Shown piece after piece: positions 1 to 64,000 of a DNA stretch of 64,000 nucleotides. Position 1 is the first letter of the stretch, and the number at the start of each line of letters is the position of its first letter. The stretch comes from Selaginella moellendorffii. Taxonomy: Eukaryota; Plantae; Lycopodiophyta. Location of the stretch: assembly GCF_000143415.4 (NCBI RefSeq), contig NW_003314266.1, forward strand, positions 2,947,964-3,011,963. The letters run 5' to 3'. The position numbers were made by a program, and so were the translations under genes. Under the pieces are notes generated by a model. That model saw only the letters and a program-made list of their open reading frames with translations, searched no databases and was not told the DNA's origin.

Positions 1-227
1 TATATGTCGGAATCAAGTTCAACCTGCAAAGTTAAACAGATCATAAGGTGTGTAAACACAATTAAGATGAGAGTACCTTAGCCCAAACAAGATTCGTCAA
101 AGCTTCTCCAAGTGCCAGCCTAGTCTTAGCTGCAGGATTCAGCAGTCCCTGCAAATTGTCTTCAGAAAAAAGTAAAGAATTTTTAATCTACCTTGATCGG
201 TTGTTCACCAATAGCGCAAGCAGCATG
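1..227 (-). pseudogene. PUR4: 5'-truncated fragment of phosphoribosylformylglycinamidine synthase (FGAMS/PurL), runs off the left window edge
   Basis: Manual minus-strand translation: exon ~227-192 AACAIGEQPIK, GT-AG intron, exon 148-77 GLLNPAAKTRLALGEALTNLVWAK, intron, exon from 24. Matches the conserved FGAMS GEQPIKGLL..ARLAVGEALTNLVWAK segment. Upstream is an in-frame TAA and a microsatellite instead of the rest of the gene. Confidence 0.7.
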
Positions 228-243
228 TTGCCCTTAGCAAGCT

Positions 244-296
244 TGGACACATCCTTGACATGTCCTTGACACATCCTTGACACACACACACACACA
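244..296. repeat. Short TCCTTGACA repeats plus (CA)n microsatellite
   Basis: Directly visible: atccttgaca tgtccttgac acatccttga cacacacaca... Confidence 0.85.
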
Positions 297-1956
297 GAGC
301 GCTTACAATCTGCCCGATTGCCCTAAAGAAATTTCACTTGATTTGGAGCGTCATTAAAATCAAAATTGAAGCGTTGCCACCCTTTTGGCGATCTTTGCCA
401 TCTATTTGAAGGTTTTGAATTTGAACAGTTAGATTATAAGCATATTCAGAAATAATATTCTAAAAATGGAATAAAAGACGCCAGATGCCATATGCCAATA
501 GCACATTTAAATTAGGGAGTATGATACTAACATATAAAAGTGTTTATGACAGTATATAAATTATAAATATGTTTATAAATTATAAATATAATTTTTTTAA
601 ATTAATAAAAACCGTTAAATGGTAAAATATTATAAAATATTTAAGTATATTCTAGGTATATTCCATGTATAAGGTTTGCTTAAGCAAACCAAAATTCTTG
701 CTTCATAAAATAAAGTAATTGATTAGAAGGGAGGTTATTCCTTTTAACTAGTCATTAAAATTATGTAAAAATAATAGATGTTATAAATTACAAAAAATTA
801 GAGAAAAATAAACAACTTGGCATTGGTTACCAAAAATGTTTCTAATCACTTTCTACTTGGAGGAAAGTTTGGAAGTTTCATGTCAATCTGATTAATTCCT
901 TGCTATAATTTTTCTTTTCTTTTCATAAGAACTAAATTGAAAGTGTTGAAATACCAAGTGCTAGAGAATACCCTTTGCACTATTAGATGTCTTCACTACT
1001 TCCATAAGATTACCTAGGAAGGATAATTGACTGAGATATCAAAGCCTTCAAGCTCTAATATATTACTCTATCTTTTGAGTAATTTTGATCAAGTAAACAA
1101 CTTTTAATGAAAAAAACTTAAGAAGTAGAATAAATTGGTTTGAGAGTACCTCTACATATGCAATGTTGTGGAAATGTCAATCTCTACATATGCCTTATTG
1201 AAATCTCCTTGGCAACATAATATAGATGGATTGACTCTTAAATTAAACACATTGAAAATGTTGTATTTGTTACTATTCAACAATGTTGATGCAAGGCTAG
1301 GAAGCCTATAGGATCAAGCCTATGCAAACACTCACTCATTTTCATGACCAGTTGTCTTGTTGCACTTGGTTATGGTGTCTTATCACTAAGGCAATGCCAT
1401 ATTAGTGTATGGTAAATCTCACAGAACCTAGCATTAATTAAAAAATATATAAATAATTATATGATGTAGTTAAGAATGGTAAAAGTATTGAGAAATTTAT
1501 TGAACAAGTTGATTAATATTATTTTTAATTGCCCAAAGCAAATCATTTGTAAGCAACCCAAGAGAATGATTAAAAAGATGGTCTATAATGGTTTAAATAT
1601 AAAGGAAAAAGGCACATGAATAAAAAAATGTGAGCTCATATATTAAGGTTTGAGTAATATTGGGATAAGTGATATTTTTAATCGGTTAACAGTCTTGGGA
1701 TACTTAGAGTTAAGCATTATTTGATTTGAATAATATTGGGTTGAGTGACTTCCTGAGAAATTTAAATTTAGGAGTTTACATTTGGTATTAGAAGGATCTC
1801 AAGTCCAAATTCAAGAACTTACATTTAGTATTAAAAAAGTCTCAAATTTAACTGTTATTCAAAGTTTATATCACCATTATCCATCTCCTTATATCATGTC
1901 CTTAAATGTTTACATGTAAAACTGCTATTTAATCACTTTTGTCAAGATCCTTTATT

Positions 1957-2073
1957 AAATAGTTCATTTTCTAGTGATCCCAAAAAACTTGTGATCAAAT
2001 GGTTCATTTTCTAGTGATCCCAAGAAACTTGTGATCAAATGGTTCATTTTTTAGTGATCCCAAGAAACTTGTG
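1957..2073. repeat. 40-bp tandem repeat, ~2.9 copies
   Basis: Unit AAATGGTTCATTTTCTAGTGATCCCAAGAAACTTGTGATC repeated head-to-tail with 1-2 mismatches, no spacers. Confidence 0.92.
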
Positions 2074-5000
2074 CTTTTTAAATTTGTAATTTTAATCAAG
2101 CCATCTTGTGGAAACCAAATGGATAGAATATACCGATTAAAAGGCATTTATGACTTTTAATTCATTCTCATATACATTGATGGGATAAGCCTCTTAAGTA
2201 AAATGACTTAGTTTTTCCATACTACTTTCAATGATCTTTTATAGTGGTGCAAATAAACAAAAATTACAAAATAGGAAAAAGAAAATTCAATAAGAAAAAG
2301 AATCTTTTTTGCTTGATATGTAATGTGTAAGGTACCCTTAAGTTAGCAAATGAGTTAGGCAGCTCCAAGATGATATTTAAGCTCCTTTAGCTAGTGGAGG
2401 TTACCAATCGAGGGCAACATTAAAATTAAATCACTATGCCTTAGAAATGAACTTTTATATAAAAGTTTGGCAAATACTTCCTTACCACACTATAGTGGTG
2501 TTTAGAGCTAGAGTTTGAAATTTTTTTAGAAATCCAATACTTAAGATTGTGTGTTTAGTTAAATATAATAAAAGAAAATGTTGTGATATCTAAATATATT
2601 AACATATACTATTATTAGCATAGTGGGATTCAATTTTCTCCTTAGGATTTTAGGCATATTTTTGGATTCCAGGTAACTTTAGTTATCCATAAATAATGCT
2701 CAAATTTATGCATTTTTGCTTAGATCTTCTATATCACTTCAAATCTAACTTTTTTTTCTTCTTTTTATTCATATATGAGTATAGAAGCAACCTCTTCCTT
2801 TGTTTGTGGTATAGCAACTCATGTTATTACTCAAAACTATGTGGGTATAGTTGAACAATCAAAGTTAATTAATGGTGACATTAATGGTATATACTCCTTA
2901 CATCCAACTAGAGTTTTTATGTGAGAATCATGAAGATGATATATACCTTTAATTTGATCACTTCAAAATGATTGCCACTTATCATTCTTAGTTTTTGCAC
3001 AAATTTCCCACTTATCTTCAAAGGATGACAATGCAATAATACAATAGTTTAAATGTGGTAGATTGAAGCATTCTCTTATAGTGTGTATTTATGTATGCTA
3101 ATGATTATAACAATACTTTCCATCATCTCCTTTAGGGATCATTTGAGTTAGTTATACAATTTAGTGTTTGCTTCCAAAGCCTTTTACTTTATGTGGAGCC
3201 ACATATGTAAAAGTGAATTAAGTTAGGTGTATTATTGCTAACACTTTATTAGGATTTTGTGGGGTTTATGTAAGCGATTAAATTTTTTATTCTACTTTAG
3301 TAGCTTAACTACACCTTTGACCATTTAAAGGAGTCTAACTCACAACCTCCATAAATCTTATTCCCGACTTGGGGATATGCTAGCCCCGTGAATGGCATTT
3401 AAGCCACTCAGCCTTTGCATTGGTCCAAGTGCTCCACATATTTGATCCCATAACAGACACCTTAATGGTACCATTGACATCTCAATTTGTTACACTAAGG
3501 CTATATTCATTTACCCTTGTCTCATTATTAATCCAAAACCACCCATATTATAATTTCATCTCTCCAAGACTGAGCCATCTATATATGAGTGGTTATCCCA
3601 AGACCATAGCTTAGCATCCTAAGGATGCTTGGAGACATGGAGAATACCTTTCCTCAATGTCCCTTCTTCGGTCTCTATCAAGTCCTTTTTCATCTATAGT
3701 CATGCTTAAGGCTTGATGGCCCGACCACTAAATCCCATTAACCTCTAAGACTTCCTCATTGCATAACCATGCCTTTGGTCACTATGGATGAGGATTGGCC
3801 CTTTTCCTTTCTATAGTCTAAGATTTTGGGACAATATTTTGAAACACCATGACTTTATGCAAGCCTCATGAATACTATGTCCACCTTTATTTCGATAAGC
3901 CACACCAAGTATCCAAGTAAGTAGTGCCACCTACTCTTGGATTGGAAACATCATCCATTCAATCTTTTGGGGGAGTTAGAGTCGGCTTTTGAACACTTCA
4001 CCAAGTTATCCTAAAGTTTTTAACACTAATATTTCCATACTTGAGAGATATAATTTATCTGTCTATATTCACTCTAGCCTTGGACTCCTCAATGGTTATA
4101 TTATCACTCACCATAGAGGGTATAGCCTTCTTTAGTCACACTAGCCTTTCCCTAGCTCCATTAGAGTCTTTCCCCTAGTATACTTTTGGGAGACGATCGC
4201 TTTGGGCTTTCACCCTTAGACTCAGACATGGACTTAGACTTAGGCTCAGATTCGAACTGGGACTCGGTCTCGATCTTGGTCTTGGTCTCAGTCTCGGTCT
4301 CAATCTCAGGCATAGTCTTGATCCCCATCTTGGACTCTATCTTGGATTCCATCTCAAACTCCATCATAGACTCCTTGGGCTTCATCTCAGACTTCATCTT
4401 AGGTCCATCTCAAATTCCTTCTTAACTCTATCTTAAACTCCATTTTCGGTCCATTTTAGACTCCATCTTGGGTCTAACTCAAACTCCATCTCAAGTCTAT
4501 CTCAAATCCATCTCAAACTTAGTCCTGACACTTTCATTTGTTATGTATTGGTTCTTTTATATCTCATTTTTAGAGGCTCACTTATTGGTTGCTTTGTGTT
4601 TTTTCTTCAAACACTTCTTTAGGAGTTCCACTCCCGCTCTTGACTTTTCAAGTTGGAACTTTTAATCCAAATGTATTATGCTCGTTTGCTTTTGCTTCAG
4701 CCACTACCAAGTGGCACCCTCTCAACTCCATTTTGGGGGTTAAGGATTTGTGTTTCATAGGGTTTATACATGTACTTGCTCTAACAACCCTTGACAATAC
4801 TCTTTAGTTGACACAATGTTATAAAATATATTCTTTACCACTTATAATATATCATTTCTCCACTTCTTGTGGGGGATGGTTTTGCTCAAATGAAAGTTGA
4901 TAATACTATTATTTATATTCAAGGAAAAAAATGTGAAGAAGGTTGTAATGTTTGTTATTATGCATATAACAATATAGTGGCAATTGTAGGCATTTCTTGG

Positions 5001-6796
5001 ATTGACGTTCTCTACTTAGATGTGTCAATAATGTTTAGTTGGTGTTGTGGTGGTGGAAAGACTTAATATAAAAGTATTTTGTTGAAAGGATAAAAATAGT
5101 GGAAGATCTTTGCATTCAAGAGTACTATCAAAAGGTTCATGTGACACTAGTTAATATAATGTTTAATTTCCAAGGTCACTTTTATAACAAGAGTCCCTTA
5201 TTATCTTAGTTCAAGTTTATATTTTATTGCTCAACTTATTATGATATATTGTCATCTACTTTTGTGCCATGTGATAAAGATAAATTTGAGTTTTAATTGT
5301 TGCAAATGATACGAGTCAAGCTTATGATCTCATCCTTAGTGTGTATTGTTATAAATAAAATCATGTTAAGTGTAACTTTGAAACATTTCCCCTTTTTTGT
5401 ATTTATTTGTATCTTTTTAATTCCTCTCATTTATTTTTATTTTATTTTTATGCTTCCATCACTTTCATCTCACTATTATTTCCTGCTATTTTTCATGTCT
5501 TCCTATTTCATTTCCTAATCTCTCTAATGGTCTTAGTGATCCTACATTTTATATGTATTTTGGGGCCAAATTGCAACAAGGCATCCTATTTTAACTGGGA
5601 TGCTCATCCAATCAAGATTTCCATTTAGTATTGGTCACTCAAAGAATTGAGATGTTGGAGAAGGGCATTATTTTGAAGTATCAAAGTTCATAAGCATGTA
5701 AATTTCATCTATTGACAAAACTTAATGCTGGTTTTACATTTTAAAATTTTAATGTTTAATACTAATGCTCTCTCACCATTTTCTCTCAATTCTTTTTCTT
5801 AAAGAGCTTATTTTTTCAGTGTTAATGGATTTTCTAGATGAAGATTTTATATTTTTGTGTTTGATATAAGTGTCTAAAAAGTGTAAAATTAGATTTTTCT
5901 GTTTTTATACAAGGTTTATGAGGCTCAAAAGGTTGAGCCATAGATTTAAAAAATTTATGATAGATTTAAGAATTTTGCATCACCTGTTAATGATTTATCA
6001 TTCTGGCATTTATATTATCAATATTGCCTTTAGAATAACCTCTTCATTTTCTGGGGACTAAAATAGATAATAATTTGCAATTAGTAGTACCTTTGGTCTT
6101 TATTCTATGTTTTCTTCATACTTATCATACCTCTCCTATTTTAGATGAGCACCTAGGACATTGTTATGTGATTGAGAAGTATTAGCTATAGATTCAATAA
6201 AATATCATCTAACATGTGCATAATTATATCTAGTGTTAAGCTTATAATACTCTTGTTGTGCTACAAAAAAACCATTGTCATGAATTGTAATTTCCCATCT
6301 ATTTAAGTTGATGGTGTTCAATTTGATGAGGCCTTTCCATGATCAACTATTAATAATGAGTTATATTATGATTGCTTTTAACTACATGACTTATTGGATG
6401 GTAGTTAGTGTTTTAGCATCTCCTCTAACATCACTGATAATCTTGCTCACTACCTAGCCAAGTTTTATGTCTGGTAAGAATTTGGTAGCATGGGTGGGAA
6501 TATAATTGTGCATAAACCTCCTTAGTAGACCTTATTTTGGAGACATAGTACCACACCTCTATCCAATGCCTTGAAGAACCCTAAAGTTTTACCAATTTTA
6601 TTAAAAATTCACATATTTTACAATTATACCCTTTAATTTTTTAATGATTTGACCAAACCACATTCACAAAAAGTGTATCCCTCTTTATCTAAGATTTCAA
6701 AACATGAAATGAATCATCTATAAATATAAGACCATTATCTAAGGGAATTTAATTGGGATAAGAATTCTAGAGGGATGGCTGTTTATTGTCTCTTTG

Positions 6797-6818
6797 ATAT
6801 ATATATATATATATATAT
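6797..6818. repeat. (AT)n microsatellite
   Basis: Directly visible run. Confidence 0.9.
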
Positions 6819-8392
6819 GGGAGGGGCAAATTATTAGTACTATATAAAATTTCTATATTTCCAACAAAATTAGATTTACCATTGCAATTGCTTCAAATTA
6901 CTAATGTTAGGTCCTAAAATTAGTATTTAAATAATATTCTTCCATTAGTCCAAATAAAGTCTATAGAAAATACTAATGAATAATGTAATGTTAGTTTATT
7001 TTCCCAATCTTATGGTACATAGTTTGTATAGAGGTTTCTTGCTTAGTGAAAAAGGACTATATTGAGTGCTCTAAGTTTATAAAACTGGACACAACATTTG
7101 ATCTTGTAGAAATTATGCATATGCAACAACTAAAACACTTTTTACAAAGGAATCAAGAATAAATTGCACTACCTGCAATACCTCCTTATGACATTCTTTT
7201 AAAAAACCCTAATTGAGAAAAGGTTTAGTATGATGCCATATATTATTATTGAACCACTCGTCCTTGTATATAAACTAGAGTTTGGGCTAATTCAAATATG
7301 CAATTGTAAGTTTTCACATTAGTGGAAATAAGGGATAACTCTAATTTATCTATAAGGATCACTCAAGATTTATGTTTTGCTTTTGCCTAAATCTTCTTTA
7401 TCTTTTCAAAGGACTCTTTCCACTAAATTTATTTCACTCTTATAAATCTAGCTTCTTTTCATTCATAGTTGAAGAGTAAGCACCTTTGCAGTAGCCTCCT
7501 CTTTGTTGTGGAGCAATAACTCATACAATTGTTCAATGCTATATAGTGGGTACAACAATTATTAGATGGTGGAATTTGTTAAAATATAATAAGAAATTTC
7601 ATAAATTATAAAATTATTTATGATTTATAAAGATAATTTAATCTAAATATAATATTATACTAGAATATCAATGCATTTTCTAGGTTTTCCTATAGATTTG
7701 GAAAAATACTTACAAATTTATTTCATATTTGAGAAAGTTTATACATATTTATAATTTATCAACACAGGATTAATCTAAATATATATCAAGTAAAACTTGC
7801 CACTCATAAGTCACAAGTTTGTGGAAAGTGTTTGATATTTTCAGGTTAAATTCTTCCTTGTAGAACGTGCTATTGCACAGGTTTCCCTTCTTTTTATTTG
7901 AATTTATATTTAGCTAAGATTTGATGCCAATTTTATTTATTTGATTTTATTATTCCAGCTTTGTTGATTCTTTTGATACATTCTTCATTTGATACCTGTT
8001 TTATCTACAATAGAATACTATATTCTTGCTTAGTTGCTCATTTTAACAAATAAATCTCAAGGAATATATCTATGTTCTTAAAAGTTGGTAAATATATTTA
8101 TCTCTAAATAATAAAATAATAAAATAATAATAGAATTAATTTAGGTAAAATACAAAAATAAATATAGAGGATTCTTATATAAGCCTTCACATTAATTTAA
8201 TTTTAAATTAATTATTTCATAATTATCTTGGAGCATTAGAATAAAATAATTTTATTATAAAAAATTAAATATTTTTCAAAAAGTTTAAAATATTGATATT
8301 GGTATTATAAACTAGATTAGCTCAATTTGCTATAATCTGGACCATCCAATATTTCTATAAGTATGGTTCTAGTATTTATTTAAAAAGGTATT

Positions 8393-9316
8393 ATGGCTTT
8401 AGGCATTATACTAATGTTTTTATTTAGATCAATTAATGCTCCTGAGGTTGGCTTTAGACCAGAAGATACAGATTATATAAATTCAAATGCTACAAATAGG
8501 ATTATATCAGCTCTACTTTTAATGGTAAGAGCTAAAATTCCTCCTCATGCAGAAGTTCCATTAGGTCAAGGTATCAAAGGTGAGGTAACTTTGCCAGATG
8601 AAATATATGGTAAAATAAGTGTAAATATACAAATATGGCTTTATAGCCATGAAAGAGAGAAAAGTTTCAGGCATTGTTCTGCTTATCCTACTGGAGAGAA
8701 TGGTAATACTACTGCCATTATATTAGATTTACTTTACTTATTAATGTATTACCGTCCTATTCTTATATCTTTAGGTTCTAGATTAATTGCTTTAACATCA
8801 GGGATCTATGGTATTTACTATTGGGTTAGAAATGTAACTCCAGCAAGGCAACCTGGCTCTAGAACATCAAATCAATTTATTAATACATCAAATAAAATTT
8901 ACAATTTTAATGATTGTCATATTTCCTTGAATACATTAATTAGCTCTACAATTCATAATATTTTATTAGAATTCCATTTTATAACATCTCCAAATCAAAA
9001 AGCATACTTATATTTGCATCCTAATTGCAAATTAGAATTATATATTGGAAATAAATCAAAATGGTTTAAATCAGGTAATTATATAAAATGTTATCTTGTA
9101 TTACAGGATGATGGAAATATAGTTTTATATAGCATAAACAACAAAATTGTGTGGTCACCAAATGAATATTGCTATCCCCAACCAAATTGTGTGATGAACT
9201 CATATCTTTCATTACAAAACAATTGTAATTTAGTTTTATACCAAAATATACAAGATACGTTTTCTAAAGTACCAAGAGTTCAAATCCTTTGGTCAACTAA
9301 TACTTTTTGTAATTAA
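8393..9316 (+). CDS. Predicted secreted protein: signal-peptide-like N-terminus + unrecognised ~150-aa domain + C-terminal bulb-type (GNA) mannose-binding lectin domain, copy 1
   Basis: Intronless 307-aa ORF. Canonical QxDxNxVxY site (QDDGNIVLY), second degenerate site (QNNCNLVLY) and terminal ILWST motif. ORF preserved in both copies. Confidence 0.75.
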   Translation: MALGIILMFLFRSINAPEVGFRPEDTDYINSNATNRIISALLLMVRAKIPPHAEVPLGQGIKGEVTLPDEIYGKISVNIQIWLYSHEREKSFRHCSAYPTGENGNTTAIILDLLYLLMYYRPILISLGSRLIALTSGIYGIYYWVRNVTPARQPGSRTSNQFINTSNKIYNFNDCHISLNTLISSTIHNILLEFHFITSPNQKAYLYLHPNCKLELYIGNKSKWFKSGNYIKCYLVLQDDGNIVLYSINNKIVWSPNEYCYPQPNCVMNSYLSLQNNCNLVLYQNIQDTFSKVPRVQILWSTNTFCN

Positions 9317-9555
9317 GAAACATTAATATAGAATTATTATTTATCCCAATCTTCTACTTCATTCCAATGTCTGTGTCTGTGGTACACAAAGTAATGCTTG
9401 AAAGAGTAAATTTGGAAATTCCTGGAAATGCCAGCACCGAACACATCATCCCGCCCAGTGGAGATTGAAGCAAGGAATTGCTTCACAAGACATGCCAATT
9501 TTTTGTTTTTTTCTTTTGTAAGGTTCGATAGAACGAAAATGGATGCTTGAATTTC

Positions 9556-11185
9556 ACTCTACAAGACTGTTTAGGCCAGCTCGAGCAAGCAGATCGATCA
9601 TGCACATAAAAATGGTCTTGAACCGGCTGGATCCCGAAGTCTAGCTGCATGGACACGAAGAAGGAGCAGCCATCTTCGTATCGCCCTCCATGGCTGCAAG
9701 AGAAGATGACGCTCACGAACGTGATCTCGTCTGGATCAACACCTCGCAAGACCATCGCCACGAACAGCTCCAGCGCCTCCCAGAAGCAGCCGTTTTTGGA
9801 GTACGAAGCCATCATCGTGTTCCAAGCGACGAGGTGGTTTGGAGCCGGGATTTGCTCGAACACCTCTCGCGATTCCTCCAGGTTCCCACACTTCGCATAG
9901 AGATTCATGAGAGCGTTCCCGACAACGATGTCCCGATCCAATCCGGCCTCCACAACCGCGGCGTGGATCATCCGTCCCTCCACGATCGATGGAATGCTCG
10001 CACAGGCGTCTAGCACGCCCACGTAGCTGAAATTATCGGGATGGAAGCCCTCCACCACCATTCTCTTGAAGAATTTGAGCGATTCGACATGGCCACCCTC
10101 GCCAGAGCTCGAAGAAGCGTACATCGCGATCATGATGTTCCACGAGTTGAGATCCTGCGTGATCATGGCATCGAACATCTCCCTGGCTTTGGAGAGGCGC
10201 CTGTTCTGCGCGTAAGCCGTGACCATCGCATTCCACGACACAGTGTTCTTCACGGGCATGTCTTGGGACACGGCCTCGGCATCTGCAAGATGCCCGTTCT
10301 GGGCATACGCAGCAACCATCGCCGTCCACGTCACTACATTCTTCTCGGGCATCTCCTGAAAGACTTGAAACGCTTCTTGGGCACTTCCACACTTCCCATA
10401 CATGTCTACGAGCGCGGTCCCCAGCACGACGTCGCACTTGTAGTCTTCCCCGGAAGCGACGATCGTGGAGTGGATGATCTTCGCTACTGCATTTCCCGCA
10501 GGCGCATCTAGAGCTTGGATCACACTCAGATATGATACCTTGTCCGGCCCAACTCCCTGGAAATCCATCTCTCGAAACAGCTCCAGCGCCTCTTGCATAA
10601 GCCCATTCTGGGCAAATGCTGCTACCATCGCGTTCTAGGCCACCACGTCTCGAACTGGCATATGGCGGAACAATGATCTTGCGTCGTCGAGGTTGCAGCT
10701 TTGCTCGCAAGCAACCAAAATTGCCGTCCAGGAAATGGCGTCCCAAAGAGGCATCTTGCTGAACAGCGTACGTGTCTACTGCAACTGCCCGTTCTGGGCA
10801 AATGCGGAGATCATCGTGTTGAGCGAGTAAATGTTGGGTGTCTCGATGCGCTCGAACGCGGCGATGGCGTCGCCGAGTCTCCCACACTTTCCGTACATCT
10901 GGATGAGGTTGTTTCCCAGATACGTATCGTGGTCGTAGCCGGCGAGCGCCATTCGTTCGTGGAGCCGGCGACCATCTCCCAGTGCCTTGGCGCTGGCGCA
11001 CCGCCGGAGGAGAGATCCAAATCTTCCCACATCGATCGCGTTCTTTCCAGAGTCGCGGAGGAGGAGCCCATCGATCGCCTGCTTGAGCTGCTCGCGCAAA
11101 CTCTTGCCGCTTAATCTGGGCGATGCTGCTGCTGCTGCTGCTGCTGGATGCTCGTCGTCGCAGCTTAAGTTCTTGCCCACCACTT
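9556..11185 (-). pseudogene. PLS-class PPR pseudogene (duplicate of 13106-14962)
   Basis: Relative to the intact copy: 5' truncation at ~11185, CAG>TAG at 10776-10778, TGG>TAG at 10635-10637, +1 A frameshift at ~9608-9612 and a 147-bp deletion at 9574/9575. Confidence 0.9.
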
Positions 11186-11944
11186 TTCCTAAATACCAAG
11201 TTTAAACTCCATTGGTAATATTAGTCTTGCTTGAACTCTATTGTCCACCAAAGTGTTATGATTAATTGCATAATAAGTAGTAGTTCCATGGTAAAGGTAA
11301 TATATAACTCTAGTACATTAGTGTTTGGTATTGAATAATATCATTTCTTCAAATGCCAACTTAAAAGATTTTATAACTTGCCTCCAACCTTCAAGGAGGT
11401 ATTAAGATTTTAATATATAAATAATTTTGTTTTATAGATCACAATCACTTGGAGTTTTTAGAGCTTGAGGCTTTGGAAGTTTTTACAAGGAGCTAGACCA
11501 TTCTTGAGCCCACAAGTTAAAAAGTTGAATTTATGAGTTAAGCTTGATACAAACATTATAAGCTTTAACATATTATGGCAAATATTTTCACAACTCTCTG
11601 AATATTATATAAATATAAAGGAATACATATATTGATGGAGCTATTTGTTTGTAAATTATAAAAGAAGTAAATTTAGGTGGACTTAAATAATTAAAAGAAT
11701 TATATAAGCCACTCCATGAATGTAAGCCCTTCATATAATATTAATTTTAAATAACTATTCCAAAAATATTTTGGAGTATTAGAAAAAATGACATTGTGAG
11801 TAACAAACAATTAAATATTTGTTTTATGAAGACGTAAACATATTGAGAAACAGTGAGGTTGGCATTATAAATATCTCAATTTGTTATAATCTGGACCATC
11901 CAATATTTGTATAAGTATGTTAGTATTCCTTTAAAAAATGTATC

Positions 11945-12868
11945 ATGTCTTTAGGCATTATATTAATGTTTTTATTTAGATTAATTAATGCTCCTGAGGT
12001 TGGCTTTCGACCAGAAGATACAGATTATATAAATTCAAATACTACAAATAGGATTATATCAGCTCTGCTTTTAATGGTAAGAGCTAAAATTCCTCCTCAT
12101 GCAGCAGTACCACTAGGTCAAGGTATCAAAGCTGAGGTAATTCTACCAGATGAAATATATGGTAAAATAAGTGTGAATGTACAAATATGGCTTTATAGCC
12201 ATGAAAGAGGGAAAAGTTTCAGGCATTGTTCTGCTTATCCTACTGGAGAGAATGGTAATACTACTGCCATTATATTAGATTTACTTTACTTATTAATGTA
12301 TTACCGTCCTATTCTTATATCTTTAGGATCTAGATTAATTGCTTTAACATCAGGGATCTATGGTATTTACTATTGGGTTAGAAATGTACCTCCAGCAAGG
12401 CAACCTAGCTCTAGAACATCAAATCAATTTATTAATACATCAAATAAAATTAACAATTTTAATGATTGTCATATTTCCTTGAATACATTAATTAGCTCTA
12501 CAATTCATAATATTTTATTAGAATTCCAATTTATAACATCTCCAAATCAAAAAGCATACTTATATTTGCATCCTAATTGCAAATTAGAATTATATATTGG
12601 AAATAAATCAAAGTGGTTTAAATCAGGAAATTATATAAAATGTTATCTTGTATTACAGGATGATGGAAATCTAGTTTTATATAGCATAAACAACAAAATT
12701 GTGTGGTCACCAAATGAATATTGTTATCCCCAACCAAATTGTGTGATGAACTCATATCTTTCATTACAAAACAATTGTAATTTAGTTTTGTACCAAAATA
12801 TACAAGATACGTTTTCTAAAGTACCAAGAGTTCAAATCCTTTGGTCAACTGATACTTTTTGTAATTAA
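11945..12868 (+). CDS. Unknown-domain + GNA/bulb lectin secreted protein, copy 2
   Basis: 307-aa ORF, 14 amino-acid differences from copy 1, QDDGNLVLY motif intact. Confidence 0.75.
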   Translation: MSLGIILMFLFRLINAPEVGFRPEDTDYINSNTTNRIISALLLMVRAKIPPHAAVPLGQGIKAEVILPDEIYGKISVNVQIWLYSHERGKSFRHCSAYPTGENGNTTAIILDLLYLLMYYRPILISLGSRLIALTSGIYGIYYWVRNVPPARQPSSRTSNQFINTSNKINNFNDCHISLNTLISSTIHNILLEFQFITSPNQKAYLYLHPNCKLELYIGNKSKWFKSGNYIKCYLVLQDDGNLVLYSINNKIVWSPNEYCYPQPNCVMNSYLSLQNNCNLVLYQNIQDTFSKVPRVQILWSTDTFCN

Positions 12869-13105
12869 GAAACATTAATATAGATGTATTATTTATCCCA
12901 ATCTTCTACTTCATTCCAATGTCTGTGTCTGTGGTACACAAAGTAATGCTTGAAAGAGTAAATTTGGAAATTCCTGGAAATGCCAGCACCGAACACATCA
13001 TCCCGCCCAGTGGAGATTGAAGCAAGGAATTGCTTCACAAGACATGACAATTTTTTGTTTTTTTCTTTTGTAAGGTTCGATAGAACGAAAATGGATGCTT
13101 GAATT

Positions 13106-14962
13106 TCACTCTACAAGACTGTTTAGTTGTTCCGTGAAATCAATTTGATCAAGCTGCTCCTTGGCCCGGTGGCTATCTCCATGTGTCTTGTAAGCACCCA
13201 GCAGCGTTCTCATTGCGACATCATCAGCCTCTACTGGCATGCCTTGGATCAATTCCTCGGCGTCTCTCAGCTGGCCAGCTCGAGCAAGCAGATCGATCAT
13301 GCACATAAAATGGTCTCGAACCGGCTGGATCCCGAAGTCTAGCTGCATGGACACGAAGAAGGAGCAGCCATCTTCGTATCGCCCCCCATGGCTGCAAGAG
13401 AAGATGACGCTCACGAACGTGATCTCGTCTGGATCAACACCTCGCAAGACCATCGCCACGAACAGCTCCAGCGCCTCCCAGAAGCAGCCGTTTTTGGAGT
13501 ACGAAGCCATCATCGTGTTCCAAGCGACGAGGTGGTTTGGAGCCGGGATTTGCTCGAACACCTCTCGCGATTCCTCCAGGTTCCCACACTTCGCATAGAG
13601 ATTCATGAGAGCGTTCCCGACAACGATGTCCCGATCCAATCCGGCCTCCACAACCGTGGCGTGGATAATCCGTCCTTCCACGATCGATGGAATGCTCGCA
13701 CAGGCGTCTAGAACGCCCACGTAGCTGAACTTATCGGGATGGAAGCCCTCCACCACCATTCTCTTGAAGAGTTTGAGCGATTCGACATGGCCACCCTCGC
13801 CAGAGCTCGAAGAAGCGTACATCGCGATCATGATGTTCCACGAGTTGAGATCCCGAGTGTTCATGGCATCGAACATCTCCCTGGCTTTGGAGAGGCGCCT
13901 GTTCTGCGCGTAAGCCGTGATCATCGCATTCCACGACACAGTGTTCTTCACGGGCATGTCTTGGAACACGGCCTCGGCATCTGCAAGATGCCCGTTCTGG
14001 GCATACGCAGCAACCATCGCCGTCCACGTCACTACATTCTTCTCGAGCATCTCCTGGAAGACTTGAAACGCTTCTTGGGCACTTCCACACTTCCCATACA
14101 TGTCTACCAGCGCGGTCCCCAGCACGACGTCGTACTTGTAGTCTTCCCCGGAAGCGACGATCGTGGAGTGGATGATCTTCGCTACTGCAATTCCCGCAGG
14201 CGCATCTAGAGCTTGGATCACACTCAGATATGACACCTTGTCCGGCCCAACTCCCTCGAAATCCATCGCTCGAAACAGCTCCAGCGCCTCTTGCATAAGC
14301 CCATTCTGGGCAAATGCCGCTACCATCGCGTTCCAGGCGACCACGTCTCGAACTGGCATTTGACGAAACAATGATCTTGCATCGTCAAGGTTGCAGGTTT
14401 GTGCGCAAGCAACCAATATCGCCGTCCAGGAAATGGCGTCCCAAAGCGGCATCTTACTAAACAGCGTGCGTGCCTGCTGCAAATACCCGTTTTGGGCAAA
14501 TGCGGAGATCATCGTGTTGAGCGAGTAGATGTTGGGTGTCTCGATGCGCTCGAACGCGGCGATGGCGTCGCCCAGTCTCCCACACTTTCCGTACATCTGG
14601 ACGAGGTTGTTTCCCAGATACGTATCGCGGTCGTAGCCGGTGAGCGCGATCCGTTCGTGGAGCCTGCGACCCTCTCCCAGTGCCTTGGCGCTGGCGCACC
14701 GCCGGAGGAGAGACCCAAATCTTCCCACATCAATCGCGTTCTTTCCAGAGTCGCGGAGGAGGAGCCCATCGATCGCCTGCTTGAGCTGCTCGCGCAAACT
14801 CTTGCCGCTTAATCTGGGCGATGCTGCTGCTGCTGCTGGTGGATGCTCGTCGTCGCAGCTTAAGTTCTTGCCCACCACTTGCCTTCTCACGAAATGGGCG
14901 TCAAGGATCGCTCTAGCTGGGGACAAGCACGAAAATCTTCTTCGCTGGGAAAGAGCTTGCAT
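13106..14962 (-). CDS. PLS-class PPR protein with (partial) E domain, putative organellar RNA-editing factor
   Basis: Intronless 618 aa. Repeated MYGKCG and VAWNAMV P/L/S motifs, E-like AEELIQGMP..TLLGA, no DYW. Arg/Ser-rich N-terminus resembles a mitochondrial presequence. Confidence 0.9.
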   Translation of the reverse strand: MQALSQRRRFSCLSPARAILDAHFVRRQVVGKNLSCDDEHPPAAAAASPRLSGKSLREQLKQAIDGLLLRDSGKNAIDVGRFGSLLRRCASAKALGEGRRLHERIALTGYDRDTYLGNNLVQMYGKCGRLGDAIAAFERIETPNIYSLNTMISAFAQNGYLQQARTLFSKMPLWDAISWTAILVACAQTCNLDDARSLFRQMPVRDVVAWNAMVAAFAQNGLMQEALELFRAMDFEGVGPDKVSYLSVIQALDAPAGIAVAKIIHSTIVASGEDYKYDVVLGTALVDMYGKCGSAQEAFQVFQEMLEKNVVTWTAMVAAYAQNGHLADAEAVFQDMPVKNTVSWNAMITAYAQNRRLSKAREMFDAMNTRDLNSWNIMIAMYASSSSGEGGHVESLKLFKRMVVEGFHPDKFSYVGVLDACASIPSIVEGRIIHATVVEAGLDRDIVVGNALMNLYAKCGNLEESREVFEQIPAPNHLVAWNTMMASYSKNGCFWEALELFVAMVLRGVDPDEITFVSVIFSCSHGGRYEDGCSFFVSMQLDFGIQPVRDHFMCMIDLLARAGQLRDAEELIQGMPVEADDVAMRTLLGAYKTHGDSHRAKEQLDQIDFTEQLNSLVE

Positions 14963-15097
14963 TCATCCTTCTTGAAGTTTGGTTGATCGCATATTCTAGA
15001 ATCTTACCTCGAGCTTTTCTTCCTGGAAAAAAACCCACACATTAGACCTGAAGAAAGAAAGAACTCTTCTACCTCGATCGATCTTGTCGAACTTTCT

Positions 15098-16113
15098 CTA
15101 GTCTTCAATGTCTTCGAAAAAGGATCCCAGTGTCTTTCGAAGCATGGTGAAGGATTTGTCTTCCTGGCACACGACTCTCACTCAGCACGAGAACGAAAAA
15201 AAATAAACTTGCCCACCTGAGATTTCTTCTTGACTTGTTCCTCGGCTGCTGCGATTTTGTCCGAGCAGCTCTTTTGCAGGTCACTCACAAGCGTTTTCTC
15301 CTTTTTCCCTGTAGAGAAAAAACACTTTAAGCCATGTTATAATCTGTGTAAGCGATAGCGTAGGACTCGCGGAAGTGGTTCTTACTCTGCTGCTCAAGTC
15401 GCGTGAGCAAGGCCTCTTTACCCTCTTCGAACTTGGAGAAAGTATCTGCAGTAAGTAGCATTACTCGACAGAAAGGAAAAGAGAAACGATTAAATGGTAC
15501 CTTCGTATGATCGAAGATGATCCTCTCTTTCTTTGCAGAACTTCTCGTAGATCGACTGGTACTTTGTGGCTTCGGCTTTTAACGATGCCTCGCACTGCGA
15601 CAAAGAAACAAAACAATGGAGCAAATTATTTGAGGAAGAACTAGATTGTTTACTTCTTTCGCCAGCTTCGTAGCAGCCTTGAGGAGAGTTTGCCTGAATG
15701 GATGCACGCAATTCGAATGAGAACGCACAAAACATGGATGAATACCTCTCCTTGTCGGATTTGTGCTTCGCTTCGTCCGCTAGGGAAAGAATCTCCGACT
15801 TGACACTGATTCATTCCACGCAAGATCTAAGCCACACCATACCAAAACACGCATGCAAACCTGTTGAGAATCTCCTCGTTCTTCTTCTGGCCATCAGTCT
15901 TCGCCTTCTTGCGCACTTGCTGGAGGGCCGTGAGAATACCCTGGATGTCGCTGCACCAAAAACAATCGATCGATCGATCCAATCGACTATAATCCAGACA
16001 AGAATCCCTCACCTCGACAGATCTAGTCCAAGATCGGCATCCGCGCCAGGAATTTCCCCTGGCGCCATCGCAGCGCCATCGCTCCTCGCATGCCTCTTCG
16101 ACACGGCAGCCAT
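15098..16113 (-). CDS. ASY4: ASY4-like meiotic chromosome-axis coiled-coil protein (multi-exon)
   Basis: Spliced translation: ...DLSR/SDIQGILTALQQVRKKAKTDGQKKNEE...CEASLKAEATKYQSIYEKFCKE...DTFSKFEEGKE...RKKEK...DKSFTMLRKTLGSFFEDIED*. Collinear with the Arabidopsis ASY4 sequence as I recall it (SDFKGIMSALQQ...DKTFSILRKTLGSFLE). Confidence 0.8.
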
Positions 16114-16124
16114 AGGAAGCGAAA

Positions 16125-16180
16125 ATTCCCGCCCAGGGCTCTTGAGTTTAAAATCAAACGGAGGAAAATCTCCCGCCAAA
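16125..16180 (-). promoter_or_regulatory. Two E2F-like sites and an MSA core upstream of the ASY4-like gene
   Basis: TTTGGCGGGA (minus; 16171-16180), ATTCCCGCC (16125-16133), AACGG (16157-16161), all within the 106-nt gap after the rpL14 stop. Confidence 0.55.
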
Positions 16181-16219
16181 TACCGGCATATTCTGTTAAG
16201 AGATGCCGGCATATACCTT

Positions 16220-16809
16220 CTACACGACATCGTCGGCGAGCGAGAGGATCTTCACGAATTTCTTCGCGCGGAGCTCCGCCGCGACGGGGCCATAGACGCG
16301 CGTTCCAACGGGTTCGCCCTCCTTGTTGATGATCACCACCGCATTCTCGTCGAACCGGATGTGCGATCCATCGCGGCGGCCCTTTTGCATCCTCGCGCGC
16401 ACGATCACGGCCCGGACGACGTCGCCCTTCTTCACCTTGGTGCTCTCCTTCTCGAATTTCTTGATCCTCTTCTTGCCGCTGGCGGCCTCCTTTACCGACG
16501 CCACGATCACGTCCCCGATGCTGCCTCCGATCTTGCGCGCCTTGGCCTGGATGCACCCGACGATCTTGGCGCCGGAGTTGTCCGCGACATTGAGCTTGGT
16601 CCTCATCTGGACGAAGCACCGGGTTTGCTGTGCCACACAAGAGATCGATCGATCGAGCAATGCGGGAGAAATTCGTGGGAGATCAAGAGTAGCACCTGGA
16701 ATACGGCAGGCCGGGACATGATCTGGTAGCCAGGATCGACGCGTAGCCCGGCAGAGATCCACACTCGGCTCCATAGCGCCCCGGTGGGCGCAATTCCTCG
16801 CAGCGCCAT
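16220..16809 (-). CDS. RPL14: Nuclear-encoded mitochondrial ribosomal protein L14 (HUELLENLOS-like), one intron 16628-16695
   Basis: [21 protein letters not shown]...[12 protein letters not shown]...RFDENAVV...GTRVYGPV L14 signature. Presequence exon 16809-16696 joins in frame through a GT-AG intron. Confidence 0.92.
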
Positions 16810-16880
16810 CGCCCTAGCAATAAACCCTAAACCTCTGGCAGGAATATTCTCGTCCTGTGCGGGGAATATACCCTTTAGCT
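16810..16880. promoter_or_regulatory. 71-bp divergent promoter (rpL14/OOP) with telo-box
   Basis: AAACCCTAA at 16822-16830 between two ATGs only 71 nt apart. Confidence 0.6.
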
Positions 16881-19800
16881 ATGGCGAGCGCCTTGCAAAC
16901 CAGCTGCCGTGTTCTCGGCAGAGCACACGCCCGTCGCGCGAATATTCCACGTTCTTGTAGAGCTATATTCTTCGCTACTAGGCTTGGGCCCTCCGTGAGC
17001 GCCTATACTCCATGCCAAGCGCTTCCAACGCGGTCTAGGGTTCCTCATTTGTGTTGCTCCGCCGGGACGAGGAGAATGGCGGCGCTGGCAATCGACAAGG
17101 AGCTAAATCCTCTCCTCAAGGGTGGATCGTTGCCTCTCTACGACAAGGTCGATGCAACGCATGTCGTCCCCGGGATCCGGCAGCTGCTGGAAGAACTGGT
17201 AATATTTCTCTGGATTCCACGATTGTCTTGACTTGATCGTGCAGGAAGCGGAGCTTGTCAAGCTGGAGCAAAATCTCAAGCGTGATTGGGAATCCCTTGT
17301 TCATCCCCTGGAGCGCATCACGGATCGATTGACTGTGACGTGGGGAATCGTTGAGCACCTGAAGGCTGTCAAGGATAGTTCCGAGCTACGCGCGGCTGTC
17401 GAAGAAGTACAGGTATCTCTTTCTTTGATCTTCTTTGCAAAAAAGCTATTCTTTCTGTCTTTCTGTAGCCCGAGAAAGTGGCCTTTTTGCTGAGACTCGG
17501 CCAGAGCAAACCTCTCTATAAAGCTTTCAAGGAGATTCAAGACGGACCAGGATTTAAGAATCTCACGGACGCTCAGAAGAGAATTGTGGAAGGTAAAATG
17601 CTAGCTTTTCTCCTGTTTCTCATCGATGCTTGCTTGTGAAACCTGCAGCTCGGTTGAAGGACGCCACGCTTAATGGTGTAGCGCTAGAAGGAGAGGAAAA
17701 GAAACGATTCAACGAGATTGAACAGGTATTTTGTTCTTCTCATAGTTCGGTTAGGCGTTTGCTGATGGTGTATGTGGTGGCAGGAATTGGAACTTCTTGG
17801 GACGAAGTTTAGCGAGCATGTTTTGGACTCGACCAAGAAGTATCAAAAGTTAGTCGTAGATAAAGCTGATATTGAAGGACTGCCACCCACTGCTCTTGGT
17901 TTGGCTGCACAGACGGCATGCTCAAAGGTAAAGTCGCGACTTAATCGCAACTCGGGACTTATTGTTCTCTTTTGTAAGGGTCACGAGGGTGCTAACGCAG
18001 AAAACGGACCATGGATGTTTACGCTAGACCTGCCTAGCTACATGCCCGTGATGAAATTTGCAAAGAATCGAGCTTTGCGGGAAGAGATGTATCGGGAATT
18101 TATCACTGTTGCCTCTGAAGGTGACCTGGACAATACTCCTGTGATCAACAAAATTCTGGAACTCCGCTTGGAGAAAGCGAAGCTACTTGGCTACAAGAAT
18201 TTTGCCGAGGTACTTTTTAGCGTCGAGCTTACAATCTGAGCAAAAACGCGTCTTTACAGGTCAGTATGGCTATGAAAATGGCAACAACAGAAACTGCTAA
18301 TGAGCTCTTAGAAAAACTTCGTCTCAGCTCATGGGATGGTGCTCTTAAAGGTGCTTCAACTATTATTGTTTCCTTGGTTCAAACAATTTTTGTTTCTTCT
18401 CCTTTTTTTCAGATTTTGAGGAACTAAAGTCTTTTAGTAAGTCCAAAAATGCACCAGAAGCTGATGATCTTTCTCACTGGGATCTAACTTATTGGAGCGA
18501 ACGCTTGCGTGAAGACAGATACGATGTTAATGAGGTAAATTGTATTCTAGATTTTCTTATATATGATTCGGAGGTCTACATTGTGTAGGAAGAACTGCGG
18601 CCTTACTTTTCGTTGCCAAAAGTAATGGATGGGCTGTTCAACCTTGCCAAATATCTTTTTGGCGTTCAGATTGAACCTGCAGACGGCATGGCACCTGTAC
18701 GTTTGTCAGCGTGTTTGTTGTTTCGCTTTAACTTGTTCTCTTTTTTCTTTTTGTGTTTTTTTTTTGTTTTTGCTAACAGGTCTGGAACAAGGACGTGAGC
18801 TTTTTTCAAGTGAAAGACTTGGCTGGTGAGCCTTTAGCTTTCTTTTACTTCGATCCTTATTCGAGGCCCTCGGAAAAGCGGGGTGGTGCTTGGATGGATA
18901 TTGTGGTGGGACGGAGCCGTGTCCTTGCACCCCGAGGCAGCTCTGTGCGCTTACCTGTTGCTCACATGGTTTGCAACCAAACGCCTCCTGTTGGAAATGA
19001 GCCTAGTCTAATGACATTCCGGGAGGTACGATGTCTTTGTTTTTAAAACGTATTTCAACTTTTTTTGTAGGTGGAAACTGTGTTCCATGAATTCGGGCAT
19101 GCGTTACAGCACATGCTCACTAAACAAGACGAAGGTTTAGTCGCAGGAATCCATGGTGTTGAATGGGATGCTGTGGAGCTTCCTTCTCAATTCATGGAGA
19201 ATTGGTGTTACGATAGGTTTGTTGATATTTATTTAAAAGTTTGTTTCTAATCATGCAAACTACAGGAAAACTCTCATGAGCTTTGCCGTGCACTATAAAA
19301 CGGGTGAGCCATTATCAGAGGATGTGTACGAGAAGCTCAAGGCCGCAAGGACGTTCCGGGCTGCATCTTTAATGATGCGTCAAGTAAGTATTTGCTTAAA
19401 AGCTCAGCTGACGACGCTGGTTTCGTTTTTGCTTGCAGCTCCACTTTGCGATGACTGATCTGGAGCTCCATGGAAGATTCAAAGTCGGTGGCTCGGAAAC
19501 AGTGTATGATGTCAACAGGAGAGTGGCAGAGAAAACTCAAGTCTTGCCCCCCCTTCCGGAAGACAGGTTCCTTTGCAGCTTTCTCCATATCTTCTCATGT
19601 AAGTGCCTTTGTTGTCTTGCTCATCTTTCTGAATGCCTTCTTGCAGCGGCATCATATGCAGCTGGATACTACAGCTACAAAGTAAGTTCTTGTAGAGTAT
19701 AAAGTTTTGACTCTCTTATCGTTTCTTACATTTGATTCATGCAGTGGGCAGAAGTTCTTTCTGCTGATGCTTTCGGGGCATTTGAAGAAGCTGGACTGGA

Positions 19801-20064
19801 CAATGAAAACGTGAGTTTCTCAAATTTACTGAGGATTTACTAACGCCTTATGTGCATGCAGGCGATCAAGGAAACTGGAAGGCGATTCAGAGACACTGTT
19901 CTCGGGCTTGGAGGAGGCAAACCTCCTCTCGAGGTAAATTCACCCAACAAAAAGTTCTCCTTCCAACTTGTCCATCTATCCAGGTTTTCAAGAGCTTTCG
20001 CGGCAGAGAACCTTCCACTGAAGCGTTGTTGCGGCATAGTGGTCTATTGGCTGTGGCATCATAG
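16881..20064 (+). CDS. OOP: Organellar oligopeptidase A (M3 metallopeptidase), multi-exon
   Basis: Exons give NPLL..., [31 protein letters not shown] (HExxH), [49 protein letters not shown]. Transit-peptide-like N-terminus. Confidence 0.95.
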
Positions 20065-20126
20065 GACTCAAAAAATTTCAATCACTCCAAAGGTTTGAGA
20101 ATCAAAAGTTTTAATCTTCTAATGGT

Positions 20127-22109
20127 ATGAGCAGTCAAGACCCAAGAGTAAGAGAGCTCTACAGGATTGAGCAAGGGGATATAGACTTGAGTGACCACTC
20201 CTATGGGCTTCTCATCAAGAACTTCACCTCTCCCCCCCACTCACTCTCCCTCGCCAAGCGCCTCCACGCCCAGATCTCCAGACGCGGCCGCGACCACAAC
20301 ACATTCCTCGGCAACTTGCTCGTGGACATGTATGCCAAGCTCGGCAGCCTCGAGGAGGCGAGCTCGGCGTTCCAGAGAATCCAGCAGAGGAATGTTTTCT
20401 CCTGGAACATCCTCCTCGCAGCACATAGCGCGAATGGGGATCTTGCAACGGCACAGAAGCTCTTCGACAAGATGCCCGTGAGAGATACCGTGTCCTGGAG
20501 CTCCATGGTGGGAGCGTTTGCACAGCACGAGCTTTGCGACGAGGCTGTTTCGTTGTTTCGAGAGATGCAGCTGGAAGGATCCAAGCCGGACAGGATAACT
20601 TTCATCAATGTGATCGATGCCTGTGCCGAGAAGCCGGCTCTCCAAGATGGAAAGTTCGTCTACAGCGTTTTGGCCGAAGATGGATTGGAATCCGACGTGA
20701 AAGTTGGCACCGCGCTGCTTAACATGTATGGGAAGTGTGGAAGTTTGCGGGACGCGGAAGCATTGTTTGAGAAAATGCCGGAGAGGAACGCTGTCTCTTG
20801 GAACGCACTTCTTTCAGCATATGCCCAGAACGGGCATATGGAAAGTGCGAGGGAAGTGTTTGGAAGTATGCCTGAGAGGAATGTGGTGTCGTGGACGGGG
20901 ATGATGGCGGGGTATGTCCAGAACGAGCTTTGCAAGGATGCACTGGAGCTCTTTCTCTGGATGGAGAACGATGGCGTGAAGCCCAACGAGAACACTTTCA
21001 TCGCTCTTCTCGATGCCTGCGCGAGCATGTCAGCTCTTTCGCAAGGGAGAGTTCTCCACGCTCGAGTCACTGCGGTGGGATTTGATTCCAAGCTCAAGGT
21101 TGGGACTTGTGTTCTTGAGATGTATGGCAAGTGTGGTAGATTGGAAGAGGCGAGAGTGGTGTTTGACAAGATGGTGAACAAAAGTGTGATCACCTGGAAC
21201 GCGATGATCGGATCGTACTCCCGGTTTGGACACTGGAGAGAAGCTCTGCGGGTGTTCTTGGCTATGGCACAGGAAGGAGTGACGCCAACTTGGATAACTT
21301 ACATCAGCGTTTTGGTCGCGTGTAGCCACTCGGGGCTCTTGAGCCAAGGGAAGGACTACTTCACTTCTATGAGGCGGGACTTTTGCATCGATCCAACAAT
21401 CGAGCATTACCACTGCATGATCGATCTCGTTGGCCGGGCGGGAACTCTTGCCGATGCTGAAGAACTCATCCACAACATGCCGTTTCATTCGGACTCGGTG
21501 ACTTGGGCGGAGCTCGTTGCTTCTTCTCGGATTCATGGAGACTTGCCAAAGTGTGAGCGTGCTGCCGAGAATACATTCGAGATCGATCCAAGGGACCCTG
21601 CTCACGTCATTCTGTCCAACATGTATGCTGCGGCTGGAAAGCCGGCCTTGGTGAGAAAGGTGCGAAGAGACATGAAGGAGAGAGGGGTGAAGAGTAGGCC
21701 TGGGTGTAGTTTTATAGAGATTGGCAACAAAGTTCACGAGTTTGTATCGGGTGACTCGATCCATCCCTTGAACGAGGAGATCCGGGCTAAAACTCGGGAG
21801 CTCCACGAGCGGATCAAACAGGAGCTTGGGTACGTGCCAGACACGAAGGAGGTGCTTTACGACGTAGATGAGGAGGTGAAAAAGAAGATGCTGAGTTTCC
21901 ACAGCGAGAAAATGGCTATTGCTTTTGGTGTTCTTGTGACAAGAGCCGGCACACCGCTGAGGGTCGTGAAGAACCTTAGAGTGTGCATGGATTGTCACAC
22001 TTTTACCAAGCTGGTCTCCAAGTGCCTTGGAAGAGAGATTATCATGAGGGATGTCAATCGGTTCCACTCGTTCAAAGGGGGTGTGTGCTCATGTGGAGAC
22101 TACTGGTGA
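20127..22109 (+). CDS. PLS-class PPR-DYW protein (C-to-U RNA editing factor)
   Basis: Intronless 660 aa. PG box (PGCSFIE), HSEK, CMDCH zinc ligands, terminal DYW. Confidence 0.95.
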   Translation: MSSQDPRVRELYRIEQGDIDLSDHSYGLLIKNFTSPPHSLSLAKRLHAQISRRGRDHNTFLGNLLVDMYAKLGSLEEASSAFQRIQQRNVFSWNILLAAHSANGDLATAQKLFDKMPVRDTVSWSSMVGAFAQHELCDEAVSLFREMQLEGSKPDRITFINVIDACAEKPALQDGKFVYSVLAEDGLESDVKVGTALLNMYGKCGSLRDAEALFEKMPERNAVSWNALLSAYAQNGHMESAREVFGSMPERNVVSWTGMMAGYVQNELCKDALELFLWMENDGVKPNENTFIALLDACASMSALSQGRVLHARVTAVGFDSKLKVGTCVLEMYGKCGRLEEARVVFDKMVNKSVITWNAMIGSYSRFGHWREALRVFLAMAQEGVTPTWITYISVLVACSHSGLLSQGKDYFTSMRRDFCIDPTIEHYHCMIDLVGRAGTLADAEELIHNMPFHSDSVTWAELVASSRIHGDLPKCERAAENTFEIDPRDPAHVILSNMYAAAGKPALVRKVRRDMKERGVKSRPGCSFIEIGNKVHEFVSGDSIHPLNEEIRAKTRELHERIKQELGYVPDTKEVLYDVDEEVKKKMLSFHSEKMAIAFGVLVTRAGTPLRVVKNLRVCMDCHTFTKLVSKCLGREIIMRDVNRFHSFKGGVCSCGDYW

Positions 22110-22394
22110 TTTGTATGTCTATGAAAGGAAAGAAATACAACCTCTGTTTGCCAATCAGGAGGAATGCAAAAGTATACACGAGAATCACGTCGACGTGAGA
22201 GATGCACACATTCTTGTGTATAAATGAGCTTAGCCAGAGATTCTTCAAGTTCGAAATGATCCACCGCCAGAGCAAGCATTTCCAGCCTTACTGAACGCAC
22301 TCATATTTATATTAGTTTAGTTTCCAAAATGGAGAAGCGTTTCCAAATAACTTCCTAATCTCTCAATGCTAAAGACTTCATCAAACTCTTTGAG

Positions 22395-22680
22395 GTTTCC
22401 TCTAGAAGTTATCTTGCACATTGCGGCCAACTTGCAGTGCACCTGAATCACCACCAAGCTCTTGAGCTTGCCCTCAAAAGTTGTTTTGCACATCTCCGCC
22501 AACTTGTGCCCAAGCTCTCCCCAAAAGTTGTTTTGCTCATCTCCACCAACTTGTGCCGCACCAGGCTCTTTGAGGTAGCCCCAGGAAGTTGTTTTGCACA
22601 TCTCAGCCAGCTTGTGCTGCACCAATCTCTTGAGTTAGCCCCACCACTAACTCCAAGCTCTTGACTTTGCCCCTAGACAT
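22395..22680. repeat. Degenerate ~50-60-nt minisatellite (minus strand reads repeated KSLVQHKLAEMCKTT-like units with frameshifts)
   Basis: Core AAGTTGTTTTGCACATCTC..CCAACTTGTGC recurs four times. Confidence 0.7.
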
Positions 22681-25059
22681 CTCTGCTAGATATAAATATA
22701 ATAATTAAAACTCTGTTTTAAATACTGTCTAGCATTTTACATTCTTCGGTAATCCCAAGAACCTAAAAATATACTTCATATATATATGCAAAGAAATATA
22801 TATAGTGGGACACTATGGAGGCATAGTAGCCTAGGCCATGAAGAAGTATCGAAGCAAGGTTTCACTTCATGGGTGTTTAATATGACAATGTTCTTGTGAG
22901 TAAGGATATGACTATACTGCCCCTGTAAGTATATGAACTGGGAAAAAAGAAAACATTTGTTGAGCTAGAATAGTCTCACTAGAATATAACTGTGTGAAAT
23001 CAATATAAAGTAACTTGTGCAAGTGATAAGCATGCTTAACATCTTTTAGATTAATCAACTGATGGCACTCCATAGTGAAAATCATTTTCTTAAAGTACTA
23101 TGCCACCTTACACTAAAAGTGTAAAATGTGCTATAGATTTACTATCATTGCCAATAGAGTACATAAATTTTATTTTGTTATGAATTGATGAACTACTCAT
23201 ACACACCCCCCTCCCCTCCCATGCATTTGTCAAATTCATCTCAACTTTATTGAGCTCCTCTGCCTAATCATCCTGTATGCAGTTCAATATTAAACAATTG
23301 CTTTAGAGTAGTATTCATATGTAGATTAATCCTCTTTTGTTAGTTGATATGAACATGCTTATAAAGTAATAGGTCTCTACATAAACAAAACAATATGTGT
23401 TTGTCCAATCAAATATATACTAGCATCAATGAGTCAATGTAAATAGATACTAAAAAGCTTTAGTTTCAATATGCCACCAAAGAAAAAACATGTCTAAAAG
23501 CTAAACATTTTATGTTGTAACAGATACTTATTATCAATACACTAAAGCTCCATATGTGATTCCATGTTAAAACACGTGGGGAATCACCTCTGCAAAACAC
23601 ACTTCATGCAAATATTGCCCAATGCAGCTTTAATGACATCCTAACCGACTCTAAAATCAACATATACTATATATAGATGCATATATCATTTGTGTGAACA
23701 AGGGTTTATTAAGGCTCTAAGTAGATGGATTTTAAAAAAAAAAATTTGCACCTTTTCAGCCCTCTTTAGAACATTTACTGAAAAATGTAAGAAACCCTAT
23801 TACATATATCTACAAATGCATCATATATCTTATTTATATTCACTAAATAATAATTTAAAAATAAATCAAATTACCTACATGTTTATCAATGAATAAATTG
23901 AATAAATTTTTACCATCTCTATCATGTTTCTTTTGCATCTGCAAACTCATCAAGAGTGTGTCAAAATCCAAATCTTACTATTTGATTCTCATTCTCAAAT
24001 TTAGCCATATAATGAACTTTATTTTAGATTTCTCAACTGCATTAGATTCATCTTGAGCTCTATTTGTTTGTAAGCCTTGCACTTCTGACTGCAAGTGCCA
24101 ATCCTCATGCTCCTAGCATCTATCAAACCATGCTCCAGTTGGCTTAAACACACTTATTCCCACTCTTTTGCATTTGACTTGTGCCTATTTTAATCCCTCT
24201 TTCAATGCTTAAAATTAGCAACTCATTTGTTTGCATGTAAGTGTAATCTACTAAGTTACACAGTGCCTTCCTCTATTCAAGCTCTAATCTCTCCCATATA
24301 TTTTCTTGCATGATGTGGGCTTTTGTAAATTGTAATAAGCCTCAATTTTCAAAGTCAGCCACTTAATTGATTCCAATAGCACTATCCACTAGATCTCCAT
24401 CATCATAACTCCCCTTATGACTAAGCACACCACCTACTTTGGAAAATAAGTTCTTGCAACAATTAAAGCCTATGCTTATTAATGTAATTGATAAATGGAT
24501 GATTATGAAAATACTAGAAGATTTGAATATCCAAGAAAATTTCATGGTTAATAAAATTCTTTGTCAACATGAAACTTTTGTGCTTCAAGATCTATAAGCA
24601 CTATAATCTAAAGATACAAACACAAATATTAACAGCTGACGTGTGAAAAAAAAGTGATTTTTACCTTAGGAAGAATAAAAATTTTGCAATTGATCTCACC
24701 CTTGCATAAAGGTCAAGATGTGGCGACAAAAATATTCCAATATACTCTATAATAACCTTTAGATAGGTCTTTATTCCTAGAATCTTTTGAGATAGAACCC
24801 AAACAACATAACAATTGAACATAAGGCTATTTGTTATATAAATTTCTATTTTTTGTTTCCATTTGTCTTCTCTTTGATGTGGTTATATATAGGCACAATG
24901 TCCAGCTTTGAGCTAGAAATCTCAATTGCAAATTACTTTAGTATTTGTCTCTCTTTATGATCTATGTTCCCTTACTACAAACCATGTTCTTTGTGGTAGC
25001 AGCAGTACACTTTGTTGACATTATTCAAAGTTACAAAATAGTCTCCAAAATAAAGTTGT

Positions 25060-25630
25060 CAAGAAGCATTATGAAGTGGATTCATTAGTTTCTTCCCATT
25101 GTGCATATAATCTTAATCATGGAGCTTTGCAATTTCTCTATCTTGTCCAACAAATGTTGATAAAAGCCAACCCTCCCATGGAATTTCTTAGTGATTGCTT
25201 GAAATCAAGCAGTAATCCTCTAGCATGCATTTCCTTTGCCTTGTATCACCATCAAAAGCATGATTAATCAACTCACCAAGGACAAGCTTCAAGTACTCCT
25301 TCCACAAACTTACAATCTTTTCCCATTGCCTTCTCATATTATGATTGTTGAAACGATTACAAGTAAACTAAATTGCAAGTATTAATTTTGGAAGTTGTTC
25401 ATGAAGAAGATTACACATGAAGACATGGCTATAGTGAAAAATCTAATTCTACTAGTATGCTTGCACAATGTTCTTATAGCTTTGGTCACCTTCACTTATA
25501 AAAACCACAAAGTCATCGATGCAAATATGATTTTCCCCTTGTTTTCCAAAAAACTTCAATCAAAATATCTCCTTTTGCTCTCCAATACATAATATATTCA
25601 ATTAAAGTCTCATCTTCTGCAATAACTAAA
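25060..25630 (-). mobile_element. Decayed DDE transposase core, P-element/THAP9-like, within the AT-rich block 22690-27540
   Basis: Minus-strand motifs in the expected order with stops and frameshifts: VIAEDET (~25607-25626), GDILI.F.G, HVFMCNLLHEQLPKLILAI*FTCNRF, INHAFDGDTRQRK (~25230-25268), LHD*DYMHNGKKLMNPL (DxxH; ~25073-25123). Confidence 0.55.
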
Positions 25631-27647
25631 TTAGATAGGATACTCAAACACTTCCATTCTTCTAGCATAGATCAATGCCAATGACTAGGACACTTCATTC
25701 AAAATTCCTATTCTATATTTAAAGCATTTATAACCACTATGTTTGGTTGTTGTCAAGCTTGGCCCTTTCACGTTTATACTAATCAAGTTGTTTATTCTTG
25801 ATCCTCCCTAGACTTTTGAAACAACTGCTTTATTGATTCAGAAAACATATACCCTTATTTCTTCCTCAGCAGATTCTAAATTATATTTTTCATAAGATCC
25901 CATATAGCTTCTAAACCTTCAAACTTACCTTGTCAATAAGCTTAAACAATCTTAGAGTAAAACTTTCACACGTCCTTGCAAACCATTGCTTCTCTTAAAC
26001 TCTCCTTGAGAGACTTTACTTGAATTAATAAAGCTATAATATGTCACTAAGCCCACCATAATTATGTATGGAGATATTGTTTGCAAATTCAAAAACTTCT
26101 AAGTTGCAAAGTACAAATATACCTTCTCTCGTTTCTCTATTTTTGTCATGTAGTCAGAACAAATATTTATCCTATATCCTTTACTAATTACAGTTCTATA
26201 TTCCCTCATAACTCACATTCTGAAATCTTTTTGTTGTGAAATACTAGCACCCTTTGTACATTAGAAGTTCTTAAATCCTTTAGTGCTTACAATAACTCAC
26301 TCACAATCTTGATGTATAAATGTATCTTTCACTTTGACACTCCTATCTCTAAAGCTAAGGACTCTTATTAAGCACTTCTCTAAAACCCATTTCTGAGGCT
26401 CCAAAGAATCATCTAACATTGGCTTCATATCCACTATCTAACTACTATAATAGTAGTATGATTGCCAATATCCAAATCATTAAGGTTTCTATATTGAATT
26501 AATCCACACACTAAAGTTGAAGGAGATGAACTTAACTCTTACTGGCTCCAATAGCACTTAAGCTTGCATTGAGTTGGAAACAATAAAGAAATCAAATAAT
26601 AAACTAGATCTGAAATGAAAATACTTTTGTGGAAAAATGTTAAGATATTTCTTTCACTTGTTTTCAAAATTTTCTTCTTCACTAGATGCCCTAGTTTTTT
26701 TTATCTTTTCATCAGTTATAGCTTATGTGGCCATTTTGCGCACAATTCTAAATCTACACAAAACATCTGTGTTTTCCAAAAGCCCTAAACTATATGCTAT
26801 ACTGACATGGCAAATAGCTGAGTTGGAATTTGGCACAATTGAACTTGGACATTACTTTTTTATTGTGATAGTCTTATTGTTATTTAATTTAAATTTATGA
26901 GATAGATAGTATTATTTGGAATAATTATTCTGAAAAAATTCATCTAATTAATTTTAAATTAAAATAAATAATTTATTTTTAACCCATAATGAAAAATAGA
27001 ATTTTTCCAGCTTTAACCATTATGTTCTTAGACTGAGTTTTGCAAACACTGATGCTTTTGATTATCTTACAATATTTTATGAATCTGTTTTATTTTATTA
27101 TTATAAATGAGTTTCTCAAAATATATTTTAGTATTAGAAAATATAAGTCCTCACTCCACACAAAAAAAATAGTTAATTTGTGTTTAACTAGTAACTTTGA
27201 AGTCATCATATCAGTCAAACTATTTGTAAACTACATACAACCTGCCATATACAATCTCAACATAAGACTTGCAAAATCTTATGCATAATGATAGATGCAA
27301 GATGTATGACTGATTCATCTCTAGATTTGAATACCATTTGAATGATAGTGGACATGCTTAATATATCTTTATCTGAATTATAATTATAACTTTTAGAATT
27401 TATGAGTCATTGACATCTACAGGTTAAGAGTATAAAATATAGATATTTCTAGCCTTATCTTAATCTATATTATTATGAATTTCAAGAAAATACAAAGCAA
27501 ACTGGTTAGCAAACCATTTATGAATAATATTTAGACTCTTATAGGAAATACAAATGGTAATCGCAGTGCTGATTATGAACAAACTTGTTGCAATGCAAAA
27601 ATTCACCGGTACATAGCATAAAAACATGTTGCACAATTGCAGGTAAT

Positions 27648-30486
27648 ATCTCTAGATTTGAATAACATTATCGGGAATGATAATGGTAGCATGCATGAAT
27701 GTTCGCTGTTAATATCATTAGTGGCATGGTTTTGCAAGTCAGATTTGAACAGATAATAGTAATAAGTCGTAGCATGAAAAATGTCATATCTGTGGTGCGC
27801 ATCCAGAGACTGTACCTCCATTCCACAAATCTAAAGTTTCGGTACAGGCACTATAGGCCACTATGCATGGGCAAGTATCATAAGGGGGGGGCGGAACTTT
27901 ATCTCCTGCACCTTTGCAATGGAATTTCATGCTCATCCTCCACATCCAATCGGACAATTCAACGGGCAAGAAGCCGCCAAGAAGCTCACCCCACCCCCAA
28001 GCGATGGTATGCGCTAAAAAACGGTACTTTACTGTCATGGAAGCTACACACATTCTCCTCCATCTTATACTTTCCCTAGTAGCTTTGCTCTCTCACGGTC
28101 CTGTTACACCAACACAAGCATTTGGGGTCATGGGAACTTTAGCTCCAATGTGGGGGCAATTCGATCCAACACAGGACTCCTCGACTAAGGGTACGTATCA
28201 CATGTGTGTTATCGAGGCTGGAAGCCTCCTCCCACACTGCCTTGGCAACATGAGCCGCAATTCTTCCGTGACATTGGTCGATCCGCCGAAAGATACCCCG
28301 TTTCTGGCACTATCGGCTGGAGCACAATTCACTTGCGGCTTGATATATGGATCCCAGGTACCACTATGCTGGGGGGACTTGGACAACAACAAGCTCGCGG
28401 TCCCAGAGAAGCTCCAGAAGGTGAGCTACTCGACCATCGCGTCTGGGGCTTACCACGTCTGCGCGCTACGCTCCGGGGCAGCTGCGGCCGTTGACTGCTG
28501 GGGCAGAAAGTCAAACGGTGAGAGCCAGCCCCCGGTGAATGGCGGTCCTTATGTGTCGCTGACCTCCGGCTGGGACTTCTCGTGTGCGTTGACCGCGCTG
28601 GGCCGGGCGGTCTGCTGGGGAGCGCTCACAAACCGGACCTTCACCCACAACCACGCCGAGCCAAACACCTCATTCGACGCAATCTTTGCCGGGCGGTCGT
28701 ATGTTTGCGGGGTGGAGAGACAGACAGGGAATGCTACGTGCTGGGGGGACAACAGCTACAGCCAGTCGAATGTCCCGCCTTACACTAGATTCAAGACCAT
28801 TGCGCCGTCCATGTTCCACACCTGCGGGCTCATCCGGGACACGGGCGTGGCGGATTGCTGGGGCGACGACTTTTACAGCCAGGTCAACGCCACCTCGCTA
28901 GGGGTGACCTTCTCCACGCTTGCCGCAGGGGACTTTTACACCTGCGGGGTCAACGCCGAGGATCTGGCCGTCAGGTGCTGGGGGAATGGAGTCCAGGGAA
29001 CCAAGGATTTTGCCAGAGTCAAAGTGGCTCCTACTGTTTGCAGAACGGCCAGATGCAGCAAGCACCAGTATCAACTCCCCTCGAGCTTCTGCCCTGGGAT
29101 GGGGAACTACAAGGCCTGCGTTGACTGCACTCCAGGATTGTGCGGCAAGCGAAAGAATGTTATCACTCTCGCGGTGCTTTGCGTGGTGCTGGTCTTGACG
29201 GTGGTGCTGGTGGCTGCTGGGTTTACCATCCTTGAGTTTCGAAGGAAAAAGTTGGCGAAGGCAGTGCTGGCTGATCAAGAGCTCGACTTGGAGCTCTTGG
29301 AGTACGAGAAACAGGCAAAGAGAGTGAAGGAGTATACGCAGCAAGAGCTCAGCCTGGCAACCGGTAACTTTAGCAGCGACATGGTGATTGGGAAGGGAGC
29401 CTTTGGAATGGTGTACAAGGCGAGGCTTCCCAGTGGAGAGATTCTGGCCATAAAGAAGGGCAAGCTTGGAAAGGCTGCCTCTTTCGGTGGAGAGCTCAAG
29501 CTCCTCAGCCGGCTTCACCACACAAACCTGGTCAATCTCATCGGCTACTGCAAACAGGAGAAGCTGCTCGTGTTTGAGTTCATGGGAAACGGGTCGCTGT
29601 ACGACTGCCTCTTCGTGAAGAACATCAAGCTCGACTGGTCGACGAGGCTGAAGATCGTGATCCAAGCAGCTCACGGCCTCGAGTACCTCCACCTCTTTGC
29701 GGATCCCAGCATCATCCACAGAGATGTGAAGTCGTCCAACATCCTCCTGGACGAGGGATTCAATGCTCACGTCGCGGATTTTGGAGCCTCCACCTTGGGG
29801 CCAACGGAGAACTCCACTCACGTTACGAGCACCAGCCTTGTTGGAACTCCGGGATATGTTGATCCCGAGTACTTCCAGACAATGCAGATCAGCCCCAAGA
29901 GCGATGTCTACAGCTTTGGAGTTGTCATCCTGGAGCTCTTCACAGGGAGAAAGGCTGTGGACTTGGGACAAAGTATCGTCGGAGTTGTGGCATGGGTGGA
30001 AAAGGTGGCGAGCGAGTTCTCATCGCTGGTGCCGGCATTGGACATGGAGCCCCCAGTGGACGAGGAGAAGTCTCGCATTTTGGCCGAAGTTTTGGAGCTG
30101 GGAGTGTGCTGTGTGAGGCCAAAGGCAATCGATCGCCCTACAATGACGGTAGTCGCGAGTAGTCTTGAGAAGGTTTTGAAACACTTTGGAAATCCTAGCA
30201 GCGCGAGGGAGTGGATTTCTTCACCATGGACAGAGACCACCTCTGGGCCTTCTACGGCTGATGGACATTCAACGCTAGAGGCAAGCTTTTCAAGCTCATT
30301 CCTTGCAGAAATTCGTCTCGTGAGCCCCAAGTAAGTCAAAGCTAACTTTGAAGGACATGTAACATATAAAATTCAAATTTTTTATCAAGCATTGTTTAAT
30401 TGCTTTTAGATGGGCACCACAAGATCTAAAACAGGTTATATATACATATGTTATTATTCTTGATAATGTTATTCAAATCTAGAGAT
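27648..30486. repeat. Inverted repeat pair flanking the receptor kinase
   Basis: ATCTCTAGATTTGAATAACATTATC (27648-27672) is the exact reverse complement of 30462-30486. Patchy inverted similarity extends outward (~27500 vs ~30600). A further copy lies at 27313-27333. Confidence 0.85.
28037..30334 (+). CDS. CRINKLY4/ACR4-family receptor-like Ser/Thr kinase, intronless
   Basis: Signal peptide from Met 28037 (ORF open from 27914), about seven crinkly repeats (xSAGxxFTCG...CWG), short Cys-rich segment, TM helix, intact kinase (GKGAFG, AIK, HRDVKSSN, DFG, GTPGY). Confidence 0.93.
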   Translation: MEATHILLHLILSLVALLSHGPVTPTQAFGVMGTLAPMWGQFDPTQDSSTKGTYHMCVIEAGSLLPHCLGNMSRNSSVTLVDPPKDTPFLALSAGAQFTCGLIYGSQVPLCWGDLDNNKLAVPEKLQKVSYSTIASGAYHVCALRSGAAAAVDCWGRKSNGESQPPVNGGPYVSLTSGWDFSCALTALGRAVCWGALTNRTFTHNHAEPNTSFDAIFAGRSYVCGVERQTGNATCWGDNSYSQSNVPPYTRFKTIAPSMFHTCGLIRDTGVADCWGDDFYSQVNATSLGVTFSTLAAGDFYTCGVNAEDLAVRCWGNGVQGTKDFARVKVAPTVCRTARCSKHQYQLPSSFCPGMGNYKACVDCTPGLCGKRKNVITLAVLCVVLVLTVVLVAAGFTILEFRRKKLAKAVLADQELDLELLEYEKQAKRVKEYTQQELSLATGNFSSDMVIGKGAFGMVYKARLPSGEILAIKKGKLGKAASFGGELKLLSRLHHTNLVNLIGYCKQEKLLVFEFMGNGSLYDCLFVKNIKLDWSTRLKIVIQAAHGLEYLHLFADPSIIHRDVKSSNILLDEGFNAHVADFGASTLGPTENSTHVTSTSLVGTPGYVDPEYFQTMQISPKSDVYSFGVVILELFTGRKAVDLGQSIVGVVAWVEKVASEFSSLVPALDMEPPVDEEKSRILAEVLELGVCCVRPKAIDRPTMTVVASSLEKVLKHFGNPSSAREWISSPWTETTSGPSTADGHSTLEASFSSSFLAEIRLVSPK

Positions 30487-33300
30487 GAATTGGTTTTACA
30501 ATCTACAATTGTACCACATCTTGCATTTCTACCTTTAACAACTGTTATCGAAACTAGCACCTCACTTTTTGTGTTTCCTATGCAATTGTGTTAAATGGTT
30601 CACATACTACATCAAATAAAAACCTTTTGCTTTAGTCATAAGGTAAATATCAAGAAGTTAAAAAGTATCAATATTGATGTAATAGAAACCCTTTACTTTT
30701 GTTTATGAGCAACATAACTATCAAAAAGTCTATAAGTATTAATAAAATTAACCTAGATTTATTAAGAGTATATTCACCAATAATGACCACAGTGGAAATT
30801 GAACCTTAAATCTTTACTCATGGGATTTAAATTCAACATATATCATGCACATGGATGGGTATATAAAATTAACATATGAATCTAGGACAGATGTGAAAAT
30901 TCTTCATCCAAATGAAACTTTTACTACTTCTTGGCAATCTAAAGGTAATTCCTCCACAACCAAGACTAATACCAACATCTTTTTCTATTTCTTGTTGGAT
31001 GATCTTATGCAACAATTGCAAAGGTACTTATAGGGCTAGGACAATGGGGATCTGTTAGCAAGTGAATTACAAGAGGTCACTCATCCAAAAGGATCAAAAT
31101 TTTAAGTGATTTCCTTAATATTTATATGATTTTGTGTAGGACCACAATTGGATATGTTAATTAGGAGCCTAGTTACTCAATGTGTTATAACAAGGCAACC
31201 AAGATTTGGAGATGAGAATGCCAAATGTTGGAAATTGTTCTTTAGTGTTTTTACTACTAAGTGATCTTGAGGCTAGTCTTGAACTCCTGATGGAAGAATT
31301 CTGGTGGGAGTGCAAATGTGATGGTGAATAGTTCAACAAGAATGATTGCCACTCCTTGGAAAATGAAGGTGGTGATATTTAAAGCTTAATGTGAAGTGGA
31401 TGCATAACAAAAAAATTGTAATTGCAATTTAACAAACTCTTATTTTGAAAACAAAATCAATAAAAATGAATTAATTTTTTTTATTGAATTCAGGAAAAAA
31501 AACCATATAAAAACCATGAATTTTTAATTGGTATATAGGTGGATACTAATAAGATCTCACATAGAATTAGGATCCTCAACTTACACTCACTCAAATGCAC
31601 TTTTATGCTTTGCACTTAACTAAAATAATCATTTCCTTGCCATTGTGAGTGTCAAGGATGATCATAAGGATTTGCTTGAAAAAAAGCAAATATCTTAGTT
31701 TTTTTGTTGTTTTAAGCTTGAGACCTTTAAATAACAAAAATACAAAAGATTGCATAGAAACCCCTACATATGTATACTTTCTATATTAGGAGAAAGAAGA
31801 CTTTAATCTCGAGGTTGCACCCAAGCAAGTACAAACTGTGCATGCAAATTTTCAGCACTTGATCTTATGAAGCATGATTCTTTCTTTTAGGAACAAAAAT
31901 ATAAAGCTACAAAAACATCAATGTGTAAAGGTATATAAAAAATGACATAAATATATCAGCTTTCCCACTATCCTCACCTAGCATAACAACACATGAGATA
32001 AATAACTTTATGTGCCTTTCAAAATTAAAAGCATGCTAGCAAACAATTCACTTAGAAATGTGTTTGTGTTAGTGAAACAATGTTGTAATGCTCCTCACTC
32101 CTCACAATATAATCATTGCAATAATCATGAAGCTCAAGCCAAGAAGCAAAAACCCATGAAAAAAAGTTTATATTGTCACTTTGTAACATGCATGAGTGTA
32201 ACAAACTGTTACAATGCCAAAAACTTGTGTGCATAATTAAAAATGCAAAAAGTTGATAGAATTAACCACACAATTCATTTACGCTCAAAAAAGCTATCAC
32301 TCAATGCCCCAAGCACTAAAAAAAAGGCTTTGTGCTTGCCTTCACACTTCAATCAATCACTACCTAATTTAGGATGTTATACTACAAATAAATTATATAA
32401 AAAAAGGCACACTACAACTACATTAGGGTGTGTTGTGATTTAAATGTGTTTTATTTCTCATGGCTTGATTGTAAAACTATAAAAATGAAAGGTGAATGTA
32501 ACATGCCAAAAGTATGAAAGAAATGGTTACAATCAGAAAATCATAAATTTGCATTCAATGATATAAAAATGAGACAAAAAAATCCTTCCTAAATTTGTAA
32601 TGATATCATGTTATCTGAGATGATGTGGCATTATTTTTATATGGTAGTTTGAGGTGTTATGCCCCAATCTCACGACAAAACAATCAAAATGTGATTGTGT
32701 GTATAATACTTTTGCATAGAACTCAAAATAAAATATAATATATATATATATATCCACACATGTGTAAATATATAATGTTCCAGTCTGCAATTATATATTC
32801 ATTGCCATAGGTAATAAAAAATGCAAAAAATTATCACATATGTAAATATAAAATAAAACCATATACAATCACATTTTGTTTGCCAAAGGTGTGAACCACT
32901 TCTTATAAATTACATATGCATTTTCTATGTAGTGTATGCTAATAGTTGATAAGAATCCACCCTACCATTGCCACTGCTATAATCATTATTGCTGTTACTT
33001 GGTGTGCAAGTAACGCAAACATTGGTGAAAATCCAATGCCCTGCAAAGGAAAGACTCTACCACCATAATCTTCTTATCCCATATAATAGTTTTTTATGTT
33101 GTGAATATTCTTTGTAGCTTAAATGTGTTTCTAAACGTCATATACCACAAACAATGTGACAATCACATTAAACATGATTGTCACCAATTTAATATTAAAA
33201 TATAAAATATAGCCACATTTGCCTGCCATAGATTGCACAGTGTCTTTAATTTGTCTTATTAGTGTTTTGTGAAAGGAAAACGCAGAAAATGATTAAGTAT
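30350..33300. mobile_element. AT-rich decayed repeat/TE-like block
   Basis: Composition and absence of ORFs only; no family motif recognised. Confidence 0.35.
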
Positions 33301-33546
33301 CCATTTATTCTCTTGAGTTCTTGTTTCTATTTGTTTCAAGTATTTTTGAACTTGTATAATTGTTGACATTTACCTTTGATGGTTGTGATGAAAGCAAAAG
33401 GGTTTCTAGTTGATGCAATATGTCAACCGTTTAAATATAAATTTCCAGGGCTCTCTAGGAATTTGCATCCAAGTGATTGCTCAAGCTGTTGGAGCTCAAG
33501 AAGAGCTTGGGATCGAGATGAGGGCGTGCCGATTGCATTGCCAAGC

Positions 33547-33768
33547 NNNNNNNNNNNNNNNNNNNNNNNNNNNNNNNNNNNNNNNNNNNNNNNNNNNNNN
33601 NNNNNNNNNNNNNNNNNNNNNNNNNNNNNNNNNNNNNNNNNNNNNNNNNNNNNNNNNNNNNNNNNNNNNNNNNNNNNNNNNNNNNNNNNNNNNNNNNNNN
33701 NNNNNNNNNNNNNNNNNNNNNNNNNNNNNNNNNNNNNNNNNNNNNNNNNNNNNNNNNNNNNNNNNNNN
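33547..33768. other. Assembly gap
   Basis: Run of N. Confidence 1.
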
Positions 33769-34533
33769 AGTTCATGTAATTTAGCTGAATTTCTACAAAT
33801 TTTCTTTTAATTTATGTCATGTCTCGCATTCCTTTTGTCTCTCTGCTGTTCAGAGGTCTCAGGCTCAACTAGCACGAATGCTTTAGGTGCCCCTGTAGCT
33901 CCTCGGGCCACGGGAATCTCTGCCAAGTTCTCATTGGGTGACAACGAAAGGGTGGTAATCTCAAACTCGTACAATTGCGTGGCTCAACGTCGGCGATCAA
34001 GGTCGCGGGTGATGCCCTGGCATTGTGATGCAAAACAAGGTGTAGCTTTACAAGAAAAGCTGCCACTTCGTGGTTAGAGAGGCAGCCGAAGAGTTTGAAG
34101 TTCTAGAAGAATCCGGGATGTTTAGCTTGAATAAGTGAATCGTGCATTGTGTCACTGGTGAGCGCCAGCAAGAGAACATGCCACGCTCCAAATATCAGCT
34201 TAATCCTTCCCTCTTCAAAGCTGGAAAACGCAGCAAAAGAAGAAGAAATTTGTTTCTTACCTCGAGCTTTTCCCCCAAAATCCTCATGATCGTCCTTGAC
34301 ACTTCGCAGTGGCAAGGAAACGACCATTCTGGCTAAGCGCCAAGCACGAAAGTGTGTCTGAGTGAGCGTAGATCTAGAAGGGATACCCGTGAGCAACATG
34401 AACACAAAGGAATCGCGAGAATATCCAGGACACTAGAAGTTTATAAGTGGTGACGGATTTCCTCGCCGTCTCGTTTGCCCAGACATAAACACATCACAAA
34501 ATAAAGCTCACGATAAAATCTATGATGTTATGA

Positions 34534-34836
34534 ATGTATGACATTCTTTTGGTTGTGGATTTTTCTTATGCTTTGGAGACTAAGCTTGAGAATGTGATGA
34601 AGGAGAAGTTTTATATCACTCAGAGTATTGCGGCTTTTAAGGAGCAACTCCAAATACATGAAATAGTTGACTATAGAAACTTCGATGTGGTGTGGCTGGT
34701 GAAAAAACTAGAGAAACAATATGGCCATGCAGTTTTTGTCACCATTACTGTTCAATCTTATGCTTTTAGTTGGGTGCCTTCCAGCTTGATAGGAAAAGTG
34801 TGGAACAACAATGCAATGCGATTTTTGTCACTATAG
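34534..34836 (+). other. Possible uncharacterised coding exon or gene fragment
   Basis: 100-aa ORF with protein-like composition (HEIVDYRNFDVVWLVKKLEKQYG); family not recognised. Confidence 0.25.
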
Positions 34837-34890
34837 TTCGATTTTTCATTCATTAGAATATTCCACGACTGTCGATTATTTCGAAGGGCT

Positions 34891-37350
34891 CTACCAGTAG
34901 TCTCCACAAGAACACGCACCATTCTCAAAGTGGTGGAAGCGTATAGCATCACGAACAACGATCTTCCGCCCCACAACCTTGGAGATGGCCTTGACGGCTG
35001 CATGGCAATCAAAGCACACGCGGAGGTTCTTGACAATGTGGAGCGCAGTTCCTGGCGGAGTGGAGATCAGCCCAAACGCGATCGCCAGCCTCTCACTGTG
35101 GTACCAAAGCAGCTGCTCCTTCTCCTCCTCCTCCACGTCCCGAAGAACAGCTCTCACGTCAGCGACATAGCCCGCCTCCTTGACTCGCGCCTTGAGCCTC
35201 TCGATCTCTGCGTGAATCCTCCCGAGCTGCGGGTGGAGCTTCTGCGCCGCCATGAACTCGTGGACGCGATCCTTCACTTCGATGCTGCTCAATCCCGGCT
35301 GCTTGGTTATCCCCCTGAGTCTCATCGCCTTCCTCGTTCTCCTGGCCTCGTCCATCCTCCCGGTCGAGGAGTAGAGGTTTGAGAGCAGTATGTAAGGCCC
35401 CGAGTCCTCTGGATCCAGCTCGTAGATAAGCTCCGCGATGCGAGCCCCTCGATCGACGTCTCCGTGCATCCTACATGCGCCTAGGAGAGCTAGCCACGCC
35501 GAGGAGTCGGGCTCGTATGGCATGCTGTTGATGAGATCTTCGCTGAGCTGCAACTGGCCGGACCTTCCCAGGAGATCGATCAAGTTGAGGTAGTGCTCAA
35601 ACACCGGCACCACTCCAAAGTCGCGTATCATCGAGACGAAGTAGTCCACCCCGTCCATGGAGCGACCGGCGTGGCTGCATGCGAAGAGGAGGCCGAGAAA
35701 GGTGATGCCGTTCACTTCCAGGCCGCCTTGAACCATCTCGTGGTAGAGCTCGATAGCCTCCGTCTCGTAGCCGTTCTGTGCGTAAGCAGCGAGTATGGCG
35801 GACCAAGTCACGGTGTTTTTCTTTCCCAGGCTGTCGAAGATGGCTCTTGCGTTATCCAGTCGCCCACATTTGCCATAGAAGTGCATGACCGCCGTGCCGA
35901 GAGCCACGTCCATGGGAATCCCGCTTGCGGTAATGTCGTCGTGGACCATCCGGCCTTCCGTGTGTGCTGCTAGAGCCGCGCAAGCGTCGATGATGGTGAG
36001 AAACGTCACTGCGTCTGGCTGAACCCCTTCCAAGTCCATGAATCTGAACACCTGGATGGCCTTCTTGCACTGCCAGTTTTGAGAGTAGACCGCCACCATG
36101 TTGTTCCAAGTCACCAAGTTCTTCCGAGGTAGACTGTCGAACACGGCCCTGGCAGCGTCCACGTTTTTACACTTCCCAAACATGTTGACGAGCGACGTCC
36201 CCACCATGGTATCGGACTCGAGCCTCTTGTCCACAGCTATAGCATGGACGATCCGGCCTTCTTCTTCGGATGGAAGACTGGCACAGGCGTCGATTGCGTT
36301 GATCAGAGTGACTTGGTTCGCTATCACACCCTCTAAGTCCATGGTCTTGAAGAGGTGGAGAGCTTCCTTGCCTAGACCGTTTTGCGTGTAAGCTCCAATG
36401 ATGCCGTTCCAGGAGATCACGTCCCTGTTCTCCATTCTGTCGAAAAGTACCCGAGCTTCGTTCATGTTTCCATCCTGAGCGTATGCCACCACCATCATGT
36501 TCCACGTTGCAGTGTTGCGCTGAGGCATGTCGTCAAAGAGTTGTCTTGCTTCCACCAGGCGACCGTTTTGAGTGTAGGCCGTGACCAAAGATGTCCAGGA
36601 AATCACGTCCCTCCTGGTCATCGTATCGAATGCCTGCTTCGCCTTGCCCAAGCAGCCACACTTGCCATAGAGGTTGATGATGGCGTTGCCGACGTCCACA
36701 TCTAGATGCAAGCCGTGGAAAACTGCCCTGGCATGATACGTCTTTCCAAGAACCAAGTTCCGGATGTTCGAGCAGGAGTTTAAGATGCAGACGAAAGTGA
36801 TCCGGTTTGGAGAGACGCCTTCTTGATCCATCATGCAAACCAGCCTGATAACTTCGTTTCCTGGCGAGCCCGTGATGATGGTGTTCCATGAAGCAACGTC
36901 CCTTGCCGGCATTTCATCGAAGAGAAGCCTCGCTTTGTGTTGATAACCATACTGGCAATATGCTGTGATCATCGTGTTCCAGGACACTGTGTTCCGATCC
37001 GGGTTCCGACCAAAGATTTCTTCTGCCTCTTCCAGATGACCGTTTCGGATGAAGACCGTCATCATGATGTTCCAGGAAAACGCGTTCTTTTCCTGAATCT
37101 GGTCGAACACTGACCTCGCCTCTGCAATGCCCCCACACTTGCCATACATCTCGATAAGCAGATTCGCGATGAGTCTGTCACTGGCATATCCATCCTTGAC
37201 AAGGCAAGAATGGACCCGCTTGCCCTCCAGCAGGGCCTTCGAGTCGGCGCATTTCTTGAGAAGCAAGACGTAAGTCGAGATTTCTTCTCGCCGCTCATCA
37301 ACTGTCCTGTTACCATTTGCAGCTGACCATCCCGCAGTAGCGACGCCCAT
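34891..37350 (-). CDS. PLS-class PPR-DYW protein
   Basis: Intronless 819 aa. PGLSSIE, HSERL, CFDCH, terminal DYW. Confidence 0.95.
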   Translation of the reverse strand: MGVATAGWSAANGNRTVDERREEISTYVLLLKKCADSKALLEGKRVHSCLVKDGYASDRLIANLLIEMYGKCGGIAEARSVFDQIQEKNAFSWNIMMTVFIRNGHLEEAEEIFGRNPDRNTVSWNTMITAYCQYGYQHKARLLFDEMPARDVASWNTIITGSPGNEVIRLVCMMDQEGVSPNRITFVCILNSCSNIRNLVLGKTYHARAVFHGLHLDVDVGNAIINLYGKCGCLGKAKQAFDTMTRRDVISWTSLVTAYTQNGRLVEARQLFDDMPQRNTATWNMMVVAYAQDGNMNEARVLFDRMENRDVISWNGIIGAYTQNGLGKEALHLFKTMDLEGVIANQVTLINAIDACASLPSEEEGRIVHAIAVDKRLESDTMVGTSLVNMFGKCKNVDAARAVFDSLPRKNLVTWNNMVAVYSQNWQCKKAIQVFRFMDLEGVQPDAVTFLTIIDACAALAAHTEGRMVHDDITASGIPMDVALGTAVMHFYGKCGRLDNARAIFDSLGKKNTVTWSAILAAYAQNGYETEAIELYHEMVQGGLEVNGITFLGLLFACSHAGRSMDGVDYFVSMIRDFGVVPVFEHYLNLIDLLGRSGQLQLSEDLINSMPYEPDSSAWLALLGACRMHGDVDRGARIAELIYELDPEDSGPYILLSNLYSSTGRMDEARRTRKAMRLRGITKQPGLSSIEVKDRVHEFMAAQKLHPQLGRIHAEIERLKARVKEAGYVADVRAVLRDVEEEEKEQLLWYHSERLAIAFGLISTPPGTALHIVKNLRVCFDCHAAVKAISKVVGRKIVVRDAIRFHHFENGACSCGDYW

Positions 37351-40300
37351 CTAATCGTCGTCATCTGTGATTGTGAAGGCCCTTCTTTTGGCTGGCTTCG
37401 GTATGGCTTCAGCTTCGGTACCTGCTAAATCCTCCAAGTCCATCATGTCCTGGCTAGCGTCGTCAGCAGTTTGGTGTTTCACCAGTCTTTTCTTTCTGTT
37501 TACAGGGTGCCCTGGAGGAACGTCGAGCCTGAAAGAAGCGCTAGGAAGTTGGCGTCTTGATAAATTGGCAAGTTACAACTTACACTTCCTGAAGGTCCAC
37601 TTCCGCATCGGATGGCAACCTGTTTTCCTCCACGTAGTCAGCGTTGTTAGCAGCAGGTAGTGTTCTGTTCTCTGTATCTCCCTTCTCAAGGTCACCTTCA
37701 TCGTCATCTTCTTCTGATTCAGTCCACCCCTGATTGTCTTCAGAACTCTCACCGTCCTCCCTGCAAACGTCATGAGAAATCTATAAATCAATCAAGCTTT
37801 TGAACTGACCATTCATTCAAAGGCTGGACGCCGTCGTGATTGCCCTTATCTAACTCGTCGTCCTCCATATCGTCATTCCTGTGACAAATGTTTTGCAGCT
37901 TCTGAGTGTGATGGTAAAAGGCTTACCTGTCAGCGTCAATTGGACTTGTTCCATCAGCGTGAATGTGAGATGGTGTAGTCCCGTTACGATGTAGACCGAG
38001 CTGTTTTAGCTTTCTTGTTACTTGCGCACTGGATATCTTCCCATCGCTATCCAATGCTCCTGCAATCAGTTTGGAGCAGCTACGCTTGTGCTTAAACCTG
38101 AAACAAAACATCCTCCAGGTGTTAAAGAAAATTAAGGTAAAGTCTTACTGTTGGAAAAGCTCAATAATGCGCTTTTCATCTTCCTCATTGAAAGGACCCC
38201 TTCTGCGTTTCTTGGGCACAGGTACTGTTCTATGAGCAACTCCTCGTTCGCCAATAATACTAAGAAGAGGAAAGTCAAGGAACGAACCTAAGTATAGGAA
38301 AATGTACCTCGTGGATTCAGAAGCCAGGTTGACAAAACCATCATCAGCTTCTTCTTGAAGAGCGTCCGCAAGGCAAGTAATAGATGTATCCCCTTCGAAC
38401 TCGTAATCATCGGCAATGTCACGGGATGATTCACGGCTTCTTGTAAACAGCACATCCACGTAAAGCCAAGGATTCGACTTCAGTTTCTTGAAAAAGTTAC
38501 GAACGACTTTGTTGATGAAGGAGATGAGGAATTTGTACTCTTCTAGTTTTTGAAGTTTTTCATCCAAAAGGATGGTTTCAAAGGTTTCAAGGATTGAAAT
38601 CTGCAATATTCAGGCTTAAAACGAATCAATTCGGAAAACAAACTCGACAGACCTCGTATAGCAAGGGCTCCAGCTCGCAATCTTTGCATATCCGGTGGAG
38701 CATACAAACGATGTAATAATTCAAGGCAGGGCTGTTGGACTGGTAGAATGTCAGGAGCCAGCAATAGTTGGAAACGGTTGTACTGTCTGCAAACGTATTA
38801 ACGCATTTGAGGACGTTAAAAGTGCCTTCTCGCGTTGAAACATTATCATGGTCGTCTTGGAGGTCGTCAAGCAGTGGCTCTGCTTGCGCCTGCTCCTTAT
38901 CACCTCCCGCCTGCTCCTGATCACCCCCCGCCTGCTCCTGATCTCCTCGCAAAATGTCGTTATTTTCCTCTAGTGAAGCCTTCGACGCTTCAATACTCTC
39001 AGGTCCCGCATCTGATAAATCTTTAGAGTCATCCTGTTTTTTCCTGGATGCTTTATTTCGAGCCTTTTGGACAACCTGCTCCAAAATACATCTCAAATTT
39101 GCGATATAGAGGCATTTATTTAACTTACTCTCAAAGCACCGTCTTCCTGGATTGTATTTTCCATCAGTTTCAATGCGACATGAGTAATTTCGACCATGTT
39201 CTCAAGATATCTACATGGACAAAAATATGCATTCTTTTAAAGTTTCAAATAAATTCCCTTTACCTCCGAGGTTGTTTGTAGTTGTTGAATGCCTTGATTG
39301 ATCTACAGCATGTATTCAAGATGCCTCTTTCGGTCTGATCATAGAAAACCTTATAAGTAAGCGTCCTAGCAGTGCGAACATCACGATTGGAGAAATTTGA
39401 CCGTTTCTTGAGCACTAAATCCAGAATATGAATCTAGAAAAGAGAAAACAGAAAAGAAAGAATAAGCCGACACTACGAGGGAACTAGGCTTACCATCTCT
39501 TTTAGCAGGGAAACAACCGCGACAACCGGGATCCAGTCATTAGGAGATTTAGCAGCTTCCGTATAATCATGCCATTTTGATACAACCATCTGAAACGTCT
39601 CTTCATTCATTGTACATGAAACATGACCACAGACTGAATCTGATAAAGCACTTTCATCTGCCTGTCAAAGGTAGTAAGGAACAGAACTCAAGTAAAGACA
39701 ACTTACAAGTGTTTTCAGAAGCTTATAGCGTTGATAGCTTAGAAAAAATTCAGCAACTTCATAAAAGGTAACAAAATCAGAAGTCTCAATCTCTCGCCGT
39801 TCTCTTTCAACATCTTCCTGGAAAGTCTGTACCAAGACTGGAAAGAAAAGAAAAAGTAATAGAACAGATTGGAATCAAAATTAACGTACTGTTATATGCT
39901 CCCGTTTCTAAAAACTGATCAGCATAGTCCTTTAGCGAGACGCTGATATCGTCTCGAGAAGGTAAAGGGACGTTGATATCGCGAGCAAACTTTTCTTCAG
40001 GTTCCTCGACTTGTGGACACTTCTTACTGGTTTCATCCGCTGCTTGAAACGGGCTTGTCAGAACCATTTTTCTGGTACCGTCCTGTCTCCATTAAAAATT
40101 ATAGAGTAATGCTAAGAAACTTTTCGGCACCTTGTCAACACGAACAAATGTCCCAGAGAAGTGTGTGCGGCGGTGCATGTTCTTCCGTCGCATTTCATTT
40201 AAAGCATTTGAACTTGTCTCCTTTGTCTGATATTGCAGCTCAGTAAACAACCGACTTACAAATAAAAGACGAAACTACACACCTTTCTCGATGCTTGAAA

Positions 40301-41350
40301 GAGCAACTCTGGTTTTTGACCCCAGAACATATGGTGTAGAATCTGAATAATAAGGAAGTTATCCTTCCGGATGCCATTTTTGAAGGCGGGCAAATACTTC
40401 GTAACGGCTAGGACGATGTCCGGTCCGCACTCGCGAAACAAACTCTCGAGAATACCATCTCGCAGTTGAGAGTACCGCTCGGCAGGGTAAGGACCAACCC
40501 AGTTCATAGCTTCTGGTACAGCCAGAAGGTTCTGAATGAAAGCGAGCACCAGCTGCAAAAGCCTCCAGTCATCTTCACTGACAGAGCCCCTACAAGAGCA
40601 TAAAGACAAGTTATGAAAAGCAGGCATCAAAAGCTAAGCACATACTTTTCCAAATGCCTGAGAGGTTCTTCTAGATGTGCGATAATTGCCCCGAGAACAT
40701 TGCGTTCGCGAAACTCTTCTTTGATTTGGCACAGGTACTCTACTTGGTCGAACGTGTTGGTGGAGTTTTGATCGATGGGAAGAGTGAGGAGAATCGACAC
40801 CTTCACTGGAAAAAAGAAAAAATGAAAAATGTAAGCCATGAAGAACGAAAAACACGACAGGAATGGGACTAACACGATGCAAGAAAGAGATGACGATCTT
40901 CCGAATAGTGCTGTATGATCGGTACCAAGTACTTCCCCGCGACATTCCATTGCCCAAGCTGCATAAACACACGCCTGCTATCCGGATTGTCTCTCGTCAA
41001 GCACCGCTGAAGCTCCCTCAGTTTTTCTGTGGGAGTGAACGAGCAAAATAAGCATAAACTCCTCCAGCCATGAAATCCATACCTAAGCAGTGAGATCCCT
41101 TGACGAAAACCTCCGATCCTTGGTGCCAATCGTCGCTGCCGCTCGTCTCGAACGCTCCAATCCCCGAAACAATGGAAGCTAACCTCCGCTCGTCCGTCGT
41201 CTCCAGCTTCTTCTGGATCTCCTCATCCTGCTTGCGCGCGCCCTGTGACCAGGGCGCATACACCAGCACTGGCGCCGCGGCATTCTTCCTCGTCGCCTTC
41301 TTCTCGGCGTCGTCGCCCCTTGGCGGGCTGGACGCCGCCTCGTCCTCCAT
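37351..41350 (-). CDS. TIM: TIMELESS/Tof1 replication-fork protection protein, multi-exon
   Basis: Exons give LRELQRCLTRDNPDSRRVFMQLGQWNV, ILLTLPID, LVLAFIQNLLAVPE, RHTLLWDIC, NYYIVCMLHRICKDCELEPLLYE, QVTRKLKQLGL, and end KRRAFTITDDDD* (TAG 37351-37353). Confidence 0.9.
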
Positions 41351-41376
41351 AGCCGAGCTCGCGCGAACCTAAAATT

Positions 41377-41396
41377 TTCAAAAGCTCCCGCCAAAA
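41377..41396 (-). promoter_or_regulatory. E2F site followed by CHR-like TTTGAA upstream of TIMELESS
   Basis: Minus strand TTTTGGCGGGAGCTTTTGAA, 27-46 nt upstream of the ATG; expected for a replication gene. Confidence 0.65.
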
Positions 41397-41659
41397 TGGC
41401 AATAAGAGCCCTAAAAAAGCTGGGTTTGGTGAAGATAGAATGCCTTCACGCGGCATTTGCGGCCAACAAGAAATAATAGGAGGGGTCAATTTGGTCACCA
41501 AACCATCACAGCTTTTTTCTTTCTTTCCGTTCGTATCGTATTTCTACGACGGATATTCTTGTCCATTGGCAAGAACTTTTTTGTTCTTCCCAGCTGTTCT
41601 CCATATCTCCACATTCGGTCGAAAATTCTTCCACCCCGGAGGGAAGAAATCCAGCTCCA

Positions 41660-43277
41660 ATGGCGGCCGCGGCGACAGTGATGAAGAGGGAGCTGGGGTC
41701 GTCCGAGGAGAATTGGACGCGATGCACAGCCGGCGGCACTGGGATTGGGATTTTCGGCATGGCGCTGCGCCAGATCGTCCAGACGCCGAGCATTCTCCTG
41801 GCTGCCAAAGCGGTATGTGAGAATCACTCAATGCTGCGAGCGCAACTCGTCCCCGACGCGAAATCTTCCTCCAAGAAGCTGGCATTCGAGGTCCGGAGCG
41901 TCGATTCTTTCGCACCAGTGGTGGAATCACTGCCGTGGCCAGAAGAAGGAACCCTAGGTTCTTGCGATGGCGACGAAGAAGCGCTCGTCAAGAGCGCGCT
42001 GCAGGCGGTGGTCACAAACGAGCTAAATCTTCCCTTCCACAAGGAGCACAAGGAGCTCGATCACACCGTGGATATCTTCCAAATCCACGTCTACGAGGAG
42101 GCTTCCAGCGGCTCCTCGATCATCGTTCTTAGGTTTCACAGCGGGGCTTGCGACAGATATTCTTCCTCCACCGCCGCGCAGGAATTCGTGGCGGCGCTCG
42201 ATCGATGCGTGGAGGCAGGGGTAGAATGCGAGCGCCAGGAGCAGCAGCGGCAGGATCGCGATGGATTGCTGCCGTGCATGGAAGATCTGGTTCCCAAATC
42301 CAAGGCGTCCAAGGGTTTCTTCAAGAAAGGGATCGATGCTGTGGGATACGCGCTCAACTCCTCCAAGAGCGCGCTACTGCCGTTCCAGCCAGGATTCACG
42401 AAGCAGCCACACGCGACGCCGTTTAGATCCGAGATCCTGAGCTACAGCCTCGGCAAACCAGGTACATTGCTCGATTCAAAGCTTCTCGTGCCAGATCTTG
42501 GATGAATTTCTTGAAGGTACCGAGGATTTCTTTGCGGCTTGCAAGCGTGAGAGCACGACGATCGCAGCGGCGCTCTCGGCGGCATTCCTCAAGATCGCCG
42601 CCAGCGTCACGAAAGAAAAGAAGCAAGACACATTCTCCTTTACAAAGTAACTCTCTCGACGCTTGGTTTCTATAGTGAGTGAGGAATTATTTTTTTTTTC
42701 TTTGTGAAGTGTGCTGGATTGCCGTGGATACTTTGAGCCTCCGCTGGACGCCAGCGTTGTGGGGAACTACTCGGCCGGATTGCCTCACGACGAGCAAGTC
42801 AAGGAAAGCGTTCCATTCTGGGATCTTGCAAGGCAGATATCGTCTTCCACCGAGAAGAACTTGGCAAAGAGCCGCCATTTCTCCGAGCTCTCCGTGCTTA
42901 ATATGCTTCTATCCCAGGTACTTGTGCTGGTTTTTGGGCTGTCGTATAAGACTCTGTTCTTATTCTTACAGGTGATCAAGCATCCGAGCGTTACACCCAG
43001 CTCGTCCATGAGGACAGCACTCTTCACCGTGTTTGTGGACGGACCAACAAAGTGTAGCTGGGGGAACGTGAAGAACCTCAAGCTTGCTGGAACGATTGGG
43101 CCGCTGGCGTCCATGCACTACGTTGGACCTTGCTTCTCTGTAGCCGAGGCTCTACTTGATGGTCCCGAGCTCTCTCTCACCTTCGTTTACACGACGCCAA
43201 TGTACTCTCGCAGCCAGCTCCAAGACTTGGTATCCTCGTCGCTTGATCTTCTCAAGTCTGCGGTTGCTTCCAATTGA
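41660..43277 (+). CDS. CoA-dependent acyltransferase / condensation-domain-like protein (AT3G52610-like), about 3 introns
   Basis: RELGSSEENW..GGTGI N-terminus, HSMLRA, RFHSGACD (HxxxD), DCRGYFEPPL..VGNY, FWDLAR. Confidence 0.75.
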
Positions 43278-43365
43278 GGTACTACTTCCAGCTAAGTTTT
43301 CTGGAGGGCATATCTTTTTCGAGATATTGCCAAACTCGATTGATCAATTAATCCTTTTGGTGTTT

Positions 43366-45276
43366 CTAAGATCCCGCATAGAGGTTGTGGAGAAGCCTGT
43401 AAAGCTTCTGGTGGTTCTTATAAGACGTCGCGTTTGCGGCAGCACGGGCCCCGAGATGAACGTCCCCTTGGCTTCTACAGGCTCCAAGCAAAGTAAACCA
43501 GGCTGCGTCACGACCTTCAACAGCTCCACTATCGGGTGATCTTTTCAATAAGTTTATGATTCTCTCGGCTTCTCCAACTTGTCCAGACCGCCCGAGAGCG
43601 TCGACCATGCAACAGTAGTGCTCCGAGCTTGGTCTCAATCCTCGCTCGCTCATCGATGCAAACTGGATCAAGCAATCCTCTAGCTTCCCGACTTGACAGA
43701 GCGCTGTGAGAAGGCCGAGGAAAGTTACCTCGTCCGGCTCCACACCACTGAGATCCATCTCCTGGAACAGCTCAATCGCAACCTCCTCGCAACCATTCTC
43801 GGCATATCCTTGCAAAAGCGTCGTCCACGAATAAACATTTGGTTCAGGGATCTCGTCAAAGAGTTTCTTCGAGTAGGAAAGATGCCCGTTCTGGGAATAT
43901 GCTGCGACAATGGCACTCCAGGCTCTTATGTCTTTGTAGCTCATGGCATCGAACACATGTTTTGCTTCAGCGAGATTCCTGTCCAAGGAATATGCGCCGA
44001 TCATGGCAACACATGCCACGGAATCGTAGTGAGGCATTCTATCAAATAGATCTCGCGAATCTTCCACATACCCTTGCCGGGCATAGACGGTTACTATTGC
44101 GTTCCATGCTATAAGATCCCTACTGGGCATTATATCAAACATCCACCTGGCATTCTCCAATTGGCTGCACTGCGCAAACCCCAAGAGCATACACGTCCAT
44201 GTAATCAAGCTTCTCTCGGGCATTTTGTTAAATACAGTCTTCGCTTCGTCTAGATACCCGTACTGCGTATAAATCTGTATCATCGTGTTCCACGTGGAAA
44301 GATTCCTATAAGGTATGGCCTTGAATAGATTCCTTGCTTCGTCCAGCCGTCCATGCTGTACGTGCGCCGTGATCATGCAGTTCTGTGATACCACATCCCA
44401 ATGCGGCATATTATCGAAAAGGAGAACAGCATTTTCTAGATGCCCATTTTGGGCATATGCTCTCACCATAGCGGTCCACGCCACTACATTCCTATACTCC
44501 ATGTTGTCAAAGATTCCTTTTGCCTGAAGTACGTCACCAGCGTCTCCGTACCCAGCCACCATAATGGTCCATAGCACTAGATCAAAATGGGCCACAGCTT
44601 CGTACAGGGATCTCGCCTCAAGCATATGCCCATTGCGGGCATATGCCTCAACCAGCGCAGTTACCGCAAGAATATTCGACCCAATAATTTCGGGCATTTG
44701 CTCAAACGTTTGGACAGCCCTTCCAAGCGCGCCAAAATAACTGTAGGCGCGAATCATGGTCATCCACGTCACAACGTCCTTTTGTGGCGCTCTCTGAAAG
44801 AGATCCTCGGCATCTAGAAGATGCCCACTCTGGGCATATGCCACGAGCATGGTGTTCCAGGAGACTATGTCCTTGTAGGGCATCTGGGCAAAGAGATTCT
44901 CGGCATCTTCCAGGTAGCCGTTGGATGCGTAGGCGGTGACGATGCTGTTCCATGAAACGGTGTTCTTGGCGGGCATGGCATCGAAACAAGCCCTAGCGCG
45001 ATCGATGTGCCCGTTGCGGGCAAAGGCGGTGAGTAGGATGTTCCAGGAGAAGATGTTTGGCGCGGCAATGGCCGCGAAGGCGGCGGCAGCGTCGGCGACG
45101 CTCCCGCATTTGCCGTAGGTCTTGACGAGCAGATTCGCAAGGTAGACGCTGGATCGATGGCGAGCGCTGGCCTGGATCTTGGCGTGGATCTGGCGGCAGT
45201 CCTCGGCATGGCGGCAGTCGCGGATCGATCGCGCCAGGAGCGTGGCCTCGTCGCGAATTTCGAGAGGCGAGGTCAT
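43366..45276 (-). CDS. PLS-class PPR protein dominated by 31-aa S/SS motifs, with E domain, no DYW
   Basis: Intronless 636 aa. Long array of xWNxMxxAYAQNG...A..LF..MP units; AWFTLLGACRSQG. Confidence 0.92.
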   Translation of the reverse strand: MTSPLEIRDEATLLARSIRDCRHAEDCRQIHAKIQASARHRSSVYLANLLVKTYGKCGSVADAAAAFAAIAAPNIFSWNILLTAFARNGHIDRARACFDAMPAKNTVSWNSIVTAYASNGYLEDAENLFAQMPYKDIVSWNTMLVAYAQSGHLLDAEDLFQRAPQKDVVTWMTMIRAYSYFGALGRAVQTFEQMPEIIGSNILAVTALVEAYARNGHMLEARSLYEAVAHFDLVLWTIMVAGYGDAGDVLQAKGIFDNMEYRNVVAWTAMVRAYAQNGHLENAVLLFDNMPHWDVVSQNCMITAHVQHGRLDEARNLFKAIPYRNLSTWNTMIQIYTQYGYLDEAKTVFNKMPERSLITWTCMLLGFAQCSQLENARWMFDIMPSRDLIAWNAIVTVYARQGYVEDSRDLFDRMPHYDSVACVAMIGAYSLDRNLAEAKHVFDAMSYKDIRAWSAIVAAYSQNGHLSYSKKLFDEIPEPNVYSWTTLLQGYAENGCEEVAIELFQEMDLSGVEPDEVTFLGLLTALCQVGKLEDCLIQFASMSERGLRPSSEHYCCMVDALGRSGQVGEAERIINLLKRSPDSGAVEGRDAAWFTLLGACRSQGDVHLGARAAANATSYKNHQKLYRLLHNLYAGS

Positions 45277-45294
45277 TCATCTCGATCTTGTCAG

Positions 45295-45345
45295 TCGGAT
45301 TGCAGAGATTTCGACGGGGTTCCATCGGATTGCAGAGATTTCGAC
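45295..45345. repeat. 21-bp direct repeat in the divergent promoter region
   Basis: TCGGATTGCAGAGATTTCGAC at 45295-45315 and 45325-45345. Confidence 0.9.
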
Positions 45346-45479
45346 TGGATTGCGATCTTTGTGATCTTGGCGAATGGATTCATATCGAAAAGGGAGATTC
45401 CGTGGATTATCAAACAGGCCTTTCTTGGCGCGCACGCAAGTGCCACGTCACACCGCTAATTTAGGGCTCCTCCGGAGGC

Positions 45480-47261
45480 ATGGAAGACGAAGAAGGGGCG
45501 CGCGATTCTACCAGTGGGAGAAAAAAGGCCACGGCAAGGTCGGCGCTCCTCGCTCTCCTAGACGCGGGGTTTTGCCGATTGGAAGAGCTCTCGCGAGTGC
45601 CACAGAAGGACGTCTTGGCGGCCGCGCACAGGCACAGCAGTGGCACGGTTTTTGGCTGGCTTATCGGGCTGGGTTTGATCGCCGAGCAGGAGAAGGTGGT
45701 CTACATCGGTGGGACGAAGCGATTCCGGCACCTTCTGAAGGAAGGAATGGTAACCAGCGATGGGCTTGTGTGTAGCTGCTGTGATGAGCTCTTCAATCTC
45801 TCGGGCTTTGAGGCTCACACCGGGAGCAAGCTTCGCCGACCGGCAGCCAACATCTTCGTGGGCGATGAGGCCCAGCTCTCCATCGCCGACTGCCAGAATG
45901 TAGCTTTCAAGATGGAGACTTTGGAATCACTACCGGTGCCCATGGCGAGTGTGGAGGAGATGGAGCGACGCGATGAGAATGAGGAGGAGGAGGAGGAGCT
46001 TCCCAGCAGCAAAAGGACCAAGCTTGACGAATCCTTTGGTACGTCGCCTAGCGTAGAAAAGGAAAGCTTTGCTTGCCAGACCAACTGCGATCCTTTCGAG
46101 TCGTGTGACTACTCGAAGATGCTCCCGCCGCTGGAAGCAAAGGCCGAGCTTTTCAACAGCGAGGGGCTTCCAGTGGCTCGCAGGCGGAAGTTCGATAGCT
46201 ACTGCCAGAGCGACGAGGACTCGGGCCTCACCACTGTCTCCTCCGGAAGCGACGTAGACTATGAGGCCGCCGCGAACAGCGATCAATGCTGCGGGATTTG
46301 CAACGAGGGTGGCGAGCTCGTGTGCTGCGAGACGTGCCCGTTAACTTTCCACATGGAATGCGTATCGCTGCTCGAAGTTCCCAAGGACGCCTGGTTCTGC
46401 TTTCGGTGCCTTTGCTGCCACTGCGGCGAGCCCCTGAGGACGCAGCCGTGCGAGCAGTGCGAGCGGTGCTTCCACCCGGGCTGCTGCGACGACGCCATCC
46501 TGGCCGGGGACTTTTTCTTCTGCTCCTCGGGCTGCTGGAACCTTTTCCAGAGGCTCGCGGAGATGGTGGCGACGGTGAATCCGCTGGGGCGATCGGAGCT
46601 CTCGTGGAGCTTGCTGAGGCGGGGCCGCTGCGACGACAAGCTCCTGGCGGAAGCTCTCCAGCTGATCTCGAGCCGGTTTGATCCGGTGCTGGATTGCTGG
46701 ACGCAGCTCGACTACCTGGATGCGATGGTGTTTAGCCGGAGCCACCACTCGCCGAGGCTCGACTTCAGCGGCTTCTACACGGCGGTGCTCCAGAGGGGGG
46801 CGGAGGTGGTCGGGGTGGCGGTGCTGAGGATCCACGCGGCGTGGCTGGCGGAGATGCCGTTCATTGCAACCAAGGCGGGGATGGAGGGGCAGGGGATTTG
46901 CCGCAGCCTCTTCACCGCGGTGGAGGAGATGCTGGCGCGGCTGGGCGTCGAGACGATGGCGCTACTAGCGGCAAAGGACACGGAGAAGATGTGGAAGAAC
47001 TCGTTCGAGTTCCACGCCGTGGATCGCAAGCTCAAGGCCCAGACGGTGGCGCTCGGCCTGGTGGCGCTCAATGGAGCGGGCTTCTTGCAGAAGAGCGTGG
47101 GCGTGGGCGAGAGGGGGTCGGATCATGAGGCGGCGGCGGAGGAGGTGGTGGTGGCGGCGAAGAAGCGGCGGCGTGGGAGGCCGAGGAAGGAGCAGAGCGA
47201 TGCGCCGGCAACGCCGCCAGCGACCAGGGCGAGGCCTCCGAGAGCAACCGAGGTTCACTAG
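45480..47261 (+). CDS. IDM1-like chromatin protein: TDBD/Tify-binding-like domain + PHD finger(s) + GNAT acetyltransferase + C-terminal AT-hook, intronless
   Basis: EGMVTSDGLVCSCC..LSGFEAHTGS, CGICNEGGELVCCETCP..FH..C PHD, RLDFSGFYTAVL, AEMPFIAT..GQGICR GNAT, RGRPRK. Confidence 0.88.
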   Translation: MEDEEGARDSTSGRKKATARSALLALLDAGFCRLEELSRVPQKDVLAAAHRHSSGTVFGWLIGLGLIAEQEKVVYIGGTKRFRHLLKEGMVTSDGLVCSCCDELFNLSGFEAHTGSKLRRPAANIFVGDEAQLSIADCQNVAFKMETLESLPVPMASVEEMERRDENEEEEEELPSSKRTKLDESFGTSPSVEKESFACQTNCDPFESCDYSKMLPPLEAKAELFNSEGLPVARRRKFDSYCQSDEDSGLTTVSSGSDVDYEAAANSDQCCGICNEGGELVCCETCPLTFHMECVSLLEVPKDAWFCFRCLCCHCGEPLRTQPCEQCERCFHPGCCDDAILAGDFFFCSSGCWNLFQRLAEMVATVNPLGRSELSWSLLRRGRCDDKLLAEALQLISSRFDPVLDCWTQLDYLDAMVFSRSHHSPRLDFSGFYTAVLQRGAEVVGVAVLRIHAAWLAEMPFIATKAGMEGQGICRSLFTAVEEMLARLGVETMALLAAKDTEKMWKNSFEFHAVDRKLKAQTVALGLVALNGAGFLQKSVGVGERGSDHEAAAEEVVVAAKKRRRGRPRKEQSDAPATPPATRARPPRATEVH

Positions 47262-47372
47262 GAATCCCACTCGGCATATACGATTTTTGAATATCGGATA
47301 TTCATTATGTTCCATGCCACGTGGAGATACTGGCTGACACTTGGCCAGCGGGTGGCAGAGGCCACGAACCAA

Positions 47373-47472
47373 NNNNNNNNNNNNNNNNNNNNNNNNNNNN
47401 NNNNNNNNNNNNNNNNNNNNNNNNNNNNNNNNNNNNNNNNNNNNNNNNNNNNNNNNNNNNNNNNNNNNNNNN
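47373..47472. other. Assembly gap
   Basis: Run of N. Confidence 1.
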
Positions 47473-47534
47473 AACAACGCATATTATTTGAAATTCGAAT
47501 ATTCTCAGCTTTGTTTTCCCGCGGGATTAACAGT

Positions 47535-49222
47535 TTAGAAGACTAGTCTGTAGGGAACCCCGGTGAAAGGGAGCCAATAGCCGCCCTGGATCAAGCCCCT
47601 CACGCTATACTCGAGCGCAGCTATGGTGTTGAGCTGCTTGGACCAGCCGACTCTCCCAATCGGGCTGGCGCCGGGGCCATAGTTGTGGAACTCGGCCAGC
47701 ACCACCGTGTCCAGCCCCAGCGTCCCGTTCCACGGCAGCCAGCCGCTGGGATCGATCACCACGTCCAGGTAGGACTCGATGAAGATGGCGCGAGCGTAAG
47801 GCTTCCAGGGGCGGCCCAGGAATCCCTGGTGCTTGCCGGGCTCCGCCAGGCGGGCCTCGAGGTACTCCGGGGTGCCCGAGATCCAGCAGCTCTGGCACAC
47901 AAAGGCCGTGTCCTGTGCCGGGTCCGTGCGGCCGTGCGCGGTGATGGTGCTCATGGTGTGGTTGGCGGCGCCGGGGCGGATCTGGATGTTGCAGTTCTGG
48001 AAGACGCTGGCGGCGTTGCCGAAGATGAAGTCGATGGTGCCGTAGATGGAGCAGTCCCTGTAGAACTGGCGGTACGCGTGCGTGTAGAGCGTGTCCTGGA
48101 ACCCCCAGAAGGAGCAGCGATGGATGGCGGCCATGTCGCTGTCCACTCGCATCGCCACTGCCTGGCCGCCTGGCCCGGCGGTGTTGACGACGGTGATATC
48201 GCGCATCAGGAAGCCATTGCCACTCACGGCTGTAAAAAAACGCTCGTTAGTCGTGGAGAAAATGAAAACTACGATCGAAGAACTCGAGCGAAAAGTTCTA
48301 GCGTACCTACAGTTGCGGTTCGATACGTCGAGATGCCCATCACGGTGCTCAGGTTTCCGGTGATCACGGTCTTGTTGATGCCGTCGCCGACGAACGCGAT
48401 CATGGTTTTGGTGCTGGGAATGCGGACGATCTCGTCGTAGACGCCTGCGGTGATGTAGATGGTGTACCTGCGGTTAAGGTGGTCGGGTGCGTCGTCCACT
48501 GCGGCTTGGATAGACGTGTGGCTTCCATAGTCGGGGTCGTGAGAAACCACGGCCTTCGCCACCGTTGCCTCGAGCTGTATGAGCTTGTTTCCATCGCGCC
48601 TCTCTCTCTCCATTTCTTTCAGGCTCCTGGCTACCACTGGAGTACGCCTCCAGGCCGAGAAATCGTCCCTGTTGGTCTCGAAGGCGTCGAGTGCCCAGAG
48701 TGCGTTGGTGATGAGTGGAATGCTCAAGTACCGGATGCGGCTGGAAACGGTGTCGCTAAACCTGGACAGATAGTCGTAGCAGTCGTTGTTGTACGTGAGC
48801 GCAGCACTGAGCCAATGCCGGACGTCGGCGAAGCTGTTGTTGCCTCGAAGTTCCCTTCCGAGCGAAAGCATCAAAACGTTCATGGAGCTTCCCAGGAGCT
48901 CTCGGATGTCTTCCAGTATCAGCTGCTTGCGAGAGGTGCTGTAGCCCATACCGTCCACGTCCAAAAGGCTCGAGTTCACTTGCTGAGACGCCAGCGTTAT
49001 CGAATACTTGACGAACTCGGCCGGCTCCCGGGCCGCCACCACCACATCGGGTAACAAAAGAAAGTAGTGCTTGCAGAGCTTGTCGAACCTGGTAGCACTG
49101 CAGGCCATGGAGATGTTCTTGAGGCCGTCACCGGTGATTGCGAAGGAGCTAGCGGCCTGACCTCGACAGCCGGAAAAAAAAATCTGTAGCACCAAACCCA
49201 CCGCCAGCACCACCACCATCAT
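47535..49222 (-). CDS. Pectin methylesterase with PMEI-like pro-domain, one intron 48230-48306
   Basis: WLSAALTY..DC pro-region; GVYDE, QAVAMRV, QDTL, DFIFG, LGRPW motifs. Start could alternatively be 49243. Confidence 0.93.
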
Positions 49223-49727
49223 TCTGTGGAGACCTGTCAGCATTCGAGCGGCTGTGTGGACCTTTTCGACGTATCTCCTGGCCGATGGAACCGAATTTAG
49301 TTGTAAAGTCAAAGAGTAACTGAGTTATAGCCTGCTTCCCATAGTCCCAAACTTTTAAGCTGGTTGCCAACACCGTCCATGCAGACGGCGCACGCGAATA
49401 GAAAAATGGCCTCACAGAAAGGCTATGCCCGTCTTCTAATGAGCCCCATACTAATGCGGTGATAGTCCGGCCCAGACCAACGTTGTGAAATCACCTAATA
49501 GGAGCCCCCAAGTTTTCTGGCAAAACGCAAAGACTGGTGCTGGAACCGGCAGATCGTTTGACCATCGGATGCAAAAGATGCATAAGTCCGAGCGAAGAAA
49601 CTGGATCGATCTGTATTTGTACAGTAAAATCATCTGGAGAAAGACGGCAGCATCAGCATATGTATACGGAAAATGCGTACCATTGAGCTACATCGAGGTC
49701 AAGGAAGAGAAAACCAAAACCAAGTAA

Positions 49728-50529
49728 CTATGTCGTGGTGTTTTCGTTGCTCCTTGAGCTCTTCTTCTCTTCCTCGACCTGTGCGAGAAGAGCTTCCAGC
49801 TCGGCCTCGGGCAGCTCTTGGTAGCGCTTCTGCCACATTTAAACAATGGAAACGAGAGAAAGAACGCTTGTTCCGTTAGAGAAATCGTAAATGGAAGCAA
49901 ATAAAAAAAAAGGAAAGGTACCTCCATCACTTTGAGCTCGTAGTCTTTGAGCTGCTTGGCGTAAGTCATGTCTTTGTTGGAGACCCGGAGAACATAGGAT
50001 AGGATCCATCCCACTGTGAGCCCAAGAACCATGACTAGCTGCACAACGTTGCCAGCCTTGAGGGAATCCAGTCCAATTAACTGCGACCGAAAGAGGTTTC
50101 AAGACAAACCTGTGAACGATCGCTAGACACATACCTCTAGTCCAGACTTTAAACCAAATCCAAAGATTGTGATTCCAATTCCAATAAGGAGAACGTCTTT
50201 CCTCGTGTAGCCAAACGCGGGCTGGAAGCGGAAGAACAAAATATTTGTTAGAAACCATGATCGAGCTCCGAAATCTCACAAAATCCTTCTACGATTCGAT
50301 AAAGAATCACACAGACCTTGTCTTCCGTCGCTCCAGACTCGCATTTTGCGATCAGTGAACCCCTCCTTCGTGTTCTTTGGAGTGTTCTTTGCAATGGAAA
50401 TCGATTTCTTCCCAAAGCGATGGCGCCGGATCCCGCCATTGGAGCAAGAGCCTGGGCGCCACACCTAGCCCCATGAATCGAATGCCGGAGAAGGATCCCC
50501 AGCGTCACAGCTGACGAAATTGCCGCCAT
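49728..50529 (-). CDS. DUF3007 family chloroplast membrane protein, multi-exon
   Basis: Transit peptide; FGYTRKDVLLIGIG...GWILSYVLRVSNKDMTYAKQLKDYE..MEKRYQELPEAELEALL. Confidence 0.85.
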
Positions 50530-50569
50530 AGCTAAAACACTGAGATACCCCTAAACGTGAATATCCCCA

Positions 50570-50665
50570 TTTTACGCTGACTCAGCCCTAGATTTTTTGC
50601 TAGCTGACTAGGATCCCTTTATGCTGACGCAGCCCTACATTCTTTCAAATGCTGACTAGGACTTT
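50570..50665. promoter_or_regulatory. Duplicated ~47-bp module with four GCTGAC cores in a divergent promoter
   Basis: GCTGACTCAGC (50576-50586), GCTGACTAGGA, GCTGACGCAGC, GCTGACTAGGA. Confidence 0.55.
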
Positions 50666-50692
50666 CATCTGCCCTAATTGTTCTTCCCGGCT

Positions 50693-52519
50693 ATGGTCGC
50701 CGCGGCGGAGGACGATCTTGACAAGCAACACGCCGACGAGGGCTACGACGAGCTCGACAGCTACATCCGGCGCAAGAAGAAGGTACCGTGCGGCGATGTC
50801 TATGAGGCCGCGAGGGCGGGCGACATCGATCGCCTCAAAATCCTGCTCGAATCGGGCATCAACGTGAATGCTCGGGACGAATGGGACTCGGTGGCGCTGT
50901 ATTACGCGTGCCTGGCCGGGCACGAGGACGCGGCCAGGATCTTGCTAGAGGGAGGCGCGATTTGCAGCGAGCACACGTTTGATGGCGATCGGTGCCACTA
51001 CGCGGCGCTGAATCTCAGGGTGAGGCGATTGCTCAAGCTGTTCGAGGCCCGGCCGCCACCGCTGGCGCCACTGCCGGATTCTCTCAGGGCCCTCTTCTTC
51101 CGGTCCGGCCAGAATCACAGGTTTCTCGATCCGACGCTGGGCGACACTGGGAATTTCGATGCTGACGAGCTGGGCGATCCAGTCGGGCCGGACATTGTGT
51201 TCTACGCCCAAGGGCAGCCGATCGCTGCTCATCGCGCCATCCTCTCGGCGCGCTGCCGGTTCTTCCAGCGAAAGTTTGAGAAAGAGTGGAAGTCACGCAG
51301 CGAGATCCGGTTCTCCAGGAACAGGCTCTCGTTCCACGCGCTCTTTCGGCTCATCAGCTTCTTCTACTGCGATGTCTTGGACGTGGCCGTGGACGACATG
51401 GAGGACTTGCTCAGGATTTGCAAGGTGTGTGGATGCTCGGGGCTCCAGAGGGTCCTCGAGAAGGAGCTCGTTCATCAAAAGTTTGCCGACTACAAGTCAC
51501 TCAACACCGACGATGACTCGCTCAAGAGGTTTATCATGCAAGGCTCGTCGCTGCCCGACGAGGAGAGACTGACTTGGGCGATGGATCGCCTCTTCAGCCT
51601 CTTGAAACATAAAAGTTTCGGGGAAGAGAAGGTTGATGGAGGCCAGGACTTTGCAGATATATGCTTTCTGGTGGAGGACACCAGTTTCAGATGCCATCGC
51701 GCGATTGTAGCAGCGCGGTCCGATTACCTGCGGACACGAATTCTCAGGATGGGAGAATTCAGTGGAGCTGTGTGTGTCCCGGAGGCTGATGGCTTGGAGA
51801 TTCTGGAAGAACGGGATTTGAGTGCCGACGTGTTTGGCAAGGTGCTCCGATACATGTAAGTTTTTCTCTTATATCTTGCTTTTCTCATTGTTTTCTTCTT
51901 TGGTTTCAGCTACACAGATGTCTTGGAGGAATTTGAACTTGAACAGGTAAGAACCTTAAATGGTGCTTTTGTTTTTGAGGTTCACTTGAGCGCTACAGGC
52001 TGAAGAACTTCTCGATGTTGCTTCAAGATATCTTTTGTTTCCTCTCAGGCGCGCGGTGGCGGACGCTGTATATCCACATTTGGAGAATGCGTCGCCAGCG
52101 GAGTTATGTAAATGGCTCCTTGTCGCAGACATGTACGTTGATCTTTCTCGCTTTGAGCCGGTGCCTAACAAGCTTGTTTTGACAGGTACGGGGTCACGAG
52201 AATCAGGGAATTTTGCCTTGATACCATCGCCGTGAATTTTGAAAGCTTTGCGGCTACATCGGAGTTTAAGGCTTTGTTACAAAGGCTTCCACCGCCATCA
52301 GGAGATACATCAACGAGAACCACGATACCAAACGCTCCGGGGGGTGTTAAAGACGACAGTCAAGGGAACTTACTGGACGATTTACGTGAAAGGTGGCTAG
52401 AGGCTGAAGGTGCAGAACTTGACCAGAGGGATGAAAGTGCCAGGGATTTTGACAAAGTGCTAGAGCTGCTTCGTTCAACCGCAGAGAATGACGACACGGA
52501 AAGTCTGGAACTGGTTTAG
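50693..52519 (+). CDS. Ankyrin-repeat + two BTB/POZ-domain protein (ABTB1/AT2G04740-like)
   Basis: [29 protein letters not shown] ankyrin; [15 protein letters not shown] and [16 protein letters not shown] BTBs; [12 protein letters not shown]-terminus; three short introns. Confidence 0.92.
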
Positions 52520-53782
52520 AAATCAGGCGGCTGCCTCAGTTCAGGCTTTATAATTACGGGTCTTCGAATCTTCACGTGTTCAAGCTCGGCCTGCTCAATA
52601 CGGATCAACTATGGGAAACGTCTCTCAAATCGCCGATTTTACCTCTGAGGTTCGAAGTGAGGATCGTCTTTTAATTTTGTCAAAGTTTTGCTGCACTTGC
52701 TCTCGAGAATTTTCGAGAATCGGTGCTAATACCAGAGCTGCAGATACCAGGTTATACAGCTATTACAGGATTCTTATACACTGATGAACCAACCAGCATT
52801 ATCAAGAGCCTGTTGAGCCGGCATGCCAATCACGTCTTCTATTCGGGTATTGTGCTGAGCTTCTTTGAGATCCTTTGCGCTGTTTGGACCTCTTGCTGAG
52901 GACAAACTTTCCAGCGAGCGTTCCAAAGTGGTTAGAAAGACGTCGCCGTATGAATCAGGATTTTGCTCGAGAGACTCTTCTAGACCGCTTGTGCTGAAGC
53001 CATCAACTTTCGTCAGGTTGGAGGTCTGTGATTTGGTCTTTTAACTTCGTACACACAATGATCTATGCTTACTACCTTGCTCGTTTTGTGTCAGCATCGG
53101 CACTACGCATGCGGAGCTCTTTCAACTTTGGCAAGGCAGTTTTCAGTTTCTCTTCGAGGTGACTTTGAAGCTTGCAGCATTGATTTTGCGATATGTTCAA
53201 GAACATCAACGACTTGGGGAGTTCCAGATCTGAAGAAGCACATGAACAAAAGGTTTCGGAGTAGAAAGCCCGCTCACCTGGATCAACGTGGCTGATAGAA
53301 TTGTTGGAGGCGTCAAGGAAAGCGAGCTTTGGCAGTGATTGCAGACCTTGCAAACTGGTAAGGTGGTTCCCAGAAACGGTGAGGAATTGCAGGTGCTTGG
53401 CGGCTTCTATGCCATTCAAGGTTGTGAGCTCGTTCTTCAGTAAAACAGGTCAGGTTATTTCAGAAGGATGGACAGATAGTGGACTACTACCTCTTGGAGA
53501 TATAGGCTGGTTAGATTTCGTAGGCACAGGAAGAAGGCAGGCTCTAGTAACAGGATGTGCTCACGGTCAAGACGAACGTGTGTTAGTCCTTTCAAGGCTT
53601 CTTCTCTGGTTGGACAGCAGTGAGTTTTCAGAGCCCGAGCTAGCCAAGGTAACTCACATTGCGTGTGCGGATGCTACGTCCAAGAACTGGGATGGGAGGT
53701 TCCTTTCGGCAACCATGGCAGCCCAAAGAGCCATTGCTTCTCTTCGAAGATGAAGCTCTTCCTGCCAGTCTCGTTCTTCCAT
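52516..53782 (-). CDS. LRRC46: LRRC46-like leucine-rich-repeat protein (cilium/sperm-flagellum associated family), multi-exon
   Basis: [55 protein letters not shown] parallel the LRRC46 motifs (ALITKRNL, VRLDRE, NLHSLYLQGN, EFPQSLLILNLSGNSC). 3' exon structure inferred manually. Confidence 0.7.
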
Positions 53783-53998
53783 GGTCCGTGCCGTCTCTGT
53801 GCTTCGAATTTGAAACTTAACCGCGAAAGGTGAAATCGCCGGCTGTTCGGCCGACGGTTTCGACGGTTGTTTGTCAGGTAAAGAATGTATGTTTTTTACT
53901 TCTCAAAAGTGTCTATACAGGCCGAAGGACGCCGGAGCATTGCTAAACGCAACTTGGTCTCGATGATGATGGGAGGAGCTATTGCGAACTCAGGTATG

Positions 53999-56900
53999 TC
54001 ATCGTTCTTCGGGCTTGTTCTTATCACTCCTCCGGCTGGCTGCTTGTTCCTTTGTTCGATGCATCATATCTTCTCCACTCCCAGCTGCGTTTTCAAGCTT
54101 CGAAAGAACCGCGTCCTTAGCTGACTGAATGAAGCTCTTACTCCGCTCCTGCCTGTCGTGAACAGTCGCCTGGACGTTCTCTCGAGTGTCGTTGATGTAC
54201 TGCTTTGTTGCGTTCCATGCATCCGCTGTGCCTTGAGAAGCCTCATCCTTTTGCTGCCTTAGCATCTGTCCTGCGTTGTACGCTGCTTGTTCTATTTTCG
54301 CGAGCCCAGACTGTAGAAGTCCCCGCTGGTCTTCGGCTTTCTCTTTAGATTCGTTGGCTGTTTCTGTTGCTCTGTGACGAGCATCATCAGCTACTTGTCT
54401 GTGCTGGTGCGCCCTGTCGTGTGTACTTCCCAGCATGTCCTCGGCTTTGAGCTTTCCTTTCTCTCTTGTTTCCTCAAGCTTTTCCTTGGAGACTTGAACT
54501 GTTTCTTTTGCCTTGCCAAATATGTCTTCGGCTTTGAGCTTTCCCTTCTCACGCAGCTCCTCGTCCGCGCGTCTGGTGTTTTCACTCTTTTCGTATGTAT
54601 TCTCTCTCGCTTTGCCGAGCATGCCCTCTGCTTTCAGTTTTCCCCGCTCCCGAATTTCTTCGTCTTTGCGTCTGGTTTCCTCACTTATCTCGCTGCTTTT
54701 TTCTCTTGACTTGCCAAACATGTCTTCTGCCTTTAGCTTCCCTCGCTCTCGTAGCTCTTGGTCGCTTTGAGCTCTTTCTGCAGTCTGTAAGGTTATTAGA
54801 GAGTGATTCGATCAAACTGTAAACTGTTTTACCCAATCTTTCACAGCTTGCAACAGTCCCATGTCCTTGACCTCCTCAGCGGCGTCATCTGCCGTGTCAT
54901 AAACGCCTTTTCCTACCTTTCTGATTCGATCAGATGCCTCATCGCTGCTAATGTTTATCCTCGTTTTGAGATCGTCCAGTGCTTCTTCAGACTTGGCTTT
55001 GGCCTGTGATATCTTTTCTTGTACGAAGCCTTTTCCTTGCTCCGCCCGGGCTTGTGCTTCATGCTTGGCTCTATCAGCGGTCTCTTGACTGGTCTTTTTC
55101 GTCTCGTGCCACCTCCCCTCGGACCTGTCACCAGCGTCTTGGCCTTTCGTCTTAGCCTCGACGACACCTTTTACTCCACCTGCAAACTTTCGAGCCTGTT
55201 ACAACGTTTAGTTATAAAGTTTACCTCTCGTGCTGTCGCTTGTTTCTCTGGACCTCTCTTTTGTTTGATCTGCAGCCTCATGACCTTTATCTCTGAGTTC
55301 TCGTCCTTGGTCGGACTCTCCCGTCACGAATGCTGCTACTGATTGTGCCATGGACTGGATGAAGCCTTTCTCTTCGTAAGCTTTATCTCTTGCTTGATCA
55401 GCAAACTGCCGTCCTTTGTGTTGAACCTCATCCAAAGTTTCTCGACCTTTTTGCTTGGCTTCATTGGATGTGCTTTTTGTTCTCTCTTGCATTTCTCGTC
55501 CCTTATCTGATTCACGAGTTCGTTACAGACTTCATGAAGCCTTTGTTATGAACTTTACCTTTCGCCGCGTCTGCTGTCTCTTNNNNNNNNNNNNNNNNNN
55601 NNNNNNNNNNNNNNNNNNNNNNNNNNNNNNNNNNNNNNNNNNNNNNNNNNNNNNNNNNNNNNNNNNNNNNNNNNNNNNNNNNNNNNNNNNNNNNNNNNNN
55701 NNNNNNNNNNNNNNNNNNNNNNNNNNNNNNNNNNNNNNNNNNNNNNNNNNNNNNNNNNNNNNNNNNNNNNNNNNNNNNNNNNNNNNNNNNNNNNNNNNNN
55801 NNNNNNNNNNNNNNNNNNNNNNNNNNNNNNNNNNNNNNNNNNNNNNNNNNNNNNNNNNNNNNNNNNNNNNNNNNNNNNNNNNNNNNNNNNNNNNNNNNNN
55901 NNNNNNNNNNNNNNNNNNNNNNNNNNNNNNNNNNNNNNNNNNNNNNNNNNNNNNNNNNNNNNNNNNNNNNNNNNNNNNNNNNNNNNNNNNNNNNNNNNNN
56001 NCCTTTTTGTCTAGCCTCATCCGAAGTTTCTCGGCCTTTTCGCTTGACTTCATCAGCTGTGCTTCTCGCTTTGTCTTGCATCTCTCGCCCCTCGTCTGAT
56101 CACCGGTGACGAATGCCGTGACTGAGTCTGTGAGTGAGTGCATGAATCCCTTCTCCTCTTGCGCTTTACCTCTCGTTGCATCAGACATCTCTTGTCCTCG
56201 CTCTTTCACGTCTTGAGTTTTTTGCTTCGACTGGTCAGCAAATTGTCGACCTTTGTCCCGAGCCTCAGCAGCGTGGTGTCCCGACTTTCCTCTTGCTTGA
56301 TCGACAACATGCTCTCCTTTTTCTCGAGCCTCATTCGAAGTTTCTCGGCCTTTTTGCTTGGCTTCATCGGCTGTGCTTCTCGTTTTGTCTTGCATTTCTC
56401 GTCCTTTGTCTGATTCTCCAGAGACAAGCACGGTCAGTTATTGCATAAATCCCTTCTCTTGTCTAGCCTCACATTTTGCTGCATCAGCCATATCTTGTCC
56501 TCTCTCTTTCACGTCTTGAGATTTTTGTTTCGACTGATCGGCGAACTGCTGGCCCTTTCGTTGAGCTTCACCCGAGGTCTCGTGAGCCTTCTGCTTCGTT
56601 TCATCAACTTTTCCCCTGGTTTTCTCCTGCATCTCTCGTCCCTTGTCTGGTTCACCCGTGACAAACGCAGTGACCGAGTCGGTTATGGACTGCATGAATC
56701 CCCTCTCCTCTTGAGCTTTACCTCTCGTCGCATCAGCCATCTCGTGAGACTTTTGTTTGGTCTCGTCGGCTTTCTCCCTCGTTTTATCCGCAGCCTGCTT
56801 GCTTTTCTCCCGAGCATCGTGAGACATTCTATCGGCCGTGTCTTTCATTCTATCCCGGATCTCCCGTCCTTCCTCTGATTCACCCGAAAGAAACGAGCTT

Positions 56901-58801
56901 GCTGAGTCTGTGATGGACTGCAAAAAACCTTTTTCTTCGTATACTTGATCACTGGTTGTACCTTGTCCTCTCTCCTTCGTTTCTTGCATTTTATTTCTTG
57001 CATCGTGAGCTACCTGTCGTCCCTTGTTGCTCGTGTCGTCGGCTTTTTGCCTCGCCTGATCACCAAACTCTTGGCCTTTCTCCCGAGCTGCCTGCGATGT
57101 TCTATCAGCGGTGTCCTTCATTCTGTCCCGGATCTCCCGTCCTTCCTCTGATTCACCCGAAAGAAACGCAGTTGCTGAGTCTGTGATGGACTGCAAAAAA
57201 CCTTTCTCTTCGTGAACTTGATCACTGGCTGTACCTTGTCCTCTCTCTTTCATGTCTTGCATTTTATCCCGTGCATCGTGAGCTACTTGTCGGCCTTTGT
57301 TGCTAACCTCGTCCACTTTCTGCTTCACTTGATCGCCATACTCTTGGCCTTTCTGTGACACTCCACTTGCAGTGTCTTGGGCTTTTTGCTTCGTTTCGTC
57401 GATAGTGCTTCTGGTTTTGCCTCTAAACTCCCGTCCTTGTTCGGATTCACCCGTCACAAATCCAGCTACAGAATCTGCCATGGATTGGAGGAAACCTTTG
57501 CCTTCGTTCCCTTTCTCTCTCGCTTCATCCGCAACCTGACGTCCTGTGCGTCTTGCTTCGTCCGCGTGACTGCCAACTTTCTCTTTCGTTTGATCCAGTA
57601 CTTGCTCGCCTTTTTGCTTTGTTTCGTGAGAAGCCTCTCTAGCTTCTTTGGACGTTTGATCCACGGCTTGCTGACCTCTGTGCTTTGCCTCGTTAGAAGT
57701 CTCCTTTGCTTTGTCTGCGGCATCTCTTGACAGTTGCTTGTTTCCTTCCACTGCTTGCTGGCCTTTGTTCTTGGTTTCGTGAGAAGTCTCTTTCGCTTTC
57801 CCCGCAGCGTCTCCTGCGACTTGCTTGCCTCGCTCAGCAGCGTCTTCGTGTCCTATGCTTCCTCCCTCGGGTTTTGACGTAGCCGACGAGATCGCCTCGG
57901 CTGCTTTGTCATACGCTGCCAGGAGAAATCCTCGCTGAAACCAGCCTTCTCCTTCTCCGCCCCGTCTCTCCTCGGCTTCCCGTGCTGCCTGGTGTGCCGC
58001 TGCCGCTTGCTCGCTGGCCTTGTTCTTCGTGCTCTCGTAAGCACTTCTGGCCCGCTCTTGTCCCTCTCCAATCCTCTCCTGTGCGGCCACCTTTTGCTCG
58101 CCGGCTTTGTTCTTTGCATTCTCGTAAGCGTTGCTGGCTCGCTCTTGTCCCTCCCCAATGCTCTCCTGCGCCGCCACCTTCTTCTCGCTAGCCTTGATCT
58201 TTGCATTCTCGTAGAGATTCCTGGCTCGCTCTTGTCCCTCCCCAATAGTTTCCTGTGCTGCTATCTTTTGCTCCTTGGCCTTGCTCTTGACGTTCTCGTA
58301 TGCTGACTTTGTTTTCTCTTTGGCTCCAGAGTAGCTCTCCTGTGCGTCGTCCTTTGCTATCCCGAGAGCTGCTCCAAGGCCCTGGCTCAGAGCTTGAGCT
58401 GCCTCTCTCGCTTTCGCTAGGCTGTAACGACGACACAACTTACACAGTGTAAGCAAACGCTTGATCTCTCTTCGCTACTTTCCAAACTCAAAGAATGAAT
58501 CTCAGCGCAGGATGATCAAGCAGGCAAACTTCTCGAGATCGAGCAATACGGTCCAAGGAGATCGAAGATTTACGCAGTGTAAGAAAACGCTTGATATCTA
58601 TACTTGCAAACTCTAAGGATGCATCTCATCGCAGGATGATCAATCAGGCAAACTTTTCTAGGAGGAGCAACGCGATCCAAGGAAAAGAATTTGATCGAGA
58701 AAAGAGAAGATTTACCCCTCACTTCCAGCGTTCTTGGCGTCTCCAAAATGCTGCCGCGGGTCTCGATCTTTACTGCGATGTTCTCGATCGTCGTCCGCCA
58801 T
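53999..58801 (-). CDS. Very large hydrophilic LEA (group 3/LEA_4-like) repeat protein, interrupted by an assembly gap and local frameshifts
   Basis: Exon 1 58801-58716 (MADDDREH...), intron 58422-58715, then >1000 codons rich in A/K/E/Q/D/R with 11/22-mer periodicity and recurring GFLQSITDSVTAFVTGES motif. Further short introns near 55200 and 54800. Confidence 0.8.
55583..56001. other. Assembly gap inside the LEA repeat array
   Basis: Run of N. Confidence 1.
58445..58685. repeat. ~130-bp diverged tandem duplication inside LEA intron 1
   Basis: CAGTGTAAG.AAACGCTTGAT...CGCAGGATGATCAA.CAGGCAAACTT...TCCAAGGA occurs at ~58445 and ~58575. Confidence 0.85.
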
Positions 58802-58891
58802 TCTTGTTCGTTCGTTTTCTTCCCTCTTCTATTCTTTTTACTCTCCAGGGGATGAAATTCTCGAGTCACGACTGTTTGTCATGCGTGGCCT

Positions 58892-58958
58892 CCACGTCAG
58901 CCTTTTATAATCAACACGTGTACTTTGTTTTTTACGCGTGTCTTCCACGTGGACGTGT
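58892..58958. promoter_or_regulatory. ABRE/G-box/CE3 cluster and TATA box in the LEA-PPR divergent promoter
   Basis: CCACGTCA 58892, TATAAA (minus) 58904-58909, ACACGTGT 58914-58921, ACGCGTGTC 58934-58942, CCACGTGG 58945-58952, ACGTGT 58953-58958. Confidence 0.8.
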
Positions 58959-58976
58959 GAGGGCAAATGCTCTTGA

Positions 58977-61292
58977 ATGCTCAGGAAGGCGGGGAAGGTG
59001 CTGAGGTATGGTGTGTCGGGATTCTTGCGTTTCGCGTCCGATCTAGCGGCTTTCGATCCAGACAAGCGCATAATCCCGAGCGCCGGCCTGCGAGAAGCGC
59101 TAGATCACATCGGCGCCCGCGGCGACGAGCTCGACAGCGCCTACGCTGCTTTCCTCCGGAAATGTGGTGAATCCGGGGCGGCGGCGGATGCGAAGCTCAT
59201 CCACGAGCACGCGATCGCCAGCGGCCGTGACAGGGGGACGTTTTTTGGGAATGTCTTGGTCCAGATCTATGGGAGGTGTGGGGATTTGGCCGCGGCGCAG
59301 GCAGCGTTTGCGAGAATCTGGCACAAGAATGTCTACTCGTGGAACATCGCCATCGCGGCATTTGCCAACAACGGGCATTTCGAGGACGCGGTGGCAATGT
59401 TCTATGAGATGGATGCGCAGCCAAACAGGGTCACATTCCTCGCAGTTCTTGGGGCGTGCTCCAATCTGCGAGACCTGGAAGAGGCCAAGAGGATCCACTC
59501 GCACGTCACGCATCATCGCCAAAACGCCGTGGATGAGGATGTGGTACTTTGCAATGCTCTCATCCACACGTATGGGAAGTGTGGGAGCGCCGAGGATGGC
59601 AAGGCGGTGTTTGACAGGATGTGGAGGAGGGACGTCGTGTCTTGGACATCGATGATCGGCTGCTACGCTCAAGACGAGCGGTATGGAGCTCAAGCGCTAG
59701 AGCTCTTCCACAGGATGGACGTGAGGCCGACAGAGATAACTTTCGTGAGCGCGCTGGATGCGTGCTCTTCGCTGGGGGATATCGAAGAAGGAAGGAGGAT
59801 TCACGCTGGGATCATAGCTGCCGGGTTCCAGTCACAGGTTTTCGCTGGAAAAACTCTGGGGAACGCGCTGGTTAATATGTATGGGAAGTGTGGGAGCCTG
59901 GAGGATGCTCGAGCGGTGTTTGATAGAATGGAGCACAGGGACTTGGCTGGATGGAATGCCATGGTTGGAGCTTACGCTCAGCATGGATATGGAGGTGGAG
60001 CTGTTCATACATTCCATCTCATGGACCTGGATGGAGTGAAGGCCAACAACATCACTTTTACGTCGCTCCTGACCGGTTGTTCGGGAAAAGAGATGCTTTC
60101 GGTGGGATCCGAGCTCCAGGATCGTGTGCTAGCTTGCGGCACCGAGGCAGACATCATATTGCAAAACACTTTCATCACTGCGTATAGCAAGTGTGGAAGT
60201 TTGGAGGCTGCCCGGCGAGCCTTCGACACAATGCCAAGAAGAAACACCCCGTCTTGGAACGCCATCATCGGGGCGTGCGTCCAGCACGGGCAAATGGACG
60301 GGGCTCTCCGCTACTTCCATCGCATGGACGTGCAGCAGGACGAGGTAACTTTCATCAATGCTCTTGGAGCTTGCTGTGACGCTGAATATCTGGCAGAGGG
60401 AGCAGCCATTCACGGGCGAGTCCTTACCGGGGGATTCGAGCAGGACCCGGTCGTGGGCTCGGCTCTCGTCAACATGTACAGCAAATGCGGTAGCCTGGAG
60501 AGCGCAAGGTCCGTCTTTGATCGACTCACCTGGAAGACGGTCGTCTCGTGGACAGCGATGATAGAGGCATACGTGCAGCTTGGCCACGGAAGTGAGGCTT
60601 TGAAGCTGTTCCAGCGGATGGAGGTAGAGGGCTGCAAGGCCAACGACATAACCTTCATCAGCGTCCTCGGAGCCTGCACTGCCGCTGGAAACTTCTTGCA
60701 GGGGAAGGCAATCCAATCGCGAGTTGTGGCTTCCGACGTGATACTGGTGGCACTCGTCAATCTCTACGGAAAGTGTGGGAAGTTTGGAGCAGCTCGGGAG
60801 CTGTTTGACAGGATGAAGCTCAAGCCCGTGGTTGCATGGAACGCGATGCTCTCGGCCTACTCTCAGCAGGGACAGGGGGTGGAGACACTGTCACTGTTCC
60901 ATAGCATGATCCTGGATGGCGTTGAACCGAACAGCGTCACTTTTATGAGCCTCTTCCCCGGATGCAGTCACGAGGGGCTCGTGGACAGATCCTGGGACTA
61001 CTTCCGGTCCATGAGCTTCGACCACGGAGTCACGCCAACACCGGAGGTTTACGGGGCGATGGTCGATCTTCTGGCACGCCAAGGCGACCTGGACGATTCA
61101 GAGGACTTGATCAACAGCATGCCATTTCATGCCGATGTCGTGGCATGGACAGCACTTCTCGGCGCCTGTAAGACTTTTTTCGACGCCGAGCGTGGAGTCC
61201 GAGTTGCAACTAGTGCCATGGAGCTGGATCAAGTGGTGCCCGCCCCGTACTCGCTTCTCACAAGTATCTTCTCCGGCGACGCGGACGAGTGA
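58977..61292 (+). CDS. PLS-class PPR protein with E domain, no DYW
   Basis: Intronless 771 aa. Regular P-L-S triplets; VAWTALLGAC..PYSLL ending. Confidence 0.93.
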   Translation: MLRKAGKVLRYGVSGFLRFASDLAAFDPDKRIIPSAGLREALDHIGARGDELDSAYAAFLRKCGESGAAADAKLIHEHAIASGRDRGTFFGNVLVQIYGRCGDLAAAQAAFARIWHKNVYSWNIAIAAFANNGHFEDAVAMFYEMDAQPNRVTFLAVLGACSNLRDLEEAKRIHSHVTHHRQNAVDEDVVLCNALIHTYGKCGSAEDGKAVFDRMWRRDVVSWTSMIGCYAQDERYGAQALELFHRMDVRPTEITFVSALDACSSLGDIEEGRRIHAGIIAAGFQSQVFAGKTLGNALVNMYGKCGSLEDARAVFDRMEHRDLAGWNAMVGAYAQHGYGGGAVHTFHLMDLDGVKANNITFTSLLTGCSGKEMLSVGSELQDRVLACGTEADIILQNTFITAYSKCGSLEAARRAFDTMPRRNTPSWNAIIGACVQHGQMDGALRYFHRMDVQQDEVTFINALGACCDAEYLAEGAAIHGRVLTGGFEQDPVVGSALVNMYSKCGSLESARSVFDRLTWKTVVSWTAMIEAYVQLGHGSEALKLFQRMEVEGCKANDITFISVLGACTAAGNFLQGKAIQSRVVASDVILVALVNLYGKCGKFGAARELFDRMKLKPVVAWNAMLSAYSQQGQGVETLSLFHSMILDGVEPNSVTFMSLFPGCSHEGLVDRSWDYFRSMSFDHGVTPTPEVYGAMVDLLARQGDLDDSEDLINSMPFHADVVAWTALLGACKTFFDAERGVRVATSAMELDQVVPAPYSLLTSIFSGDADE

Positions 61293-61916
61293 GAGCCAGT
61301 GGTGGAAAGTCGAGGCAAGCCTAAGATCTTTCAGTACTGTGCTGATAACTTTGTCGGCTATCTACAGGAAAATACTTCGTCAGCACAGTACTTAGTCGGC
61401 CTTACGTCTAATCGTTAAGTCTTTCCAGTTGATAAAGGTAAGAGGGATTTCTCTCTTTCTTCACCTTCCCTTCCGATCTTTGTAACTAGTGTTTCCGGTA
61501 CCACGGACTGGAAGTGGCTGGAAGCTTCATTTGGGGTATGTGTCAACAGCGCCTATTCAATCTTTCCTGGACCCGCCTTTGCAATAACACGTTGAGTGCC
61601 GGTCGGGCGTTGCTTTCGTGGATCCTGAGATGAACGGTGGGACACGCCACAGTACGAAATGAAGGATAACTTCTTTATGGTCGGCCTCTGCTCGAGTACG
61701 TAAAATTACAAACACATTTTCTTCATCTTGCTCACGGTTTTCTTTCTGTTTTTATTCGTGCTTAGGAAATCCATCTCGCTCGTGACTCTTCGATTGCATT
61801 TCTACAAACAACTTTTGTTTGTACTTCATGGTAGTACTTTGTCTTCCCCCTGTAATGCATGATCTACTGACACCCCCTCACCTTTTATGTTGTTTCTCGG
61901 GCACTGCAAATCTTGC

Positions 61917-63205
61917 CTAGATGCTCTTGAGGAGCAGAGTCTCAACCGTGAGGCCGGGGCCGAAACCGAGCATCACACCCCACTTCAATCCGTCCCCGGT
62001 GGTATCCTTGTTGAGCTCCACGGACCGCTTCCTCATCTGGTCGAGAACAAAGAGAACAGAGGCGCTCGACATGTTTCCATACTGTGCTAGCACGTCGCGA
62101 GTGGCCTGCATCCGGTCCTTGTCGAGCTTGAGCTTGGCCTCTACCTGATCGAGAATCGCGGGACCTCCGGGATGGACCACCCAGAACAAGTCAGTGTAGG
62201 CCGGGCTCGCCTCGTCCACGCTCTTGACATAGTCGAGAGGCTCTGCCAGCAGCTTCTCGATGTTCTTGGAGATGATGCCGGGGACGTCCTTGAGGAGGTG
62301 GAAGACGAGGCCGGCCTCGCGCAGGTGTCCCAGGATTGCTCCATCACTGTCGGGAAGAACGCACTGTCCGCTCCAGTGGACTTCAAACAGTGGCTTCTCA
62401 ACGGGAGTGGGACTGGAGCCGATGATGAGAGCCGCGGCGCCATCGCCAAACAGAGCCGAGCCGACCAGTCCGTCGAGGTGCGTCTCGGACGGAGCCCGGA
62501 AGGTGACCGCCGTGACTTCGCTGCATGCAACGAGGACTCGAGCTCCGGGGTTGTTCTCGGCCAGATCCTTGGCGACTCTGGTGACGGTGGCACCGGCGAA
62601 GCAGCCCTGCTGGTAGAGCATGACGCGCTTGACGTTCGGGCGGAGGCCGAGGAGCTTGAGGAGCTGGAAGTCGGCCCCAGGCATGTCGACCCCGCTGGTG
62701 GTGCCGAAGACCAAGTGCGTGATTCTCGACTTTGGCTGCCCCCACTCCTTGATCGCCTTGAGGGCCGCCTCCTTGGCCAGCTTTGGAACCTCCCGCACCG
62801 CGATGTCCTGCCTCACGTCCAGCGACGCCTCCATGTACGTGCACATCCCCGGGTTGGCCTTGAGGATCTCCTCGTCCAGGTAAAAATGTCTCTTTTTTAT
62901 GCCTGACCTGTCACCTGCAATGCGCAGAAACGAAATCCAGGGACGACGTGATCAGAAGCGAGAAGCTTTGCTACGAAGAAACGAGATTTTTCTACGTGAG
63001 CGGGGAATGCCGGGACCGGGCATCCGAGGGTGGAGGACTTACAGATGCGCTGGAACTTGCCCTTGAGCTCCACCTTTTCATTGCAATTGGTGACGTTGAA
63101 GAAGAAGTCGGGGTACGTGCTCTGGTCGAACTCTTTTGGCGGAACCGCGGTGCCGACGGCCAGGACTGTGGCCTTTCCACTGCTCTGGAAATCCTGGATC
63201 GTCAT
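61917..63205 (-). CDS. CHS: Chalcone synthase / type III polyketide synthase, single intron 62915-63042
   Basis: Intron splits the conserved Cys codon. Catalytic QQGCFAG, HPGG, GNMSS; LFGDG, GHLRE, GFGPG. TATA at ~63440-63445. Confidence 0.93.
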
Positions 63206-64000
63206 GATCGTCTTTCCTGTTCGACCGAGTCGAGTTAGCGAGGAAAGAAGGAACGAACGAACGAACGAACCAGCAACGAAGAGCTCGCAAACTCTCGGAA
63301 GCAAGCAGCGCAGGCGCTAGAGCTTTGGTTTTTCTTCTTCCTTTTGGTTCTCAAGTTGTGAGTTTGAGAAGAGGAGAGAAAAGCGCAGAAGAGGAAGAAA
63401 AAACCACTGTGATCTTGCCGAGAGTAAACGACCCCTCTCTTTATAGCGACGAAACGTTGTGTATCTCGGATCAGTATTACAGGCAAAGTTGTCTTTGCCT
63501 ATAATCAACGACTAAATCAACGACTAACAAAAAGGAGATAGGTGAGACGGCATTTTCAAGCCTACTCGTAGGCATCTTGTCCACTGCTCGAGACTCTGGT
63601 GAAAACGAAACCCAAGCTAAAGAAACCTTGCTTGCTCGCCAAAGCAAATCCTCAACCTGTCAGTCAGCCAAAAGGTTGACAAAATCCAATCTCTCTCTCT
63701 CTCTCTCGGGAAAATGGTGTTTGGCAGAGAGGCACGCCCATGCGATCCTCTCTTTTTGCGTGTTCGCGGTCCATAAAAGCGCCCAGGCCCCCACTTTGTG
63801 TTGCAAAGGGCCGCTTGTCACTCCCGGAGGGCCTGCCTTGAACTCCCTTCCTTCCCCTCTCGCCGCCAGTGACGCACGTAAGTATGTGAGCAAGAGTGAA
63901 AGCGCACTGCTTCGACGCGGACGCTTGTGGCTCGCAGAGTTCCAGAGTTTCTATTCGCGCTTGGGCTGGTGTGTCTCACGCTGGATCAGCTGAGGAGCGA

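What the first reader, a model, noticed from the sequence alone, without database searches (positions are those of the whole stretch)
37340..37365. Zero-gap, in-frame stop-start junction: TIMELESS TAG is immediately followed by the ATG of a PPR-DYW gene
Seen: the minus strand reads ...ACA GAT GAC GAC GAT TAG ATG GGC GTC..., so the TIMELESS stop (37353-37351) directly abuts the start (37350) of an intact 819-aa DYW deaminase PPR, in the same frame. There is no room for a TIMELESS 3'UTR/poly(A) site or a separate PPR promoter. Inference: either a bicistronic nuclear mRNA with termination-reinitiation, stop-codon readthrough giving a TIMELESS-PPR-DYW fusion (a deaminase on a nuclear fork protein), or a PPR promoter embedded in TIMELESS coding exons. 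The PPR N-terminus also shows no obvious organellar transit peptide.
Basis: partly seen in the sequence, partly recalled or inferred. Interest (0 to 1): 0.85.

Follow-up and report, generated by a model that had tools for sequence, protein, structure and literature searches.

The report
TIMELESS stop abuts PPR-DYW start
In the spikemoss Selaginella moellendorffii the stop codon of the replication-fork gene TIMELESS is followed, with no base between, by the start codon of an organelle RNA-editing (PPR-DYW) gene, and assembled RNA runs across the joint; the two genes must therefore share or overlap their transcripts, but whether one message makes both proteins is not shown.

Summary
On the minus strand, TAG (37353-37351) is followed directly and in frame by ATG (37350-37348).

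- **The TAG is the real TIMELESS stop.** Thirteen RNA-supported GT..AG introns of 45-60 nt give 825 open codons ending there. The tail ...KRRAFTITDDDD* matches the conserved C-terminal end of other land-plant TIMELESS proteins.
- **The ATG opens an intact gene.** It starts an intronless 819-aa PPR-E-DYW gene. Between haplotypes this gene shows 14 synonymous and 6 non-synonymous differences.
- **The junction is already annotated.** The locus is Selaginella moellendorffii GL377570.1, where GenBank lists the two coding sequences as abutting. The second haplotype has the same TAGATG.
- **RNA crosses the joint.** Spliced RNA contigs from four studies run unbroken across it, although contigs cannot prove a single molecule.
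- **Some mechanisms are excluded or unsupported.** Leaky scanning from the TIMELESS cap is excluded (54 AUGs, no depletion). I found no Rfam element, no unusual fold, no known readthrough context and no fusion protein.
- **Tight packing is normal here.** Other same-strand gaps in this window are 7, 62 and 135 nt.

Best reading: overlapping or nested transcription units in a very compact gene cluster. True termination-reinitiation stays open at about 0.2. The scan has noted the other-haplotype copy of this junction and similar zero-spacer pairs elsewhere in this genome.

The parts
37351..41350 (-). TIMELESS/Tof1 homologue, multi-exon gene (annotated product 1049 aa). Exons from 40499 down to 37351 are verified by RNA joints.
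   Evidence: Pfam TIMELESS hit in the exon ORF 40256..40630. The GenBank model has PF04821 and PF27570. 13 GT..AG introns of 45-60 nt are supported by RNA contigs, and 825 codons stay open.
37351..37528 (-). Last TIMELESS exon. It encodes ...VNRKKRLVKHQTADDASQDMMDLEDLAGTEAEAIPKPAKRRAFTITDDDD plus the stop.
   Evidence: Joint 37528/37584 is seen in all four runs. The tail is conserved in land-plant TIMELESS. There is only 1 difference between haplotypes.
37351..37353 (-). TIMELESS stop codon TAG
   Evidence: Identical in haplotype B.
37348..37350 (-). PPR-DYW start codon ATG (context UAG AUG G: U at -3, G at +4)
   Evidence: RefSeq and GenBank use the same start in both haplotypes. The next in-frame ATG is codon 67, inside the first repeats.
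34891..37350 (-). Intronless PPR-E-DYW gene, 819 aa plus stop (a candidate organelle C-to-U RNA editing factor)
   Evidence: Pfam. RNA contigs are colinear with the DNA over the whole ORF. The haplotype comparison gives 14 synonymous and 6 non-synonymous changes plus 1 codon indel.
34894..35172 (-). DYW cytidine-deaminase domain (residues 727-819) with HSE and CxDCH motifs and the terminal DYW
   Evidence: PF14432, profile positions 1-93 of 93, E 2.1e-43. Sequence.
37303..37347 (-). Variable N-terminal 15 codons of the PPR. Differences to haplotype B are G2D, A10V, one silent change and an AGG (Arg) codon insertion.
   Evidence: The same variants appear in RNA contigs of runs X1 and X7.
37441..37446 (-). 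Two in-frame AUGs (37446, 37443) in the last TIMELESS exon. They would open a 31- or 30-codon mini-ORF ending at the TAG next to the PPR AUG. The AUG at 37443 has A at -3 and G at +4.
   Evidence: Any role in reinitiation on a nested PPR mRNA is inference only.
37362..37364 (-). Out-of-frame AUG 14 nt upstream of the PPR AUG. It opens a 100-codon ORF overlapping the PPR start and is a potential obstacle for ribosomes scanning to the PPR AUG.
34661..34890 (-). The first AT-rich stretch downstream of the TIMELESS stop. It is the likely shared 3' end / poly(A) region.
   Evidence: There is no AATAAA or ATTAAA, and no 40-nt window with at least 70% AT, between 37351 and 34891. AT-rich windows begin at 34882. 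RNA contigs end at 34884, 34869, 34827 and 34661.

Best explanation
Two separate, functional nuclear genes of Selaginella moellendorffii have been packed together until no spacer is left, so their transcription units overlap.

**Shown:**
- The TAG is the native TIMELESS stop.
- The adjacent ATG opens an intact PPR-E-DYW gene whose body is under purifying selection.
- Both haplotypes keep the junction.
- Assembled, spliced RNA is continuous from the TIMELESS exons through the TAG|ATG to the end of the PPR gene.

**Inferred:**
- TIMELESS pre-mRNA is not cleaved at its stop. It runs into, and probably through, the PPR ORF to the AT-rich region just after the PPR stop. The long RNA is therefore structurally dicistronic and yields TIMELESS only.
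- The PPR protein is made from a shorter nested mRNA. Its start site would lie inside the 3' exons or introns of TIMELESS, driven by a weak TATA-less internal promoter.
- On such an mRNA the strong in-frame AUG at 37443 would open a 30-codon mini-ORF that ends at the TAG. Ribosomes could then resume at the adjacent AUG. This last step is speculation.

The zero spacer would be the end point of deletion-driven compaction. It is tolerated because neither gene needs the DNA between them.
For: - **Frame and stop:** open through 14 exons to the TAG, with a conserved TIMELESS tail.
- **PPR gene:** intact domains. It differs between haplotypes by 14 synonymous and 6 non-synonymous changes, and 2 of the non-synonymous changes plus the indel fall in the first 15 codons.
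- **Junction conservation:** the same TAGATG on the second haplotype scaffold and in the RNA alleles.
- **RNA continuity:** contigs from four studies run 34661/34827/34869..37527 and continue spliced into TIMELESS. A short contig in X7 (37279-37727) bridges the last intron and the junction.
- **3' end:** no poly(A)-like AT-rich segment lies inside the PPR ORF. The first one begins right after the PPR stop.
- **Local packing:** same-strand CDS gaps of 7, 62 and 135 nt, start codons of divergent genes 71 nt apart, and a convergent stop-to-stop gap of 88 nt. Overlapping UTRs must therefore be routine here.
- **Coverage:** the two fragmented assemblies (X6, X7) show about twofold higher k-mer depth for 34.8-38.09 kb than for upstream TIMELESS exons. 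This fits an extra nested transcript, or simply 3' bias.
- **Lineage:** the moss Ceratodon has no PPR within 10 kb downstream of TIMELESS, so the pairing is not an ancient functional unit.
Against: - No transcription start site, poly(A) site or single-molecule read was available. Contigs merge overlapping transcripts and cannot show starts, ends or strand.
- No TATA-like element lies between 37351 and 38200.
- A TIMELESS mRNA with a 3'UTR of about 2.5-2.7 kb would be expected to attract nonsense-mediated decay in plants (general knowledge), yet RNA is present at similar depth.
- Any nested PPR leader that starts more than 14 nt upstream carries an out-of-frame AUG (37364) that should depress PPR translation.
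Confidence: 0.55

Rival explanations
1. This is a genuine bicistronic mRNA with translational coupling. Ribosomes finishing the TIMELESS ORF at UAG keep their 40S subunit on the RNA and reinitiate at the adjacent AUG, so PPR-DYW output is tied to TIMELESS expression.
For: - A zero-spacer stop-start is the ideal geometry for termination-reinitiation.
- Continuous spliced RNA crosses both ORFs in four studies.
- No poly(A)-like region separates the ORFs.
- The junction is identical in both haplotypes while the next 15 codons vary.
- Scan notes report further stop-start overlaps with a PPR downstream in this genome (ATGA, TGATG). These are leads that I did not test.
- Reinitiation would bypass the out-of-frame AUG at 37364.
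Against: - By general knowledge, and as discussed in PMC11892635, reinitiation efficiency falls steeply with upstream ORF length. Here that ORF is 1049 codons.
- No Rfam element and no unusual fold sit at the junction (z = 0.21).
- Green-algal bicistrons work by leaky scanning with short, AUG-depleted ORF1 (median 291-357 nt). Here the last 2479 nt of TIMELESS mRNA hold 54 AUGs, with an observed/expected ratio of 1.22.
- Gaps of 7-135 nt between ordinary neighbours show that compaction alone produces near-zero spacers.
Confidence: 0.2
2. The two mRNAs are both monocistronic and overlap only briefly. TIMELESS mRNA is cleaved and polyadenylated at a non-canonical site within the first few hundred bases of the PPR ORF, and PPR mRNA starts in the last TIMELESS exon or intron.
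For: - Plant poly(A) signals are degenerate (general knowledge).
- Contig continuity needs only overlaps of 31 nt.
- This avoids a very long TIMELESS 3'UTR.
Against: - No AAUAAA or AUUAAA, and no 40-nt window with at least 70% AT, occurs anywhere in the 2.46-kb PPR ORF.
- The PPR ORF is 51-60% GC.
- No contig breaks or depth steps appear in the PPR 5' part in any of the four runs, apart from an allelic branch at 37279-37308.
Confidence: 0.17
3. Stop-codon readthrough of UAG yields a 1869-residue TIMELESS-PPR-DYW fusion protein, which would place a deaminase on a fork-protection protein.
For: The two ORFs are in the same frame, separated by a single stop.
Against: - The shared frame has a 1 in 3 chance expectation.
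- UAG followed by A, with no downstream structure, matches none of the plant and viral readthrough contexts I know of (UAG-CAA-UUA; UGA-CGG or UGA-CUA; UAG-G plus a pseudoknot), and the fold z-score is 0.21.
- The native TIMELESS C-terminal acidic tail is conserved as a free end across land plants.
- No TIMELESS-PPR fusion appears among 89 relatives of a TIMELESS exon or 9 relatives of the protein. The long 1611-aa hit has no PPR.
- The first 15 PPR codons, which would be the linker, are the least constrained part.
Confidence: 0.03
4. The adjacency is meaningless because the PPR ORF is an untranslated relic in the TIMELESS 3'UTR, or because it is an assembly or annotation artefact.
For: - The N-terminus lacks an obvious targeting peptide.
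- There is no close orthologue outside this species in the database (best about 43% identity).
Against: - The 819-codon ORF is intact in two independently assembled haplotypes and in RNA alleles.
- Outside the first 15 codons there are 13 synonymous and 4 non-synonymous differences.
- All DYW catalytic motifs are intact.
Confidence: 0.03

Closest known systems
Overlapping or multigene transcription in compacted eukaryotic genomes (microsporidia, nucleomorphs; recalled from the literature, not re-read here)
   Same: Loss of intergenic DNA forces the transcripts of neighbouring same-strand genes to start in or run through one another. Assembled or cloned cDNAs span more than one ORF, and each ORF is thought to be translated from its own transcript.
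   Different: S. moellendorffii has a roughly 100-Mb land-plant genome with ordinary spliceosomal genes and AT-rich repeat islands. The compaction is local to gene clusters. Here the spacer is exactly zero and the upstream gene has 14 or more exons.
Polycistronic-like (multi-gene-spanning) nuclear transcripts of Populus (bioRxiv 10.1101/2025.07.17.665350)
   Same: This is a land plant in which RNAs span two adjacent nuclear genes. Organelle-associated genes are over-represented, and monocistronic counterparts coexist.
   Different: The Populus transcripts were shown with single-molecule nanopore reads, whereas here only contigs are available. The abstract does not mention abutting stop and start codons.
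Green-algal bicistronic loci translated by leaky scanning (PMC7896298, PMC11892635)
   Same: Two conserved ORFs on one strand with a very short inter-ORF distance, and RNA covering both.
   Different: Algal ORF1 is short (median 291-357 nt), has a weak Kozak context and is depleted of AUGs. TIMELESS is 3.1 kb and its last 2479 nt hold 54 AUGs (observed/expected 1.22). That mechanism cannot apply from the TIMELESS cap.
Viral termination-reinitiation at overlapping or adjacent stop-start signals (calicivirus TURBS, influenza B M1/BM2 UAAUG; recalled, not tested)
   Same: A long upstream ORF ends at or next to the AUG of the downstream ORF.
   Different: Those systems need an upstream RNA motif that tethers the 40S subunit by pairing with 18S rRNA. 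No such element was identified here. There is no unusual fold, and 18S complementarity could not be tested because no 18S sequence was in hand.
CDC26-TTM3 bicistronic transcript of land plants (recalled from the literature)
   Same: A nuclear plant mRNA that carries two conserved ORFs for unrelated proteins.
   Different: There the upstream ORF is a tiny protein that is bypassed or reinitiated like a uORF, and the pairing is conserved across embryophytes. Here the upstream ORF is 1049 codons and the pairing is absent from the moss Ceratodon.

Membership tests
PPR-DYW (PLS-class) organelle RNA editing factors | Tandem PPR (P/L/S) repeats | tested here: met
   PF01535 E 5.7e-76, PF13041 E 1.8e-75, with many stretches across residues 25-620.
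PPR-DYW (PLS-class) organelle RNA editing factors | C-terminal E motif followed by a complete DYW deaminase domain with the zinc-binding HxE and CxxC signatures | tested here: met
   PF20431 at residues 629-691. PF14432 at residues 727-819, covering profile positions 1-93 of 93, E 2.1e-43. HSE, CFDCH and the terminal DYW are visible.
PPR-DYW (PLS-class) organelle RNA editing factors | N-terminal mitochondrial or plastid targeting peptide and organelle localisation | tested here: inconclusive
   Only about 24 residues (MGVATAGWSAANGNRTVDERREEI) precede the first repeat, and they contain acidic residues. No targeting predictor was available. Other PPR ORFs in the window are equally short at the N-terminus.
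PPR-DYW (PLS-class) organelle RNA editing factors | C-to-U editing of a defined organelle site | not testable with these tools
   Needs a knock-out, or heterologous expression with a target.
TIMELESS/Tof1/Swi1 fork-protection proteins | N-terminal TIMELESS domain and TOF-1-like helical region | tested here: met
   PF04821 in the exon ORF 40256..40630. PF04821 and PF27570 are recorded on the annotated 1049-aa product.
TIMELESS/Tof1/Swi1 fork-protection proteins | Plant-type C-terminus: a basic patch followed by a terminal acidic run | tested here: met
   Alignment A2 with six land-plant TIMELESS proteins. The basic patch and terminal acidic run are shared by five of them, and Riccia ends differently.
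Bicistronic nuclear mRNA (two proteins from one message) | Single capped, polyadenylated RNA molecules that contain both complete ORFs | tested here: inconclusive
   Contigs from four studies span both ORFs (X1: one 5357-nt contig), but contigs merge overlapping transcripts. No raw or long reads were available.
Bicistronic nuclear mRNA (two proteins from one message) | No independent transcript start for the downstream ORF | not testable with these tools
   Needs CAGE, 5'RACE or direct RNA sequencing.
Bicistronic nuclear mRNA (two proteins from one message) | Leaky-scanning type: a short, AUG-poor ORF1 with a weak start context | tested here: not met
   ORF1 is 1049 codons. There are 54 AUGs in the last 2479 nt, with an observed/expected ratio of 1.22. 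Compare the algal values.
Bicistronic nuclear mRNA (two proteins from one message) | Both proteins translated from that message | not testable with these tools
   Needs Ribo-seq, proteomics or reporters.
Termination-reinitiation (TURBS-like) coupling | Stop and restart codons overlapping or adjacent | tested here: met
   UAG|AUG with zero spacer.
Termination-reinitiation (TURBS-like) coupling | An upstream RNA element that retains the 40S subunit (18S rRNA complementarity or a defined structure) | tested here: inconclusive
   No Rfam match at or above its gathering score, and an ordinary fold energy (z = 0.21). 18S complementarity was not tested.
Programmed stop-codon readthrough | A leaky stop context or a stimulatory downstream structure | tested here: not met
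   UAG AUG GGC matches none of the known plant or viral contexts (recalled). There is no significant structure.

The most novel reading that the evidence does not exclude
PPR-DYW translation may be coupled to termination at the TIMELESS UAG. Ribosomes would reinitiate either after the full 1049-codon ORF on a true bicistronic mRNA, or after the 30-codon in-frame mini-ORF (AUG 37443) on a nested mRNA. Taken with the other stop-start PPR junctions noted in this genome, this would make termination-reinitiation a recurrent way for a land plant to express organelle RNA-editing factors from the 3' ends of unrelated host genes.
Probability: 0.2. Interest if true: 0.75.

Novelty: new member of a known kind. 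Interest (0 to 1): 0.45.

Why it matters
If the PPR is made from a nested transcript, this locus is a clean example of how far gene packing can go in a vascular plant. A coding exon would double as the neighbour's promoter and leader, and a whole gene would double as a 3'UTR. That matters for annotating S. moellendorffii and for reading RNA-seq counts at such pairs.

If translation is coupled at UAG|AUG, it would be a cellular plant case of termination-reinitiation after a long ORF, which I know of so far mainly from viruses. It would also link the supply of an organelle editing factor to a replication gene. Either way the locus is easy to test, because the junction is sharp, conserved in both haplotypes and expressed.

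Tried and rejected
1. **Different splicing of the last TIMELESS exon, so that the TAG is not the stop.** Rejected. All four runs share the 37528/37584 joint, the frame is open to the TAG, and the tail is conserved.
2. **A PPR insertion that truncated TIMELESS.** Rejected by the same conserved tail.
3. **Splicing that skips the TAG.** No joint was seen within 34661-37527. The joints listed there (35582/36568, 36587/37133) have only 20 nt on one side and come from paralogous PPR transcripts. By eye, a GT at about 37420 joined to an AG at about 37305 would be out of frame.
4. **Leaky scanning.** Rejected because of the AUG load.
5. **A known RNA element or strong structure at the junction.** None found.
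6. **Orthologous junctions in other species.**
   - There is no close PPR orthologue (best about 43% identity).
   - No other Selaginella TIMELESS is in the protein collection.
   - The Diphasiastrum TIMELESS could not be placed on a contig.
   - The moss Ceratodon has no PPR downstream of TIMELESS.
7. **Fusion proteins.** None were found among the TIMELESS relatives.
8. **Literature.** I found no paper on nuclear bi- or polycistronic genes in Selaginella.
9. The joined spliced TIMELESS model was never sent to a search tool. It was used only inside local scripts to check frame and count AUGs, and the database search used a single exon by reference.
10. **Limits of the RNA evidence.** The one read-laying run served only contigs, so starts, ends, strand and levels of the RNAs remain unknown.

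Full report
**Observation**

On the minus strand the window reads ...ACA GAT GAC GAC GAT TAG ATG GGC GTC.... TAG lies at 37353-37351 and ATG at 37350-37348, in the same frame with nothing between them.

The ATG opens an 819-codon ORF at 34891..37350. Pfam finds many PPR repeats, an E motif and a complete DYW deaminase domain covering profile positions 1-93 of 93 (E 2e-43). The HSE and CFDCH zinc motifs and the terminal DYW are present. A TIMELESS-domain exon lies upstream on the same strand (ORF 40256..40630).

**Whose genome, and what is annotated**

An exact look-up places the PPR on scaffold GL377570.1 of Selaginella moellendorffii (GCA_000143415.2). The deposited models there have a 1049-aa TIMELESS/TOF-1-like product ending on the base before the 819-aa PPR begins. 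The abutment is therefore already in the public annotation, though I found no paper that discusses it.

The second haplotype scaffold, GL377598.1, carries the same pair with the same coordinates touching. Its PPR is XP_024537969.1, 820 aa. An alignment of the two junction regions shows an identical TAGATG, one difference in the 178-nt last TIMELESS exon, and four differences in the first 50 nt of the PPR, including an in-frame AGG codon insertion.

**Is the TAG really the TIMELESS stop?**

Logan contigs of four runs from four studies were laid on 34500-40499. They lack thirteen short segments of 45-60 nt. After the stated cut shifts, each segment begins with GT and ends with AG on the minus strand, so the contigs come from spliced RNA.

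Joining the exons at these joints in a local script gives 825 codons with no internal stop. The frame ends at exactly this TAG.

A single-exon search of the representative protein library returned land-plant TIMELESS proteins. Their C-terminal ends align with the Selaginella tail:

| Species | C-terminal end |
|---|---|
| S. moellendorffii | ...PKPAKRRAFTITDDDD* |
| Diphasiastrum | ...PKTSRRKGFVIDEDD* |
| Manihot | ...RRKLRMVVDFDDDD* |
| Amborella | ...KRKMIIYDDDDAE* |

The stop is therefore the ancestral one. TIMELESS has been neither truncated nor extended by its neighbour.

**Is the PPR a live gene starting at this ATG?**

Between haplotypes the ORF differs at 14 synonymous and 6 non-synonymous codons, plus one codon indel. 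Two of the non-synonymous changes and the indel lie in the first 15 codons. The body of the gene is therefore under purifying selection, roughly 13 synonymous to 4 non-synonymous over 804 codons. The extreme N-terminus is relaxed.

The next in-frame ATG is codon 67, inside the first repeats, so M1 is the only start that gives a complete protein. Both GenBank and RefSeq use it.

About 24 residues precede the first repeat and do not look like a presequence. The same is true of two other PPR ORFs in this window, starting at 20127 and 45276. The second of these faces a divergent gene about 200 nt away and so has its own upstream region. The missing transit peptide is real but is not a property of the junction.

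**What the RNA shows, and what it cannot show**

In all four runs a contig is colinear with the DNA from just past the PPR stop (34661, 34827, 34869 or 34884), across the TAG|ATG, to 37527. It then continues spliced into the TIMELESS exons. In run X1 a single 5357-nt contig covers the PPR and TIMELESS up to beyond 40499. In the shallow run X7 a 397-nt contig (37279-37727) bridges both the last intron and the junction.

RNA therefore reads across the junction. However, contigs fuse any transcripts that overlap by 31 nt, and they show no starts, ends or strand. A single dicistronic molecule is not proven.

Two fragmented assemblies (X6, X7) have about twice the k-mer depth over 34.8-38.09 kb that they have over upstream TIMELESS exons. 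This fits an additional shorter transcript, but also plain 3' bias.

The joints listed inside the PPR ORF have only 20 nt on one side. They belong to paralogous PPR transcripts.

**Sequence clues to mechanism**

- **No poly(A)-like region inside the PPR.** Between the TIMELESS stop and the PPR stop there is no AAUAAA or AUUAAA and no 40-nt window with at least 70% A+T. The first such window begins 9 nt after the PPR stop, where the contigs end. TIMELESS transcripts therefore more probably run through the whole PPR gene than stop inside it.
- **Leaky scanning is excluded.** The last 2479 nt of spliced TIMELESS mRNA hold 54 AUGs, with an observed/expected ratio of 1.22. Scanning from the TIMELESS cap, which is the mechanism established for green-algal bicistrons with their short, AUG-depleted ORF1, cannot reach the PPR AUG.
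- **No special RNA element.** The junction has no Rfam match at or above its gathering score, and its fold energy equals that of shuffles (z = 0.21).
- **No readthrough context.** UAG-A is not one of the leaky contexts I know of.
- **No fusion proteins.** No TIMELESS-PPR fusion protein exists among the relatives retrieved.
- **AUGs in the last TIMELESS exon.** The exon holds two in-frame AUGs (37446 and 37443, the latter with A at -3 and G at +4). They would open a 30-31-codon mini-ORF ending at the TAG. It also holds an out-of-frame AUG at 37364, whose 100-codon ORF overlaps the PPR start. On a nested PPR mRNA, short-ORF termination next to the PPR AUG could help ribosomes reach it. That is conjecture.

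**Context**

The neighbourhood is extremely compact. From the deposited models:

| Gene pair | Arrangement | Gap |
|---|---|---|
| RPL14 and the ASY3-like gene | same strand, stop to start | 7 nt |
| ASY3-like gene and a PPR | same strand, stop to start | 135 nt |
| Peptidase M3 and a PPR-DYW | same strand, stop to start | 62 nt |
| RPL14 and Peptidase M3 | divergent, start to start | 71 nt |
| PPR-636 model and the PapA_C-like gene | convergent, stop to stop | 88 nt |

Three of the five PPR ORFs in the window sit 0-135 nt behind an unrelated same-strand gene. Overlapping UTRs must be the rule here, and a zero gap is the end of that distribution.

Notes from this scan list the other-haplotype copy of this junction. 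They also list further zero-spacer or overlapping pairs in this genome (COX16/PIG-P, ALP1-like/PPR, tRNase Z/PPR). One follow-up concluded that docked PPR genes are tightly packed rather than dicistronic. I treated these as leads. I verified only the other haplotype and the pattern inside my own window.

The moss Ceratodon has no PPR within 10 kb downstream of its TIMELESS gene. No other Selaginella species was available. The pairing is lineage-specific as far as can be seen.

**Verdict**

| Reading | Estimate |
|---|---|
| Overlapping or nested transcription units: a long TIMELESS RNA that contains the PPR ORF as its 3' part, plus a shorter PPR mRNA starting inside TIMELESS | 0.55 |
| Real termination-reinitiation bicistron | about 0.2 |
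| Brief overlap, with a cryptic poly(A) site inside the PPR | about 0.17 |
| Readthrough fusion | about 0.03 |
| Dead or artefactual PPR | about 0.03 |

The locus is a new example of a known kind of arrangement: multi-gene-spanning or overlapping nuclear transcripts, now described in Populus and in green algae. It differs from the algal bicistrons in having a very long upstream ORF. It deserves moderate interest, mainly because long reads, cap mapping and a simple reporter would settle the mechanism.

The pieces were searched apart.

Noticed in passing
window 15098-16809 (minus strand); L003 4972-6683: The deposited models put the stop of a ribosomal protein L14 gene (173 aa) only 7 nt before the start of an ASY3-like gene (233 aa). 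The stop of that gene is in turn 135 nt before a 618-aa PPR with a long R/S-rich N-terminus. This makes a three-gene same-strand chain with almost no spacers.
   Followed up: partly
window 16881-22109 (plus strand): A Peptidase_M3 / thimet-oligopeptidase-like gene (784 aa) stops at 20064, and a 660-aa PPR-E-DYW ORF starts at 20127, a gap of 62 nt. Its start codon is also only 71 nt from the divergent RPL14 start codon.
   Followed up: partly
L002 2503-5544 (haplotype B, GL377598.1): A run of 3042 N interrupts the TIMELESS gene in the second haplotype. This explains the truncated or split public models there (816, 596 and 141 aa) against 1049 aa on haplotype A.
   Followed up: yes
window 37879-37926 and 38098-38148: In run X6 the contigs retain these two TIMELESS introns, while the other runs splice them. 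One X6 contig ends at 38086, where depth halves. This could be unspliced precursor or a hint of an internal start.
   Followed up: no
window 37529-40282: All 13 verified TIMELESS introns are tiny (45-60 nt, 26-42% GC) with canonical GT..AG ends.
   Followed up: yes
window 30500-34000: A block with very low GC (26-33%) separates the GC-rich gene clusters (47-60% GC). Composition switches abruptly at about 34000 and about 30500.
   Followed up: no
window 43366-45276 (minus strand) and 45480-47261 (plus strand): A 636-aa PPR ORF without a DYW domain faces a 593-aa ORF, whose deposited model (363 aa) carries PHD, TDBD and IDM1_C hits, across about 200 nt. This is a compact divergent pair. The deposited PPR model is 536 aa, shorter than the ORF.
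   Followed up: no
window approx. 47370-47477: A run of N (an assembly gap) lies inside the window. It shows up as X residues in an ORF translation.
   Followed up: no
L005 16759-20151 (Ceratodon purpureus, downstream of TIMELESS): Two long ORFs (722 and 399 aa) with no Pfam match and no called gene lie downstream of the moss TIMELESS gene. They are possibly a mobile element.
   Followed up: no
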